A DNA stretch of 64,000 bases from a virus (Duplodnaviria; Caudoviricetes). Every line of letters begins with the position of its first letter. The first letter of the stretch is position 1. The notes below the pieces were generated by a model. The model was not told where the DNA came from. It ran no database searches and was given only the letters and a program-made list of their open reading frames with translations. Below are positions 1 through 64,000 of the stretch, in pieces. The translations under genes were made by a program, and so were the position numbers. The DNA lies in the IMG/VR virus record IMGVR_UViG_3300031466_000058, positions 1 through 64,000 of that record; one strand, given 5' to 3'.

Positions 1-584
1 TGAACTGTTTGAAAGCAGATTACAATAAGATATTTAAGAGTGAAGTAATCACTAACATGATTAAGATTTTAGGTTGTGGAGTTGAAGTTAAATCAAAACA
101 TGCTAAAGATATAAATTACTTTGATATCAATAATCTTCGATGGTCTAAGATAATTATTACGACTGACGCTGATGTTGACGGTTATCATATTCGCTGTCTA
201 GTGCTGACAGTATTCCATAGATTAATGCCTACATTAATTGAAAAAGGTAAGGTATTTATCGCATTATCTCCATTATACGAAATCCTTGATAAACAGGAAA
301 ATTCTCATTTTGCTTATAATGAAGCCGAAAAAGAGAAGATTCTTAAAGAATTGGGGAGTAATGTTTTGGCTATCCAACGCTCAAAGGGTCTTGGAGAAAA
401 TACACCTAAGATGATGTGGAATACAACAATGAATCCAGAGACACGCAGACTAATTCAAATTACACCAGATAACGCTGAAGAAATGCTTAAATATTTTGAG
501 ATGTTTATGGGTGATGATTTAGAAGGTCGTAAGGAGTATATTGCAGACAACCTTTCTGAATATATCGAAGAAGCACTTGACTAA
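1..584 (+). CDS. gyrB: Type IIA topoisomerase B subunit, C-terminal part (start lies upstream of the window)
   Basis: TOPRIM motif IIITTDADVDGYHI, plus RSKGLGE and MNPETRRL; directly followed by the A subunit. Confidence 0.95.
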   Translation, partial: NCLKADYNKIFKSEVITNMIKILGCGVEVKSKHAKDINYFDINNLRWSKIIITTDADVDGYHIRCLVLTVFHRLMPTLIEKGKVFIALSPLYEILDKQENSHFAYNEAEKEKILKELGSNVLAIQRSKGLGENTPKMMWNTTMNPETRRLIQITPDNAEEMLKYFEMFMGDDLEGRKEYIADNLSEYIEEALD

Positions 585-637
585 CATAAAAAAAATTATG
601 GTATAATATATTTATAGAGACAGAAAGGGCTGATTAA

Positions 638-2806
638 ATGAGTAACGTAATTAAAATGGATACGACAACAGCATTAAAAGAAAATTTTATGCCATATTCT
701 GCACATGTCATTCTTGATAGGGCGTTGCCAGAAATAGATGGCTTCAAACCTTCTCAACGAAGAATCTTATATACAATGTATAAGATGGGGTTACTTAAAG
801 GTGCAAGAAAGAAGTCGCAGACGATTGTAGGGCAAACTATGGCTCTACACCCTCATGGCGATAGTGCAATATATGAAACATTGGTGCGTATGGCTAGAGA
901 CGCTGAATCTCTATTGATATCTTGGATTGATTCTAAGGGTAACTTTGGTAAACATTATTCAAGAGATATGCAATATGCAAGTTCTAGGTACACCGAAGCT
1001 AGACTGATGCCTATTGCAAAGGAATTATTTAGAGATATTGATAAAAATACTGTTGATATGATTGATAGTTATGATGGCGAAACAAAAGAACCTAGATTAC
1101 TACCTGTTTCTTTCCCTACTATTCTTACAAATCCGATTCAAGGTACAGCAGTAGGCATGGGAACGAATATAGCACCATTCAATATCAACGAGGTTATTGA
1201 TTTTACGATTGCTTACTTAAAGAATCCAAAGGTTAAGGTTGGTGATTATATTAAAGCACCAGACTTTCCAACAGGTGCAAATATCATTTATGATGAGAAA
1301 GTGCTTAACGATATTTTTGAAACAGGTCGTGGGTCTATTCAAATTCGTGCCAAATATAAAATAGATGGTGATACAATCATTTTCACAGAGATACCATATA
1401 CAACAACTTATGAAGCTATCGTTGATAAGATTGTAGATTTGGTACGAGAAGGTAAATTTAAAGAAATTGTAGACATTCACGACAGGCTAGGTATCGATAA
1501 GAAAACAGAAGAAGTTAGTCAAGGTTTGGAGATTACAGTTAAGAAAAATGTTGATAAAGAGATGTTTGTTGAGAAGCTTTTTAGCATGACACCTCTACAA
1601 TCATCATATAGCTGTAATTTTAATTTGATTGTTAACGGTAAACCAGAGGTGCTAGGAGTTAAACAAATAGTGCATGAATGGCTACAATTCAGAGTTAATA
1701 CAATCAAACGTGGTGCTGAATTTGACGTTAAAAAGAAACAGCATAAAAGACATATGCTACTTGCTTTACAGAAAGTAATCTTAGATATTGACAAAGCTAT
1801 TGCAATAATCAGAGAAACAAAGAATAATAGAGAGACGATTTCTAGTTTAATGAAAGCATTTGATATTGATGAAGAACAAGCTGAATATGTTGCAGAAATC
1901 AAGTTAAAATACCTTAATAAAGAGTATTTAATAAATCGTATTGAAGAGATTAAAAATCTTGAAGAAGATATCAATAACCTTCAAATGCTGATTAATGATA
2001 AGAAAACTATGGCTAAGTTTATCATAAAGCAATTACAGGAAATCAAGGATAATTATGGTCAAGAGCGTAAAACTGGAATCATTGAGATTAAAGAGATTCC
2101 TAGAGCTAAAATTGAAGAATCAAAAATTGATGATTATAATGTGCGTATATTCTTTAGTAAAGAAGGGTATATTAAAAAGATTCCTCTAACATCATTGCGT
2201 GGCAATTTCAACATTCGAGTTAAAGATGGAGATTACATAATTAACGAAGTAGAAACAACAAACAATTCTGAAATCCTAATATTTACAGATAATAAGAATG
2301 TTTATAAAATTAGAACGCATGAATTAGAGGATAATAAGCCAAGTCAATTAGGAACTTATCTACCTACTTACTTAGAGCTAAAAGATGAAGAAATTCTATA
2401 TGCGACAGCAACTAACGACCATAAAGGTTATCTGTTGGTCGGGTTTGACGATGGTAAAATGGCTAAGATTGAGATGTCAGCATATGAAACTAAAACAAAT
2501 AGAACTATGTTAAAGAATGCATATGCAGACAAGAATGCTATTTACTTCAATCATATCCAAGAGGATATAGATGTTGTTGCTGTATCGTCAATCGATAAGG
2601 TGTTGGTATTCAATACATCTATGATTAATCCTAAAACAAGTAAAACCACTATTGGTGTTACTGTTATGAAATCTAAGAATGACAGTTTTGTTAAAAATTA
2701 TTACACATTAGATGGTGATTATGAAGAGGTTGAATACTATCGAACAGTAGGTGCAGGAGTAGGTAAATATTTGAGAAAAGGGGATTTTTCTTCTTTAATT
2801 AAATAA
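638..2806 (+). CDS. gyrA: Type IIA topoisomerase A subunit (GyrA/ParC-like)
   Basis: DRALPEIDGFKPSQRRILY, HPHGDSAIY, catalytic SRYTEAR; C-terminal pinwheel-like repeats. Confidence 0.95.
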   Translation: MSNVIKMDTTTALKENFMPYSAHVILDRALPEIDGFKPSQRRILYTMYKMGLLKGARKKSQTIVGQTMALHPHGDSAIYETLVRMARDAESLLISWIDSKGNFGKHYSRDMQYASSRYTEARLMPIAKELFRDIDKNTVDMIDSYDGETKEPRLLPVSFPTILTNPIQGTAVGMGTNIAPFNINEVIDFTIAYLKNPKVKVGDYIKAPDFPTGANIIYDEKVLNDIFETGRGSIQIRAKYKIDGDTIIFTEIPYTTTYEAIVDKIVDLVREGKFKEIVDIHDRLGIDKKTEEVSQGLEITVKKNVDKEMFVEKLFSMTPLQSSYSCNFNLIVNGKPEVLGVKQIVHEWLQFRVNTIKRGAEFDVKKKQHKRHMLLALQKVILDIDKAIAIIRETKNNRETISSLMKAFDIDEEQAEYVAEIKLKYLNKEYLINRIEEIKNLEEDINNLQMLINDKKTMAKFIIKQLQEIKDNYGQERKTGIIEIKEIPRAKIEESKIDDYNVRIFFSKEGYIKKIPLTSLRGNFNIRVKDGDYIINEVETTNNSEILIFTDNKNVYKIRTHELEDNKPSQLGTYLPTYLELKDEEILYATATNDHKGYLLVGFDDGKMAKIEMSAYETKTNRTMLKNAYADKNAIYFNHIQEDIDVVAVSSIDKVLVFNTSMINPKTSKTTIGVTVMKSKNDSFVKNYYTLDGDYEEVEYYRTVGAGVGKYLRKGDFSSLIK

Positions 2807-2813
2807 AAAGAAC

Positions 2814-2842
2814 TTGACAAGCATTAAAAATAATGGTATAAC
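2814..2842 (+). promoter_or_regulatory. sigma-A promoter with extended -10
   Basis: TTGACA-N17-TATAAC preceded by TAATGG. Confidence 0.8.
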
Positions 2843-2897
2843 ATAATTACAGGCAACGAAATAAGTTGCCTGTAAAATGTCAAAAGGAGAGATGAAG

Positions 2898-3014
2898 ATG
2901 TCTTACATAATTTCTCTATTAATTATATTTGGTGTTGTTTGATGGTTGTTAAGCAGTTATATAGCTGAAATTTTAAAGGGCAAAAACCAGAAGCTATTGA
3001 AAATTCTTGGTTGA
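2898..3014 (+). pseudogene. Small membrane protein with internal stop
   Basis: RBS AAGGAG; MSYIISLLIIFGVV*WLLSSYIAEILK, hydrophobic frame continues past TGA 2940-2942. Confidence 0.45.
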
Positions 3015-3148
3015 AAGCTAGAATGAGAGAATCTGCTTTGGCAGTTATATAATTAGTTTAATAAAGAAGGGTAAAATTTGGACACATATTACATAACTAG
3101 TAAAAAGTATAGTATTTGTACTAGGATTTCATTATAAGTGGTGATAAT

Positions 3149-3556
3149 ATGTCTATTTATAGACACTTTAAAGGTGGATTATATTTCTTAGAAGGTTATG
3201 TTTATCCTGTTGGTAGAGTTCCTAATAAGGAACATGAAGAAAATGGAGTCAACTATGTTGTCGCTTATTTAGAAACAGCTTTGTATGAAGAAAATTTAGA
3301 AAGTGTAGACATATATATAGTTTATGATAGAAGTACAAAATATTCATTCTATGTTTATAAGAATGAAGATATTGATGGTGTAATGGCATTCTATAGAGGT
3401 TTAGATGGTAGATACTGGCTAAGACCTAAAGACAAATTCCATGAAAATGTGGTTGTTAAAGATAAGGAAATGGGAGTTACATATGAAGTGCCAAGATTTG
3501 AGAAAATTGATGGAGAGCATTTATTTGATGTTATGTCCGAAATAGTAGATAAGTAA
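3149..3556 (+). CDS. DUF1653-like protein
   Basis: N-terminal YRHFKGGLY and C-terminal WLRPKDKF...VPRFEKI motifs. Confidence 0.65.
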   Translation: MSIYRHFKGGLYFLEGYVYPVGRVPNKEHEENGVNYVVAYLETALYEENLESVDIYIVYDRSTKYSFYVYKNEDIDGVMAFYRGLDGRYWLRPKDKFHENVVVKDKEMGVTYEVPRFEKIDGEHLFDVMSEIVDK

Positions 3557-3569
3557 TGTAGTATATAAC

Positions 3570-3598
3570 TTGACATTAAATACTAAATATGCTATAAT
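3570..3598 (+). promoter_or_regulatory. sigma-A promoter for the nrd operon
   Basis: TTGACA-N17-TATAAT with TG extension. Confidence 0.85.
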
Positions 3599-3690
3599 TA
3601 GTATTACGTTATGAAAAGAAGCACTATATATTGTGCTTCTTAATTAATCTAATAAAAATAAATAATAATTATTTAAGGAGTGTAGCATCA

Positions 3691-4176
3691 ATGAAAGCAT
3701 ATTTAGCCAATGGACTATTCAGTCTGGCAGACAGAATGTTTAATAAGTATTTAGCTGATTTATTACGAAAAAAGATTAAAAATCTTGATTTATTTGTACC
3801 ACAAGAACAGGAGATTAATGATAAGTCAAGTTATGCAAATTCAGAAATGATTGCAGAATTAGATACTAACAAATTGTTAGAATCAGATATTCTTATTGCA
3901 GTTATTGACGGTGTTGAGATTGATGCTGGTGTAGCGACTGAAATAGGTGTCTTTTATAGTACAGGTAAACCTATTGTCGCATTGTATACAGATGTTAGAA
4001 AACAAGGTAGAGACAATAATAAAAAAATTGAAGCATTAATTGCTGATGGAAATGAAAATCAATTCATGTATCGAAACTTATACACAGTTGGGATTATTAA
4101 AAAAAGAGGTACTATAGTCGATACTGTAGATGAATTAATTGAGGAAATTGAAAAGATTGAAAAATCTTTACTATAA
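3691..4176 (+). CDS. Nucleoside 2-deoxyribosyltransferase family protein
   Basis: YLANGLFS, FVPQE, DAGVATEIGV and NLY motifs; RBS AAGGAG before ATG 3691. Confidence 0.85.
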   Translation: MKAYLANGLFSLADRMFNKYLADLLRKKIKNLDLFVPQEQEINDKSSYANSEMIAELDTNKLLESDILIAVIDGVEIDAGVATEIGVFYSTGKPIVALYTDVRKQGRDNNKKIEALIADGNENQFMYRNLYTVGIIKKRGTIVDTVDELIEEIEKIEKSLL

Positions 4177-4205
4177 AATAGATATAATAAAGGAGTATGA
4201 TTTAG

Positions 4206-4475
4206 ATGACGAAAGTAATAGTTTACACAAAAAATAATTGTCCTGCATGTGAAATGACAAAAATGGTATTAAAAAATGAAGGAGTCGAATTTAAGACAGT
4301 CAATATCGAAGAAGTAAATGAAATTGAAGTAGAGATTAATGGACAAATCGTTAAGAAAAATCCTATTGAATATATTAAAGAAGATTTAGGATTTTCAGCT
4401 ACACCTGTTGTTGTTGCAGATGGACATGAGCCATTTGGAGGTTTTCAACCAGAAAAGTTGAAAGGGTTGAAATGA
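4206..4475 (+). CDS. nrdH: NrdH glutaredoxin-like protein
   Basis: YTKNNCPACEMTK CxxC, TPVV, GFQPEK; position in the nrd operon. Confidence 0.9.
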   Translation: MTKVIVYTKNNCPACEMTKMVLKNEGVEFKTVNIEEVNEIEVEINGQIVKKNPIEYIKEDLGFSATPVVVADGHEPFGGFQPEKLKGLK

Positions 4476-4476
4476 T

Positions 4477-4857
4477 GTGTTGGTGGTCTACTTATCTTTA
4501 ACTGGGAACACTAGGAGATTTGTTGAAAAACTTGATATGAAATCTTTAGAAATCAACCAAATGCAACCAGAAGTAGAAGTAAATGAAGATTATGTATTTA
4601 TTCTTCCTACATACAGTGATGAATTGACGGATATTGCTGAGAGATTCATCACATATAAAAATAATAAAAAATATCTAAAAGGTATTATTGGCAGTGGAGA
4701 GAAGAATTTTGGTACTAAATATATATTTAGTGCCAAAGATTTGTCTAAAAGAGTGAATGCGCCAATAATTTTTGATTTTGAAAAAAGTGGCAACAATACA
4801 GATATAGAAACTTTTAAAAAGGAAGTGTATAGAATTGAAATCACCAAAGCTAAGTAA
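4477..4857 (+). CDS. nrdI: NrdI flavodoxin
   Basis: YLSLTGNTRRFV, LPTY, IGSGEKNFG, FEKSG. Confidence 0.92.
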   Translation: MLVVYLSLTGNTRRFVEKLDMKSLEINQMQPEVEVNEDYVFILPTYSDELTDIAERFITYKNNKKYLKGIIGSGEKNFGTKYIFSAKDLSKRVNAPIIFDFEKSGNNTDIETFKKEVYRIEITKAK

Positions 4858-6697
4858 ACAAGCAAAGAAAACAACATATTTTGAATTAAACAACCTATTA
4901 AATATCCCAAAAGATGGCAGAATCCAATTAGACAAGGATAGAGAAGCGGTAAGAGCTTATTTTTTGGAGTATGTAAATCCAAATACTGTATTTTTCCATA
5001 CACTTGATGAGAAGTTAGATTATTTAGTTGAGAATAATTACATTAAAAAAGATTTTCTAGAAAAATATGATAGAAAATTTATTAAAAAATTATTTAAAAG
5101 GGTATATGATAAAAAATTCAGATTTAAAAGTTTTATGGGGGCTTATAAATTTTATTCTCAGTATGCATTAAAAACTAATGACGGTGAAAGATTTTTAGAA
5201 AGATATGAAGACAGGATTGCATTTAATGCATTAGCATTAGCCAACGGTGATGAGCAATTGGCTTTAGATTTGGCAGATGAACTAATCAATCAAAGATATC
5301 AGCCTGCTACACCAACATTTTTAAACATCGGTAAAGCTAGAGCAGGAGAAATGGTGTCGTGTTTTAAAGAAGATGCGATTATTAGGACAATTGATGGATA
5401 TAAGAAAATTAAAGATGTAACAAAATTAGACAGAGTATTAACTCATGATGGTACATATAAAAAAGTCTTGGGGTTAAATAAAAGATATTCAAATGACGAT
5501 ATTGTCACTTTGAATGTTGTAGGACAAGAAAAATCACTGTCGGCAACAATAGAACACCCTGTATTGATTTATAGACCAAATATAAAAAACAACAAAAACA
5601 AAATTAAACCAATATTAACTGGTGATGGAGATACACATAATTTAAAATGGTTAAAAATTGAAGATGTTATTAAAGGAGATTATGTATCTGTATCATTTGA
5701 AAAATTTAATCAAAACGAAGGAAAAGAAATTAATATTTTCGATTATCTTAGTGATGATATTAAAAAACATTTGTTTATAAATGAAGAAGGAATGATTTGC
5801 TTTAAAACAATAGATTATAAGAACAACAAAAAGAAAGGATATGAATATAGTAAAAAATCAAACAAAGTAAAGAATAAAATTATAATCAATGAAGAATTTG
5901 GTAGAATGTTAGGGTATTATATTTCAGAAGGATATATTCATCGTGAAAATGGTGAAATAAAAGGTGTCAAATTTACATTCGCAACAAAAGAGAAAGATTA
6001 TATTGAAGATGTTATGAATATCTCTAAAGAAATATTCGGAGTAGATTGTGTTAAAAATAACAACAAAGATAATTCGACAAATGTATGCATATGGTCAAAA
6101 ATTATTGGAGATTTCTTTAATAATATTATTGGTAGTGGATTTGATAAAAAGATTATTACAAATGATTTCTTAAAAAATACTACACGAAGTTTCATGAAGG
6201 GTGTTATTATAGGTGCTTTTAGAGGTGATGGTTGTACATCTACAAATTCAATAATTCTTGAAATGACAAATCCAAACATGGTTAAGCAAATAAGAGATTT
6301 TGCATTTAACATTGGGATACTCACATATTACAAAAGAAATAGAACACAAAGTGGAAAATATTCTGGGAGATTGTCAATACCTATTATTAACTATGACAAT
6401 GAAAAATTTGTAAGAGAAATTAATAAAGATATTTACAAAATAAAACATAACATAATTTATTCATCTGCAAATGCAATGTGGATAGACGGATACCCTGTTT
6501 ATAAAGTAAAAAGTATTTCAAGAGAAAAAAATAGTGGTTTTGTGTATAATTTAGAAGTAGAAGATAATCACACATATTCAGCTGAGGGATTTATAGTACA
6601 TAACTGCTTCCTTATTACAGTATCTGATGATATGAACAGTATTGGTAGAAGTGTTAATTCGTCATTGCAACTGTCTAAAATAGGCGGTGGAGTGGGT
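4835..6697 (+). CDS. nrdE: Class Ib RNR alpha subunit, exon 1 (contains intein)
   Basis: SFMGAYKFY, YQPATPTFLN, GEMVS/CFL, QLSKIGGGVG; joins INLSNIR at 7531. Confidence 0.93.
5360..6604 (+). mobile_element. Intein (415 aa) with LAGLIDADG endonuclease in NrdE
   Basis: Starts CFKEDA; block B TIEHP; GYYISEG and GAFRGDG; ends VYNLEVEDNHTY...VHN followed by +1 Cys; removal restores GEMVSCFL. Confidence 0.95.
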
Positions 6698-7530
6698 AGA
6701 CTTTAAAGGTTATGCTCACTATAAACCTTGTGAACTCAAGTCAAAGAGGTGTCCTCAAATTTGAGGGCTAACGGGGAAGCCTAAGTCTGAAAAGATATGG
6801 CAATCCCGTGCCAAGCATCAACAAATTTCCTAACTGCCAATATATTATGTGACAGGTGATACATATGGAAGTTATTTGGAAGAAAATAGATGGTTTTGAC
6901 AAATATATGATATCGAATAAGGGTGATATATTAAGTTTAAACAAAAATAAAAATGGAAGGTTAATGAAGCCAAAAGAAGATAAAGACGGTTATTTAGAAG
7001 TTGGGATTAGAGACAATAACGGAAATAGAAAATTTTTTAGAATACATAGACTTGTTGCAATGGCTTTTCTTGAAAATCCAAACAACCTTCCAGTAGTAAA
7101 TCATAAAGATGGCAATAAGAAAAATAATTGTGTTGAAAATTTAGAGTGGTGTACGATATCTGAAAACACTAAACATGGATTTGAGGTATTAGGCAGAAAA
7201 GGACATAATGGCGGTACGAATAAATTAATTGCAAAAATATGTGTCAAAACCAACAAAATAATTAATATATATAATTCTATACATGATGCTTCAAAAGATG
7301 TTGGAGTTACAGTGCAAGCTATATCTAGATGTGCAAATGGTAAAAACAAGACATCGGCAGGATTTAAATGGAAATTTGTTGATGAAGGTGTAGAGACTAT
7401 CGAAACCACATCTTAAATGATGGAAGGGAGTAGAGTAGGTTGGAGATTGACACCAACCGAAGCGCAAGGGCAGGATTTTAAAAATCCTATAAGATATAGT
7501 CCAGCCCTCATGGAAACATGGGGAGAACTG
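6698..7530 (+). mobile_element. Group I intron 1 of nrdE (833 nt, encodes HNH)
   Basis: 5' exon ends in U (AGTGGGT), which pairs with IGS GCTCACT 6714-6720; terminal G at 7530; P7 halves AGAGACTA and GATATAGTCC; 15-bp stem 6816-6830/7370-7384 encloses most of the ORF; splicing restores GGGVG-INLSNIR. Confidence 0.93.
6856..7416 (+). CDS. Intron-encoded NUMOD4-HNH-NUMOD1 homing endonuclease
   Basis: WKKIDGFDKYMISNKG; HRLVAMAF; VNHKDGNKKNNCVENLEW; C-terminal ISRCANGK..AGFKWK. Confidence 0.93.
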   Translation: MIHMEVIWKKIDGFDKYMISNKGDILSLNKNKNGRLMKPKEDKDGYLEVGIRDNNGNRKFFRIHRLVAMAFLENPNNLPVVNHKDGNKKNNCVENLEWCTISENTKHGFEVLGRKGHNGGTNKLIAKICVKTNKIINIYNSIHDASKDVGVTVQAISRCANGKNKTSAGFKWKFVDEGVETIETTS

Positions 7531-8668
7531 ATTAACCTATCAAATATTCGTGCAAACAATGACCCAATCAAAGGAGTCTACGGACTTGCAGATGGTGTTG
7601 TACCTGTGATGAAATTATATGAAGATGCTTTCTCATATGCAAACCAAGGTGGTGCAAGAGATGGTGCAGGAGTAGTATATCTAAACATTTTCCATGCTGA
7701 TGTTGTAGACTTCCTCTCTGTGCGTAAGGAAAATGCAGATGAAAAAGTACGCATTAAGACATTATCATTAGGTTTAATTGTACCAGATAAATTCTATGAA
7801 TTAATTAAAAATGATGATGATATGTATTTATTCTCACCATATGATGTACAAAAAGAGTATGGTAAACCATTCTCAGAAATTGATATCACAGAAGAGTACG
7901 ATAGAATGGTAGCAAATGATAATATTAGAAAAATTAAAATCAAAGCACGTGAACTCGAAACAGAGATTAGCAACTTACAGAATGAGTCAGGTTATCCATA
8001 TATTATTAATATTGACCATGCAAACCGAGCAAATCCTATTCATGGAAAAATCCTAATGAGTAATTTATGTACAGAGATTTTCCAAGTACAAAAAGATTCT
8101 ATCATCAACAATGACCAAACATATGAAGTGTTAGGTCATGATGTTAGTTGTAATTTGGGGTCAACCAATATTGTAAATTTAATGGATTCACCAGATTTTG
8201 GTAAATCGGTACGGACAATGTTAAGAGCATTAACGTTTGTATCTGATGAGTCTAATATTGGAGTAGTGCCTACTGTCAAAAAAGGAAATGAGATGTATCA
8301 TTCTGTTGGTTTGGGTGCTATGAATTTGCATGGCTTCTTAGCTAAAAACAAAATTCATTATGGCTCACCAGAAGCTTTAGAATTTGTAGACACCTACTTT
8401 ATGCTATTGAACTATTGGACTTTGGTTGAAAGCAATAATATTGCCAAAGAGCGTGGAAAAACATTCCATGAGTTTGAAAAATCTGAATATGCAAATGGAG
8501 AATATTTTAGAAAATATCTATCTAAAATTGATGGATATAAAGAATCAAATGAATTTAGTTTTAAGTTTGATAAGATTAAAAAATTATTCAAAAACATTTT
8601 TATTCCTTCTTTAGAAGACTGGAAGAAGCTTGAAGAAAAAATTAAAAAATATGGTTTATACAATGCAT
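7531..8668 (+). CDS. nrdE: NrdE exon 2
   Basis: NQGGARDGAG, ESGYPY, thiyl motif SNLCTEI, SCNLGS, GLGAMNLHG. Confidence 0.93.
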
Positions 8669-9020
8669 AATTTTTTGTGCCATTACATGGTGACATGTAT
8701 TGAATAACGGATTTAAATGCTGGAAAACCCTAAAGCCCTTCTGCCAAAGCGGAATCCGAAAGGATAGACGTGATGGAGCGAGAGCAGAAAAAAGTGAAGG
8801 GATTTATAGAGAGCAGAAATGGACTCTATAAGTACAATGGGTAATCAGCAGGGAACTACCGTATAGGTAGACCCTCAACGACTACCATATCCGCATCTGA
8901 CAATCAGAAAGATTTATAGTGGTGATAATCATCCATCAAAATATATTGTCAGATGATTGTATAGTCTACTCCCACTTCCTAGAGAAGTGTTAAAGTATCC
9001 CGAAAGGGAGGGTATAAAGG
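8669..9020 (+). mobile_element. Group I intron 2 of nrdE (352 nt, ORF-less)
   Basis: Exon GCAT pairs with GTGC (U-G splice pair); P7 halves CAACGACTA and GTATAGTCT; stem 8894-8904/8945-8955; terminal G at 9020; splicing gives GLYNA-Y-RLAVAPTGSIS. Confidence 0.9.
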
Positions 9021-9472
9021 ATAGATTAGCAGTTGCCCCTACGGGCAGTATTAGTTATGTCAATGAATCGACAGCTTCTATTCATCCAATTACTCAAAAA
9101 ATCGAAGAAAGAACAGAAGGAAAGCGTGGGAAAGTTTACTACCCTGCACCATACCTATCTGATGAAACAATCCCTTACTATGTTTCAGCATATGATATTG
9201 ACCAAAGGAAAATCATTGATACATATGCTGTGGCAGGGAAGCACATCGATCAAGGTGCAAGTATGACATTATTTATGCGAACAGAGCTACCAGAAGGTAT
9301 GTATGAGTGGAAAGTGAATAGCAAATATCCAACCAAGAAAACAACTAGAGATTTAAATATCCTAAGAAACTATGCATGGAAAAAAGGAGTAAAATCTATT
9401 TACTACATTAGAACATACTCAGAAGACGGAAATGAAATCGGTGCTAATCAGTGCGAAAGTTGCTCAATTTAA
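9021..9472 (+). CDS. nrdE: NrdE exon 3
   Basis: APTGSISY, HIDQGASMTLF, KSIYYIR, C-terminal CESC. Confidence 0.93.
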
Positions 9473-9494
9473 CAACATAGGAGGAATGAAGTTT

Positions 9495-10469
9495 ATGTCT
9501 AGAATTAATAAACCTAATGATAATGTATACAAAACAGTAAACTGGAACGCCATCGAAGATATGATTGATAAAATGACTTATGAAAAACTTACAGAGCAAT
9601 TCTGGTTATCTACCAGAATGCCTGTAGGTAAAGATAAGACAGATTGGAGAAATATGCCAAGAGAAGAACAGCGACTCGTTGAAAGAGTGTTTGGAGGATT
9701 GGCACTATTAGACACGTTGCAATCAGAAGAAGGTGGATTAGCAATTCGTGAAGACGCTAGAACTCAACATGAAATTGCAGTCTATAACAATATTCAATTC
9801 ATGGAATCCGAACATGCTAGAAGTTATTCTTCTATCTTTAGCACACTAAACACTAATAGTGAGATAAAGAGCATCTTTAAATGGGCAGATAATGATAAAC
9901 ATTTACAAAAGAAAGCTAAATTAATTAATAATGTTTATCAAAATGGCACATCATTACAAAAGAAAGTGGCTAGTGTGTTTCTAGAATCTTTCTTATTTTA
10001 TAGTGGATTCTATACTCCCATCTATTATCTTGGTAAAGCCAAATTAATCAATACAGCAGAGGTAATTAAGCTAATTATTCGTGATGAATCTGTGCATGGT
10101 ACTTATATTGGATACAAATTCCAATTAGGATACAATGAATTATCAGAAAAGGAACAGCAAGAATTAAAGTCATGGGCATATCAATTCTTATATGAGCTAT
10201 ATGAGAATGAAATGGCGTATACAGAGTTTCTATATGATGAAGTTGGGTGGACAGAAGATGTTAAAACTTTTGTAAGATATAATGCAAATAAATCATTAAT
10301 GAATTTAGGATTCGAGCCTTTATTCCCAGATACAGCAGAAGATGTAAATCCAATTGTTATAAACGGATTGTCAACAGGAACAACAAATCATGACTTCTTC
10401 TCAACAGTAGGTAATGGGTACTTGTTGTCGGAAGTAGAAGAGATGCAAGACTCAGATTATGACTATTAA
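9495..10469 (+). CDS. nrdF: Class Ib RNR beta subunit
   Basis: LLDTLQ, ESEHARSY, LESFLFYSGF, RDESVHG, HDFFS..GNGY; all metal ligands present. Confidence 0.95.
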   Translation: MSRINKPNDNVYKTVNWNAIEDMIDKMTYEKLTEQFWLSTRMPVGKDKTDWRNMPREEQRLVERVFGGLALLDTLQSEEGGLAIREDARTQHEIAVYNNIQFMESEHARSYSSIFSTLNTNSEIKSIFKWADNDKHLQKKAKLINNVYQNGTSLQKKVASVFLESFLFYSGFYTPIYYLGKAKLINTAEVIKLIIRDESVHGTYIGYKFQLGYNELSEKEQQELKSWAYQFLYELYENEMAYTEFLYDEVGWTEDVKTFVRYNANKSLMNLGFEPLFPDTAEDVNPIVINGLSTGTTNHDFFSTVGNGYLLSEVEEMQDSDYDY

Positions 10470-10483
10470 TTTAATAAACTCTC

Positions 10484-10512
10484 TTGACATAAATAAAAAA
10501 TAATGGTATAAT
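10484..10512 (+). promoter_or_regulatory. sigma-A promoter
   Basis: TTGACA-N17-TATAAT; TAATGG-TATAAT. Confidence 0.85.
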
Positions 10513-10577
10513 AAAGGTATGTTGAGGGGAGAAATCCCCTCTAAAATAAAAATATTGATAAAAAGGGGAATGTAAAC

Positions 10578-11309
10578 ATGGAAAAGAGAAAACAAAAACG
10601 ATTTTATCGTAAAGGAGAAGTAGTATGGGTTATTAAAGATAAAAAAGAAGGAACTGTAAAATCTGTCAACAAAGACGACTTAACTGTTGCAGTAGAGGTT
10701 AATGGAGAAGAAAAGGTTTTAAAACTTTGGGAAATTGACAAACTCAAATACAAACCTAGAGAACGTTTGATTCGTCAAAAACGTAGAGAAAGACGTATGC
10801 CTACTGTATATTTCGCTAAAGTTAAAGAAGATGCAATTATTCCAACTAAACGTGATGAAGATGCAGGATACGATATTTACGCTTGTGTAGAAGGTAGAGA
10901 GGTTGACGGTAAAATCATTCACGAAATCTATTGCCCTGCACACACAACAACTTTAGTGCCTACAGGCATTGCTATGGCACTACCAAAAACTCATTATTTT
11001 AATACTAAACATGAACGTGGTAGTACAGGTAAAGTAGCTATGTCTGTATTGGCAGGAGTTGTTGATAGTGGCTATCGTGGAGAAATCTTCATTGCCTTAA
11101 ACCCATTACATAAAGATGTGCTTATTACAAGTGAAGTTAGTGAGGTAGAAGAAGGGGAAAACGTTATTCTTTACCCTTATTCAAAGGCAATTGCACAAGG
11201 TACTATTGATTTAGTGCCACAAGTTAATATTAAAGAAATTACATATGAAGAATTAAAAAATATTAAATCTGAGCGTGGTACAGGTGCGTTAGGTGCAAGT
11301 GGCAAATAA
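10578..11309 (+). CDS. dut: Trimeric dUTPase with N-terminal extension
   Basis: DAGYDIY, ERGSTG, GVVDSGYRGEI, AIAQG, ERGTGALGASG. Confidence 0.92.
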   Translation: MEKRKQKRFYRKGEVVWVIKDKKEGTVKSVNKDDLTVAVEVNGEEKVLKLWEIDKLKYKPRERLIRQKRRERRMPTVYFAKVKEDAIIPTKRDEDAGYDIYACVEGREVDGKIIHEIYCPAHTTTLVPTGIAMALPKTHYFNTKHERGSTGKVAMSVLAGVVDSGYRGEIFIALNPLHKDVLITSEVSEVEEGENVILYPYSKAIAQGTIDLVPQVNIKEITYEELKNIKSERGTGALGASGK

Positions 11310-11310
11310 T

Positions 11311-11346
11311 AAATATGGAGAAGATTTTTCTTCTCCATATTTTTTT
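11311..11346 (+). terminator. Intrinsic terminator
   Basis: AAATATGGAGAAGA-tttt-TCTTCTCCATATTT followed by a T run. Confidence 0.85.
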
Positions 11347-11349
11347 AGG

Positions 11350-11378
11350 TTGACAATAGCAAAAAAATATGGTATAAT
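11350..11378 (+). promoter_or_regulatory. sigma-A promoter
   Basis: TTGACA-N17-TATAAT. Confidence 0.8.
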
Positions 11379-11533
11379 TTTAATACCATATAATATAAGG
11401 GAAGTTTTTAAAATTATAGAAACAATAACTAGTATTTTAATTATTATTTATCTCATTTTATCGTTTATAACTTTTAGCATTCTTATTAATAATTGTGATG
11501 ATATAAGGGTTTATCATATATCAACAGTTTAGG

Positions 11534-11851
11534 GTGATTAATATGGATATGACAATAATCACATTAATATCTTGTGCGATAGTTATATTTATTTCAGTCT
11601 TTTCATATGAAAGAAAAATAAGTAGAATAACTAAGTATAATCAATTATTAGCTAGAGACAATATGAAGCTTATTGACGCTGTTGAAAGTTTAATGAGAGC
11701 AGGAAATGAGTTAGCAATCAGCTATGAGGCTCTGTATAAATTGGCAAAAGAGAGATTCGAAGATGAAGAAATCAGAGAATTATTTGATGAAAAATTTAAA
11801 CTGGTAGCAGAAAAACACGCAGAAAGGAAAGATACGGATGATGGAAGATAA
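11534..11851 (+). CDS. Hypothetical membrane-anchored coiled-coil protein
   Basis: N-terminal hydrophobic helix followed by helical region. Confidence 0.6.
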   Translation: MINMDMTIITLISCAIVIFISVFSYERKISRITKYNQLLARDNMKLIDAVESLMRAGNELAISYEALYKLAKERFEDEEIRELFDEKFKLVAEKHAERKDTDDGR

Positions 11852-12080
11852 ATTCATACCAAAAACAGAAGATGAGATTATCAAAGAAGTTGCAGAAGAA
11901 GAGGGATTAACCGAAGAGGAAGTGCGAGAAATGTGGGAGCTTTTCAAAAAAGAGGCTAGAGAATATCAAGAGTACAAACGAATGAAAAATGCAAACGCCA
12001 CAAAACCTAAAAGAGATAAAAAGAAGATTAGATTAAGGCGTAAGAACGGTAAGAAATCAAGAAAACAAAATCGTAAATAA
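11838..12080 (+). CDS. Hypothetical protein, acidic N-terminus and very basic tail
   Basis: RBS AAGGA; K/R-rich C-terminus. Confidence 0.65.
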   Translation: MMEDKFIPKTEDEIIKEVAEEEGLTEEEVREMWELFKKEAREYQEYKRMKNANATKPKRDKKKIRLRRKNGKKSRKQNRK

Positions 12081-12323
12081 TAAAAGTGAGATATTTGTTG
12101 CAGATTGCAGTTTGCAACCGTAATTATTATAATTTCATCATTTATTCTTAATCCTGCACAAGCTGTAATCATGGAATGTGCAGGTGATTTTATATATAGT
12201 GGTGTTTGGACTGTATGGCAAATGATGGTATGGTCTATAATCTGATTGATGAGTGGTGTAATTGATAAATACCATAAAAAAAATACCTTTTCTATCCAAT
12301 TTTATTTAAATTTAAAAAACATA

Positions 12324-12352
12324 TTGACAGATATAAAAAATAATGATATGAT
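12324..12352 (+). promoter_or_regulatory. sigma-A promoter
   Basis: TTGACA-N17-TATGAT; TAATGA extension. Confidence 0.75.
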
Positions 12353-12381
12353 GTATTTACAGATGTTAAAGGGGAGATATA

Positions 12382-12681
12382 GTGATGAAGAAATTTTTTA
12401 AAAAATTAAATGATGAATCTAAGAAAACAGCAAGATACTTTTTCATTGAAACTAAGATTGGAATTTGGTTAATGGCTAGTATGGCAATGTTAAACGCTGT
12501 CGAAGGCATTATACATCTAGTTGTAGCATTCATTGGTATGTGGGGAGTGGTAGATGTTAGCGTTTTTGATATTCGTGTTTGGCTACCAATTATCGAAAAT
12601 TTTGTATTAGGAATCTTCTCGCTATTGACAGGGTGGGCGTTGTCATCTAAAGATGGTGATAATCATGGACACAAACATTAA
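12382..12681 (+). CDS. Small membrane protein
   Basis: RBS GGGGAG; 2-3 hydrophobic segments; His-rich tail. Confidence 0.7.
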   Translation: MMKKFFKKLNDESKKTARYFFIETKIGIWLMASMAMLNAVEGIIHLVVAFIGMWGVVDVSVFDIRVWLPIIENFVLGIFSLLTGWALSSKDGDNHGHKH

Positions 12682-12764
12682 TGAAATATGAAATTCTCTA
12701 GATTAAAGAAATACATACCAGAAATAAATTGATAAAATGCGAGTTTTATAGAGAGGTGAAAAAT

Positions 12765-12911
12765 ATGAATGAAAAGTATTTCTTAGAGTATCGGAGAAAT
12801 GGTGAGATAGAGCTATATGAAAAAGATGGTACTTTCTATAATCATGATAATCAAGATTTGCTTAATTGCAACTCTATACTTGGAGGGAATAATTGGAGGG
12901 GAGAGGAATGA
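12765..12911 (+). CDS. Small hypothetical protein
   Basis: RBS GAGGTG immediately after the palindromic site 12732-12749. Confidence 0.5.
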   Translation: MNEKYFLEYRRNGEIELYEKDGTFYNHDNQDLLNCNSILGGNNWRGEE

Positions 12912-13048
12912 AATGTAAATATTGTAGTGAAGAAATGAAAGAAATTGAATTTGTTGATTTAGGTTATGGACAAAGATTCATTGAGTTTGAGTGTCCTAAT
13001 AATTGCGAGTATATTAAATGGTTCGAAAACAATAACAAAGGAGAGTAA
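12908..13048 (+). CDS. Small zinc-ribbon protein (46 aa)
   Basis: MKCKYC...ECPNNC; strong RBS GGAGGGGAG; not in the ORF track. Confidence 0.6.
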   Translation: MKCKYCSEEMKEIEFVDLGYGQRFIEFECPNNCEYIKWFENNNKGE

Positions 13049-13142
13049 ATGAATGGGTGTTCATCGGAATGTTGGTTATGATAAATTCGATTATTAGCTG
13101 ATGTACATTCCGAAAATAATCCGAACGATGAGGGTGATGAAG

Positions 13143-13334
13143 ATGGCAAAATACAAAGTTTATGGAATTGTGACAGGAATGAAATATATTGGAGAATTTG
13201 AAGCAAATAACAAAGAAGAAGCTGAACAAATGGCTTGGGATTCTGAAAATGGCTATGTTTCTATTTGTTATCACTGCTCAAAAGAAATTGACGAACCGCA
13301 AATTGAAAAAATGATTGTAGAAGAAGAAGATTGA
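13143..13334 (+). CDS. Small hypothetical protein with CxxC
   Basis: RBS GAGGGTG; EANNKEEAEQMA, ICYHC. Confidence 0.65.
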   Translation: MAKYKVYGIVTGMKYIGEFEANNKEEAEQMAWDSENGYVSICYHCSKEIDEPQIEKMIVEEED

Positions 13335-13362
13335 TACACATTCAGATGTTGGAGGGAGAGAA

Positions 13363-13713
13363 ATGATGGATTTCGAAAATCTTCTTAACGAATTTGAGCA
13401 TGCCTGCCGAGGTGGGGACTATGAGATTTCGGTGTGTTTAAGAAAAGAGATTATAAAGAAGGTGGAGCAGTTACAGTGGGAGAATGATTGGTTAAATACG
13501 TTACTAGCTGCTGAAAAACGAAACAGAATAAGAGCATCCAATGAAGCTACTTCATATAAACAACAATTACAACAAGCGCAAACCAAGGCAGAACGGTATG
13601 AGAAAGCTTTGGAAAATATCGTAATATCGATATTTCCATTAGATATAGATGATGCTGTTGCTATCGCAAATCAAGCATTATTAGAGGTGAAAAAAAATGA
13701 AAGAAGAATTTAA
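13363..13713 (+). CDS. Coiled-coil hypothetical protein
   Basis: RBS GGAGGGAG. Confidence 0.6.
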   Translation: MMDFENLLNEFEHACRGGDYEISVCLRKEIIKKVEQLQWENDWLNTLLAAEKRNRIRASNEATSYKQQLQQAQTKAERYEKALENIVISIFPLDIDDAVAIANQALLEVKKNERRI

Positions 13714-13938
13714 ACGCCTTCTTCACAAAGTCTGTTTCATTCTTTGAGAATACTAGGTTATGGCATTCAGATTGCTTTAACAGGTGAAATAAAAGATTGT
13801 TCAGCATACAATCATTATTATGATATAATTATGGGTATGCGAACAAATAATTGGGAAGATTATGAGAAATTATTCAAGAAAGAGTATAATCATAAAAAAT
13901 CTGAATTTAGAAGATTAGCACCTTTGGAGGATAAATAG
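13697..13938 (+). pseudogene. Frameshifted hypothetical gene
   Basis: RBS GAGGTG and ATG 13697 stop after 16 codons; another frame continues to 13938. Confidence 0.45.
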
Positions 13939-13940
13939 CT

Positions 13941-14201
13941 ATGAAACTTAAACGTGGAAGGTATTGGGTGTTTGCTTTTAACAAAGATAATGCTAAAGGT
14001 GGTCTAAGTGATTTAAAATTTTCATTCAATACAGTCAAGGAGTTTGAGGAAAGTATCCTATCTTTAAACATTAGTGAGTTTAATATGTATCAAATACTGG
14101 ACACTCACACAAAGTTTGATTTCGAAGGAGATGTAGGAACTGTAACTAAGTGGGTGTGCAAAAATATAGGAGACGAGAGATACGAAGAAGATATTCGTTA
14201 A
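13941..14201 (+). CDS. Hypothetical protein
   Basis: RBS GGAGGA; RYWVFAF...GGLSD. Confidence 0.65.
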   Translation: MKLKRGRYWVFAFNKDNAKGGLSDLKFSFNTVKEFEESILSLNISEFNMYQILDTHTKFDFEGDVGTVTKWVCKNIGDERYEEDIR

Positions 14202-14307
14202 TATTCTATTAATATCTATACTATTCTTATCTAGCTGTAGCCAAAGGCAGATATAGTATGGGTAGTATTTGAGGGAACTGTAACAGTAGTAGAAAGTAGG
14301 TAATATT

Positions 14308-15174
14308 ATGAGTGAGCTAAATCCGACTAGAGTTATAGACAGTATTGATAAATCTTTCAATATTGATTGGGGCGTAAAAACAATAAACGCCCCTAAATTA
14401 TGGGAGCATACTAAAGGCGAAGGTATTAAAGTTGCTGTTATTGATACAGGAATTGATATGAACCATCCAGATTTAAAAGATAAGATTAAAGGAACTATAA
14501 ATATATTTGATAAGACTACTAGAGACGTAACAGATGTTTATGGTCATGGTACTCATGTAGCAGGGTTAATCGCAGGAGAATTAACAGGCGTAGCACCTAA
14601 TGTTGATTTGTATATTGCCAATGTTTTAAATGATAAAGGTTTGGGAAGAGTTGTTGACATATTAGATGGTGTTACATATGCTATAAACAGTAATGTTGAT
14701 ATATTATGTATGAGTTTAGGGGTAAATAAGAAGCTTCCACAGATACTCGAAGAGAGAATAAAGAAAGCTGTCAATAAAGGTATTATTACAATTTGTGCCA
14801 CAGGAAACAATGGTAAACAGGGCGTAGCCTATCCTGCTTCATATGATTTTGTTATTGGTGTAGGCGGTGTGAATCAAAATTTAGAGAGAGCTAACTTCTC
14901 TAATTACAGTTTCGATATGGATGTCGTAGCACCTGCTGTAGACATTTTAAGTACATGGAAAGATGGTAAATATGCTTATATGAGTGGTACTTCAACAGCT
15001 TCACCATTGGTTGCAGGTGGTTTGGCGTTAATTAAATCATACTATAGAAAACAAGGTATAGAAATAACCCCTACACAAATAAAAGAAATGATTGCAAAAC
15101 TAAATACAAAAAAGAATAGATTTTTAGGCTATGGATTGTTTGACGTTGCCAAGATTATAGGGTTAGAAATTTAA
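14308..15174 (+). CDS. S8 subtilisin-like serine protease, no signal peptide or propeptide
   Basis: Catalytic triad motifs VAVIDTG, HGTHVAG, SGTSTASP; oxyanion ATGN. Confidence 0.95.
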   Translation: MSELNPTRVIDSIDKSFNIDWGVKTINAPKLWEHTKGEGIKVAVIDTGIDMNHPDLKDKIKGTINIFDKTTRDVTDVYGHGTHVAGLIAGELTGVAPNVDLYIANVLNDKGLGRVVDILDGVTYAINSNVDILCMSLGVNKKLPQILEERIKKAVNKGIITICATGNNGKQGVAYPASYDFVIGVGGVNQNLERANFSNYSFDMDVVAPAVDILSTWKDGKYAYMSGTSTASPLVAGGLALIKSYYRKQGIEITPTQIKEMIAKLNTKKNRFLGYGLFDVAKIIGLEI

Positions 15175-15202
15175 AAAATCTAACCTTTTCTTATAAAAAG
15201 TG

Positions 15203-15231
15203 TTGACAAACGCAATTAATAATGATATAAT
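15203..15231 (+). promoter_or_regulatory. sigma-A promoter for the RNA-repair genes, preceded by terminator hairpin 15161-15189
   Basis: TTGACA-N17-TATAAT; GGTTAGA...TCTAACC followed by TTTT. Confidence 0.85.
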
Positions 15232-15262
15232 GTAATTAACGTAAGGGGGCGATACGATTGGG

Positions 15263-16435
15263 ATGAAGGAGATACTATATAATAACTTGCCAACTATGAC
15301 ACTAGATGAATTTAATAACTATAAAAACGAAGCAAACAATGGATATATAACAATCAAAGGGCATCCAGAAGATAATAATGTAGTAATCTTAAATTATACT
15401 GATTTGACTACATATGAAAGACGCTGGAATAAATATACGATGTCTGCAAGAGGTTTGATACTAGATTTGACAGATGTAAATGATAATGGTAAAATATACA
15501 TATTAGCTAAACCGTTTGGCAAATTCTTTAACTATGGTGAGAATAAAGATTATGAAAAAGATATTGATTTTTCAGATATTGAATCAATCACAGAAAAGAT
15601 GGATGGCTCATTAGGAATATCATATTTTTTTAATGGAGAGATTAGGTTTGCAACTCGTGGCAGTTTCAACTCTGACCAAGCAATTAAGGCAACAGAAATG
15701 TGGCGTAATAAGTATGCAGATAAGTTTAATTGGATTGGGTATATAAATTTCCCATATACAATGTTGGTAGAGATTATTTACCCACAGAATCGTGTGGTTG
15801 TTGATTATAAGGGTATGAAAGATTTAGTTATGCTGGGCATAACAAACTTATCAATAATGAAAGATGAGCCACTGTCAGTAGTTAAAAATTTAGCAAGTAA
15901 TTTAGGTATGCCTGTTACAAAAGAATATAGGTATGATTTACATAAATTACTAAAAATGAAAAAGACTATTTCAGCTAATAAAGAAGGTTGGATTATTAAA
16001 TTTGGTAATGGTAAACGCTTAAAAATAAAAGGCGATGAATACTTAAAAGTGCATAAAGCAATTTATGGATTATCTGATAAAGCTAAAGTGAAAGCTTGGG
16101 CAGAAAATAGTATTGATGAATTAATTAAGTCAATTCCAGAGGAATTTAGGGAAGAAATTGAAGAGTTAAAGAGGAATTTAGATATTCAATTGGAAATAAC
16201 TAAAAGTATCTTATCTACTATCTATATACACACGAAAGAATATACAAACGCTAGCAAAGAAAATAGAAAAGATTTTGCAAAAATGGTTAATCAAGCAATT
16301 AACCCAGAATATAGGAAATTTATGTTTGTTATGCTGGATAATAATGATGAACTTCCAGACAAAATGGTTAGAGAACATATTTTTAAAAATTACGAACATT
16401 ACTTATCTACTTGGAGTGATTTCGGTATGGGGTAA
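15263..16435 (+). CDS. T4 Rnl1-like RNA ligase
   Basis: ARGLIL, KPFGKFFN, motif I EKMDGS, ATRGSF, EIIYP, EGWII, RLKIKG. Confidence 0.9.
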   Translation: MKEILYNNLPTMTLDEFNNYKNEANNGYITIKGHPEDNNVVILNYTDLTTYERRWNKYTMSARGLILDLTDVNDNGKIYILAKPFGKFFNYGENKDYEKDIDFSDIESITEKMDGSLGISYFFNGEIRFATRGSFNSDQAIKATEMWRNKYADKFNWIGYINFPYTMLVEIIYPQNRVVVDYKGMKDLVMLGITNLSIMKDEPLSVVKNLASNLGMPVTKEYRYDLHKLLKMKKTISANKEGWIIKFGNGKRLKIKGDEYLKVHKAIYGLSDKAKVKAWAENSIDELIKSIPEEFREEIEELKRNLDIQLEITKSILSTIYIHTKEYTNASKENRKDFAKMVNQAINPEYRKFMFVMLDNNDELPDKMVREHIFKNYEHYLSTWSDFGMG

Positions 16436-16482
16436 GTGAAAAAGACATTCAATTAGTCATAGATTTATATAAAAACACTAAT

Positions 16483-17355
16483 ATGCCATTAATCAAAATA
16501 GCTAACATAATAGGATATAAATCAAAAGATATTGTTTATAAAATATTAAAAGAAAACAATATATGTAAAAGAAGAAGTGTAAAAAGGAAATTAAATGAAA
16601 ATGAAGAAAAAGAAATCATTTCATTATATAATAGCGGTCTATCCCAATATAAAATATCATCGATGTATGGTGTCTCACAATCAACTATTGGCAATATATT
16701 AAGAAACAATAATGTTAATACAAGAAAAGATGGAAGAATCTATACTATTAACGAAAGATATTTTGATAATATTGATAATCAAAACAAGGCATATATTTTA
16801 GGTTTTATTTATGCTGATGGATTTATTAGAAAAGATAATTTAGCATTATCAATTGTTGTACACAATAAAGATGTAGAAATTTTGGAGAAAATCAAGGCAG
16901 AATTGCAAAGCGACATACCTATTGAATATATTAAAAGTAAAAACCATAATAGAATCAATATTTGTAGTAAGAATATTTGTTTATCTTTAAATAAGATTGG
17001 CTGTAATAATGGAAAAACTTTTGATTTAAAATTCCCAAATATACAAAACGATTTAATTCCTCATTTTATTAGAGGGTATATGGATGGAGATGGTTGTATA
17101 AGTATATCTAACAAAAAATACGGTAAATATATATCTTTAAGTTTTACTGGAACGAAAGACATGATGGATTCATTTAAAAACCTATTAAACGTAGATAATA
17201 AAATTACATTTCATAGGAATGCATATGCCTTACATATTGGCAAAGAAAGAGATGTTATAAGGATATTAGATTGGATATATAAAGACGCAAAATTATATTT
17301 AAATAGAAAATATGAAAAGTACATAGAATTTAAGAGATACAAAAATAGGAAGTGA
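16483..17355 (+). CDS. Free-standing LAGLIDADG homing endonuclease with N-terminal HTH repeats
   Basis: AYILGFIYADG and HFIRGYMDGDG; HTH GLSQYKISSMYGVSQSTI. Confidence 0.9.
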   Translation: MPLIKIANIIGYKSKDIVYKILKENNICKRRSVKRKLNENEEKEIISLYNSGLSQYKISSMYGVSQSTIGNILRNNNVNTRKDGRIYTINERYFDNIDNQNKAYILGFIYADGFIRKDNLALSIVVHNKDVEILEKIKAELQSDIPIEYIKSKNHNRINICSKNICLSLNKIGCNNGKTFDLKFPNIQNDLIPHFIRGYMDGDGCISISNKKYGKYISLSFTGTKDMMDSFKNLLNVDNKITFHRNAYALHIGKERDVIRILDWIYKDAKLYLNRKYEKYIEFKRYKNRK

Positions 17356-17361
17356 TTAATC

Positions 17362-18366
17362 ATGAATAATAAATTTCTTATGCTAATTGGATTACCTGCT
17401 TCTGGAAAGTCTACTATTGCGAAAGAGATAACAGAAGATAGAGATGATATTTCTATTCACTCTTCTGATGAATTGAGAATTGAGCTATTTGGAGATATAA
17501 ATAATCAAGACAATAATGGTAAATTGTTTAACGAATTATATAAGAGAATAATCAACGATTTAAAAAGTGGAAAAAATGTAGTGATGGACGCTACAAATGT
17601 AAGTAGAAAGAGACGTAGAGGGTTATTACAACAACTACCAAAAGGGATTGAAAAAGTAGCTTGTTATGTTGATACAGAATATAAGGATATTGTAAAACAG
17701 AATCAAGAAAGAGAGCGTGTTGTACCACAGCACGCCATTGATAGAATGTATAAAACTTTACAGATTCCAATTTATAGTGAAGGTTGGGATAAGATTGTAT
17801 TCTTCCATCATGACAATGTAACTGGAAAACAATACCCACATCAATTTACGCAAGCTGTTAGAGTAGGTGCATTATTAGGTCGAGAAGGATATGATTTAAT
17901 GAAATTTTTAGCTTCATACTTTGATGAGTTTTTCGGAATTTACGATATGCCACAAGATTCAAAGTATCATAGTCTTTCTGTAAGCCGACACATATATTAT
18001 GTGTATAAGTATGTATTAGAAAATTATGAAGCTAAAGATGATTATGATAAAGAGATTATGCTTTGGACAGCATTGTGCCATGACATTGGCAAACATTTTT
18101 GCAAAAGCTTCGTAAACCGTAAAGGTGAAGAAACTCGGTACGCAAATTTCATTGGTCATGAATATGTTGGGTCTCAAATGGCAGTACATTTCTTACATAA
18201 AATGAATTTTGATGATGAGTTTATACATAAAGTTGCAACTCTAATTCAATTCCATATGTATTTATTAGATGAAAGAGCTAATAGAGATAAATTAAAGCGT
18301 TATGTGGGCGAAGAAATGTTTAAAAAATTAGAGTTTCTTCGTGAAGCAGATACTCTAGCACACTAA
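17362..18366 (+). CDS. Polynucleotide kinase (AAA_33) fused to HD phosphohydrolase
   Basis: GLPASGKST, SSDELR, DATN; HD domain YH...H, CHDIGK, GHEYVG, FHM, EADTLAH. Confidence 0.88.
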   Translation: MNNKFLMLIGLPASGKSTIAKEITEDRDDISIHSSDELRIELFGDINNQDNNGKLFNELYKRIINDLKSGKNVVMDATNVSRKRRRGLLQQLPKGIEKVACYVDTEYKDIVKQNQERERVVPQHAIDRMYKTLQIPIYSEGWDKIVFFHHDNVTGKQYPHQFTQAVRVGALLGREGYDLMKFLASYFDEFFGIYDMPQDSKYHSLSVSRHIYYVYKYVLENYEAKDDYDKEIMLWTALCHDIGKHFCKSFVNRKGEETRYANFIGHEYVGSQMAVHFLHKMNFDDEFIHKVATLIQFHMYLLDERANRDKLKRYVGEEMFKKLEFLREADTLAH

Positions 18367-18381
18367 TAGCGAGGTGATAAT

Positions 18382-18570
18382 ATGCTTATACATATATGGC
18401 AGATAACGGTAAACGGACAAAGAATTAATTTTGCAACCGAAACATTAGATATGGTGGAAGCTGTACAATTATTTAAAGATAAATTTCAGAAAGAAAATCC
18501 AAATAGAGCTTTTAATGCTGATAAAATTCAATGGATGGATAGCGTTAAATTTATTAGAGATAAGGAGTAA
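18382..18570 (+). CDS. Small hypothetical protein
   Basis: RBS GAGGTG. Confidence 0.65.
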   Translation: MLIHIWQITVNGQRINFATETLDMVEAVQLFKDKFQKENPNRAFNADKIQWMDSVKFIRDKE

Positions 18571-18614
18571 AAAATGAGTAAGATTAATAATAACTAATTT
18601 CGAGGTGAAATAAT

Positions 18615-18800
18615 ATGGAGTTAAAAAATATAATGACAGAAGATGAAATGGAGCAATATTTAATTAGTGAAGGTTATAATATTTTTGATTTAGAAAGATG
18701 TATAGATTCAGTTTTATTATCTGAATATGCAATTGACTTAGGTTATGAAATTCAATTTGCAGAAAATGATTTTGATTTAATTTTTATAAAAAGTGAATAG
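18615..18800 (+). CDS. Small acidic hypothetical protein
   Basis: RBS GAGGTG; stop codon lies in palindromic site 18797. Confidence 0.65.
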   Translation: MELKNIMTEDEMEQYLISEGYNIFDLERCIDSVLLSEYAIDLGYEIQFAENDFDLIFIKSE

Positions 18801-19031
18801 ATGGGAAATTTTATTTAGAAAGGAGTTGTGAATTTATAGATAAGTTCGGAGATAGAATTAAAAGGATTATTTAGAAAATAAAATATATTGATGGAGGTAA
18901 ATTGAATTTAAAAGAAATATTTATCGCAGATATAAAGAAAGTAAAGATACAAGAAATAGAAACAGGAGTAATAAAATTATATTATGAAATTAAATGAAAG
19001 ACGAATTTATTTGAAGTGAGGTGTATTATAT

Positions 19032-19292
19032 ATGACCAAAAGTGAAATAGTAGGTATGATTATTGAGTATTCAGAGAAATTTATTGAATTGAAATTACTT
19101 CTTGACTCATTAGTAATGGATATAAATAAATCAAATGATAAAGAGATTAACGATTATGTGTTAAAAGAATTAGAAAATAATCGTTACAATGAATTAATCG
19201 CAATGACTTTAAGAGCAATGGAAAATAAAATAAATTTTCTTCAATATGATAACGATATGTTAAGATCAAAAGTATATAAATGGAGATTATAA
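19032..19292 (+). CDS. Small hypothetical protein
   Basis: RBS GAGGTG; bounded by sites 18994 and 19292. Confidence 0.7.
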   Translation: MTKSEIVGMIIEYSEKFIELKLLLDSLVMDINKSNDKEINDYVLKELENNRYNELIAMTLRAMENKINFLQYDNDMLRSKVYKWRL

Positions 19293-19495
19293 TAAAAGAA
19301 CTGTTCTATACAATAGGAGGATATTTATATGTTCTTCAAGCGAACCAAACATACGAACAAGATAAAAATTATGAAGCTTCAATTGCTGGAACAATTAAGC
19401 AAATGAGAAGTTAAAGGAGTTGAATTTGTTAGATGGATATACAATTAAGTATTATGAATGAAATTCATCTTAATGTATAAAGGGAGGAATAGAAA

Positions 19496-19738
19496 ATGTT
19501 TAGAGATTATAAAGGATTTGATACATATAAACTAAAAAATATAAAAGTAATTAAAATTCATGATATGGCTGAAAGCAAGGAATATGAAGGTGTATTTCTT
19601 ATTAAATATATTAAGCCGTTTGAGATATGTTTAGTTAACAATAATGGGGAAGTGTTCACTTTAACAAGTGAATATTTTACAGATTGTAGTGGCGAATTTG
19701 CTCCATATTCAAGATTATCGATGGAAATAATTTTATAA
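19496..19738 (+). CDS. Small hypothetical protein
   Basis: RBS GGGAGG; bounded by two sites with the same TTCATC spacer. Confidence 0.7.
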   Translation: MFRDYKGFDTYKLKNIKVIKIHDMAESKEYEGVFLIKYIKPFEICLVNNNGEVFTLTSEYFTDCSGEFAPYSRLSMEIIL

Positions 19739-19777
19739 AATTCATCTTTTAAATAAATATAAAGGAGGATAATAAAA

Positions 19778-19969
19778 ATGGATAAGCCGAGTTTAACAGT
19801 TAAAATTGATGAAATACCAGAAGGAAATTTAGAAGTGGTATATAGCTACTTAATTAAAGCTGCAAAGAGATCACCGATGAGAACATTGCATAACCTCTTA
19901 AAAGAAATAACTGAAGAGAATCGTCATAAAGAACAGATTACGGATAGACAGGGCAAAGAATTAATTTAA
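19778..19969 (+). CDS. Orphan protein with MazE-like C-terminal peptide
   Basis: TLHNLLKEITEENRHKEQITDRQGKELI resembles the MazE tail [39 protein letters not shown]. Confidence 0.6.
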   Translation: MDKPSLTVKIDEIPEGNLEVVYSYLIKAAKRSPMRTLHNLLKEITEENRHKEQITDRQGKELI

Positions 19970-19993
19970 TATTTTAAAGAAAAAGGTGATTAA

Positions 19994-20146
19994 ATGAAAT
20001 TTACAAATGAACAATATAAATTATTAAAAATAGCTTATGATTGTTTAGAGAAAGTAGCAGAAGATATTCCTTTTAGAGTAGATGATATTGATTCAAGGAA
20101 ACTTTGGGAAGCTTTTATGGCATTAAGTATTATTTTAAGTGAATAA
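19994..20146 (+). CDS. Small hypothetical protein (50 aa)
   Basis: RBS AAGGTG; MKFTNEQYKLL...ILSE*; stop in site 20143; below the ORF-track length cutoff. Confidence 0.6.
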   Translation: MKFTNEQYKLLKIAYDCLEKVAEDIPFRVDDIDSRKLWEAFMALSIILSE

Positions 20147-20185
20147 AATCTTGTTTTTATCAAATGAAGGGAGCAGATAAAGCAT

Positions 20186-20401
20186 ATGTATAAAGCAAGA
20201 GTAGGTAATTCTTGGGTGAAAAATATTATACCCGTAAATGAAAATATTTATGATATTGAATTTACTACAAACAGATATTTAGCTAAAGACTTAGATTATG
20301 AAGATATACGTTATATATTAAAAGATTTTGATAATGTCAAAATAGTGAAAATCGAAATAAAAGAGATTGATGTTACAGATACCATAATAATGAGTTTATA
20401 A
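20186..20401 (+). CDS. Small hypothetical protein
   Basis: RBS AAGGGAG; stop in site 20398. Confidence 0.7.
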   Translation: MYKARVGNSWVKNIIPVNENIYDIEFTTNRYLAKDLDYEDIRYILKDFDNVKIVKIEIKEIDVTDTIIMSL

Positions 20402-20436
20402 ATTTCTCATTTTATTCAAAAAAGGAGGTTAACTAT

Positions 20437-20721
20437 ATGCCTGTTGTAGTTTATGGAAATATTCGAACAAACATTGACCCTAACACAGAAGCATACGAAT
20501 GGTTGCAGGAAATTTAATAATCACTATGGAGATGAAAAGTATGTCATCACTAAAACAACGATCAATTATCGTAGGTTGCTTTAAAAAAAACTTATACATA
20601 CTATTTAATTTACTGGAAATTAGCAGAAGGTGAGTATCAGCAATTATTGTCGTTTAAAAATTTAGATTTACAGGATGTTGAATGTTATTTATTAGGATGT
20701 CTGAATGGATTAAGTAAATAA
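20437..20721 (+). pseudogene. Frameshifted small gene between sites 20398 and 20718
   Basis: Strong [18 protein letters not shown]... stops early; downstream frame ...CYLLGCLNGLSK* ends inside the next site. Confidence 0.55.
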
Positions 20722-20753
20722 AATTTTAATTTCATTTAGAAAGGATGGATATC

Positions 20754-20957
20754 ATGATTCAAGTTTATGTTTATGATACGGAATATGATTTCAAGAAGCA
20801 ATTAGGTGATTTTGATATTAAAGATATTGAAGTTATTATTAAAATGTTTAAAAAATACGGTGCTGAATTTAATAATAAACAGTATGTGTTTAATAGATGT
20901 TATTATGATATAGATTTTGTGTCTTTCGCAATTGAGTTAATTGAAAAATCACAATAA
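20754..20957 (+). CDS. Small hypothetical protein
   Basis: [11 protein letters not shown]; stop in site 20954. Confidence 0.65.
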   Translation: MIQVYVYDTEYDFKKQLGDFDIKDIEVIIKMFKKYGAEFNNKQYVFNRCYYDIDFVSFAIELIEKSQ

Positions 20958-20986
20958 AAGACAGTTTTCATTCAGAAAGGAGTGAT

Positions 20987-21373
20987 TTGATGATAAAAAT
21001 TAAAGACGAAGTGTTGCGTCATATTCTTAAAGACATTAAGCAAAAAGCCTTTACTATGTCAGACGGCTGTGCATGTGGAGAGTATGCCTATCAATTAGAT
21101 AAAGATTTATGGTTATTTGCATATCGTAGTTGCCGTAAATCGAGCAATACTCCAAATGATAAGATGTGGCACATTCACGATTTAAAAATTTATAAAAATA
21201 TAAAAGCACATTATTATTCAGTTGATGGTAAAGAATACATAGATTATTATGAAGCAGAAGGAGAACCAATTTATTTTAAACTAAATACGAAACAAGAAGA
21301 ACAAATTATTAAAAGGTTAAAACGTGTTAGTTGGATTCAGTTAAATCAGCCTGAATATCGGGAACAAACCTGA
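20987..21373 (+). CDS. Hypothetical protein
   Basis: [9 protein letters not shown]; CACG motif. Confidence 0.7.
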   Translation: MMIKIKDEVLRHILKDIKQKAFTMSDGCACGEYAYQLDKDLWLFAYRSCRKSSNTPNDKMWHIHDLKIYKNIKAHYYSVDGKEYIDYYEAEGEPIYFKLNTKQEEQIIKRLKRVSWIQLNQPEYREQT

Positions 21374-21698
21374 ACAATGGAAGAATAAAGTTAATAAACA
21401 TGCTATGTCTGCTTTAAGGATTTTGGATTTCTTAGAACGATATAAAAATTTTAATTACAATTTCCAATTAGCAATTCGGTACACATATGAAGCGCAGCGA
21501 GATAATTTGTTAAGTGTCAGAAAAGGTAAATATTCGTTTAATGAGTTGGATGAAATGATGCAGTTGACAGAGCAATATACAATAGAAAAACTTAAAGATT
21601 GGTATAAGGGGCATAAACCGAATGAAGAAATGAAACGATGGGTTGAGGATGTAGTAAGAGAGCATGTGAAGAATTGTTTGAAGGAAGAGTTGCTGTGA
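21372..21698 (+). pseudogene. C-terminal fragment of a pol-beta-superfamily nucleotidyltransferase
   Basis: KHAMSALRILDFLERY...LLSVRKGKYS; no good RBS and no N-terminal GS/DxD motif. Confidence 0.5.
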
Positions 21699-22116
21699 GG
21701 TGGAAATGTTGATTAATAAAGAGTTAATTTTAACTCATAAAGAATTTGCCGAAACAATCATCGAACGGCTACAAGGCAAGAAAAGATTGGAACAGATTAG
21801 GTTACATAATGATTTAAATGATTATAAATAAAATAAATACATACAAGTAGGAAAAGAGAATTTAAAAGAAGGATTGTTTAATCTTACAGACAAAAAATTG
21901 AATAGAGATATATAAGGAATCAAAATCAAAAACATTGAAGTAATTGAAATGGTTAATGATTAATAGATACTGAAAAGAAAAGAGTGATATAGTTTATTTT
22001 GCCGAACAATTTTTAGATATAAAACTTCAATCATGGCAAAAAGATGTATTAAGAACCATTCCAAATGACAACAAGCTTAAATCTTGGCTTAATCTAAAGA
22101 GAAAGGGAGAAAACCA

Positions 22117-23289
22117 ATGAGTTTTGAAGGTTTATTCAAAGGTAAGACAATTTTAATGGGTTTTATGCACATGATAGTTGCATTTACCTCAATCGTAGTG
22201 ATAACAGGAGCTTTAGGATTTAATTTACCACTAGCATTTTTGTTTGCAGGAGTTGGAACGTTAATTTTCCACCTTGTTACTAAGAATGAAATACCTGTAA
22301 CTCTAGGGGTTTCTGGTGTATATATGGGTGCTATACTATTTGTGGTTAAGCAGTATGGTGTGGCATTCGCACATGGCGGTATTGTAGTAGCAGGGTTATT
22401 CTATATCTTATTTGCTTTAATTATGTTTAAATGGCAAGATAAGATACTACCATTATTCCCAACTTGGTTGCTATCAACAGTAGTAGCTTTAATTGGTTTA
22501 AGTTTATTACCTATTGGAGCAAGTCTTTTAACGACTAATATTTTAGTAGGCTTAACATCTCTAATTGTAACAGCTTTAGTTTCTTTAATCGGAAATGAAA
22601 AACTAGGAATGTTTGCAATACCTATCGGAGTATTAGCAGGAACTTTAGTGGCATTCTTTACAACAGGATTAACAATTCCATCTTCTGTGGGAATTGAATA
22701 TATCGCACCTCAATTCAACTGGCAATCAGCCTTAACTATTGGAGTGATGGCTTTCCCTGCAATGTTTGAGATGATGGGAGATACAAAAAATACAGGAAAT
22801 GTTATTGGTAAAAATATATTTAAAACAGTAGGATTAGGACGTATATCATTAGGTAACGGTTTAGCTAGTATGATAGGCGGTTTAGGTGGAAGTAACGCAT
22901 ATACAACATATGGAGAAAATGCTTCATTCGTTATGATGAGTAGATTCTATAATCCGTCTGCACAAATCTGGACAGGAATATTCTTAATAATTCTAGCATT
23001 CTTCTCACCTCTAATGACAATTATTTCAGCTATACCTATTGAAGCGTTTGGTGGAGCAGTAACGGTGCTCTTTGCTATGATTGTTACAAATGCTATTAAA
23101 CAAATTGGTGAATCTGTTGACCTAAACAAGAATCCCAAAGCATTCACTATTATTACAGTTATGATTGCAGTATCAATGCTTACTGTGTCTTTCGGTGGCA
23201 TTACCGTATCATCTGTAGCTGTAGCAACAGCAGTAGGCATATTTTTAAATGCATTATTTAATCGTGGTGATAAAAGTGAGAATATGTAG
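22117..23289 (+). CDS. NCS2 (UraA/PyrP-like) nucleobase permease
   Basis: About 13 TM segments; HMIVAF, GVGTLIFH, LGVSG, EMMGD, TTYGEN. Confidence 0.9.
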   Translation: MSFEGLFKGKTILMGFMHMIVAFTSIVVITGALGFNLPLAFLFAGVGTLIFHLVTKNEIPVTLGVSGVYMGAILFVVKQYGVAFAHGGIVVAGLFYILFALIMFKWQDKILPLFPTWLLSTVVALIGLSLLPIGASLLTTNILVGLTSLIVTALVSLIGNEKLGMFAIPIGVLAGTLVAFFTTGLTIPSSVGIEYIAPQFNWQSALTIGVMAFPAMFEMMGDTKNTGNVIGKNIFKTVGLGRISLGNGLASMIGGLGGSNAYTTYGENASFVMMSRFYNPSAQIWTGIFLIILAFFSPLMTIISAIPIEAFGGAVTVLFAMIVTNAIKQIGESVDLNKNPKAFTIITVMIAVSMLTVSFGGITVSSVAVATAVGIFLNALFNRGDKSENM

Positions 23290-23563
23290 TTTTTGTGGTA
23301 GTAATAAAGATGTTAGAAAACCTAGAGATTATGGAGGAGATTTATGTATTAAGCATTATACTCAATACAGAAGATATGGCAAACTGTTAGACAGAACTAG
23401 ATATGACAAGAATGAAATAATTAAAAATAACGAATATGCGGAAGTTATACTATATGACAAAAATCAAGAAGAAATCGCTAGGGTAAAAGATGCTGAAAAG
23501 AAATATTTTGGTGAATATAGCTATCTTAATAGAAAAAAGATCTTGACAGATATAAAAAAATAA
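23276..23563 (+). pseudogene. Internally deleted HNH-AP2 homing endonuclease
   Basis: N-terminal CSFC...LCIKHYTQYRRYG...DKNE joined directly to AP2-type tail AR.KDAEKKYFGEY; no HNH core. Confidence 0.6.
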
Positions 23564-23572
23564 TGATATAAT
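23543..23572 (+). promoter_or_regulatory. sigma-A promoter
   Basis: TTGACA-N18-TATAAT; TAATGA extension. Confidence 0.75.
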
Positions 23573-23590
23573 TATAGTAGAGGTGATGGT

Positions 23591-24886
23591 ATGGATAACT
23601 TAATTAAAATCATCAACGACTTAAAATCTGATTCAAGTCGTGCAGGTAAAGAAAAGATTCTAAAAGATAATGAGAATAACGCATTATTTAGGTATGTTTT
23701 AAAATTTGTATACAACCCCTTCATTGTAACAGGTTTGTCTACGAAAAAAGTGAATAAAAAAGTTAAAGTTGAGATTGATAGCAAGCATGATTTCAAAGAA
23801 ATTGAAGATGTTTTACGCTATCTGAAAGTGCATAATAGTGGTAGGGATTATGATATTGCTGTTGTGCAAAACTTCATCAACAAACTCTCTACAAAAGAAG
23901 CAAAAGATATTGCCAAACAAATTGTAACTAAAAGCTTGAAGGTTGGAATTACAGAGAAAACTATCAATAAAATATATGGAAAAGACGAGATTCCTAGCTT
24001 CTCTGTAATGCTAGCAGAATCATATGCTAAAAAAGAATCTTCATTGACAGGTGAGTTTTACATAACACAAAAGCTTGACGGAAATAGATGTGTAGCAATT
24101 AAAGATAATGATGAAGTTAGATTTTTTACACGCAAAGGTCAACCGATAGAAGGTATGGTAGACCTTGAAAAAGAAATAATGAAATTGCGAAACGGAATTG
24201 TTTTGGATGGAGAGCTACTTTTAAGAAACGACAACAATCTATCTACCGATGAATTATTTAGAGAGACACAAAAAATTGTAAGAAAAGATGGTGTAAAAGA
24301 AAATTTAAATTTTTATGTCTTTGACACCTTATCTGTCGAAGAATTTAAGCGTGGTAAATCTATTAATACATATGCAGACCGAAGAGAGCAACTAGAAAGC
24401 ATGTTTGCATTCTTTGGCGATGGATTTGAAAATGTTAAATTATTACCTGTATTATATAAAGGCAATGACAAAAATATGATTGCTGTATTAATGAAATATG
24501 CAGAAGAAAGAGGCTGGGAAGGACTAATGGTAAATACAGCAAGTGGCTTATACCAGAGCAAACGTACTACAGACCTTTTAAAAGTTAAGAAGTTTAAGAG
24601 TGCCGATGGAGTTATTTTAGGAGTTTATGAGGGTGAAGGGAGAAATAAAGGCAGATTAGGTGGCGTATTAGTTACCTATAAAGATATGGCTGTAAAAATA
24701 GGTAGTGGTTTTAGTGATGAGGAAAGAGTTGAATATTGGAATAATAAAGATAAAATTATAGGTAAGATTGGACAGTATAATTATTTTGAGGAATCGCAAA
24801 ATCAAAACGGAGGATATGATTTAAGGTTTGCCACATGGAAAGGCATTAGAGAAGATAAAAGCGATGGTGATGTGAATTATGAGTAA
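23591..24886 (+). CDS. lig: ATP-dependent DNA ligase
   Basis: VMLA, KLDGNRC, FTRKG, LDGEL, VFD, WEGLMV, LLKVKKF; OB domain GSGFSD. Confidence 0.95.
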   Translation: MDNLIKIINDLKSDSSRAGKEKILKDNENNALFRYVLKFVYNPFIVTGLSTKKVNKKVKVEIDSKHDFKEIEDVLRYLKVHNSGRDYDIAVVQNFINKLSTKEAKDIAKQIVTKSLKVGITEKTINKIYGKDEIPSFSVMLAESYAKKESSLTGEFYITQKLDGNRCVAIKDNDEVRFFTRKGQPIEGMVDLEKEIMKLRNGIVLDGELLLRNDNNLSTDELFRETQKIVRKDGVKENLNFYVFDTLSVEEFKRGKSINTYADRREQLESMFAFFGDGFENVKLLPVLYKGNDKNMIAVLMKYAEERGWEGLMVNTASGLYQSKRTTDLLKVKKFKSADGVILGVYEGEGRNKGRLGGVLVTYKDMAVKIGSGFSDEERVEYWNNKDKIIGKIGQYNYFEESQNQNGGYDLRFATWKGIREDKSDGDVNYE

Positions 24887-25228
24887 CAGAATTTACATCA
24901 TTGATGATAATGCATTAGACATTATTGATAGTGAAGATAAAGCTTATTTCTTAGGCTTTTTCTTCGCTGATGGTCACAATAGTAACAAGAATGAAATATG
25001 CATATCTGTCCAAGAAAGAGACGAGTATATTTTGAATAATTTTTTGCATATCCTCAAATCAAACCATGTTATAAAACGAAAAGAGATAGGTGGGAATAAC
25101 TATTCTGAAATACGGATTACAAATAAAAAGCTATCTAATAGGTTGAGAGATATCGGTGCAAATTCAAATAAAACTTTTAATGCACGTTTCCCAAGTCAAA
25201 TTAATGATAGTTTAGTTAGGCATTTTAT

Positions 25229-26492
25229 AGAAAATGGCGTAAAACCCCTACGCCTTTAGGCTAGGGGATGTAAGCCCTATATACGAAAAAAGGAGGTGAA
25301 AAATCAATGATTGTAAATAAAGCATATAAGTTTCGGCTCTATCCGAACAAAGAACAAGAAATATTAATTAATAAAACCTTTGGGTGCTGTCGATTTGTAT
25401 TTAATCATTTTTTAGCAAAATGGGATAATACTTATAAAGAGGCAGGAAAAGGTTTGACTTATAATTCTTGTTCTGCTCAGTTAACACAATTAAAAAAAGA
25501 ATTAACTTGGCTAAAAGAAGTGGATAGTATTGCACTTCAATCGTCATTAAAAAATCTTGCTGACGCTTATTCCCGTTTCTTCAAGAAACAAAACGATAAA
25601 CCACGTTTTAAGTCCAAGAAAAATCCTATTCAGTCTTACACGACAAAGTATACAAATGGCAATATTGCTATTAATGGTAATAAAATCAAATTACCTAAAC
25701 TTGGATGGATTCGTTTTGCAAAGAGTCATGAAGTAGAAGGTCGCATTCTCAATGCAACAATTAGACGTAATCTAAGTGGAAAATATTTTGTATCCATTCT
25801 TGTAGAAACAGAAGTTCAGGAATTACCTAAAACTGACTCTGCTGTTGGCATAGATGTCGGCTTGAAAGAATTTGCTATTCTTTCAGATGGAACGATTTAC
25901 TCTAATCCTAAGTTTTTTCGAAGATTAGAAGAAAAATTAGCAAAAGCACAACGGATTCTATCAAGACGTAAAAAAGGTGGTTCTAATTGGAACAAACAAC
26001 GAATTAAAGTTGCTCGTATTCATGAAAAAATCACAAACGCTAGAAACGATTACTTGCATAAAATCTCCACCTATATTGTCAAAAACCACGACATTATCGG
26101 GATGGAAGATTTGTCTGTAAGTAATATGTTAAAAAATAACAATCTTGCTAAAGCAATTAGCGAAGTATCATGGTCACAATTTAGAACGATGTTAGAATAC
26201 AAAGCGAAATGGTACGGAAAGCAAGTTGTTACCGTATCGAAAAATTTTCCATCCAGCCAGCTTTGTTCGTGCTGTGGCTACAAAAACAAAGACGTTAAAA
26301 ATCTTGCATTGCGTGAATGGGTGTGTCCTAATTGTCATACCCATCATAACCGAGATATTAACGCAAGTTTAAATATTCGCAAGGAAGCCTTGCGATTAAC
26401 CGTAGGAACTACGGGGATAGCCTAATCAATTAGAGTTCGGTAGAACTCTGTACTTAGGAATCCACTACGGCTTTAGCCTAGTGGTAGTTCAA
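25229..26492 (+). mobile_element. IS200/IS605-family (IS1341-like) non-autonomous element, TnpB only
   Basis: Follows TTTAT; left hairpin CCCCTACGCCTTTAGGCTAGGGG; right hairpin CCACTACGGCTTTAGCCTAGTGG; ends TTCAA; no tnpA; no canonical target duplication at the junctions. Confidence 0.88.
25307..26425 (+). CDS. tnpB: RNA-guided endonuclease TnpB
   Basis: [12 protein letters not shown]; RuvC motifs GIDVG, MEDL, RDINAS; zinc ribbon CSCC...CPNC. Confidence 0.96.
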
Positions 26493-26508
26493 ATATGGAT
26501 AGTAATAT
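26330..26508 (+). ncRNA. Predicted TnpB omega/reRNA (right end plus flanking guide); boundaries approximate
   Basis: Inferred from known TnpB biology; hairpins AGAGTTC-ggta-GAACTCT and the right-end stem. Confidence 0.55.
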
Positions 26509-26836
26509 ATACCTTTATAGAAAATACGAAAAATACTTATCTCTAATAAACAGAAGTAAAGATGGTTGGGAGTCACGTAGACGTAGGTATGGCAATAATG
26601 GTATGTCAAAAAAGTCCATTTCAGACAAGATAATTGATTATCTCATAAATGATAATGATGTAATATACGATAAGAGAGACTTGTTATCCATATTTGTAGA
26701 TAATGATAGATTAAATAAGGCTAATATAGCATATCATATTAATAAAGTAATTGATAAAACTAAGTATATCAAAAACATTGATATCGAGAATGGATATGGT
26801 AAAATAAAAGTTTTTCGACAAAGGGTGTGATACAAT

Positions 26837-27247
26837 ATGAAACCTATGACGTACTATAACAGTTTTTGGTACAGATTTACCCGACCAATTAAGCGGTTGT
26901 GGTTTAAATTCCTGCTAAACAGAGATAAGTTAATTAAGGTTGATGAGCGTCACCATGGTGTGGGAAAAACCTATATGATGATTGAAAGAGCAATAAAAGA
27001 AGATATTCCCATTGTTGTAGGCAACCAACAACAAGTTTATTTGATTAAAAGGGATGGGAACCCTGTTGAAGTATTGAGATTGGCAAAAAATTTCACCATT
27101 GATTTTAAGGGTAGACGTTTCCCAAATGGGGTTATGATTGATGAATCTGTAGACCCAGAAATGATTCATTTTATAGAGAGAGAAAATATTAAAATTCGTG
27201 GTGGATTTATTAGAAATTATAAGGGTGATAAAGAAAATGAAAGCTAA
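26837..27247 (+). CDS. Small P-loop-like hypothetical protein
   Basis: HGVGKT and GVMIDE within 136 aa. Confidence 0.6.
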   Translation: MKPMTYYNSFWYRFTRPIKRLWFKFLLNRDKLIKVDERHHGVGKTYMMIERAIKEDIPIVVGNQQQVYLIKRDGNPVEVLRLAKNFTIDFKGRRFPNGVMIDESVDPEMIHFIERENIKIRGGFIRNYKGDKENES

Positions 27248-27632
27248 AAGAATAGCTGTCGTCTATATTCCTAATAGACTAGATAGTATATCTAGTGCTG
27301 AGAAAATATTTAACAAGATTATTTCAGAGTTAGAAGATAGTGGACTTAAAGTTAAGCATTCCAACAAAGTTTTAACATTGTTTGATAATGCTACAAAAGT
27401 TGAGAAAGTGCCTTTTGGTAAAGCAATGATTGGCATGAGAATTACACATATGTATATAGATAGAAACGTGCTTGAATTAGAAGGTGGAGAACGATTTGTT
27501 AATGAAGCATTAATACCATGTGTTATCTCTAATGGAAACTATAATAACTTAGACGCTACAGAAGAAGTGAAGGAACGAGTGTTTATTTTTGATTTAAAAG
27601 GAAACACAGAAAAATATTCTAAAAACTATTGA
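27237..27632 (+). CDS. Hypothetical protein
   Basis: ATG overlapping the upstream gene; RBS AAGGGTG. Confidence 0.6.
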   Translation: MKAKRIAVVYIPNRLDSISSAEKIFNKIISELEDSGLKVKHSNKVLTLFDNATKVEKVPFGKAMIGMRITHMYIDRNVLELEGGERFVNEALIPCVISNGNYNNLDATEEVKERVFIFDLKGNTEKYSKNY

Positions 27633-28199
27633 CAAATACAGTCTGTAATGATATAATATAGGGAGAAGGAGATATTAACCTTCTCCTATTTTTATCTATA
27701 AGGGGTGTATGCTATGATAGATTTGAATAAGTTTACAGAAGAAGAGATTAAGCTAATCGAAGATATGATAGACAGCAAGATAAAGTTTGAGTATGAGTTT
27801 CAATCGAAACACTCGAAACTATATGATAAGTTTGCCAAAGAAAGAGAGAAAGAGATTGAAGCACTCACAATATTAAAGACTAAAATTATTAATCTGAAAA
27901 GTATTGACAAAAACAAATTATAATGATATAATATATACACAAGGGGTGAACATAATGACTAGGGTAATCGTTACAGTAGTCTATAATCAACATTATGATA
28001 TACATATAGATTGATAAAATCAGAATTTTATACAGAGGTGAATATCATGGAAATGCCTATATGGTATCAAGAAGAGTTGAGAGAATCATTTTTCGAGAAA
28101 GATGTTTTTACCATTATCCAACTAAATAAAAGTTGGTACAAAACTTTAAAACAAATTCAAAAAGAACTCCTTGACAGAAATAAATAATAATGATATAAT
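27629..28199 (+). promoter_or_regulatory. Three tandem sigma-A promoters (27629-27657, 27904-27932, 28171-28199)
   Basis: Each is TTGACA-N17-TATAAT with TAATGA extension. Confidence 0.85.
27705..27923 (+). CDS. Small hypothetical protein
   Basis: ORF with RBS AAGGGG. Confidence 0.6.
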   Translation: MYAMIDLNKFTEEEIKLIEDMIDSKIKFEYEFQSKHSKLYDKFAKEREKEIEALTILKTKIINLKSIDKNKL

Positions 28200-28213
28200 G
28201 GAGGTATACAACG

Positions 28214-28681
28214 ATGAGTAAACTAGAAGATATAGTAATTGAGATGTATAGAGATGGCAATGAAATCAAACATATAATCGAATCTCTAAATATCACACAT
28301 AAACGAGTCAAACAGATACTCATAAGTATGAAAGAAAGTAACAGACATAAGAGAACTTTCACAGATGAATTTAAAAAGATAATTGCCGAACGTGATATGA
28401 ATGGTATTTCACGTAGGCAAATATCTTTAGAACTTGAAATCAATGCAAATACAGTAAAGAAGGCTTGCGAAAAGTTTGGTCAAAGATTCAAGGAAAGAGC
28501 TTCATCAGATAATGAATTTACTAGAATCGATGGTAAATTTAACTTATCTGAATGTCCGTCATGCAAGAGCAAAGATGTTAATGAGGTAGACGACAGCACT
28601 ATTTACTGTATGAGTTGTGGTGATGAGTTTATTATTAAGAAAGACCACGCATTAAAAATTAACTGGGAGTATGTCGAATGA
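28214..28681 (+). CDS. HTH plus zinc-ribbon protein (putative regulator)
   Basis: GISRRQISLELEINANTV; CPSC...CMSC. Confidence 0.7.
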   Translation: MSKLEDIVIEMYRDGNEIKHIIESLNITHKRVKQILISMKESNRHKRTFTDEFKKIIAERDMNGISRRQISLELEINANTVKKACEKFGQRFKERASSDNEFTRIDGKFNLSECPSCKSKDVNEVDDSTIYCMSCGDEFIIKKDHALKINWEYVE

Positions 28682-29442
28682 GTTATGGAGTAATTTATAA
28701 AATAACAAACAATATCAATGGAAAGGTTTATATAGGTCAAACGACAAAGAAGCTGTACGAAAGAATCAAAGAACATATATATAATTCTAAAAGAAATTCC
28801 CAATACGCAATTCATAAAGCAATTAGAAAGTACGGTGAAAATAATTTCAATTGGGAAATTATAGACACAGCTACTAATAGAGATGAATTGAATGATAAAG
28901 AGGTTTATTGGATTGGTAAATATAAATCAAATTCACATTTAGGCTACAATATGACAGATGGCGGTGATGGAATTAGTGGATATAAAATGAGTAATGAAAC
29001 CAAGAAAAATATAAGTAAATCTAAAATAGGAAAATATTCTAGCGGGAATCATCCTAGAGCAAAATCTGTCATACAATTATCGACAAGCGGTGAGTTTATT
29101 GGAGAATTTGCAACTTCAAAGGACGCTTCAAACGAGTTTGGTGGAGATTTTAGCGGAATATCTAAATGTTGTAAAGGAGAAATAAACTCTATGTATGGGT
29201 TTATATGGATTTATAAAGACGACTACAACGAAAATAATGTATCAAAGAGAGTTGAAATGTATAGGAATAATGGTGCTAAAAGAAGTGTTTGCAAATTCGA
29301 TAAAGATGGGAAATACATCGAAACATTTAATTCCCTAACGGAAGCGTCTTTAAGCGTAGGTGGGAATCCTAGTGCAATTTTAAGATGTTGTAAAGGTAAA
29401 CAAAAAACTCATAAAGGGTTTATTTGGAAGTTTGAAATATAA
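28678..29442 (+). CDS. Free-standing GIY-YIG homing endonuclease (NUMOD3, 2x NUMOD1)
   Basis: GVIYKITNNINGKVYIGQT, RIKEH, GYNMTDGG, MSNETKKNIS, two ISxCCKG...GFIW repeats. Confidence 0.92.
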   Translation: MSYGVIYKITNNINGKVYIGQTTKKLYERIKEHIYNSKRNSQYAIHKAIRKYGENNFNWEIIDTATNRDELNDKEVYWIGKYKSNSHLGYNMTDGGDGISGYKMSNETKKNISKSKIGKYSSGNHPRAKSVIQLSTSGEFIGEFATSKDASNEFGGDFSGISKCCKGEINSMYGFIWIYKDDYNENNVSKRVEMYRNNGAKRSVCKFDKDGKYIETFNSLTEASLSVGGNPSAILRCCKGKQKTHKGFIWKFEI

Positions 29443-29466
29443 TAGATTAATAAGGAGTGGTGTATA

Positions 29467-29757
29467 ATGTCTAATATTACAAAGCAAACACGAAGAGAAT
29501 CTTATGATAAAATTATCAATGATTTGGGTAAACGACAGTTAGAGGTGTACATCAATCTACAACAATTTGATAATGGTGCTACCGCTAAAGAACTAGCTGT
29601 ACATATGCATCAAGCAGGTTTAGTAGCTTCACCAGAACGTAATAGTGTACACCCAAGATTAAACGAATTAGTAGCAAAAGGATTGATTGAAATTGTAGGG
29701 AAGAAACTATGTACTTTCACTAATCGAAAAGTAGCGGTATATAAAGTATCGGTATAA
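29467..29757 (+). CDS. Winged-HTH DNA-binding protein
   Basis: ATAKELA...NSVHPRLNELVAKGLIE. Confidence 0.75.
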   Translation: MSNITKQTRRESYDKIINDLGKRQLEVYINLQQFDNGATAKELAVHMHQAGLVASPERNSVHPRLNELVAKGLIEIVGKKLCTFTNRKVAVYKVSV

Positions 29758-29832
29758 AAGGTAGATATTTATGTTTTAAATTATTTTTAATTTACTATAT
29801 GGATAGATTTTAAATAAAAAAGGTGATTAATT

Positions 29833-31452
29833 ATGAATAAAGCTGATTTAATACATAAACAGTTTATTAAACGTATCTTAATAGAGGGGTGTAAGGATAA
29901 AAACCCTAGACCTAGATATGTAAGTGATGGAAATCCTGCACACTCAATATTTATCACAAACGCTTTTGAAGAGTATGATATTTCGAAAGGTGAAATACCT
30001 ATAACCACTCTTAGACCAATAAGTTGGAAAAGTGCAATCAATGAATTGCTTGCGATATACCAGAGTCAAACAAATACCCAAGAAGGCTTTGAAAGTCATA
30101 AAGTTGGATGGTGGAAGCCATGGATGAACGAAGAAGGAAATATTGGTCGTGCCTATTCTTATAATTTAGAAAGTCATAGACTAGACGAAATGAAGAGAGA
30201 AGTAGTAAAAATTAAAAATAGGATTATTGATGAAAAGTATGGTGAACCAAAAGATATTGGACTGATTAATCCAATACAAGAATCTATTGATGGTGAAGTG
30301 TATTTTGACAGATATATTGTTATTGGCAAATCTGAAAAAACCGATTCTAAAAAAAGAAAATATTATTACATTCAATTTATAAAAACAGGATACATAACAG
30401 AATTGAGAAAAGACCAAATTGGAAAATCTAAATCATTTGACCCATACGAAAGAACGATATATGGAATAGGTTATTTAGGCAACTATAAATCTGTTTGCAA
30501 TTTTACAGATAAACAAATAGAAATCCTAAAAGATAAATGGGAGAATATGTTTAGAAAATGTTATTCTGATAGATATGAGCATAAAGATTTGTATGAAAAT
30601 ATATTTGTACATCAAGATTGGCACTCTTTTGAGCAGTTTTTAAGAGATGTGAGATATTTACCACAATATCACCTTGCAAAAGAGGATGATTTTAAAGATT
30701 GGGATTTAGATAAAGATTATTACGGAAGTAATTGTTATAGTAAAAACACTTGTGTATTTCTTCAAAGCAATGAAAACAAGCTTTATTCAAAATCGAGTCC
30801 TTTCAAATATAAAGGTAAGATATATATTTCACAACATGACTTTGCCAAAGAGTATAATACTAGTCAAAGCTATGTGTCAAGAGTATTGAAAAAAGGAGTA
30901 TATAAAGGAGAGCCTATCGAACTTGCAGAAGATAAAGATTCGCTTTACCGTTATGAATTATCTAGGAATCAAGTTAATGAACTTTTAAGAGAGTTAAAAG
31001 AAAACCCTTTTAGTCGTAGGCATATGCTGTCATTTTACAATTGGGCTAATCAAGATAAAAAACAACTTGTTGAATGTGCATTTATGACGTTATGGAGTGT
31101 TAGAAGAGTTGGAGATGAAATGTACTTAGATTGTACACTAATTCAAAGGTCGTCAGACTATTTAGTGGCTGGATTTATAAATTGTATACAATATGTAGCG
31201 TTGCAAATGATGATAGCACAACATTGTGGATATAGGGTTGGTAAATTTGCTAGATTTACTCAAAACCTACATATCTATTCTCGCCACATAGAACAAGCAT
31301 ATGAGCTACTTAGGAGAGAGCCATCTCTAATACAGCCTAAATTAATTCTAAACGCAGAGGGAAAATCATTTTATGAAATAGAGAAAAGTGACTTCGAATT
31401 AATAGACTATCATCCTGTCCGACCACAATTAAAGTTTGATTTAGGTGTCTAA
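29833..31452 (+). CDS. thyA: Thymidylate synthase (Bacillus ThyA type) with ~266-aa in-frame HNH-like insertion
   Basis: PITTLR, WKPW, IGRAY, NPFSRRH, catalytic ECAF, QRSSD...N, NLHIY; insert 30169-30966. Confidence 0.9.
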   Translation: MNKADLIHKQFIKRILIEGCKDKNPRPRYVSDGNPAHSIFITNAFEEYDISKGEIPITTLRPISWKSAINELLAIYQSQTNTQEGFESHKVGWWKPWMNEEGNIGRAYSYNLESHRLDEMKREVVKIKNRIIDEKYGEPKDIGLINPIQESIDGEVYFDRYIVIGKSEKTDSKKRKYYYIQFIKTGYITELRKDQIGKSKSFDPYERTIYGIGYLGNYKSVCNFTDKQIEILKDKWENMFRKCYSDRYEHKDLYENIFVHQDWHSFEQFLRDVRYLPQYHLAKEDDFKDWDLDKDYYGSNCYSKNTCVFLQSNENKLYSKSSPFKYKGKIYISQHDFAKEYNTSQSYVSRVLKKGVYKGEPIELAEDKDSLYRYELSRNQVNELLRELKENPFSRRHMLSFYNWANQDKKQLVECAFMTLWSVRRVGDEMYLDCTLIQRSSDYLVAGFINCIQYVALQMMIAQHCGYRVGKFARFTQNLHIYSRHIEQAYELLRREPSLIQPKLILNAEGKSFYEIEKSDFELIDYHPVRPQLKFDLGV

Positions 31453-31501
31453 TATCTTAGAATTAGAGGTACGAAAAGAAGATAATATTTGGCGGTAGAT
31501 A

Positions 31502-31620
31502 GAATTTGAATCTCTTAAACAAGTACAAGAAATAACAGAAATAAATTACATGAATATATCTAAAGTTTGTCGTGGTGAGGGTAGGACAGCAGGTGGATAT
31601 ATTTGGAAGTATATATATAA
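31502..31620 (+). pseudogene. NUMOD1 relic of a homing endonuclease
   Basis: EFESLKQVQEITEINYMNISKVCRGEGRTAGGYIWKY. Confidence 0.65.
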
Positions 31621-31632
31621 AGGAGAGACTGA

Positions 31633-31870
31633 CGTGAAGATTATAGTTACACATGAACGTAGTGATGACTTTACATATGAAGCTTTAGAGATAGTTATTG
31701 ATGATACATATAAGTTTAGCGTACATCATTCAGAAGATTCACCAGAAGATAACACATTATATAGAAATTTTTCTGATTGCCTTGACATTCCAAATATGCT
31801 ACAGCGAGCATATGAAGCAGGGCGTAGAGGTGAACCGTTTGAAGTAGAATATTATGGAGAAGAGGATTAA
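31633..31870 (+). CDS. Small acidic hypothetical protein
   Basis: RBS AAGGAG and GTG at about 31634; PEDNTLYRNF. Confidence 0.65.
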
Positions 31871-31873
31871 ATT

Positions 31874-32365
31874 ATGATTACATTAATTGTTATGATAGAT
31901 ATGGCAGATGGTATGGGAGATAAAAATGGTAAACTATTGTTTAACATACCTAGACATAATGCTAGATTTAAAAATGAGACAAAAGGCAAGAAGATAGTTA
32001 TGGGAAGGAAAACATGGGATTCTCTTCCTAAAAAACTATTAAGAAATAGGGATAAATATGTTTTAACTAGAAACGAAGATTTCAAAGCTAATGGTGCTAG
32101 TGTTATACACTCCATTGATGAAGTTTTGGAATTGGCTAATGATAGCGATGTAGTTGTTGTGGGTGGTGGCGATATTTTCAATCAGCTAATACCTTACGCA
32201 GACAAATTAATTATTACACACGTACATGAATTTAATTTTAATGCAAGGGTGTTTTTCCCAGAATTTTCACCTAAAGATTGGAAGATTCAGGGGAATGAGA
32301 AGTTTGAAGAAACAGATAATCTGCCATCATTTACGTTTGCAACATACAATAAAAAGACTAACTAA
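31874..32365 (+). CDS. dfrA: Dihydrofolate reductase
   Basis: FKNETKGKKIVMGRKTWDSLP, RDKYVLT, VVGGG, ITHV, FFP. Confidence 0.92.
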   Translation: MITLIVMIDMADGMGDKNGKLLFNIPRHNARFKNETKGKKIVMGRKTWDSLPKKLLRNRDKYVLTRNEDFKANGASVIHSIDEVLELANDSDVVVVGGGDIFNQLIPYADKLIITHVHEFNFNARVFFPEFSPKDWKIQGNEKFEETDNLPSFTFATYNKKTN

Positions 32366-32378
32366 GGGAGTGCTGTTA

Positions 32379-32966
32379 ATGCAACAAAATGAAGATATTC
32401 TTAATCTAAGCAGAAAAATAATCATCTCATCTCCAATCGACAGCAACGTTGCAGAGCAGGTTGTTGCTCAGATTATGAATATTAATGAATTTGATAATCA
32501 GATGAGTGTTGTTAGTACATATCAACCACAGCCTATTGAAATCTATATTAATAGTGGTGGCGGTAGTGCAACAGATGGATTTGCCATCATTGGAGCTATG
32601 GAAATGTCAGAGACACCAATTTTTACATATGGATTAGGAATTGTAGCGTCTATGGCTTTAGGAATCTTTGTCAAAGGAGATTATCGTATTGCCCATCGTT
32701 ACACAAGATTTATGTATCATTCAGTTGCTTATGGTGAGATGGGATACATTCAAGACCATGAAGATTCACTTCGTGAGTCAAAATTAATACAATATATGTA
32801 TGATGACTTATTTAAAGAAACAAAAATCACTAGAGAGGAAATGGATAAAATTAGAAAAAGCAAAACTGATTTTTTCTTTAGTGGGAAGGAAGCTGTTGCA
32901 TTAGGTGTTGCAGATGAAGTAACTAAGAAACCACAAAAGAAAATACAGTTTTTAACGAAGGAGTAG
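32379..32966 (+). CDS. ClpP-like protease
   Basis: IYINSGGGS, VASMA (Ser), FMYH (His), DFFFSGKEAVALGVAD. Confidence 0.88.
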   Translation: MQQNEDILNLSRKIIISSPIDSNVAEQVVAQIMNINEFDNQMSVVSTYQPQPIEIYINSGGGSATDGFAIIGAMEMSETPIFTYGLGIVASMALGIFVKGDYRIAHRYTRFMYHSVAYGEMGYIQDHEDSLRESKLIQYMYDDLFKETKITREEMDKIRKSKTDFFFSGKEAVALGVADEVTKKPQKKIQFLTKE

Positions 32967-33003
32967 TTTCAAGCTGTGCAGAAAGAGCTAAAGAAAGAGT
33001 AAT

Positions 33004-33072
33004 AATAATTTAGAGTGGTAGACTTTACCACTCTAAATTATTCTTGACAGGTATCACAAATAATGGTATAAT
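33004..33072 (+). promoter_or_regulatory. Terminator hairpin (33004-33042) followed by sigma-A promoter (33044-33072)
   Basis: 17-bp inverted repeat; TTGACA-N17-TATAAT. Confidence 0.85.
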
Positions 33073-33104
33073 ATATACATAACGTATTAGGGAGAGTTAG
33101 ATAT

Positions 33105-33689
33105 ATGATTATTACATACACAGGGAGACATTTCGACTACAAGAATATTACTAAGGATAGCATCAATAAAGAAGATATTATACCTGCATTAACCAGAATT
33201 AACAGATTCGTAGGTCATACATTCAGACCTTACAGCGTAGGAGAACACACGTTCTGGTGTTATATGATGGCTAAAAAATTGGGATATTCCATTCGTGAAC
33301 AGCTATTGGTATTCATACACGATTTTACAGAAGCATATTGTGGTGATGTAAATACAGATTTGAAGAATCTATTACCAGAATATAAACGCATTGAAAAAGA
33401 AGTTGAACTAGCTGTATATGGGTATTTAGGTATTAATCCACCAACAGAAGAAGAGAAGTTTAAAATTAAGGTAGTAGATTACACTATGTTAGTGGTTGAA
33501 ATGAGAGATATAACATGTCACAACCATTTGAGAAAAATCGAAGAACTAGAAGATTATATCGCTGTTGATATATTAGATGAATTTAAGTTACATTCAGATG
33601 TTAATATTGATGATAGGGCTTGGATGGTTGTATTAAATATTATTCTTGACCACCTTTTAGAATTATATAAAAATGAATATAATAACTGA
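33105..33689 (+). CDS. HD-domain 5'-deoxynucleotidase (YfdR/YfbR-like)
   Basis: TYTG, RFVGH, YSVGEH, IHDFTEAYCGD, KVVD. Confidence 0.85.
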   Translation: MIITYTGRHFDYKNITKDSINKEDIIPALTRINRFVGHTFRPYSVGEHTFWCYMMAKKLGYSIREQLLVFIHDFTEAYCGDVNTDLKNLLPEYKRIEKEVELAVYGYLGINPPTEEEKFKIKVVDYTMLVVEMRDITCHNHLRKIEELEDYIAVDILDEFKLHSDVNIDDRAWMVVLNIILDHLLELYKNEYNN

Positions 33690-33705
33690 AAAAGGGGTAA
33701 GTGAT

Positions 33706-34287
33706 ATGGGTAGAAGAAATTTTTTTCATGGAACGATGAACGCTTCTAAATCTGCACAGTTGTTAATTCAAGCGTTTAATTTGGAGCGACAAGGAAAGAG
33801 TTTAATCGTTTTTAAACCTTCTATTGATATAAGAGATAAGGGTGTAGTTAGGTCAAGAGCATTAGACGAAGAAAGAAAAGCTATTGTAGTGCCTAGCGAT
33901 GCCAAAGGCTTTATGTATAATATTATTAAAAACAATCCAAAAGTTAATTCTATATTTATAGATGAATTGCAATTTATGAAGGCACACCAAGTTGAAGAGT
34001 TAGCAAAAATTTCTATTGACTTTAACAAAAATATATTTGCATACGGTCTTTTATTAGACTATAGGGGTAATTTATTTGAAGGAGCTAAGAAAGCTATTGA
34101 ATGTGGCTTCACTCTGCATGAATTAAAGATACAATGCGATTTCTGTAACTCGAAGGCGACAAATCATTTGCTATACATAGATGGTAAACTAGTTACTAAA
34201 GGTGAACCAATTCACGTAGGAGACCAAGAATATAAAAGCGTCTGTTATCCATGTTTTTTGAGAGAAGTTGATAAGCATAAAAAATAA
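33706..34287 (+). CDS. tdk: Thymidine kinase
   Basis: GTMNASKS, FKPSID.R, IDELQF, YGL..DY, CDFC, VGDQEY..VCYPC. Confidence 0.93.
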   Translation: MGRRNFFHGTMNASKSAQLLIQAFNLERQGKSLIVFKPSIDIRDKGVVRSRALDEERKAIVVPSDAKGFMYNIIKNNPKVNSIFIDELQFMKAHQVEELAKISIDFNKNIFAYGLLLDYRGNLFEGAKKAIECGFTLHELKIQCDFCNSKATNHLLYIDGKLVTKGEPIHVGDQEYKSVCYPCFLREVDKHKK

Positions 34288-34297
34288 TAATTTAATA

Positions 34298-34344
34298 TTG
34301 ACACTTGGACGATAACCTGTTATAATATAAAAATATAACAGGTT
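34298..34344 (+). promoter_or_regulatory. sigma-A promoter whose -10 box overlaps a 12-bp inverted repeat
   Basis: TTGACA-N17-TATAAT; TAACCTGTTATA...TATAACAGGTTA. Confidence 0.8.
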
Positions 34345-34374
34345 ACTTCTATATTAAAAAGAGGAGGAAGAAAC

Positions 34375-34962
34375 GTGAATAATAAAAGATTTAACGTTGG
34401 AGATATTGTTAAGTCGAAGTTTTTGGAAGAAACACATTACTACATAGTTACAGACTCAATTGATTTTTCAGCAAATGAAAAAGATATTGATATAGATTAT
34501 GAGATTGTGTTAATTTATCCTGTATTTGAAAACCCTAAAATTAAGAACATGACTCATGAAAAGCTTGTTAAAGTTGCAGATTTCAAATCTAGAGACTACG
34601 GAATTTTAATGGATTACATTATTAGAGAGCGTATTGCACGTGGATTTAAAAATATTCCAGACAATATTAAGCATGTTGTTTTAGGTGAGAAAGATGATAA
34701 ACCAATGTCAATAAGCAAATCTTCTAAACCTGTAAAATCAAAGGTAAAACCTAAAAAGTTTGGAGTTAAAGAAATTAATGCAATTCTGAATGAAACAAAA
34801 ACAGATAATAGAATTGAAGAGCTTAAAGTTGAAATGGATAACGTACTAGATTCTCTAAACGAATCTATTAAAAATAAAGATGATGAGAATATTAAATTAC
34901 ATAAAGAGAGGCTCAAAAACATTAGAAGAGAATTAATGGAGTTAGAGTATTTCACGCCATAA
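34375..34962 (+). CDS. Hypothetical protein (SH3-like N-terminus, coiled-coil C-terminus)
   Basis: FNVGDIVK; RBS GAGGAGG. Confidence 0.7.
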   Translation: MNNKRFNVGDIVKSKFLEETHYYIVTDSIDFSANEKDIDIDYEIVLIYPVFENPKIKNMTHEKLVKVADFKSRDYGILMDYIIRERIARGFKNIPDNIKHVVLGEKDDKPMSISKSSKPVKSKVKPKKFGVKEINAILNETKTDNRIEELKVEMDNVLDSLNESIKNKDDENIKLHKERLKNIRRELMELEYFTP

Positions 34963-34987
34963 TTAGCTTGAAAGGATGATTTACTTA

Positions 34988-37900
34988 ATGAGATATGAAA
35001 ATATTCATAAGCACACAATGTATTCAAACATCATGACACCAGATTCAATTATAACTATTGAGGATATTGCTAAAAGAGCTGTTGAATTAGGTCACAAAAC
35101 AATATCTACAGTTGAGCATGGATATGCAGGTAATGTTTTTGAGTATTATGATGTTGCAAAAAAATATGGATTAAAAATGATTTTTGGTGTAGAGTTTTAC
35201 TATGTTGAAAATCGTTTTGAAAAGGATAGAACTAATGCACATTTATTAATATTAGCAAAAAACAATGAAGGCAAAAGACAATTAACTAAATTGATATCGG
35301 AAGCTAATAAAACTGGATTCTATCATAAACCAAGAATTGACAAAGAATTATTATTCTCACTTGACCCGAAAGATGTTGTGGTTACATCTACATGTATAGC
35401 AAGTCCTTTCAATTTATATAATGATGAATCTTTCATTTTTGATTGCTATCAACACTTTGGAAATAACTTTTATTTAGAGTTGCACGATAACACACATGTT
35501 AAACAAGTAGAATACAATAAAAAATTACTTTATATGCATGAAAAATATGGTATTGAATTTATATTTGCAACCGACACACATTACATATATGAAGAGGATG
35601 CTAAATGGAGAGATTTATTCCTGAAAGGTAAGGATATTCACTACCCAGAAGAAGAAGGGTTTATTTTGGATTACCCTACATCTGACAAAATCTTTGAGAG
35701 ATTCGAGAAACAAGGTGTTTTTACACGCAAACAAATTGAACGTGCATTAGAAAATACACTTATTGTTGATGACTTTGAAGAAATTAAAATGTCTAAAGAC
35801 ATTAAAATGCCTTCAATATATCCAGAGTTGAGCCACGAAGAAAAAATTAAAAAACTCAAAAAAATTGTCAATGAAGAATGGAAAAAAGATAGAGAGAATA
35901 TACCAAAAGAAAAACACAAAGAATACATAAAAGCAATTCAATATGAGATGAATATTATTGAAGAAACTAAAATGGAGGATTATTTCTTATTAAACTACCA
36001 TGTAATTAAAAGAGCAAAAGAAAAGGGTGGTGTTTTAACTAGAACTGGAAGAGGTAGTGCACCTTCATTTTACTTAAATAAACTTCTTGGATTTACTGAG
36101 ATTGATAGATTGAATGCACCTATCACATTATACCCTACACGATTCATGTCTATTTCAAGGATTTTAGAAACACGGAGTCTTCCAGACATAGATTTTAATA
36201 CCGCCAACCCACAACCCTTTATTGATGCAACCAGAGAAATACTGGGCGAGGATAACTGTTATTGGATGACAGCATATGGAACTATGCAGGAATCAGAAGC
36301 ATTTAGGAATTTGTGTCGTGCATTAGAAATAGATTATAACACAACCAACAAAGTAGCCAAAAACCTAGAAGAATATCGGAACAGTGAAGAATTTGGAAAA
36401 ATAATTGAAGACTCAAAAAAATTTATTGGCGTAATTGATTCAGTTTCACCACATCCATGCGCAAATCTGCTCTTATCAAAGCCGATTTCAGAAGAAATTG
36501 GTATTATTAAAGTTGGTGATGAATATTGTGCTTTAATTGATTCTGGAACATCTGATGATTGGAAATATTTAAAAAATGACTACCTTACTGTAACGGTTTG
36601 GGAAATAATTTCAAAAGTATTCAAAAAAATAAATAAACCAATACCAGATGTACGAACATTGACAAAATTAGTGGAAAACAATGACAGAATATGGCAACTA
36701 TATGAGAAAGGATTGACAGCAACACTAAACCAAGCAGGAACAGATAGTGGTACGCCACAGGTAATGCAATATAAACCAAGGAATATTAGAGAATTATCAG
36801 GCTGGGTTTCAGCCATTAGACCTGCATTTGCATCAATGAAACATTATTTCTTGAATAGGGAAACATTCTCTTATGGTATCCCTGAATTTGATAAATTACT
36901 AAAAGAAAGTGACAACTTTATTTTGTATCAAGAAAACATCATGAGGGTATTGGTTTATGCAGGATTCCCAGAAGATGAAACATATGGCTTGTTAAAAGCA
37001 ATCGCTAAGAAGAAGAAAGGTATAATTGAGCCTATTCATGATAAATTTATTAAAGGATTTGTTGAAAAAACTGGAAGTGAAGAACAAGCTAAGAAAGTAT
37101 GGAAAATTATTGAAGATGCTGTAGGGTATGGATTCAATTCTTCACATGCTTATGCTGTGGCACTAGACAGTATTTATGGTGCATATCTAAAAGCAGAGTA
37201 TCCTTTAGACTATTACTCTGTTGTTTTAAATATATATGAAGATAATGTAGATATGCAAGCCAAAATCTTAAAAGAATTAAAACACTTCAACATTAAACTA
37301 TTACCAATCGAATTTGGAAAATCTGGTGCAGAATATACAGCTGACCATGAAACAAATTCAATATATAAAGGAATTTCTTCGATTAAGTATTTGAATAAAA
37401 AAATTGCAGAAGAATTATTACAGTTGTCCGAAGAAAATCAATACGATAAAAATGATTTTACATCTTTGTTAAAAGACATTATAGAAAAAACATCAGTGAA
37501 TACTCGTCAAATGGAAATATTGATTAGATTGGATTTCTTTAAAAAATTTGGGAGAAAAGAAGTTTTATTGGAATTGTTTTTAGCAATGACAGGAAAGAAA
37601 AAAGCTAATACTAAACTGTATCCAGAATTTGCAGACAAAGAAGTAATAGAAGAAAAAATCAACAAAAAAACAGGAGAAGTTAAGAAAAAAAAGAAAATAA
37701 TCAAAAAATCATTAAAATATGATGCAAATCTAAAAGAAACAACAAAAGAAGAAAGACTTAAAAATATGAAGGATTATGAAAAGGCTGTTAGAGAAAATCC
37801 TCCACAAAAAATTGAATTATATGACCAAATCAATTTTGAAAAAGAAGTTTTGGGTTATGCGGTTTCTACATATCCTCAATTACCAGATAATGTTGTGCTT

Positions 37901-38161
37901 GTATTAGATGTAAACACTAAATACAAACCTGTGCTAACTTTATATAAAGTGAAAACAGGTGAAGAAGTTTGGGTTAAAGTTGATAAGAAGAAATTCTTTA
38001 TCAACGATGAATACTTGCTTTATAAAGGTGATATTATACAAATACTAGAAATTGAGAACAGATACGGTTGGAAACGTATAGATGGTAAATGGGTTGAGGA
38101 CAAAAATAAGATTGAACCACACTTAAACAAATGTAAAATAATCAGAAGAGCAAGTAGATAA
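34988..38161 (+). CDS. dnaE: DNA polymerase III alpha subunit (phage DnaE, SPbeta YorL-like)
   Basis: PHP HKHT..S, VEHG, TDTHY; GRGSA, PDIDFN, HPCA, LYQE, YGFNSSHA. Confidence 0.95.
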   Translation: MRYENIHKHTMYSNIMTPDSIITIEDIAKRAVELGHKTISTVEHGYAGNVFEYYDVAKKYGLKMIFGVEFYYVENRFEKDRTNAHLLILAKNNEGKRQLTKLISEANKTGFYHKPRIDKELLFSLDPKDVVVTSTCIASPFNLYNDESFIFDCYQHFGNNFYLELHDNTHVKQVEYNKKLLYMHEKYGIEFIFATDTHYIYEEDAKWRDLFLKGKDIHYPEEEGFILDYPTSDKIFERFEKQGVFTRKQIERALENTLIVDDFEEIKMSKDIKMPSIYPELSHEEKIKKLKKIVNEEWKKDRENIPKEKHKEYIKAIQYEMNIIEETKMEDYFLLNYHVIKRAKEKGGVLTRTGRGSAPSFYLNKLLGFTEIDRLNAPITLYPTRFMSISRILETRSLPDIDFNTANPQPFIDATREILGEDNCYWMTAYGTMQESEAFRNLCRALEIDYNTTNKVAKNLEEYRNSEEFGKIIEDSKKFIGVIDSVSPHPCANLLLSKPISEEIGIIKVGDEYCALIDSGTSDDWKYLKNDYLTVTVWEIISKVFKKINKPIPDVRTLTKLVENNDRIWQLYEKGLTATLNQAGTDSGTPQVMQYKPRNIRELSGWVSAIRPAFASMKHYFLNRETFSYGIPEFDKLLKESDNFILYQENIMRVLVYAGFPEDETYGLLKAIAKKKKGIIEPIHDKFIKGFVEKTGSEEQAKKVWKIIEDAVGYGFNSSHAYAVALDSIYGAYLKAEYPLDYYSVVLNIYEDNVDMQAKILKELKHFNIKLLPIEFGKSGAEYTADHETNSIYKGISSIKYLNKKIAEELLQLSEENQYDKNDFTSLLKDIIEKTSVNTRQMEILIRLDFFKKFGRKEVLLELFLAMTGKKKANTKLYPEFADKEVIEEKINKKTGEVKKKKKIIKKSLKYDANLKETTKEERLKNMKDYEKAVRENPPQKIELYDQINFEKEVLGYAVSTYPQLPDNVVLVLDVNTKYKPVLTLYKVKTGEEVWVKVDKKKFFINDEYLLYKGDIIQILEIENRYGWKRIDGKWVEDKNKIEPHLNKCKIIRRASR

Positions 38162-38165
38162 TTAC

Positions 38166-38232
38166 TTGACAATAATTTGGAAGTGTGTTATAATAATACT
38201 AGACGGTAGAGATACTGTCTAGTATATTTTTT
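38166..38232 (+). promoter_or_regulatory. sigma-A promoter immediately followed by a terminator-like hairpin
   Basis: TTGACA-N17-TATAAT; ATACTAGACGGTA-gaga-TACTGTCTAGTAT followed by a T run. Confidence 0.75.
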
Positions 38233-38276
38233 AACTAAAGGGAAATGATATATAAAGATGAAGAGAGGTTTTAGTA

Positions 38277-38459
38277 ATGCGATTCAACAAAGAAGAGGCA
38301 AAGAAATTTACATTTATCAAGAGGGAAAATTTAGGTAAATGCCCTTGCTGTGATAAAGAAGTGCACAACGACCAATTATATGTAGAAGAAGACAATAACG
38401 TATATCATTATTCATGCTACAACTATATGAAGGCAGAAGATGATGGTGTCAATGGGTAA
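38277..38459 (+). CDS. Small zinc-binding protein
   Basis: CPCC...YHYSC; RBS GAGG. Confidence 0.65.
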   Translation: MRFNKEEAKKFTFIKRENLGKCPCCDKEVHNDQLYVEEDNNVYHYSCYNYMKAEDDGVNG

Positions 38460-39009
38460 TAGATATTTATATGGACTAGACATTAGTCTTAAAAATACAG
38501 GCATAACAATATACGACCTAGACAGTAAAGAGTTTGTATTTATCGACAGTTTTAGTACACAAAAAATATATGCCACAAAAGAAAATAAAGGCTTGCATCT
38601 CAATGCGGTAAAATTAAAGAAAATATCCGATTGGATTGAGGGTATAATAGAAGAATACCCTCCTTACATAGTTGCAATAGAGAGAATGTTTAGTAGATTC
38701 CAAAATGAAACACAAACTATCGCCAAAGCTACAGGAGTTATACAAAAGGCATTATGGAATGTACCACAATATTTATACTCACCAAAATCTGTTAAAGCTA
38801 CTATAATTCATGGAAATGCTTCAAAAGAAATGGTCTCTATTGCAATAAAAACAAAATATAATGATATAACTTTTAAAAATGATGACGAATCTGATTCATT
38901 CGCTGTAGCACTATGTTTCTTAGTTGATAAAGGTCTGATAGAATGGGAGAAACCTAAATTATCTGAAATAAAGAAAATAAAAGATAGTAGCGATAAAAAT
39001 AAAAAATAA
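38452..39009 (+). CDS. RuvC-like Holliday junction resolvase
   Basis: GLDISLKNTG, VAIE, SPKSVK, GNASKE, DDESDS. Confidence 0.88.
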   Translation: MGNRYLYGLDISLKNTGITIYDLDSKEFVFIDSFSTQKIYATKENKGLHLNAVKLKKISDWIEGIIEEYPPYIVAIERMFSRFQNETQTIAKATGVIQKALWNVPQYLYSPKSVKATIIHGNASKEMVSIAIKTKYNDITFKNDDESDSFAVALCFLVDKGLIEWEKPKLSEIKKIKDSSDKNKK

Positions 39010-39133
39010 TTATTATATAGATGGAAATGTTGCATATATTGAAATTATCAGTAAGAGTAAAAGATATATTTGCATTTGTAATTGATTTCACAATTGAGAC
39101 AAAAAGTAGACATAAAGTATACATATGTAAAAC

Positions 39134-39162
39134 AAAAATCCCCTCAATAGAGGGGATTTTTT
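39134..39162. terminator. Bidirectional terminator between the convergent arms
   Basis: AAAAATCCCCTC-aata-GAGGGGATTTTT. Confidence 0.9.
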
Positions 39163-39664
39163 ATAGTCTCGATTTAGCTTCTTTAACAATAATAAATGAC
39201 ATATCTAATTTATCATAATCTTCGATTACTCCATTGATTGCCAATAGCGTAGATACTACACCTACTTCTTTAACCATTTCTTTAATTATTGAAGCAGAAT
39301 CTACGCTAACATCTATATTGAAGTTGTCTTTGATGTATTTAATTAATCTTTCGATTTCTCCGTCAATATTTAACTCTTCACTATTATTATCTGCATTAAT
39401 TTCTTCTGTATTGTTTGACTCGTCTGTATTGTTTGGCTCGTTTGAACCAAAGATACGTTCTTTTAATCCACTGTTGTAATAATAGAAAGATGTTGAACCG
39501 ACTGTAGTGTTATGAGTTTCAGCAAACTCTCTAAATAATTCGCTTAGAGATTTAGTGATTTGACCATTTTGATTCATATGGCTTCTAATAAAATCTTCTA
39601 ATTGATCTCCAAGCTTATCCCATTTTTTAGGTTTTACATAATCTGTTTTAGCTGTTGTTAACAT
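39161..39664 (-). CDS. Putative DNA-binding regulator (weak RsfA-like N-terminus)
   Basis: Own promoter TTGACA-N17-TATACT (39737-39709); W...F.EFAE...T..S..F.YYN. Confidence 0.55.
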   Translation of the reverse strand: MLTTAKTDYVKPKKWDKLGDQLEDFIRSHMNQNGQITKSLSELFREFAETHNTTVGSTSFYYYNSGLKERIFGSNEPNNTDESNNTEEINADNNSEELNIDGEIERLIKYIKDNFNIDVSVDSASIIKEMVKEVGVVSTLLAINGVIEDYDKLDMSFIIVKEAKSRL

Positions 39665-39750
39665 TAAACCTCATCTCCTTAAATGTTTTCGTTTTACTTA
39701 CAAGAATTAGTATATATAATATTCTATGTTTTGTCAATGAATTTTCTAAA

Positions 39751-39792
39751 AAATAAAAAATCCCCTCTATAAAGATGATTATAGAAGGGATT
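39751..39792 (-). terminator. Terminator after holin
   Basis: AATCCCTTCTATAA...TTATAGAGGGGATT followed by a T run on the minus strand. Confidence 0.75.
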
Positions 39793-39822
39793 AATAACTT
39801 GATAAAACCACTCTTTTATCAA

Positions 39823-40161
39823 TTATTTATTATTTAATTCTTTTTTGATTGCGTCATTCATTTCTTTGACAGCACTTTCAATGAGTGTATTAATCTCTTG
39901 CTCGGAGATTTTGATTTTCTTCTCATTCATTAATTTCACTAATTCAACCTTAGCTACTTTTAATTTTTCATCTCCATTAAGATGTTTATATGTTTGTTCA
40001 ACAGCATTAACCACAATGCGAACTAATTCTTTATTAGATTCTAATTTAGCAATCAAACCTTTTTCTTTAAGGTATGCTGTAACTTTTTGAGCCACCCAAC
40101 CTATAAGTGCTGTAATAATAACAATAACCAAGTTAATTAATTCTGCTTGAATTGCTTCCAT
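39823..40161 (-). CDS. Holin, LL-H family
   Basis: One N-terminal TM segment; VNAVEQ, GDEKL, LIESAVKEM. Confidence 0.85.
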   Translation of the reverse strand: MEAIQAELINLVIVIITALIGWVAQKVTAYLKEKGLIAKLESNKELVRIVVNAVEQTYKHLNGDEKLKVAKVELVKLMNEKKIKISEQEINTLIESAVKEMNDAIKKELNNK

Positions 40162-40195
40162 TTAAAATTCACTCCTTATTTTCTTCCCACACCCA

Positions 40196-40224
40196 TTGAC
40201 AAATATCAACAGGCGTGGTATAAT
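40196..40224 (+). promoter_or_regulatory. sigma-A promoter antisense to the lysis genes
   Basis: TTGACA-aatatcaacaggcgtgg-TATAAT on the + strand; no + strand gene downstream. Confidence 0.7.
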
Positions 40225-40237
40225 TTTTATATAATTA

Positions 40238-40573
40238 TTATTTATCTCCCTTTTTAAACTGTTCTAACTTAATATTTAATTCTTGAATTTTTTGTTGAAG
40301 TTGTTTGTTTTCAATAGTAAGATTGATGTTGACAGCCTGTAATTGTCTTATCTCTTCTCTTAAACTATCAATCTCATCTCTTTGCTCCAACAATATTTGA
40401 CGAAGCTCCGCAATAAGTTGATATTGGTCTTTAGAAAGTTGCATTCTATCGCTGATTGCTAATTCTTTCCTATTGTTACTCTTTGTAATTAGGAGAGTAA
40501 CAAACGACCCGATAAGAGCAGAGATAGCAGTCATCCAAGCTGAATCAGCAAATAAAGACAACAACCATTCCAT
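40238..40573 (-). CDS. Membrane-anchored coiled-coil lysis-module protein
   Basis: N-terminal TM plus long coiled coil; lies between endolysin and holin. Confidence 0.7.
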   Translation of the reverse strand: MEWLLSLFADSAWMTAISALIGSFVTLLITKSNNRKELAISDRMQLSKDQYQLIAELRQILLEQRDEIDSLREEIRQLQAVNINLTIENKQLQQKIQELNIKLEQFKKGDK

Positions 40574-40641
40574 CTCTATTCCTCCTACTTTGTGTCGAAT
40601 TTAGCAACCCCCTTTTTACCAATAACCATTTAACCTAGATG

Positions 40642-42714
40642 TTACTTCTTTTTAACGCCAAACAATTTAGCGAGCTTATCAATCAAATAATCGATAACTC
40701 TAGTCCAAAACTTAAATTGTTTTTCTTCTTCTAAATCTTGTTCATCCTTATTATCTTCTTTAGGAAGGTCATCGGAAGGGTTATTCTCTTTTTCTTCTTT
40801 TGGCTCTTCCACAGGTGGAGAGTATTCAAATTTATTTAATTGGTCATAGATAGACATAATATGTTGACCATAATTATCATTCATTGCCCACTTCATATTC
40901 AGGTCTTCCCAGTGTGGTGCTACTCCACGAGTTACATATTGGAATCTAGGGTCAACTAATTCTTCTCCTTTTGGTAAATCATTTTTTGTTGCATATGCAA
41001 ATAAATGTTGAATTTGAGCTGTTACACCTGCTTCAATAGTAGGAAATGAATGACCTTTAACACCCTTGCTTGTAACACCTAATCCACAATAGTTATATTG
41101 GTCTGGCGTTACAGCAGTTCCACCATCAAATTTAAACCAACCTGTTTCAATAATGGATTGACAGAATGCTATATCACCACGAATATTATATTTATTTCCG
41201 ATTTCAATAAAAGCTTTTGCAATTTTATCGATATCTTTTGCATTAGGATTTTTAGATTTTACAAATGCAGACATTTTTTCTGCACTAACAACTGATTTAC
41301 CTGTGATATTATTATGACCCTTATGTTCATCCTCTTTTGGTTTAGATTGTTCTTTTGGTTGCTCCTCCTTTTTCTCATCTTGCTTTTTTGGGGCATCACC
41401 CTTAATTATTAATTTTTGACCTACATAGATAGTATCATTCTTTAAACCATTTTTCTTTTTAATATCATCAACTGTTATCCCATATTTTTGTGAAATTGAC
41501 CACAATGTATCGCCTTTAGCTACTGTATGGACTACTGTTTCCTTTTTAATTTTTGGTACATATACGATATTACCATTGTCATCAAAAACTTTATATCCTT
41601 CATGAGCTAAACTATCTGCCATAGCCTTAGCGTTTTCTAAATCTTTATATGCACCAACTTGTGTTTGTGGTTTTGACCATTCTAATCTTACTCTATAATA
41701 TTGATTTTCTTTTAAAACTTTAGGCTCATACACAACTTTCCCATTCCAATCAAATACTTTATATCCTTCTTTTGCATGTAAATCAGCCAAGTCCTTCGCA
41801 CCATTTAAGTCCTTAAATGCACCAATCTGTGATTTTGAGTCAGACCATGATTTGCGAACTCTATACCACTTATTATCGTCTTCTTTTGTTTTTTGTGGAT
41901 TTGGGTCATATACAACTTTACCATTCCAGTCAAATACTTTATAACCTTGTGATTTTAAGCTATTTGCTAATTTTTTAGCATTATTTAAATCTTTGTATGC
42001 ACCTTTTTGTGATTTAGCATCTCCCCAAGTTTTGCGAATACGATATAGTTTGTCAGTAGAAGAGCCATTACTGCTATTGTTAGCTTTACTACCACTTGAA
42101 GAAGTACCGCCTACCCCATCTTTAAATTTAACCCCATAGGCTTCACAAATGCCTTGTGCAATTTCTTTCGCACATTCTTTACGGAAAGCATCAGATAATA
42201 ACAACTTAGCTTCTTCTAAATTGTCCATGAAAGCACATTCAACTAAGACAGCAGGCATTTTTGTATTTCTAATAACATATAAATGATTTCCTTCTTTGAC
42301 ACCTCTATCTCTTAGAGGCGTTCCTTTCATTAGCCATTTATGTATAATTTTTCCAATTCTTTCTGATTCTTTACTACCTTTATAAACATATGTTTCTGTA
42401 CCACCATGAGTACCCCATTTTTTACTAGTTAATGCATTAGCGTGAACTGATACATATAAGTCTGCTTTCGCATCATTTGCTCTTTTAACTCTAGTTGCTA
42501 ATGGAGTATCTTCATCTGTAGGTGCTACTAATATAGTTTTAAATCCACTAGCTTTTAAGTGTAAGTTTAAATATTTTACTACGGCACGGTTGAACAGATT
42601 TTCATTCATATAGTTCCTACCCAATTCACTTTTCATTCCATTAGGTAAAATAGGAGTTCTTTTACCTGCTGTATTAATACCATGACCATCATCTAAAGCA
42701 ATTAATTTTGCCAT
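40642..42714 (-). CDS. Modular endolysin: Amidase_3, three binding repeats, LysM, glucosaminidase
   Basis: LDDGHG, E, SVHANA, LVECAFMD; 3x YRxRxxW...SQxGAxKDL...GYKVFD; HTVAKGDTLWSI; QSIIETG, YNYCGLG; RBS AAGGAGG. Confidence 0.92.
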   Translation of the reverse strand: MAKLIALDDGHGINTAGKRTPILPNGMKSELGRNYMNENLFNRAVVKYLNLHLKASGFKTILVAPTDEDTPLATRVKRANDAKADLYVSVHANALTSKKWGTHGGTETYVYKGSKESERIGKIIHKWLMKGTPLRDRGVKEGNHLYVIRNTKMPAVLVECAFMDNLEEAKLLLSDAFRKECAKEIAQGICEAYGVKFKDGVGGTSSSGSKANNSSNGSSTDKLYRIRKTWGDAKSQKGAYKDLNNAKKLANSLKSQGYKVFDWNGKVVYDPNPQKTKEDDNKWYRVRKSWSDSKSQIGAFKDLNGAKDLADLHAKEGYKVFDWNGKVVYEPKVLKENQYYRVRLEWSKPQTQVGAYKDLENAKAMADSLAHEGYKVFDDNGNIVYVPKIKKETVVHTVAKGDTLWSISQKYGITVDDIKKKNGLKNDTIYVGQKLIIKGDAPKKQDEKKEEQPKEQSKPKEDEHKGHNNITGKSVVSAEKMSAFVKSKNPNAKDIDKIAKAFIEIGNKYNIRGDIAFCQSIIETGWFKFDGGTAVTPDQYNYCGLGVTSKGVKGHSFPTIEAGVTAQIQHLFAYATKNDLPKGEELVDPRFQYVTRGVAPHWEDLNMKWAMNDNYGQHIMSIYDQLNKFEYSPPVEEPKEEKENNPSDDLPKEDNKDEQDLEEEKQFKFWTRVIDYLIDKLAKLFGVKKK

Positions 42715-42737
42715 TGAAAAATTCCTCCTTGATATTT

Positions 42738-43346
42738 TTAGTATTGATTTTCTATAGAATCTATTGATACAGAATCCCATGTGATGGCTTCTACTTCTTC
42801 TATTGTTTGAGCAGATTCCACCATTGGCATCAATACATCTCTATATTTACTTATATTTGCATTCTTATGATTCAACATAACTAATGCCAATTCATCTAAT
42901 ATTTCTTTTGTTATAGGTATTCTCATATATTGACCATCTTTTTTAACAGTCCACATAACTTCCTCTACTATCCCTTGTGCAAACAGGCGTTCTACACCTT
43001 GAAAGTTTAGTTGAGCTTCTGTATCATATGAGAAATGATAAGTGACACCATTTATTTCGTATTCGAATCCGTTATATATAGATTGTTGACACGCTTTGCT
43101 AAGCTCTTCGGCTTTGGATTTTTTATAATCCTCTAATATATCTATTGGGTCGCCACCATCAATCCAATCATTTAACTCAAAACTCCAAATAGGATTATGG
43201 ATAACCCTATCTCCCCAACCTTTAAAACAGTTAGAAGGTATATCTTTATCTCCATCTCTAAAAGTATATACCTCAATTATTCTTCCGTTTTCATCTACTT
43301 GGTAATAATCATGCTTCATATCATCAGTTTTATAGTGCGGATTCAT
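42738..43346 (-). CDS. DUF4376-like tail fibre assembly protein
   Basis: ACQQSIYNGF, YHFSYD..AQLN, ends AQTIEEVEAITW. Confidence 0.75.
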   Translation of the reverse strand: MNPHYKTDDMKHDYYQVDENGRIIEVYTFRDGDKDIPSNCFKGWGDRVIHNPIWSFELNDWIDGGDPIDILEDYKKSKAEELSKACQQSIYNGFEYEINGVTYHFSYDTEAQLNFQGVERLFAQGIVEEVMWTVKKDGQYMRIPITKEILDELALVMLNHKNANISKYRDVLMPMVESAQTIEEVEAITWDSVSIDSIENQY

Positions 43347-43381
43347 AAAGTCAAAATCTCCTTTCTAGTTCATATTTCATT

Positions 43382-45679
43382 TTAATAAAATGCTCTAAAT
43401 GACATATTTAAGGATAACCATGCTTGCGGTGAACTTCCCCCATTTCGCAGTACAACAAGTCCTGAGCTAGTAATGTCTACCCTAGCAAATGCTCCCCCAC
43501 TTACTGCACCTGCTGTTGGTTGTAAGAATATTAATGTGCCTAGAGGTCTATAACCAACAGGAAGCTGAAACAACGTTGTATCATTGTTAGTCTTGCCATT
43601 CCTTATTAAACCGCCTACATGAACAATACCATTTTTATCCTTCCAATATCTACATCTATAAAATCCTTTATCATCGCTAGAATAATTCTCCCAACCATTT
43701 TGAAGAGAGGCTAGCGTAGTATTTTCTTGAATAAATTTGCCATCGCCTAGCAAATCTATATCAATATAGGAAGAACCATAATCCTCTGTTCTACCGTATA
43801 TTTTCCATCTCTTAGCATTGGCATCAAAATAGGATTGTATACGACCTTTACCATAGTCATCACTATAAGAGTTTAAGTCAAAGTATCCACCTCTCACATA
43901 TAAACCTCCACCAACCTCTAATCCACGAGTGGTTGTTTGGTCTAATATTTTCGGAAGTGTATTCACCGATACCGACTTATTTTTAACATCTATGTAAAAA
44001 ATAGGTTGACCAACAGGAACAGCTATATTTACCAATGTTGAACCTAATTTATCAACAACTTCAACCTGTATATCCCATTCATGAAGAATATCTAATGTCA
44101 AGTCTTTGCTGGTTGCTTCATAATTAGGGAATCCTGTTACAGAAAATGAATACCAAGCACTAAATACGCTATCAGTAGATTTCTTATATCTATATCTAGA
44201 ACTTACTAAACTATTTTTATTGCTATCTCCTATCTTTACAGGAGATAGACTACCGCTAAGACTTAGCTTAGTATTTTCTTCAAAACCATTATTTCTTGAA
44301 GCTCTTGTATTTACTATTGGTGGCTTATACGGTACAATCTTTACTGTCTTGGAAACGCTTGTGCTAAACCCCCTGCTATCAATAGCTCTGACAGTTAATG
44401 TTACATCATTTTCTGCATCAATCGCTCCCATATCTATATACCCTGTTGACGTTATACTTCTAGTTACACCGTTGATAGATATTTCATATTTAGTAATAGA
44501 CGATTGATTTCGTGGAGTAGCACCATTGTTTATATATGCTCTCAAATTAGATTTACCCTGTATAATGTATTGGTCGTTGCCTGTAAGATTTACTGTTGTA
44601 GAATTTATATCTTTATAAGATATATTACTTGCAGAAAATGTTGGCTCACTATTTCTAACATGAAATTGCAGTAGTGCATTCCATGTTGGTCTAACTTGCA
44701 CCCCATCGTAGTATGTTGTAACATATATTTTACCATCTCTAACTCTACTGTTTGGCATTTGTGAATATAGAGATTGTTGCTCGCTAGCACTAGGTGTCCA
44801 TGAGAAACTAGTTTTAACATTGCTGATAGTTTTAGTAAATGAACCTAGCTCAATTCTTATAGTATGTGTAAACTCTGAATTTTTACTAACCAACGAACCT
44901 GTGATTGTTTGGTCTACATAAACATAATGGTCGAAACTATTACTCAATACTGTTGCGCTAGGATTAATAATTGTTCCTGTATATGTTTTAGAGCCTATAT
45001 ATGTACCGCCACTTCCATATGTTCTGATTACTATTCGAGATTCTGCACTAGACCTTTGACCTAAAGCTTGAAAAATCAACTTCTTCTGTGCTGTTGAGAA
45101 TGATGTTGATAATGATGTTTGTGATGTGCTGAAATACACACTCTTTATATCTATCCAATTTCCGCTAACATTCTTAACAGATATGTCGGCATAATGATAA
45201 AATGATGTTGATGCCCTAGATATACTTATTGTTCTATCACTACCTGCTATAATATTTGCAGGCGTGGTCATACTTGATGCTCTAGGTATTGTATTTAGCG
45301 TAAATGTTCTCTGTGGCATTTCTATTCTTCCATAGTAAGTACCACCTAATGTTACCTCTGCATCAAATAATCCATCTAAGTAAAATGATGCTGTACCGTC
45401 ACTATTATGGTTTATTATTTCTGTTCTTTGCATTATCAGCTTCTTCTGATTTCCACTTAAACTGGCTGATGCTGTACCATATACCCATCCACCATTGATA
45501 TTTAATCCTACTGTTTTTGTGGCACTCGAACGGACAGCACCATAATTATCTCTTGCTATCCAATATAATCTAGCAGTAACATTCGAATAGTTTCCACTAA
45601 TACTTTGAGATGCTGACCACTCTAGTTGTAGTCTCCAATGACTTCCTACATCAACGTAATAACTTCCACTTAACGCCAT
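43382..45679 (-). CDS. DUF859-like minor tail or receptor-binding protein
   Basis: MALSG, QSISGNYS, LNTIPRAS, C-terminal LPVGYRP fibre tip. Confidence 0.8.
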   Translation of the reverse strand: MALSGSYYVDVGSHWRLQLEWSASQSISGNYSNVTARLYWIARDNYGAVRSSATKTVGLNINGGWVYGTASASLSGNQKKLIMQRTEIINHNSDGTASFYLDGLFDAEVTLGGTYYGRIEMPQRTFTLNTIPRASSMTTPANIIAGSDRTISISRASTSFYHYADISVKNVSGNWIDIKSVYFSTSQTSLSTSFSTAQKKLIFQALGQRSSAESRIVIRTYGSGGTYIGSKTYTGTIINPSATVLSNSFDHYVYVDQTITGSLVSKNSEFTHTIRIELGSFTKTISNVKTSFSWTPSASEQQSLYSQMPNSRVRDGKIYVTTYYDGVQVRPTWNALLQFHVRNSEPTFSASNISYKDINSTTVNLTGNDQYIIQGKSNLRAYINNGATPRNQSSITKYEISINGVTRSITSTGYIDMGAIDAENDVTLTVRAIDSRGFSTSVSKTVKIVPYKPPIVNTRASRNNGFEENTKLSLSGSLSPVKIGDSNKNSLVSSRYRYKKSTDSVFSAWYSFSVTGFPNYEATSKDLTLDILHEWDIQVEVVDKLGSTLVNIAVPVGQPIFYIDVKNKSVSVNTLPKILDQTTTRGLEVGGGLYVRGGYFDLNSYSDDYGKGRIQSYFDANAKRWKIYGRTEDYGSSYIDIDLLGDGKFIQENTTLASLQNGWENYSSDDKGFYRCRYWKDKNGIVHVGGLIRNGKTNNDTTLFQLPVGYRPLGTLIFLQPTAGAVSGGAFARVDITSSGLVVLRNGGSSPQAWLSLNMSFRAFY

Positions 45680-45727
45680 ATATAATATTCACTCCTTTTT
45701 CTCTATCTATTGTTGTGCATTCTATTT

Positions 45728-48523
45728 TTAGTCAACAGGAACGAATGCCCAACCGTTATAATTTTCTGACTGGATTTTTATTACTTTTATTCCACCCATT
45801 GTTATTTCGTCTTCTGCTCTAAATTTCTTAGTAACTGTTTCTTCACCGTTTAGGTAGAATACCTTCTCGAATCCACCGTTACCTGTTGTATCGTAATATC
45901 CTGCAAACTCATCTGGTGTTATTTGTGTATAGCCTATTTCTCTCCTGTCTTTATCTAATTGAGAAACACGAATACCATTTATATCCATTCTTATATTCGT
46001 ATTATATACTTCACCTGTAGCTAAAGACCATTGTAGTGGTACGTCTCCAATGTTGAGCATTAGACCTGTTATAACTGCCTCTGTTCTAGATTCCCCTACA
46101 ATACGTATATGAATAGTATCAGAGTATGGAATATACACTCCATTCCCATGCTCATACCCTGTTGTCACTTCGTCTGACGGAAACTGTTTCATAACTGTCA
46201 CAGTATCGTCTTCAATTATCTCTATTCTCACCTCTCCATCATATAGGGAGGATGAGTATTTATTTACATACCACGATAATGTATACGGTTGCCCTGTGGC
46301 AACAGGTATTTCCTGAATTAACCCTTTTATTCTACCGTCTCCCGTAAAGTGAAACCCACTACCAAAACCCAAAGTATCCAACTCCGTATTTCTTATAGTT
46401 AGTGGGTTCACATTTAAATTATCTTCTGGTGCAGGTGTCCAGTCGGTGGCACGATTGCCGAGTTCTAACTTGATGTCAGTGATATAGATATCAAAAGGAG
46501 ACTGATCATTTCCAATCATAAAATTAAATAGGTCTATACTACTCCCAGTAGTAGTGAAAGTGTATGAATATTTTTTTGGCGAATTTGTCAGGGTAAAGGT
46601 TTGCCAATTCTGAGTGACAATTGTATTGCCAAGTCTTTGGTGGAATCCAACCGTCATTACCGAATTATTTTGTGAATACGCAATAAAAGAAACCGTATAT
46701 GGTGTAGAAGGTTTAATACTAAGAACTAATTGGCTAATTCCTCGCCATCTATTAGAATCGTTTTGCGATAAATGCACCCATTTTTTTCCGTTCAAATCAA
46801 CAACTTCTCTTGTAGCAGTCCCCCAATTAAACCAATTATTCAATCCATTTCTAAAATCAGTATTTCTTAATAAATTCCGTCCACCAATCTCAAAGGGATA
46901 AATAGTATTCCAAAAATCTACATCTGCAAATCCGATAGAGTTTTTAAGTAAATTCATCCCACCTGTTGCAGAAAACTTGGCTGTAATATTTCTTGATGTT
47001 TCCTCTAATTCTAACTTTGTAGCATAAGGAGAAAAATCTATACCTTGTATGGCATCATCTATTTTCCCATCGACTTCTCCTGAGAGTTCATCTAACTCAT
47101 CTTTTGTCGCAAAACCGCCTAAAGATTCTACATCTGCTTTAGAGTCTAAGATATTTTGAAATGTTGTTGACTCTGTTATTGTTGTTACAATTTTGTCAGC
47201 AGTTATTTCTTGTTCAACATTGTTAATTCTAGTAGACAAAATATCAATACTATCTTCTATATCTTCTGGGGCTGGTGTCCAGTCGGCAGGAGCTTTATTC
47301 CCCCTAACAATCATTAAACCATTTATCCATACATCTCCATTATTTGTTGTGGCATGAAACTCCATAGATTTTGTTCCGTTTGCCACAGTAAAAGTATTCT
47401 CGAAATATTTCCATTCATTTGTTACTGTAACTGTATGATTATGTGTGCTTGTACGGGTATTACCTGTTTCTGTTGTAAATCCAATTCTTTGTGTCCATAA
47501 AGTGTCACTAGATAGCGAATCTGTTTTTGCCCAAAATGATACTGTTACAACTTCTCCCGCGCTAATTAAAAATCTTTCACTAAATGACGCCCAAGATGTG
47601 TCAACATAAAAACTTGTCGGACTTATGCGAGTAACTTCGGACGTTTCTCTGTTTTTTGCTGTTATATTCGGTCTAAATAAATTCCTTCCGCTAATCTCAA
47701 GATTATTAATAGCATTATCAATATCCTGTGGCGTAGCCTTATTATTAATAACATTAATTTGTTGAACCCATGCTTCACTCCTAGTTACAGTGTTAACAAT
47801 AGCGGTATCAGTAACCTTACTTTCAACAGTAGTTACTCTACCTGTTAGACTGTCTAGGTCACGACCTATTACATCTACATCATTTTTTAGTTCGTCATTG
47901 TTTTCTTTAATTTTTTGTGCTGTTAACTCTGCTAAGGCATCGACAGCCAAATAATACTGTAGCCACATATCTCTAAATGTAGATTTAGTAACAGATATTA
48001 CAACATCTGCGTTAGCATTTCTAGTATCCCAAGGAACAATAGGTGTTAAACTTTCAAGATATGATTTTAAATTATTGTATTTAGTAGCTACATTTACATA
48101 TGTAGTGTTACTTGTAGGTATACCTACATTTCTAGCAGATTTACGAACCGACCAAAAACTACCTTTGCCACTATTATCCAAAGTTGATACACTAGGCAAT
48201 GATGTTACTGTATCTGCAATTACATATCCAATAATTTCAGTTAATTTATCTTTAACAACTTGTCGCTCTTGGAAGTTGATTAAGTTATCGTTAGCCATAT
48301 TTCCTAGTGTCTCATTAATTTCTTCAATTACAACGCTAAGGTTTGGGTCTAACTCACCCAAGTCAATCCACGCTTCACCATTCCATTTTTTAAGCATTGG
48401 TGGGTCTTGACTTTCATCTATCCATAAAGTGCCGACAGTTGGATTTGATGGAGGAATGCCTGCTATGATAGCGTCATTTAAATCCATCAATGATATTTGT
48501 CCAACTCCTACAACATTAGACAT
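45728..48523 (-). CDS. Tail fibre protein with carbohydrate-binding modules
   Basis: PPSNPTVGTLWID; GRNL...DWTPAPED modules twice. Confidence 0.8.
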   Translation of the reverse strand: MSNVVGVGQISLMDLNDAIIAGIPPSNPTVGTLWIDESQDPPMLKKWNGEAWIDLGELDPNLSVVIEEINETLGNMANDNLINFQERQVVKDKLTEIIGYVIADTVTSLPSVSTLDNSGKGSFWSVRKSARNVGIPTSNTTYVNVATKYNNLKSYLESLTPIVPWDTRNANADVVISVTKSTFRDMWLQYYLAVDALAELTAQKIKENNDELKNDVDVIGRDLDSLTGRVTTVESKVTDTAIVNTVTRSEAWVQQINVINNKATPQDIDNAINNLEISGRNLFRPNITAKNRETSEVTRISPTSFYVDTSWASFSERFLISAGEVVTVSFWAKTDSLSSDTLWTQRIGFTTETGNTRTSTHNHTVTVTNEWKYFENTFTVANGTKSMEFHATTNNGDVWINGLMIVRGNKAPADWTPAPEDIEDSIDILSTRINNVEQEITADKIVTTITESTTFQNILDSKADVESLGGFATKDELDELSGEVDGKIDDAIQGIDFSPYATKLELEETSRNITAKFSATGGMNLLKNSIGFADVDFWNTIYPFEIGGRNLLRNTDFRNGLNNWFNWGTATREVVDLNGKKWVHLSQNDSNRWRGISQLVLSIKPSTPYTVSFIAYSQNNSVMTVGFHQRLGNTIVTQNWQTFTLTNSPKKYSYTFTTTGSSIDLFNFMIGNDQSPFDIYITDIKLELGNRATDWTPAPEDNLNVNPLTIRNTELDTLGFGSGFHFTGDGRIKGLIQEIPVATGQPYTLSWYVNKYSSSLYDGEVRIEIIEDDTVTVMKQFPSDEVTTGYEHGNGVYIPYSDTIHIRIVGESRTEAVITGLMLNIGDVPLQWSLATGEVYNTNIRMDINGIRVSQLDKDRREIGYTQITPDEFAGYYDTTGNGGFEKVFYLNGEETVTKKFRAEDEITMGGIKVIKIQSENYNGWAFVPVD

Positions 48524-48597
48524 AATCCAATTCACTCCTTTAATCTCAAAAAGGAAAAAACTTTTATTACAAAGATCTTTTATACCTTTCTATATTT

Positions 48598-48626
48598 ATT
48601 ATATCATTATTTATTACATTTGTCAA
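48598..48626 (-). promoter_or_regulatory. sigma-A promoter inside the tail cluster
   Basis: TTGACA-N17-TATAAT with TAATGA on the minus strand. Confidence 0.8.
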
Positions 48627-48641
48627 ATCTTATATCGTATT

Positions 48642-50384
48642 TTATTTACTTACTTCACATACAAGATTAGCTCTTATATAGAAATCTTCTGCTTTTACAG
48701 TAATAGTTTTTCCTGTTTTAGTTCCAAATTCTGTATCTAATTGACCGTTCTCTTTGTATAGATACCATTTGTATGTAAACTCTGTTCCAGAAGTATCTAT
48801 CTCCATACCGTTTCTATATAATTTAGCTGTGTATGAAGATTCTCCTTGACCGTTCTTAAATGTATTTAAACCGATAATTGATACAACAATTGGGTCTGTA
48901 ACGTCAATTACGGTACATACATCTTTATATTTATTCCCATCATATGTAACTACACACTTAAACGATTCTACGCCTGCGATTGCACTTGCAGGGATAGTGA
49001 TTGTAGCTGTTGTATATCCTGTTACACCTGCGTTCCAAGTTGAAGTTAATAGTCTCCAACCATTTCCACCATCTGCGTCTCCACCACTAGAAGTTGTAGC
49101 TGTTGGGTCTTGAATATACCATTTGAAAGCAGAAGGTGTAACCTCTGTAGTACCTTTATAAACTGTTACAGTAGCTTTAAGAGTGCCTTCATGGTTTCGA
49201 ATCATATTTCCATCTGGTGTCCAAACTGTAGCAATTACAGAATCGATACCATCTCTACCATCTCTACCATCAGAACCATCCGTAACAACAGGGATAATCT
49301 GCTCATCTAATAGGTTACTTGTTCCTCCTGCCAAGAAAAGTTCAACTTTTAAAGCTTTAATATTAGTAGTAGATGGAGTGTACTCATAAAATGATTGGTC
49401 TGAAGATGATGTATACTTGGCTGTGAAAGTTGTTCCATCTGTACTCTCCGAGATTCTAAATCTACCGCTATATGCAATAGGAGAACCTGCACCTATTTGA
49501 GATTTAGCTGATACTGTAACTTTTGAAGGTACTAATGAGCCTGCTCTTGTTTTTGCAATGGCAGGAACGTTACTGATTAGCCAGTAAGTTGTAGGCGTAG
49601 TACCATCTTCACCTCTTTTGGATTTACTTAAATTAAACCTTTTAGTAATTGAAGCATAACCGCTACGACTTACAGTAATATCAACATATCCTGTATCTGT
49701 AGTCATATTTGTAACAGTATAAGTTTTGCCATTGAGCGTACCTGTTACACCACTAGATGCTGTTGCCGAAGCTGTCCAACTAGAGCTTACATCTGTTACA
49801 CCCTCATAAACAACAATTGTTGTGTTAGCACCTGTATAGTTACCGTTTCCACCGCTCTTATCAGTAGGAATAACGTGTGAATCGTTTGTTAAAACAGCCA
49901 TAATAGCGTTTCTACCATCTTGACCATCGGCACCTTTTTGACCGTTTGTAACTTTAACTAACTCAATATCTGCCTTAGTTATAACGTCAAATCCTGTGTC
50001 TGGGTCTGTAAATACCATTTCACAAATATACGTCATGGTTACTGCCGAAGCTAAAACATTAGATTTTATTGTTAGAGTTTTTACACTATCTGTCCCTAGT
50101 TCATATGTTGAATCACTTTCTGTAATTTCAACAGGGTCTCCTCCACTATTTTCTCGATAATACCATTTTACAGATTTGGATTGACTTGCTAAATCTTGGC
50201 TACTGCCTGCAATAAATAATTGTGGTGTTAAAACTTGTGGTGTGCTTGCATAATTGGGGATATATTGCCCATTATTCGGATTATAAATTACTGTTTTCGC
50301 TTGACTAGCACCAATATATGATACTAGCTGTTTTGAATCATTTAAGTCAATAAGTGTAATTTGACCAGAAGCTACTATCGCCAC
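48642..50384 (-). CDS. Tail protein with tandem Ig-like domains and short collagen-like linkers
   Basis: GQKGADGQDG, GSDGRDGRDG; repeated xKWY...C.V motifs. Confidence 0.75.
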   Translation of the reverse strand: MAIVASGQITLIDLNDSKQLVSYIGASQAKTVIYNPNNGQYIPNYASTPQVLTPQLFIAGSSQDLASQSKSVKWYYRENSGGDPVEITESDSTYELGTDSVKTLTIKSNVLASAVTMTYICEMVFTDPDTGFDVITKADIELVKVTNGQKGADGQDGRNAIMAVLTNDSHVIPTDKSGGNGNYTGANTTIVVYEGVTDVSSSWTASATASSGVTGTLNGKTYTVTNMTTDTGYVDITVSRSGYASITKRFNLSKSKRGEDGTTPTTYWLISNVPAIAKTRAGSLVPSKVTVSAKSQIGAGSPIAYSGRFRISESTDGTTFTAKYTSSSDQSFYEYTPSTTNIKALKVELFLAGGTSNLLDEQIIPVVTDGSDGRDGRDGIDSVIATVWTPDGNMIRNHEGTLKATVTVYKGTTEVTPSAFKWYIQDPTATTSSGGDADGGNGWRLLTSTWNAGVTGYTTATITIPASAIAGVESFKCVVTYDGNKYKDVCTVIDVTDPIVVSIIGLNTFKNGQGESSYTAKLYRNGMEIDTSGTEFTYKWYLYKENGQLDTEFGTKTGKTITVKAEDFYIRANLVCEVSK

Positions 50385-50411
50385 AATTAATTCTCTCCTT
50401 TATTTCCCTTT

Positions 50412-53102
50412 TTATTCTTCTATATCAACATCACAAGAGAATATAGCTTTTTGGTAAACGTCATATTCATCTATTTCTATGACATTACCAATTCCAACAT
50501 GCTCTTCGTTCCATGCTGTATCTAAGTTTCCATATCTATCACGCTTTGTCCATATGAAACTAGTCTTTGGTAATGTGTCAGTCACATCATCTTTCCCACG
50601 ATATACTCTAGCTGTTATAGTGGTTTTAACATTGCCATTTCTAAATGTAGTACCATGAGATGAGTGTAATTCTATTTTCCAAACTACATCATCCATTACC
50701 TCTTCTATATTTCTTTGTGCGTTTTCTGCTATATTTTGAGCGTTTTCAGCTAACTCTTTAGCTCTTAGTTGAATAATATTCTGAACAACAGGAACAGCAT
50801 TTCTGTAATCATTCCATCTTTGTTCAAATATTACTCTGTCAATTCTTGTTGATTTATCTCTACTGTCTAAACTTAATAACGGAAATCCGTCTGTTTGATT
50901 TTCGATAAACAGATAATTAAATAATGCTTCATATTTTTGATGTAAGTTTACTACCTCTGGAATACTATTACCTTGATCTGCAAAGTATCCATTTAACAAT
51001 TGTACTATAAAGTTATATTGCAATTCATAAGCATCCCACTGTGCTTGTAATTGGTCTTTTTCATAATGGGTTATAATGTTGTCATCTCTAAAATCTTCAA
51101 CGAAGTCACCTGTTTTTGTCCATTCTTCTACTAGGTTTTTATCACCACTAGAACTTTGGACAACAAATTCACTTGCACGAATCCTAAATCCATTAGCGTC
51201 CATTGTGAATGAGCCAGCACTATTTGTTATAATAAGTTCTTGACCTGCGATTATTCGACCAATCAATCTTTCAGCCACAACTCCAGATGGCTTAATCGCT
51301 GTTTTCCAAGTCTCTCCACCATCTTCTGTTAATGCTACAATACCTGCTTGCATAATGATTATTTCGTTAGGGAAATCTGGGTCTTTAATTAAGATACCAC
51401 GATTTCCAACTTCGATAGAGTTGTTTACCCCTGCAACAATTCTATTCTTGTTTGCGTTCCATTCTTGTGATACAATAGCATTAACTTCTTTTTCAACAGC
51501 GTTAATCTTATCCCACTTATACTTATTGTTTTCGATTAATGTAGAAGCACTAGAATTACTATATAATAACTGTACTAGCTTCTCCATATCATCTAATAAT
51601 TCTTTAGTATTTGCGATTACTAGGTTGGCTTCACCTGCTTCTAGGTCGTAGTTAATTTCTATGATTGTAGCCATATATTCAATATCCATTTGAGGATACT
51701 TTACTTTAATCATATCACCAAGAACTAACTTATCCCAATAATATTGTTCTTCTACAATATTTAAGAGATTATCGATTGTTACATCAATTACTACTTTCGG
51801 CTGTCTTAACCTTTCAAACTCTTTTAAACCATCTTGATATAATTCCATTGGGTCTATATATCTATCATCAACCCAATCCTTCTCAATTACATAGAGGTTT
51901 AATTCGTCTAATAGTTCTGGTGTAAAGCCAGAAGCGATTTCTATTTCTTTTTGTAGAGCCTCAATCTGCTCTATGATTCTAGCAACATCAGTTTTTAAGA
52001 TACCTACAGTAATCTGTTGTTCTTGAATTTCAGATTCTTTAGCCATCTTTTCTTGCGTTCTCTGTTCAATCAACTCTTCATCTTCTGTCTTTTTAGCAAG
52101 GTCTAGTAATGAAAGTATATTTTCTAACTCTAAACCTAATTGGTTTAGCTTAGATTCTTCCATGACAAGTTCTGTTTCTTTTTGAGATAAAGTATCTTGC
52201 AACCCCATTATAGTAGGAGAATATTGTTTCAAAGCTTCTTGATGGTTTAAAATAGCGTGGCACAATTCGTCAGACATAAAGTATGATGAGCGAATTGTAT
52301 TTTTATTCTCATCACGCTCGAATGGGTACATGAAGAATGAGAAATCTTCTATATATCCTTGACCTGTAGGATTTACAGAGTGAATTGTTAAACCTTCTGC
52401 ACCTTTAATATGTAGTCTAGTAACCATCTCATCTGTTGTCCTAACTCTTCTAATTGAACGAAGCAATCTTCCGTAGTTGATTGTCATACCTCTGAATTTA
52501 CCAATCTTTTTCATATCTCTAAACGATATTTTTCTTTCATGAGTATTCCACTCAATTAACGCACCGAAAGTCTCAACAGCTTGCATAATAGCGTCTAACA
52601 CATTAGTATTATCGCTTATGTCAAAAGTTCTATACATCTCGTTAAATATTGGGTCAATCTCTCCAATAGACCAGACTGTTCCAGATAACATTTTTGTCAA
52701 GGCTTCTGTTGCATTATACACTTCATCAGATGTAAACACAGGAGATTTTTTAGCTCTTAACTCATATCCTAAAGAGAAAGCTTTTACAGTGAATGAATCA
52801 GAATCTTCACCAGATTCTTCAATTTCATCTATGATATACCACTCTTTGTATGCACCTAAAGTAAACCTAATTAACATTCGTTCACGAATCATATCAACGT
52901 GTTTATTCTTAATTAATTCGCCAGTTTCTTCATCTTCAATTTGATGAGGTATAGAAAAATTCAGTTCGTTAATGTCTCCTAACTTTAAACTAACTGTATC
53001 TCCAAATTTTTCATGTATAATATCGATTATCTTCTTATTAGGCTTTGCTAAATGTAGTTTAGCTTCTTGTGCTCGCTTGCTGTAATCTATATCAATAAAC
53101 AA
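50412..53102 (-). CDS. Tal / baseplate hub (prophage tail endopeptidase family)
   Basis: LHLAKP, ELNFSIP, VTRL, LGD.IKV, DGGETWKTAI...GVVAERLIG; follows Dit. Confidence 0.85.
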   Translation of the reverse strand: MFIDIDYSKRAQEAKLHLAKPNKKIIDIIHEKFGDTVSLKLGDINELNFSIPHQIEDEETGELIKNKHVDMIRERMLIRFTLGAYKEWYIIDEIEESGEDSDSFTVKAFSLGYELRAKKSPVFTSDEVYNATEALTKMLSGTVWSIGEIDPIFNEMYRTFDISDNTNVLDAIMQAVETFGALIEWNTHERKISFRDMKKIGKFRGMTINYGRLLRSIRRVRTTDEMVTRLHIKGAEGLTIHSVNPTGQGYIEDFSFFMYPFERDENKNTIRSSYFMSDELCHAILNHQEALKQYSPTIMGLQDTLSQKETELVMEESKLNQLGLELENILSLLDLAKKTEDEELIEQRTQEKMAKESEIQEQQITVGILKTDVARIIEQIEALQKEIEIASGFTPELLDELNLYVIEKDWVDDRYIDPMELYQDGLKEFERLRQPKVVIDVTIDNLLNIVEEQYYWDKLVLGDMIKVKYPQMDIEYMATIIEINYDLEAGEANLVIANTKELLDDMEKLVQLLYSNSSASTLIENNKYKWDKINAVEKEVNAIVSQEWNANKNRIVAGVNNSIEVGNRGILIKDPDFPNEIIIMQAGIVALTEDGGETWKTAIKPSGVVAERLIGRIIAGQELIITNSAGSFTMDANGFRIRASEFVVQSSSGDKNLVEEWTKTGDFVEDFRDDNIITHYEKDQLQAQWDAYELQYNFIVQLLNGYFADQGNSIPEVVNLHQKYEALFNYLFIENQTDGFPLLSLDSRDKSTRIDRVIFEQRWNDYRNAVPVVQNIIQLRAKELAENAQNIAENAQRNIEEVMDDVVWKIELHSSHGTTFRNGNVKTTITARVYRGKDDVTDTLPKTSFIWTKRDRYGNLDTAWNEEHVGIGNVIEIDEYDVYQKAIFSCDVDIEE

Positions 53103-53105
53103 CCC

Positions 53106-53606
53106 CTATACCTCCTTTCTAATTCTGAAATCATACACCTCAAACAATTCTTGTGGTGTTACATTCCCTAGACTATAAACGCCTTTTCTTTTAATCCCTG
53201 CCTTATAGTAAATAATATCTATAAGCTCACTACAGATAAGTTTGTTTTTACTGTTAAACCAAGCATTCTCCCTTTTTTTGAATAATAAAGAGAAGAATAG
53301 TCCAATTATCTGCCAGTAATCATACTTAACACCTACAAACTTATAGGCTAAATTCATGATAGCATAAATCTGCTCTTGTGTCTTTTCTTCAACTGTAGTG
53401 TATACAACGTGTTTACATTTTTTAAGCTCAATTGTGTCTATTCTAGTGTTTACGAATCTATTAGATTCGACAATTTTTACAATCTTGTTTTCTTTGTCAT
53501 ATCCTATGATTAGACCAACATGAGTAAATTCGCTCTTTGTCATTTTGGCAATCACTTTTGATGTAAAACTGCTGTTTTTTCTAAAGAAAACTACATCACC
53601 TATCAT
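53106..53606 (-). CDS. Permuted papain-like NlpC/P60 protein (YiiX/YaeF)
   Basis: GDVVFF, FTHVGL, KYDY, LICSELI, VTPQEL. Confidence 0.85.
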   Translation of the reverse strand: MIGDVVFFRKNSSFTSKVIAKMTKSEFTHVGLIIGYDKENKIVKIVESNRFVNTRIDTIELKKCKHVVYTTVEEKTQEQIYAIMNLAYKFVGVKYDYWQIIGLFFSLLFKKRENAWFNSKNKLICSELIDIIYYKAGIKRKGVYSLGNVTPQELFEVYDFRIRKEV

Positions 53607-53621
53607 ATCAATTCCTCTCTT

Positions 53622-53650
53622 ATTATACCATTATTTCTGGCATTTGTCAA
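53622..53650 (-). promoter_or_regulatory. sigma-A promoter for the YiiX-like gene
   Basis: TTGACA-N17-TATAAT, TAATGG extension. Confidence 0.8.
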
Positions 53651-53660
53651 ATTTCATCTA

Positions 53661-54434
53661 TTAAAATCTATATTTAAACTTGTATCTAAAGGCTATCTTG
53701 CAAGTTCCTTGAATGATAAATTCATTAACCCCTAGAGACAAGACCATATCATGATAATCTCCAACAACATTATCATACCTTGTAACGCCAACAATATCTG
53801 TTACAATTATCTCTTTTTCTGTGTTTACATATATCTGTTCTGCATTCGTTAAATCACGAATTTCAAAAATTTCACCGTTTTTAATAATTGTTATATGACC
53901 GTCACCAACTTTTTCTATTGAGATTTCTGGGTACACTTCCACATGACCTTTATTTTCAATAGTAATTTTATAGTCTCCTGTATTTTGAGATAAATCATAT
54001 TCAGGTGTTACGTGGACAGGGGATTCAATTTTAGATGATTTACATCTCATATGGATAACAACATATCCCTCTCTTAGTCCATTGTGAACAATTCTAGCTT
54101 CACCAACAGGCATACAGTAAAATACTCTATCTGGCTTATCTTCAAAATATAGGGGTTTATATTTGTCTTGGAAAAGCCAAACAATAACTTTGTCAACATC
54201 TTCATCTGTAAATCTTTTAGTAAAAGCTATTGGCAAATCAAATTCTAATGGTTCTTCTTCAATGCTATGAAATAAAGGTGTATCATTACCCCTAACTTTT
54301 GTCTCATTTATACTTCTTGTTGCGACAAACACTTCATCAAACATTCCACCATCTAAGTTTACATGAATAACTCCAAAGTCTTTTGAAGATTTACCATCAT
54401 AATTAAAGTGTAAACTTTCACTAATAGTTGGCAT
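53661..54434 (-). CDS. Distal tail protein (Dit)
   Basis: FNYDGKSSKDFGV, WLFQDKYKPL.F, L.LGVNEF; follows the tape measure gene. Confidence 0.85.
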   Translation of the reverse strand: MPTISESLHFNYDGKSSKDFGVIHVNLDGGMFDEVFVATRSINETKVRGNDTPLFHSIEEEPLEFDLPIAFTKRFTDEDVDKVIVWLFQDKYKPLYFEDKPDRVFYCMPVGEARIVHNGLREGYVVIHMRCKSSKIESPVHVTPEYDLSQNTGDYKITIENKGHVEVYPEISIEKVGDGHITIIKNGEIFEIRDLTNAEQIYVNTEKEIIVTDIVGVTRYDNVVGDYHDMVLSLGVNEFIIQGTCKIAFRYKFKYRF

Positions 54435-54478
54435 TCCTTTCACTCCTTTTTATAAAAAGAATGGTAAGAAGAAGGGTC

Positions 54479-57400
54479 TTAACGACCTTTCTTCTTAATC
54501 CCTTTGAGAATTTCTGTGGCAATATCTTTGGCTTTCTTCTTATCTCCACCTTCAACTGTCACGTTAATATCGCCATATGTAATGTTGTTTACGATAGTTC
54601 CTGCTGTCGCAAGTTTATCTATTACACTACTACGTTTAATGTCTGGCATAATCCGTCTCACTTTATCCATAATCTTAGCTGTGTCTAAGATATGTGATGT
54701 CTGTTTTTCGTTAAGGACAAGCTCTTTCTTATGAAGCAATGCAAGTTTACCGTCTTGACCTGCCCATTCACCTGTATAACCACCTGTTCTCAATCCAATT
54801 ACATCTCGCTCTCTTACCCAAGCGATAGCGTCATTGATGTTGTTTCTCTTAGCAAGTGCTACATAGCCACCTCTTATGTTTACAACATATAGAGGGTCAC
54901 TATATCCTACACCTGCGTATTTAGCTTGGTCTGCCCAAGGTCTTACTTGTCTACCGTAAGAATCTATGTAAGCAGGAGCATTTTTAACGTTAACTTTAGC
55001 TTTACCTCCAACTTTCAGAGGTTTACCGCCTTTGTTTGATGATTTTGATGATGAAGGTGGTGCTGTAGGTGCTTTTGCATCATAAATTACCGCAGAACTT
55101 CCTCCACTCCATGTTGTCTCTTTTGGGTTGCCTACGCTATACCCATCTCCGATGTAAACACCGTATTTAGACTTTTGAGCGTCAGCTACTTGGTCTAGTA
55201 GACCTTCGCTGTTGAAGTTCATGTTACTAATGTCAATTCCGAACAATTCAGCAAACTCTTGTTTTAATTCTTCTGAGAATCCAGAGAATCCTTTAGTTAG
55301 ATTGTTGAAGTTACCTTGTGTCATTCTAGCTAACTGTTTACTCATTTCTTCTAATTCTTGGGTTAATGTTGAGAAGCTACCTTTAATGAAGTTCTCTCTC
55401 ATTTCTGCCCATTTTCTTTCATCGTTTAACATATCATCATAATACTTAGAAATGTCGCCAGCTTCTTTGTCAAGTTCTTCAACTCTTGTGTCATAATCTT
55501 CTTGTTCTGCTTCTTTTTGAGCTTCAAGTTCATCAATTTGTTGTTTACGTTGATTCTCAATTTCTTCACGAAGAAGTTTGTCTTGACGTTCTCTCATAAA
55601 TTGAGCAATTTCTTGGTCTAACTGTTCTAGTTCTCTGCGTAATTCATCTACACGTTTACGTCCTTCGACAGATGTATCTCTTGATAAAAGTGAGATTTTA
55701 TTAACTAGTTCGGCACGTTTTTTGTTTTTCTCATCAAGTTGTTCTTGATATTCAGCTTCTTCTTTCTCTTTATCCATAGCTTTTAGACGCTCATCGTACA
55801 CATTATTAATGCGTTCGATTTCTTTATCATACATCTTCATTTTTTCTTCGTGTGCCTTTTGTAGTTCACGTTTTTCTAACTCGATGGCTTTTAACGCCAT
55901 ATCCTTCATTTTTCCATAGTAGTCTTTTAATTGGCTGATACCTTTGTCAGCTACAGTTCCACGAGCGTCTTCAATATCTTTTTCTGCTCTTAATACTTGT
56001 AGTGTAATATCTTCTAAGCTTTCTTTTGCGTTATCTAATTCTTGTTTAACCTTTTGAGCTTCTTTAGATGATTTACCGTATTTCTTAACTGCCTTATCAT
56101 ATTCTTTTTGTAAGTGATTTACCATGTTTCGAATTGTTGCTTCTTGTTCTGAGTATCCTCTAGCTCTTTTAGCTAGTAAATCTAACTCCTTCTTAATGTT
56201 TTCTGGGTCAGTTAATTCTAACACGTCTAATTCAAACTGAATGTTATCCACTTTAGCTGTTATACCCTCGATAGCGTTATTGTATTTTCCAACAATTTCG
56301 TCTACCCAATCGATAAAGATTTCTGTCATGTTGTTTTTAATCTTCTGATTAGTTTCTTCAATCGACCTTTCTAGGCTTTGGATTTTGTCAATGTTTTGCT
56401 CGTATTCTCTTTGTAACTCGTTATATTTCTTACGTTGTGCTTCTGAATGTTTACTTGTTTGACCTAGAGATTTAATTTGTTTTTCAATCTGTTTTTGTCT
56501 ATTCTTAAGTCGGCTAAGTTCTGCCTTTTCGATAGAAGCTAATTTTTGTGATTCGAAAATTACTTGCTTCAATGCATTTCTGTATTGCAATGTATTTTCA
56601 GTCATCGCTCTCATTCGTGTTTCAATCATACTTATAGCATGACTATAAGCGTCTGCTGTTCTGTCATTTTTGTTCCATGTATAAAGTGCTTCAAGTTCTT
56701 TCTTATTGGCGAAAGCCATAAACTGATAATCACCGTCTAGGTTAACTCCACCTTCATAGATAGATGGTTGAATGATACCAGAAGTACCAGAACCTCCACC
56801 ACCTTCGACAGAGCCACCTTCACCAGACAATGCACCGAAACCGCCACTAATATAAGCACCGAACCCACCGTAGCTTCTAATTTTTCTTAACAAGCCTAAT
56901 TCTTCACCTGCTTGTCTCCATAAGTCAACAGCACGAGTTCTATGTTGTTCAAGAGGGATTACAACTTCACGCTTATCGTCTTCACCGACTATAGCTAGAT
57001 GTTCTTTCTCGATGAATCCACCTTCTTCATATCCTACACCTCTCCAACCTCTCAACAGAGAACCATAACGAGCAAGTGTATATCGGATAGAAGCTAAAAT
57101 GTTGTCCAAAGGATTCCAAATATTGTTATAACCCGGCATCTTATATGCTTGGAATGTTGGGTCAATAACTTGCATTAAACCTTTAGATGGAGTTCCACGT
57201 TTTGCGTTAATATCCCATAAGTTGATTGCTCTTGGGTTTCCACCTGACTCAGTTCGCATTTGGAACAATAATCTTTCAAGGTTTGCTGGTGTTAATTGAC
57301 CTGTCATAGCCAGAGCTTTCATAGCTACTCCACGCCAACGTTCTACGCCACCACCGTAGCCACCACTTGCGAAGTTGCTCCAATCATTAGACACATAAGC

Positions 57401-60400
57401 TTTAATCATTTCCCAACTGTCGAATACACCGCCACCGAAATCACTAAAGACTTGTTTACCTAATGATTTTAAATCCTCGCCAGTTAAACCGTTGGCTAAA
57501 CCTTTAATTACCCATCCACCAAGTTCTTCAAACACACGAGATGGTGAGTGAATGCCTAATTCCTTCTTGAATCGTTTAACCATATCTTTGGCAACAGCAT
57601 CCATTGAGCTTGAAGCACTTTCCATATGGTCTCTTACGCCTTTGCCGATTTTAGAAGGCAATTTTTTAGCTACATTAACAATATTTTCCATACCTTCTTG
57701 GAAGACTTTTTTCATGTTATTAGAGATTTCTCTAATGACCTTAACTAAATCTCCACCTCTAGCTCTTGTATCTTTGATGATATCATTCCATGCATTAATT
57801 GTAACTTTTTCTAGGTTTCTAACAGCAATTCCATGTCTTTGATATTCATTAACTATAGCCATTGTTTTTGTGGAGATAATCACTGACATAGATACATATG
57901 CCTGTGCAATTAATCCTGCTGTTGATGCGATAGCTGTTCCATAAGTGCTTGTTGTCATTACAACACTTCGCATTGACGATGATATTGACGATTGAGAAAT
58001 TGCAAGTTTTTGATTGAATACAGCAACAGATGATAATACACCTGTTAATTCTTGTAGTTTAGTCACATATTCGCTTAATTTATTTACAGCATTTTGTGTT
58101 GTGGCTCCAATCGTGCTCATTACAACAGCATATAATGCTGATGCACCATTTAATCCCGATATTTTTTGAGCAAGATTATCAACTTCACTTTTTAAAGATT
58201 TCATGTATTCTTTGGCTTCATTGGCATCTTTTTTGAATCCATTGAATGCATCTAACGGGATTTCTCTGGCTTTATTATTCATTTTACTTAAAGCATTTTG
58301 AACATCTTTAATAGCTTCTTTAGCTTTAACAGCTTCTCTTTCTAATTCTCCAAAATCACCTTTATTGCTGTCAAATAAACTTTTAATCTCATCTCTAACA
58401 GTCTCCATAGCACCTTTAAGTTTATCAACTGTGCCTTGAATGGAGTCTAAGAATTTAACATTTTCCCATACACCTTCCAATGCTTCTGAAAGGAATTGGA
58501 CTTTTTCGGTTGTTGTTTCCAAACCAGAGAATAATTTCGTGAAGTCAATTTGTGAATAATCATTAGGTAACGACTTAGCTTTCTCTTTAAGTATTTCGTG
58601 TTCTGTAATAGTATCGCTAAGAGCTATCTTAGCATCTTCAGCGTCAGCCTCGATTGTTGCTAATGTTGTCGAGCCTGTAGCATCATTCAACACAAGTTTA
58701 ATATTTCCTGCATCATCTTTAACAAGTCCTAAATCAAATCCTAGTTCTCCCAATTGTCTTTGCAATGTATTTAACCATTGCGATTCTGTGCCATCAGCCA
58801 TTGCTAACTTCAAGCCACCTGTGTTATCTTGTGTTACTATGATTTTACCATCTAATTCTTCTAGCTGTTGCTTGATTGTATCAATGTATGCAGACCTGCT
58901 AACTGTATCAGCTTTCTCTTTGAATGTATTGAATTTTCCAGTTAATGTTTCAACAGCTTGTGCCTGTGCGTCAGTAGCTTCTGCGTTTTCTTTCTTAGCT
59001 TGTGTATCTTCTTTTGTTTTGTTTTTGCTATTTTCTGTAGCACTTGCTTCCGCTTCTCTCTCTGCATTTAAAAGTCCTAAAACATCTAAAATAGCAGTTT
59101 GCCAGTTTTGATGTTCGATGTATTTCATAAGTAGGTCATCTTGTGTGATACCTAACTTTTTAAGTTTTTCAATTTGTTCTTCTGACAATTCGTTCCAAGC
59201 AGTTACGCCATCTGCTGTTTCATTTAAGACAGGGTTTAATTCACCTGTTACCTGTGTTAAGAATGCGATATTTTCAATGTTTTTCAATAATTGTTCTTCT
59301 GATACACCAAGAGATAATGCTGTGTTAGATAAGGCTTCATTGTACTCCCAATGCTTACTTGCACTTTCTCCTAACTTGTCATTGTAAAGCATAATTAATG
59401 CAATGTTAGATTCTAGTGCTTTCATTTCTTCGGAAGCACCATCACCAAGGAGAGCAGATGTTAAATCGATAGTTTCAAGTAATGAAGCATTGTAATCATC
59501 AAGAGCTGATGTAGTTTCTTCGAAACCTTGTTTTAATGCTTGTTGATAGATTTCAGCATTCTGTTGCTCTTTAGCTAAGTTACCAACGATTTTAGTTGCT
59601 TCATCTGTTGAGTAACCCATAGCTTTAATTCTTTCGATATATGAACCAAACGACTCTTCACCTGCTGTTTTCATTTCATAGCTTATTTGTGCTAATTCTA
59701 CAATTTGGTCATTAATATCATCCATCTCTTTAAATTTGTAGAAACTCTCATCTAAAGACGATGCTACAGAGTCTATAGCAGTTCTAACATCGTTAAAACT
59801 TGCTTGTGAACCGTCTGTTGCTTTGTAGACTTCTTCAAATGCACTACTGTAAGCTTTAGCTATTTCCGTACCTTTTTGAGCTATAGCTTTACCTTTTGTT
59901 TCAAGAAAGTCTGCTATTTCTTTATGAGAAGCTCCTTCTTTTTCTAGCTCTTTAAGTCTTTTGTTAATTGATTTTGTGTGAGAACTAGAGTAGTCCTCAA
60001 TTGCTTCTATTTGCTTATCTGAAAGTTTAGACATTACTCCGTCAACTTCCATATATGCTAATGTTTGGTCACTTATCAATTTATTTATAACATTTAGCTG
60101 ATGAGCACGTTCTTGTTGAAGTTGTAATAGTTTCTGTTCTTCTTTTGCTAATGCTTTAGCATTATTTATTTCTATTACACCTTTACCATCTTTTGTTTTT
60201 ATAGTAGAATTTTCTGGCATAGCAAATACTTCATATCCAGTAACCATGGGAACTTCCGATGTTTCTGGTTTCTTTCTAAGCTCTGCTATTTTCTTAGAAG
60301 TTTTTTCAATGTTTTCAGATAATTTGTTCCAACTCTCAACTTCTTTTTCTATTTTTTCTTTAAATTCAGCTTTAGTAACATTTGCTTTTGCACGAGACAA

Positions 60401-63400
60401 TTTTTCCAATGTAGGAATTTGGTCTTTCATAGCCTCAGTAGATTTTAATACAGCGTTTCCTTCTTCGTCATAGTGGTCAATTAATGTTGGAAAATTTTCG
60501 ACTAATTGTGCCCTTAAAGCTTGATATTCTTGTTCTTCTTCTGTTGTTCTATTTGCTTTATCTGCCAATTTATCATATTGGTTAATTAAATCTTCTAAAC
60601 CTTTAGCAGAACCTACTTTATGGAAAGCTTCAACCATTCTGTTTTGTTGTTTTTCAAATTCTTCTGCTTCACGTTTTGCTTCTGCCATCTTTCCGATAAA
60701 GTGTTCAATTAGCATACCTACTCCAACAAAGACAGCACCTATTACGGTAGAAGCTAAAGCACCTTTTATGCTAGCACCTAAAGTCTTGGCTGCTGTTGTA
60801 GCACCGTTCATAGCGGTTTCTACACCTTTAGTTGCTGTGGTTGTTGCTAGCATAGTTTTTTGTGCTGTTTGCATTTCTTGTGCAGTTATGCGAGATTCTT
60901 TTCCTAAAGATGTAACTTTATCAATTAATCCAACAAATCCAGAATGAATCTTGCTTAAATATCCAAATTTACCCATTACTCCTGCAATAGCTAAGAATAA
61001 TGCAGGTAAAGCACCGAACTTATCTATTAAGTCAGTAACAACTTGTGCAAGTGATTTACCTAGTTCAATTAAAGTCATCATCCCATCGCTAAGTATAGCG
61101 TCTCCAACAGATAACGCCAACTCTGTGAATCCTACTTTAAGCTGATTGATTCTAGCTTCGAAGGATTCTAGGTACTTATCATTCTCACGCATAGCAGAAC
61201 CTTGTGATGTTAAAGCGGTAGTTGTAGCTTCTATAGCCATATCCCAGTTGTTCATCATGGCTAAGAAACGTGATAATTGATAACGTCCTGCTAACGTTAC
61301 ACCGATCTGTTGTCTTTGAGCGTCACTCAATTCATCCCACTTAGAACCTAAATCTGATAGAATGTCTTGAACAGGTCTTACGTTGCCCTCCATATCTTTA
61401 ATCTGAACGTTTACACTATTAAGGATTGTTTCTGCATCATCCATAGTTGTAATACGAGAATAGATAGTTTTAAGTGCGTTACCGATAATCTTACCGCTCT
61501 CTTGCGTTACAGCAGAAATGGCTGTAATATGACCGACAGATTCTTCCATTGTTACACCGAATGTTTTAGCAGTAGAAGCTGTCTTAGACAAACCTTCTGC
61601 TAGCTGTTTCGTACTTACAGCGAAGTTGTTGTCAACTTCGTTGAAAGCATCAACAATTCTAATTGATTCTTCGGCTTCAATATTGAATGCGTTCATTGTA
61701 GAAATTAATGCTTCTCCTGCTTCAATAGCAGATAATTCAGAAACGTTAGACATTAATGTAGCTGTATTAGTAATAGCTAATAATTGTCTCTCGTTAAACT
61801 CACCGAATGTACGTGAGAAATCATTTAAAGTCTGCATTACATCATGAACATTATTACCTAATTGTTTAGATAGGTCAACAGCACCTTTAAAGATTTTATC
61901 GATTTGTATATCATCGCTAGCAACACGCTTTAACTCTGTCAAAGCTTTGTCCACTTGTAGAATTTCTCTACTCATAGCTTGAACAGCACGAATGCTTCCG
62001 TAGAACGCTGTCATAGCTGTCATCCAGACAGGCACACGTTCCATAGCAATTCTTAATTGTTCAAACACACCTAAGTTACGGTTGGCGTTATAGTCAAGAC
62101 CTTGTTGCATTTGTCTTAATTCGCCATTAGCTCTATCTAAGTCAACAACATATGATTTTACAGTTTTACCTGTACCTGCCATCTTAATGCGTAAACGGTC
62201 TACCGCACGACCAAGATGGTCAGTTGTTTGTTCCATTTTAACAGTTTCTACTTGACCTTTGTAAATTTGACCTATATAAGCCTGTAAAGCCTGAACGTCT
62301 CTGTTATCTACAGCAGTTCTTATATTTTGAGCCATCACAGCGTCATTAACGTTTGTAGGTTGCCCAGATAATAATACTTTACCTTCACTTATAACTCGTT
62401 TATTTTCGTCTCGTAAATCCTTAACTTGTTTATTAACTCTGTAGTATAATTTTTCTAGGTCAGCGTAGCCTTTCATAGCTACGTTTTGCATGTTTCTAAT
62501 ACTTTTTTCGATTTCCTCTGCTGTTTGATTTTGCATTCTTCCGTATTCTCTTAGTTTACGTTCAGCTTTGTCCATAAGAGCTATAGTTCTATCTAACTCT
62601 TTATCGTTGTCGTTGCTATTTCTTAAAGCATTCATCTGTTTCTGGATTTCAATCCAGTCTCTAGCATGCTTTGCTCTTTCAGCCATATGTTTAATTTCTC
62701 TGATAAGTCTATTAGATGTTTCATCGTCAGACGGAGTTTGTCTTTCGATTCTTCTTAATTCTCTTAGCAATTGTATACGTTTTTTAGTATTTTCTAAAAT
62801 TTTCTTCTGATTCGTTTCACGTTTCTTTTCTTCGTCTTGCAATCTTCGAAGTTCTAATCTTTGTTCTGCAATAGAAGAAGTACCTTCTTTAACGTTTTTA
62901 ATTAATTGCTGATAAGGTTTAATATCGAACATAGAGCCATCTTTTTGAATACCTCTGTCTCTGGCAACACGAATGTCTCTAAGTAGTTTTTGTCTTTCAA
63001 TATATTCTTTGTTTGTCTTATCAATTTGTTGTTGCAACACTTGCTCTTCTTTAATTTGTCTTTTAAGGTCTTTTACAGCGTCATTAGTTAGTGTTCCTTG
63101 CCCTGCTCTTCTCTCTAATTCAGCGTAAGAACTCCATAAAGCATCTTTGCCTTTACTATCTTGTAGCTTTTGAATTTCAGCACTTAAAGACCTTAGAGAT
63201 TGAGTTGCTTTGTGAACATGCTTTTGTGTAGCATCTACAGTTTCTTGTGTGATAGGAGTGAATTTACCTGCTTCTTTATTCCACTCATATCTAATTTTAT
63301 GTACAACACCATTAGCTTTTTCTAACTGTGCAACGAAACCTCTTACATTACCTTCGGCATCACGAAACTCACTAAATCCAAATAGACCGCTACCTGTTTT

Positions 63401-63901
63401 TGGACTATACATTTGACGTAGAGCTTTTTCAGCTTCTTTAATTTCGTCAATCATTTGATAAGTCATAGAATTTGAAGAGCGTTTTCCACCTTGCCCTGCT
63501 CCACTAATTACTCGGTTATGCTTGTTGACTTGCTCTTGCATTTTTTTGACTTGTTCGCCATATTTCTTATTAAATTCATCAACAACTCTATTTACTTCTT
63601 GAAGTTGTTTCCTGATTTGTGTAGCCGAACCTTTAACATCAATTTCAACCTTTATTTTAATAGGTTTTAATGTTTTGGCAGTATTAAGAGACGTTTGTAA
63701 TAGTCTCATTTGTTTCTTTAGTTCGCCAATTTTATAATCTAGTTCAACCTGTAGTTTTACAGGATTTTTTTCTAACTTTTTACTGATTTCTTTAATTTGT
63801 TCTTTGATTCTAGGTAAGCTACCTTTAACATCTAGCTCTGCTCTTATTTTTACAACCTGTGCTTTTAAGAGCATATTTAAATCATTTTGTCCTGCCAACA
63901 T
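54479..63901 (-). CDS. Tape measure protein (3140 aa) with lytic transglycosylase domain
   Basis: TP901-type core (VDNNFAVS, IGNALKTIYSR), IHSPSRVF, SLT motif ESGGNPRAIN...GLMQ, long coiled coils. Confidence 0.95.
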   Translation of the reverse strand: MLAGQNDLNMLLKAQVVKIRAELDVKGSLPRIKEQIKEISKKLEKNPVKLQVELDYKIGELKKQMRLLQTSLNTAKTLKPIKIKVEIDVKGSATQIRKQLQEVNRVVDEFNKKYGEQVKKMQEQVNKHNRVISGAGQGGKRSSNSMTYQMIDEIKEAEKALRQMYSPKTGSGLFGFSEFRDAEGNVRGFVAQLEKANGVVHKIRYEWNKEAGKFTPITQETVDATQKHVHKATQSLRSLSAEIQKLQDSKGKDALWSSYAELERRAGQGTLTNDAVKDLKRQIKEEQVLQQQIDKTNKEYIERQKLLRDIRVARDRGIQKDGSMFDIKPYQQLIKNVKEGTSSIAEQRLELRRLQDEEKKRETNQKKILENTKKRIQLLRELRRIERQTPSDDETSNRLIREIKHMAERAKHARDWIEIQKQMNALRNSNDNDKELDRTIALMDKAERKLREYGRMQNQTAEEIEKSIRNMQNVAMKGYADLEKLYYRVNKQVKDLRDENKRVISEGKVLLSGQPTNVNDAVMAQNIRTAVDNRDVQALQAYIGQIYKGQVETVKMEQTTDHLGRAVDRLRIKMAGTGKTVKSYVVDLDRANGELRQMQQGLDYNANRNLGVFEQLRIAMERVPVWMTAMTAFYGSIRAVQAMSREILQVDKALTELKRVASDDIQIDKIFKGAVDLSKQLGNNVHDVMQTLNDFSRTFGEFNERQLLAITNTATLMSNVSELSAIEAGEALISTMNAFNIEAEESIRIVDAFNEVDNNFAVSTKQLAEGLSKTASTAKTFGVTMEESVGHITAISAVTQESGKIIGNALKTIYSRITTMDDAETILNSVNVQIKDMEGNVRPVQDILSDLGSKWDELSDAQRQQIGVTLAGRYQLSRFLAMMNNWDMAIEATTTALTSQGSAMRENDKYLESFEARINQLKVGFTELALSVGDAILSDGMMTLIELGKSLAQVVTDLIDKFGALPALFLAIAGVMGKFGYLSKIHSGFVGLIDKVTSLGKESRITAQEMQTAQKTMLATTTATKGVETAMNGATTAAKTLGASIKGALASTVIGAVFVGVGMLIEHFIGKMAEAKREAEEFEKQQNRMVEAFHKVGSAKGLEDLINQYDKLADKANRTTEEEQEYQALRAQLVENFPTLIDHYDEEGNAVLKSTEAMKDQIPTLEKLSRAKANVTKAEFKEKIEKEVESWNKLSENIEKTSKKIAELRKKPETSEVPMVTGYEVFAMPENSTIKTKDGKGVIEINNAKALAKEEQKLLQLQQERAHQLNVINKLISDQTLAYMEVDGVMSKLSDKQIEAIEDYSSSHTKSINKRLKELEKEGASHKEIADFLETKGKAIAQKGTEIAKAYSSAFEEVYKATDGSQASFNDVRTAIDSVASSLDESFYKFKEMDDINDQIVELAQISYEMKTAGEESFGSYIERIKAMGYSTDEATKIVGNLAKEQQNAEIYQQALKQGFEETTSALDDYNASLLETIDLTSALLGDGASEEMKALESNIALIMLYNDKLGESASKHWEYNEALSNTALSLGVSEEQLLKNIENIAFLTQVTGELNPVLNETADGVTAWNELSEEQIEKLKKLGITQDDLLMKYIEHQNWQTAILDVLGLLNAEREAEASATENSKNKTKEDTQAKKENAEATDAQAQAVETLTGKFNTFKEKADTVSRSAYIDTIKQQLEELDGKIIVTQDNTGGLKLAMADGTESQWLNTLQRQLGELGFDLGLVKDDAGNIKLVLNDATGSTTLATIEADAEDAKIALSDTITEHEILKEKAKSLPNDYSQIDFTKLFSGLETTTEKVQFLSEALEGVWENVKFLDSIQGTVDKLKGAMETVRDEIKSLFDSNKGDFGELEREAVKAKEAIKDVQNALSKMNNKAREIPLDAFNGFKKDANEAKEYMKSLKSEVDNLAQKISGLNGASALYAVVMSTIGATTQNAVNKLSEYVTKLQELTGVLSSVAVFNQKLAISQSSISSSMRSVVMTTSTYGTAIASTAGLIAQAYVSMSVIISTKTMAIVNEYQRHGIAVRNLEKVTINAWNDIIKDTRARGGDLVKVIREISNNMKKVFQEGMENIVNVAKKLPSKIGKGVRDHMESASSSMDAVAKDMVKRFKKELGIHSPSRVFEELGGWVIKGLANGLTGEDLKSLGKQVFSDFGGGVFDSWEMIKAYVSNDWSNFASGGYGGGVERWRGVAMKALAMTGQLTPANLERLLFQMRTESGGNPRAINLWDINAKRGTPSKGLMQVIDPTFQAYKMPGYNNIWNPLDNILASIRYTLARYGSLLRGWRGVGYEEGGFIEKEHLAIVGEDDKREVVIPLEQHRTRAVDLWRQAGEELGLLRKIRSYGGFGAYISGGFGALSGEGGSVEGGGGSGTSGIIQPSIYEGGVNLDGDYQFMAFANKKELEALYTWNKNDRTADAYSHAISMIETRMRAMTENTLQYRNALKQVIFESQKLASIEKAELSRLKNRQKQIEKQIKSLGQTSKHSEAQRKKYNELQREYEQNIDKIQSLERSIEETNQKIKNNMTEIFIDWVDEIVGKYNNAIEGITAKVDNIQFELDVLELTDPENIKKELDLLAKRARGYSEQEATIRNMVNHLQKEYDKAVKKYGKSSKEAQKVKQELDNAKESLEDITLQVLRAEKDIEDARGTVADKGISQLKDYYGKMKDMALKAIELEKRELQKAHEEKMKMYDKEIERINNVYDERLKAMDKEKEEAEYQEQLDEKNKKRAELVNKISLLSRDTSVEGRKRVDELRRELEQLDQEIAQFMRERQDKLLREEIENQRKQQIDELEAQKEAEQEDYDTRVEELDKEAGDISKYYDDMLNDERKWAEMRENFIKGSFSTLTQELEEMSKQLARMTQGNFNNLTKGFSGFSEELKQEFAELFGIDISNMNFNSEGLLDQVADAQKSKYGVYIGDGYSVGNPKETTWSGGSSAVIYDAKAPTAPPSSSKSSNKGGKPLKVGGKAKVNVKNAPAYIDSYGRQVRPWADQAKYAGVGYSDPLYVVNIRGGYVALAKRNNINDAIAWVRERDVIGLRTGGYTGEWAGQDGKLALLHKKELVLNEKQTSHILDTAKIMDKVRRIMPDIKRSSVIDKLATAGTIVNNITYGDINVTVEGGDKKKAKDIATEILKGIKKKGR

Positions 63902-64000
63902 TTTTCACCCCTTTTTATAATCCAAAAAGAGTATTTTAGCAATACCCTTAATTCTTTTTATTAATGTTTACTATATTAACTTAATAAACATTAATGAAAG

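Follow-up and report, generated by a model that had tools for sequence, protein, structure and literature searches.

Introduction

How phages come by and shuffle their many small accessory genes (such as those for anti-defence and host takeover) is a long-standing question, usually answered by rare illegitimate recombination or by homologous exchange in the genes on either side. In integrons, each gene carries along its attC site, which is long and imperfectly palindromic (R''-L''/L'-R', some bases staying unpaired) and is recombined, as a folded single strand, by the adjacent IntI at attI. The arms of Xer, Cre and Flp sites measure 11-13 bp; those of pdif sites are 11 bp long, with distinct XerC and XerD arms that enzymes of the host recognise. 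The PeSL motifs of T4-type phages were reportedly also treated by Comeau et al. in 2014.

Integron gene cassettes with attC sites have been reported in phages (Qi et al. 2023, PMC9892861). As described by Arbiol et al. (2010, PMC2839356), the PeSL of T4-type phages are short conserved motifs, made of a sigma-70 promoter and a terminator stem-loop, between the small non-essential ORFs of hyperplastic regions, and the motif is proposed to be the substrate on which recombination acts during exchange. On Acinetobacter plasmids, XerC/XerD sites (pdif) are described as flanking resistance modules (PMC7399989, PMC6449649, PMC5790767, PMC12907356). The SPbeta repeated element (SPBRE) is reported from about ten promoters as the target of MrpR, a repressor with a recombinase fold (Kohm et al. 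2023, PMC10516654). Finally, Tyrovirus phages are described as carrying three conserved tyrosine recombinases with a site proposed for only one of them, the putative attP of gp50, in which 11-bp inverted repeats flank a 6-bp core and which lies directly behind the recombinase gene (PMC9703825).

We analysed a window of 64,000 nucleotides (positions 1 to 64,000 of the virus record IMGVR_UViG_3300031466_000058). A preliminary description had proposed that tiny accessory genes directly downstream of an RNA-repair operon are joined at nine copies of ATAAAA-N6-TTTTAT, forming an integron-like gene capture platform. Its observation was partly confirmed, with a motif more widely spread than claimed, and its interpretation is partly supported. 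A literature search found no description of an ATAAAA-N6-TTTTAT element.

Results and Discussion

Sites of the Array

The array, the promoter from which it is read and two decayed units are as follows.

18615..21373, + strand: array of small co-directional ORFs (18615-18800, 18902-18997, 19032-19292, 19496-19738, 19778-19969, 19994-20146, 20186-20401, 20745-20957, 20987-21373)
15203..15231, + strand: sigma-A promoter (12-of-12 match) ahead of the RNA ligase gene; no other of this quality intervenes before the array, which is read from 15203
20437..20722, + strand: decayed, frameshifted unit between two sites; one relative carries a different insert of 597 letters in this slot
21405..21698, + strand: C-terminal remnant of a nucleotidyltransferase gene, with 89% nucleotide identity to part of Geobacillus virus E3 gene E3_0154; sites do not bound the remnant

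That the units are unrelated, promoterless and in part decayed was borne out: 8 of the 10 small ORFs have no PHROG family, no sigma-A promoter with 11 or 12 of 12 matches lies within the array (the next 12-of-12 promoter past it is at 23543-23572), and the last two entries above are broken genes. A relative that is about 88% identical (L001) is without the entire 18615-21373 array.

Site-like positions are listed below without strand, with mismatches counted over the 12 arm bases.

18797..18814, no strand: degenerate junction site ATAGAT-N6-TTTTAT, 2 mismatches; TAG stop of ORF 18615-18800 at positions 2-4
18994..19011, no strand: weak site-like junction ATGAAA-N6-TTTATT, 3 mismatches; left arm holds the TGA stop of ORF 18902-18997
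19292..19309, no strand: junction site ATAAAA-gaactg-TTCTAT, 1 mismatch; directly past the stop of ORF 19032-19292
19458..19475, no strand: not a copy of the motif, 5 mismatches; left-hand copy of a roughly 45-nt direct repeat whose other copy is at the 19735 junction, AAATTCATCTT being common to both
19735..19752, no strand: junction site ATAAAA-ttcatc-TTTTAA, 1 mismatch; TAA stop of ORF 19496-19738 at positions 2-4; homology breakpoint in two relatives
20143..20160, no strand: exact site ATAAAA-tcttgt-TTTTAT, 0 mismatches; TAA stop of ORF 19994-20146 at positions 2-4
20398..20415, no strand: junction site ATAAAT-ttctca-TTTTAT, 1 mismatch; left edge of a replaced slot
20718..20735, no strand: junction site ATAAAA-ttttaa-TTTCAT, 1 mismatch; right edge of the replaced slot
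20954..20971, no strand: junction site ATAAAA-gacagt-TTTCAT, 1 mismatch; TAA stop of ORF 20745-20957 at positions 2-4
21828..21833, no strand: left-arm remnant ATAAAA after ORF 21700-21831

Six of the nine claimed copies therefore have at most one mismatch (five with one, and the single exact copy at 20143), while the other three carry 2, 3 and 5. By motif alone, 18994 is indistinguishable from background. Past the site at 18797 come an RBS and a dead stub (GTG-AAT-TTA-TAG), and the match of contigs from two relatives (X7 and X9) to the window ends beside the site, at 18792 and 18794. At the 21828 remnant, relative X3 has a loose end behind 21834 and carries a full ATAAAA-N6-TTTTAT with RBS and ATG. 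The spacer TTCATC, said to be shared by the 19458 and 19735 sites, is present at both within the direct repeat (roughly 75% identity by eye), but the 19458 copy has lost its arms, and the pair rests on a non-site. The stretch from 18570 to 22117 has 15 gene junctions, of which 6 carry a site with at most one mismatch, so some units are joined without one.

Enrichment over a composition-matched background had been set as the test. Between 18797 and 20971 we counted 6 sites with at most one mismatch versus 0.38 expected, a number reached in 0 of 500 first-order Markov resamples; with up to two mismatches the signal fades (7 versus 3.3 expected, reached in 26 of 500 resamples). The whole window contains 5 exact sites versus 0.21 expected, and 13 versus 3.48 when one mismatch is allowed.

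Distribution and Geometry of the Element

The motif was found at 7-30 exact copies per genome in this Bacillus phage, eight Tyrovirus-group relatives, Geobacillus virus E3, SPbeta and phi3T (eleven genomes: 7 in the phage studied here, then 14, 30, 28, 28, 22, 20, 26, 17, 13 and 14). A back-to-front control pattern occurs 0 times in the eight relatives and once each in SPbeta and phi3T. When the gap between the arms was varied in five genomes, N6 gave 7, 30, 13, 13 and 17 copies and every other gap (0 to at least 12) gave 0-2. In a Halobacillus lysogen of 4.2 Mb, all 29 copies belong to the prophage, at 55.8-214.5 kb of contig 23, and the host chromosome of about 4 Mb has none. Two phages with the same DnaE-type polymerase have one copy each, which is background.

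These counts bear on the idea that the palindrome is mimicked by a TAA-A-rich stop context and a U-rich stretch ahead of the RBS in an AT-rich genome. It is true that three of the nine claimed sites are at background level, that the left arm includes TAA and that the T-R-R flank can be read as a stop codon. However, enrichment is confined to the 6-bp gap, the control pattern is nearly absent, and the array has many more sites than expected. Owing to the gap profile and the host-chromosome count, we consider this explanation refuted, with a negligible residual probability.

Among 50 sites, T is found at -3 in 43 and A at +3 in 47, so that the arms extend to about 9 bp; the flanking positions pair in 14 of 50 sites (-1/+1) and 20 of 50 (-2/+2). 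The mean RNA folding energy is -2.4 kcal/mol, and we observed no stable stem with compensatory arm changes of the kind that marks an intrinsic terminator or structured RNA; compensated changes were also looked for in the degenerate copies of the window, and none were seen. The recognition geometry claimed for the motif is real and of protein type: inverted arms around a spacer of fixed length, as in tyrosine-recombinase core sites (6-8 bp), with only N6 enriched. The common element has the consensus T-R-R-ATAAAA-N6-TTTTAT-M-M-A in our phage, the Tyrovirus group of large Bacillus siphophages, E3, SPbeta and phi3T. Because of the strict 6-bp gap, the A/T-only arms, the weak RNA folding and the lack of compensatory changes, we infer that its putative reader may be a phage-encoded, sequence-specific dimeric protein on double-stranded DNA.

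Four exact sites of the window lie outside the array.

12732..12749, no strand: exact site, spacer TGCGAG, with an RBS 3 nt downstream
28014..28031, no strand: exact site, spacer TCAGAA, 3 nt ahead of the RBS of ORF 28047-28187 and about 80 nt past a promoter at 27904
39802..39819, no strand: exact site with extended arms, TTGATAAAA-N6-TTTTATCAA; stop codon 3 nt before, terminator-like hairpin after
55684..55701, no strand: exact site within the 3140-aa tape-measure gene, coding for N-K-I-S-L-L-S

The 18-mer at 12732 recurs before unrelated genes in four other phages or prophages. The tape-measure site has an exact copy at the same place in FADO, PJN02, Thrax1 and PBC2 despite amino acid identities of 53-59%. 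In the core genome, copies occur about every 10-12 kb. The notion of a local platform downstream of the RNA-repair operon is not supported: the element is spread over the whole genomes of a large phage group, with copies in the tape-measure gene and over the -35 box of a promoter.

Position Relative to Genes

As the preliminary description stated, the upstream stop codon lies in or abuts the left arm (motif positions 2-4 at 18797, 18994, 19735, 20143, 20398 and 20954, position 1 at 19292), and an AGGAG-like RBS follows 4-9 nt past the right arm. Promoterless single-gene units packed in the order stop, site, RBS are what we find in the array. The same positioning is observed in relatives. In FADO, 35 of 39 sites with at most one mismatch are outside coding sequence in a genome that is 88% coding, and start codons most often lie 12-15 nt past the motif; a stop codon occupies positions 2-4 at 13 sites in FADO, 9 in BcoS-136 and 4 in the genome studied here. 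In the accessory-gene arrays the element sits after a small gene's stop codon and ahead of the following RBS, and so delimits one-gene slots.

The tight spacing between site and RBS could reflect a role in gene expression instead. The element might be only an operator or roadblock of a regulator, or an intercistronic signal for mRNA processing, stability or translation; breakpoints would then gather at it as the lone conserved island at the edges of dispensable genes, without the element itself promoting exchange. We find this improbable as a full account. It fits the fixed distance to start codons and the stop codon in the left arm. It also fits one orthologous copy upstream of the tail operon with the -35 hexamer TTGACA or TTGAAA as its spacer, found in five lineages of those whose context was read (this phage, FADO, BcoS-136, Thrax1 and the Halobacillus prophage), where a bound protein would occlude the tail-operon promoter. 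SPbeta copies at 57147 and 128076 lie within divergent promoter regions, and in a small phyletic test just one FADO gene, the homologue of the SPbeta repressor gene mrpR (yopR), is shared with BcoS-136, E3 and SPbeta and missing from the two motif-free phages. Against it stand the tape-measure copy, which has no RBS, and the weak RNA hairpins without compensatory changes.

The MrpR operator was tried as a candidate for the motif. Like the element, the 15-bp SPBRE is a short repeat running through the same phage family, and its reader has a tyrosine-recombinase fold, with a homologue that co-occurs with the motif in the small phyletic test. The common sequence that we derived from the ten named genes (approximately CAAATACAAAwAATATGTATATAAT) is, however, unrelated to the motif, and no more than three of the ten (yorE, yorM and yorZ) have an exact motif copy at a distance of up to about 250 nt. 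The reported MrpR peaks carry SPBRE, and the other seven genes without a nearby copy likewise speak against an operator of this repressor.

Breakpoints and Gene Exchange

Homology breakpoints in relatives coincide with sites far more than with gene boundaries generally, and this includes the array, for which the relatives compared were assembled contigs only. Between FADO and the phages PJN02 and 2S-4, a site is no more than 10 nt away at 15 of 83 homology ends versus 4.05 expected (0 of 2000 samples reach 15), and in the first 60 kb only, this holds for 12 of 50 versus 3.73 expected (1 of 5000 samples reaches that), both null expectations being built on our own crude gene calls. At the 29 FADO sites with an identical 18-mer in PJN02, both flanks are kept in 18 cases, one in 8 and neither in 3, and between these two phages slot contents are replaced exactly from site to site.

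The same is seen in the array. Contig 21 of X7 matches 20288-20415, continues with 597 other letters and matches again over 20717-21032, which is a slot replaced between two sites. An X7 contig shows 0 differences over 18900-19751 and diverges at the 19735 site, where joints of relative X4 at 19743 and 19751 lead into other sequence that opens with the end of the right arm and an RBS. Other ends lie away from sites: a deletion of 19267-19449 in X4 (19266 joined to 19450) has neither end on a site, X9 joins 21375 to 23272, and loose ends occur at 18765, 19805, 19962, 20807, 20817, 20845 and 21781.

Exchange between distant lineages was also detected. SPbeta and PJN02 are otherwise unalignable, and their sole nucleotide match of at least 85% is a 262-bp segment at 97.7% identity, the yotC gene; the ends of the segment lie 4 and 11 nt outside two sites. 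An element acting in expression only leaves this cassette unexplained. Two inter-lineage segments of high identity were detected in all, and the other one, window positions 21387-21702 against E3, has no sites at its ends. In the three single-gene indels first inspected, the longer allele has one site, and the second junction shows no site but microhomology of 4-8 nt, so that part of the events are ordinary illegitimate deletions or insertions beside a site.

A motif that recurs between small ORFans and coincides with the breakpoints of indels and replacements is the pattern of a PeSL-type system, and as with PeSL it is at the motif that close relatives differ by insertions, deletions and replacements. 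Unlike PeSL, the element has no promoter in the array and folds into a weak A/U hairpin only, it is an 18-24-bp palindrome with a strict, variable 6-bp spacer, its spacers are shared across lineages, and copies also lie in core genes. A PeSL-type cassette proper was rejected for the region 18570-21900, which contains neither an 11- or 12-of-12 promoter nor a listed terminator-like site; the mean hairpin energy of the sites is the weak value given above.

Spacers and Tyrosine Recombinases

Identical spacers were found in 0 of 1385 pairs within genomes (0.92 expected) and in 21 of 7130 pairs between lineages (4.72 expected), 16 of these 21 being without flank similarity. The order of spacers is conserved across lineages, and spacers outlast the genes around them. 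Within the array, the 18-mer at 20143 is identical in FADO in an unrelated context, and the spacer at 20954 is that of SPbeta site 44416. Neither identical spacers in unrelated contexts nor their conserved order would be expected from a pure expression signal. Binding of a protein to the arms alone does not explain the cross-lineage conservation either, and spacer-dependent site-specific recombination fits it at least as well.

The window contains no recombinase gene, as had been noted, yet a XerC/D-like gene lies about 1 kb past its end. This gene (64972-65970), in the structural module and about 44 kb from the array, is the only PF00589 match in the 89.9-kb contig (about 55% complete). Its product aligns with XerC-like, XerA and XerD structures, and its GCRREE, HPHLFR, LLGHES and TTQIY segments presumably fall at the places of the catalytic R, HxxR, H and Y. 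Co-occurrence with tyrosine recombinases had been suggested as a check: these phages do carry conserved ones, but homologues of the two active-looking types are also present in the motif-free phages phiL47 and LC76P1.

The copies could accordingly be core sites of a conserved phage tyrosine recombinase, with 6-9-bp arms and a 6-bp crossover spacer. Since strand exchange needs identical spacers, self-deletion within a genome would be prevented, and the same spacers in other phages would allow precise two-site exchange of single genes, a natural heterospecific recombinase-mediated cassette exchange closer to Acinetobacter pdif modules than to integrons. We regard such dedicated recombination as credible but rather unlikely. 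The arm geometry with its strict N6 gap, the restriction of the motif to phages, the resemblance of the 64972-65970 product to Xer-type structures, the reported Tyrovirus recombinases without a proposed site (PMC9703825), the spacer statistics and the identical 18-mers between unrelated genes all point this way. So do the ends of the yotC segment at two sites, with arm differences on the outer sides as a crossover in the spacer predicts. In a test of whether arm and outer flank move together, 4 of 6 independent events agreed and 2 did not. The products observed include two-site replacements and one two-site insertion. Further evidence against is provided by the single site in the longer allele of the three indels, by arms shorter than those of Xer, Cre or Flp sites, and by the tape-measure, -35-box and core-genome copies, which show no cassette variation. 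In addition, the two active-looking recombinase types have homologues in phages without the motif, and the attP of the structural-module recombinase is described as a different 11-6-11 repeat (PMC9703825).

The gp50 attP belongs to the same phage group and has the same arm-6-arm layout, but it is described as single and as directly following its recombinase gene (PMC9703825). In FADO and BcoS-136, the sequence after the structural-module recombinase gene is unrelated to ATAAAA-N6-TTTTAT. The resemblance to pdif lies in the many inverted-arm sites with a 6-bp spacer that bound discrete modules of exchangeable genes, and in the presence of Xer-type tyrosine recombinases. Unlike in pdif, the arms are identical, A/T-only and 6-9 bp long, and the element is absent from the host chromosome.

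Integron cassettes share with the array promoterless one-gene units, a site abutting or overlapping the stop codon and a next gene that starts a few bases on. Even so, an integron is not supported for this locus. The element is a perfect 18-bp palindrome with a free 6-bp spacer and lacks attC structure; it is genome-wide and not tied to one gene, the same 18-mer adjoining unrelated genes on both sides. We found no attI, adjacent integrase or cassette promoter beside the array, the PF00589 gene being far off and the promoter at 15203 an ordinary sigma-A promoter. Single-gene indels with one site only, and the copies within core genes and a promoter, also speak against an integron.

A tentative extension, in our view likewise rather unlikely, is that the spacer serves as a slot address for a phage-borne tyrosine recombinase, each slot of a genome having an address of its own, with the same addresses in the same order from SPbeta to Tyrovirus: a pan-family market of accessory genes. 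If so, any gene between two addresses could be precisely swapped in co-infection or with a resident prophage.

Conclusions

On balance, and with due caution, we take the array to hold six good and three degenerate representatives of a palindromic junction element that is specific to phages and at which gene exchange crosses over. Recombination would take place between copies with identical spacers in co-infecting or resident relatives, so that the gene of a slot may be swapped, added or removed; exchange would spare the phage's own DNA from deletion because spacers are unique within a genome. As to the route, short-homology recombination at this conserved island by the phage's annealing and exonuclease proteins, as proposed for the PeSL of T4-type phages, appears somewhat more likely from this analysis than dedicated site-specific recombination. 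Identity tracts of 18-24 bp are short for homologous recombination. Protein binding, the route and any regulatory role are inferred here from sequence comparison; the motif and its distribution, its position, the coincidence of breakpoints, slot replacement and spacer sharing are direct observations.

A discrete 18-bp element marks one-gene slots across a family that includes SPbeta, the genetically tractable model prophage of Bacillus subtilis, and may reveal how phages trade accessory genes. Precise slot replacement, the movement of yotC between phages without other nucleotide similarity, and the lasting spacers make the mechanism directly testable. Exchange driven by an enzyme would amount to a new natural system of cassette exchange, with possible use as a tool; otherwise, the PeSL idea would be extended from T4-type coliphages to Gram-positive siphophages. 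The element would also account for the plasticity of the accessory arrays in these phages.

Results

The viral contig is 89.9 kb long, with an estimated completeness of 55%, and the window is its initial 64 kb. It encodes, among others, an intein-containing class Ib ribonucleotide reductase, an RNA ligase, a PNK/HD protein, an ATP-dependent DNA ligase, a polymerase of the DnaE type and a tape-measure protein of 3140 aa. Because the best matches are vB_BcoS-136, FADO, PJN02, 2S-4, PK-3, the Thrax phages and PBC2, this phage belongs with the "Tyrovirus" group, which the accessible part of PMC9703825 describes as temperate siphophages of Bacillus with genomes of 160–170 kb that owe their name to three conserved tyrosine recombinases. 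In BcoS-136, FADO and PJN02 the interval from the PNK to the DNA ligase gene holds two or three genes. The closest relative (L001, roughly 88% identity) has about 160 bp in place of window positions 18555–21908, and different small genes close by. The whole array of small genes (18615–21373) is missing from this relative, and the left breakpoint at 18555 lies off any site. Since the array is replaced in L001 and the backbone is shared, we regard the array as an accessory insertion into otherwise conserved DNA. The surroundings contain the following features:

16483–17355: LAGLIDADG-type homing endonuclease gene between the RNA ligase and PNK genes; missing from L001, and skipped or replaced in the metagenomic contigs X4 and X9 of relatives (joints 16162 to 17647/17648; 528 other letters in X9)
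21908–22064: stop-ridden small-gene remnant; intact in L001 (11352–11508, 80% identical)
22117–23289: xanthine/uracil permease family gene adjoining the array; present in L001, lacking from an X9 contig (joint 21375 to 23272), and not at the corresponding place in BcoS-136, FADO and PJN02
25307–26425: TnpB/IS605 OrfB-type gene between the DNA ligase gene and the following small-gene block, with HTH, OrfB and Cas12f-like TNB domains

The preliminary description had listed nine copies of ATAAAA-N6-TTTTAT, that is, 6-bp arms around a 6-bp spacer, as the joints of the array. Comparison with the motif sorts these 18-mers as follows:

Claimed sites, by first position, with mismatches to the motif
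18797: 2 mismatches, weak
18994: 3 mismatches, weak
19292: 1 mismatch
19458: 5 mismatches, no copy
19735: 1 mismatch
20143: 0 mismatches, exact copy
20398: 1 mismatch
20718: 1 mismatch
20954: 1 mismatch

The six sites with at most one mismatch compare with 0.38 expected in 2.2 kb (reached in 0 of 500 resamples), so the array is enriched at this stringency; with two mismatches admitted the excess becomes unclear (7 vs 3.3). A good site marks six of the 15 gene junctions in the interval 18570–22117, and the others are without one. Other parts of the preliminary description held up. The preceding gene ends with its stop codon at motif positions 2–4, inside the left arm, at six of the nine claimed sites, and an AGGAG-type RBS follows 4–9 nt past the right arm. 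The units are mostly unrelated to known families (no PHROG family for 8 of 10 small ORFs), partly decayed (frameshift in unit 20437–20722) and promoterless: the array contains no 11- or 12-of-12 sigma-A promoter, and the nearest 12-of-12 promoters (15203 and 23543) are both outside. This absence, together with the 6-nt distance between the arms, also excludes that the sites are sigma-A promoters themselves. A search for homologues of the small proteins returned one weak locus, for the 128-aa protein. Nucleotide searches of the phage collection yielded just the fragment at 21405–21698, a C-terminal nucleotidyltransferase remnant with 89% nucleotide identity to part of gene E3_0154 of Geobacillus virus E3.

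Exact copies of the motif number 7 in our phage, 14 in BcoS-136, 30 in FADO, 28 each in PJN02 and 2S-4, 22 in Thrax1, 20 in PBC2, 26 in PK-3, 17 in Geobacillus virus E3, 13 in SPbeta and 14 in phi3T. The same pattern written backwards, used as a control, is absent from the eight relatives from BcoS-136 through E3 and has a single occurrence in SPbeta and another in phi3T. Among arm distances from 0 up to at least 12 nt, N6 alone was enriched (7, 30, 13, 13 and 17 copies vs 0–2 for other gaps). As an explanation of the motif, chance is practically negligible. Two phages with the polymerase in common, Lactococcus phage phiL47 and Lysinibacillus phage LC76P1, have one motif copy each. In a Halobacillus genome of 4.2 Mb that carries a related prophage, all 29 copies fall inside about 160 kb of one contig. 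As all these copies belong to the prophage, we conclude that host chromosomes do not use the motif, and its reader is most likely encoded by the phage. The element is specific to phages and spread across the family. The lack of copies outside the prophage in this one genome also rejects a host-factor site, and we take the boxes of ComK, Fur, FNR, DnaA and IHF to be look-alikes of the motif. An HU/IHF-like protein was uninformative as a correlate: the family match occurs in 10 of 10 phages including motif-free ones, with the phiL47 match below the cut-off. A search for phage sigma factors gave no PF04542 match in four genomes, a test that very divergent sigma factors could escape.

Fifty exact copies from three genomes define the extended consensus T-R-R-ATAAAA-[T]N4[A]-TTTTAT-M-M-A, with T at flank position -3 in 43 copies and A at +3 in 47. 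FADO has 39 copies with at most one mismatch, 35 of them noncoding in a genome that is 88% coding, and a start codon follows most often 12–15 nt downstream. The upstream stop codon falls on motif positions 2–4 at 13 copies in FADO, nine in BcoS-136 and four in our genome. The element is a strict, phage-specific palindrome, usually wedged between stop codon and RBS. A purely expression-related element would sit comfortably in this position, and further copies stand ahead of promoters or terminators. In particular, the copy at 67105–67122 of the whole contig (3105–3122 of locus L041, 3.1 kb beyond the window) has as spacer the hexamer TTGACA, which is also the -35 box of a consensus sigma-A promoter, and this promoter precedes the neck, recombinase and tape-measure genes. 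FADO, BcoS-136, Thrax1 and the Halobacillus prophage have orthologues of this copy (spacer TTGACA or TTGAAA); PBC2, PK-3 and E3 contain an exact copy with one of these spacers, compared by spacer alone. We judge a role in expression alone to be improbable.

One exact copy (55684–55701) lies inside the tape-measure gene, where it codes for N/D-K-I-x-L/V-L-S. Both arms are exact in our phage, FADO, PJN02, Thrax1 and PBC2 at 53–59% protein identity, and the copy is not exact in BcoS-136. This conservation suggests that the copy acts as DNA in some role not tied to gene junctions. RNA folding of the 24-mers is weak (mean -2.4 kcal/mol); the flanks could pair at -1/+1 in 14 and at -2/+2 in 20 of the 50 exact copies, and no compensated arm changes were found among the degenerate copies of the window. 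One SPbeta copy (116414–116431) is located within an annotated stem_loop feature (116406–116431, SPBc2 record). The weak folding, the lack of compensatory pairs in arms or flanks and the absence of a terminator call at the sites led us to reject an RNA hairpin or terminator. Given the copies away from intercistronic positions, the weak folding and the uncompensated arms, a site at which a symmetric dimer would bind double-stranded DNA fits better than an RNA signal. By eye, exact copies in the core genome appear about 10–16 kb apart (39802 and 55684 in the window; 67105 and 79308 of the contig; FADO 89200–164203), with FADO intervals of 12.2, 10.3, 16.6, 11.7, 11.0 and 13.3 kb.

Comparison of close relatives shows what happens at the motif over short divergence. 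Over about 151 kb, PJN02 and 2S-4 share about 97% identity with FADO. Fifteen of 83 merged ends of FADO homology lie within 10 nt of a copy, vs 4.05 expected from random gene boundaries and 4.29 from intergenic positions, and none of 2000 samples reached 15. For the first 60 kb, where sites and indels are concentrated, the count is 12 of 50 vs 3.73 expected (reached by 1 of 5000 samples). Among the 29 FADO copies with an identical 18-mer in PJN02, both 80-nt flanks are kept in 18, the upstream flank alone in three, the downstream flank alone in five and neither in three; the corresponding numbers against 2S-4 are 16, 2, 5 and 4. Ten FADO copies are without an identical partner in PJN02 and 12 in 2S-4. 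Two slots have the same bounding sites in FADO and PJN02 (spacers tttcca/tgcgag and ttctaa/tgttga) and contain different genes, and one FADO-specific gene has an N5 copy on one side and an N6 copy on the other, against a single copy at this place in PJN02.

For the array itself, we aligned contigs from four public metagenome runs to positions 15000–25000 at 85% identity or more. This evidence concerns the parts of the window with contig cover, and the contigs were assembled from mixed samples, some joints having short sides (30 letters). One contig of X7 matches 20288–20415, continues with 597 other letters and matches again from 20717, which indicates that the decayed unit was replaced exactly from the end of site 20398 to the start of site 20718. 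A second X7 contig follows 18900–19751 without a difference and diverges afterwards, and in X4 positions 19743 and 19751 are joined to other DNA, all within site 19735–19752. The X4 insert at 19751 opens with the last letter of a right arm, followed by an RBS. Contigs of X7 and X9 end at 18792 and 18794, shortly ahead of site 18797, and X3 has a full site where the window retains the left arm only (21828–21833). The expectation that breakpoints in relatives fall on the sites is thus borne out at 19735 and 20398/20718, and fails for the X4 joint 19266 to 19450, the X9 joint 21375 to 23272 and seven loose ends. Together with the FADO comparison, these data show that the motif coincides with boundaries of gene gain, loss and replacement, including precise replacement of a slot.

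Evidence for exchange over greater distances comes from the slot TTCTAA/TGTTGA, which is present in SPbeta, BcoS-136, FADO, PJN02 and 2S-4. In PJN02 it encodes a 63-aa protein that is 100% identical to SPbeta YotC; elsewhere it encodes unrelated proteins of 101 aa (FADO, 2S-4) or 41 aa (BcoS-136). In nucleotide sequence, SPbeta and PJN02 match at 85% or more in this 262-bp yotC stretch alone (97.7%), which ends 4 and 11 nt outside its two sites. One other match of this strength was found among the nine lineages compared, the nucleotidyltransferase fragment vs E3, which lacks bounding sites.

Spacers are shared between lineages and unique within genomes: in seven lineages, identical spacers occur in none of 1385 within-genome pairs (0.92 expected) and in 21 of 7130 between-lineage pairs (4.72 expected). 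In 16 of these 21 pairs, flank similarity does not exceed that of random DNA. Unrelated proteins follow the TGCGAG-spacer 18-mer (window 12732) in our phage, BcoS-136, PJN02 and 2S-4, and this 18-mer is also found in the Halobacillus prophage. The spacer order ACTCAA-GTTTAC-TTTTAC-TCTTAA recurs in whole or part in BcoS-136, Thrax1, FADO and the Halobacillus prophage, and CTTCTA-TGCGAG-TTTCCA in FADO and the Halobacillus prophage. These shared spacers in kept order indicate that the sites and their spacers are better conserved than the genes between them.

Discussion

How might genes be exchanged at these sites? A phage-encoded dimer would read the arms on DNA, and copies with the same spacer would serve as crossover points in co-infection or with resident prophages. 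The crossover could proceed by short-homology recombination at the conserved island, catalysed by the Sak4-like annealing protein and the RecJ-like exonuclease of the phage family itself, both of which are annotated in SPbeta. We lean towards this route, which includes the general reading of the motif as a slot boundary, as the more likely one.

Dedicated site-specific recombination at the motif, for which the geometry of arms and spacer would be suitable, seems to us less likely. In the first three single-gene indels inspected, the longer allele contains one site only, and the other junction shows 4–8 nt of microhomology. At breakpoints where arms differ, the differing arm travels with the outer non-homologous flank in four events, but not in two. 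A XerC/D-like tyrosine recombinase of 332 aa is encoded at 64972–65970 of the contig (locus 64025–65970, or L041 25–1970), between the neck genes and the tape-measure gene, and judging from its sequence it is apparently catalytically intact. No integrase adjoins the array. The XerC/D-like gene is the structural-module recombinase, for which the available part of PMC9703825 proposes a different attP, an 11-6-11 repeat. The sequence behind the recombinase homologues is unrelated to the motif, which rules out identity with this proposed gp50 attP as far as it is documented there. A GIY-YIG homing endonuclease gene overlaps the end of the XerC/D-like gene, the site of the putative attP reported for relatives.

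The mrpR (yopR) homologue of FADO (27012–28037, locus L006) is the sole one of 249 FADO genes that is found in BcoS-136, E3 and SPbeta and in neither motif-free phage (phiL47, LC76P1). Resting on three positive and two negative genomes, the co-occurrence counts as a lead and falls short of a result. According to the accessible part of PMC10516654, the mrpR product is an SPbeta repressor with a recombinase fold that has lost recombinase activity and binds SPBRE. SPBRE, as we derived it from the ten promoters named there, is a different sequence, so the motif is not SPBRE; three of the ten genes named as MrpR-bound have a motif copy within about 250 nt. The strong early promoters of the window (12324, 15203, 23543, 27904, 28171 and near 33105) have a conserved spacer and extended -10 (...AATAATGATATAAT). 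Since this shared stretch recalls the SPBRE-type element derived from the MrpR-bound SPbeta promoters, an MrpR-like repressor of the phage group may use them as its operators.

We found no prior description of the motif in the openly searchable literature, a body that leaves aside supplements and subscription journals including the 1999 SPbeta genome paper; the strings "palindrom" and "intergenic" do not occur in the available text of the Tyrovirus paper (PMC9703825). As far as PMC2839356 could be consulted, the PeSL motifs of T4-type phages work alike; they have a promoter and a terminator, whereas the motif here is without both and has recombinase-type geometry. Acinetobacter pdif modules, compared by description only, have a like geometry, but the element here is phage-encoded and palindromic. 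Integron cassettes are packed similarly, but the attC and IntI features are absent here, and with no integrase next to the array the integron-like capture platform proposed in the preliminary description is not supported. We class the element as a motif-bounded modular shuffling element, and there is a real chance that it represents a new enzyme-driven cassette-exchange system.
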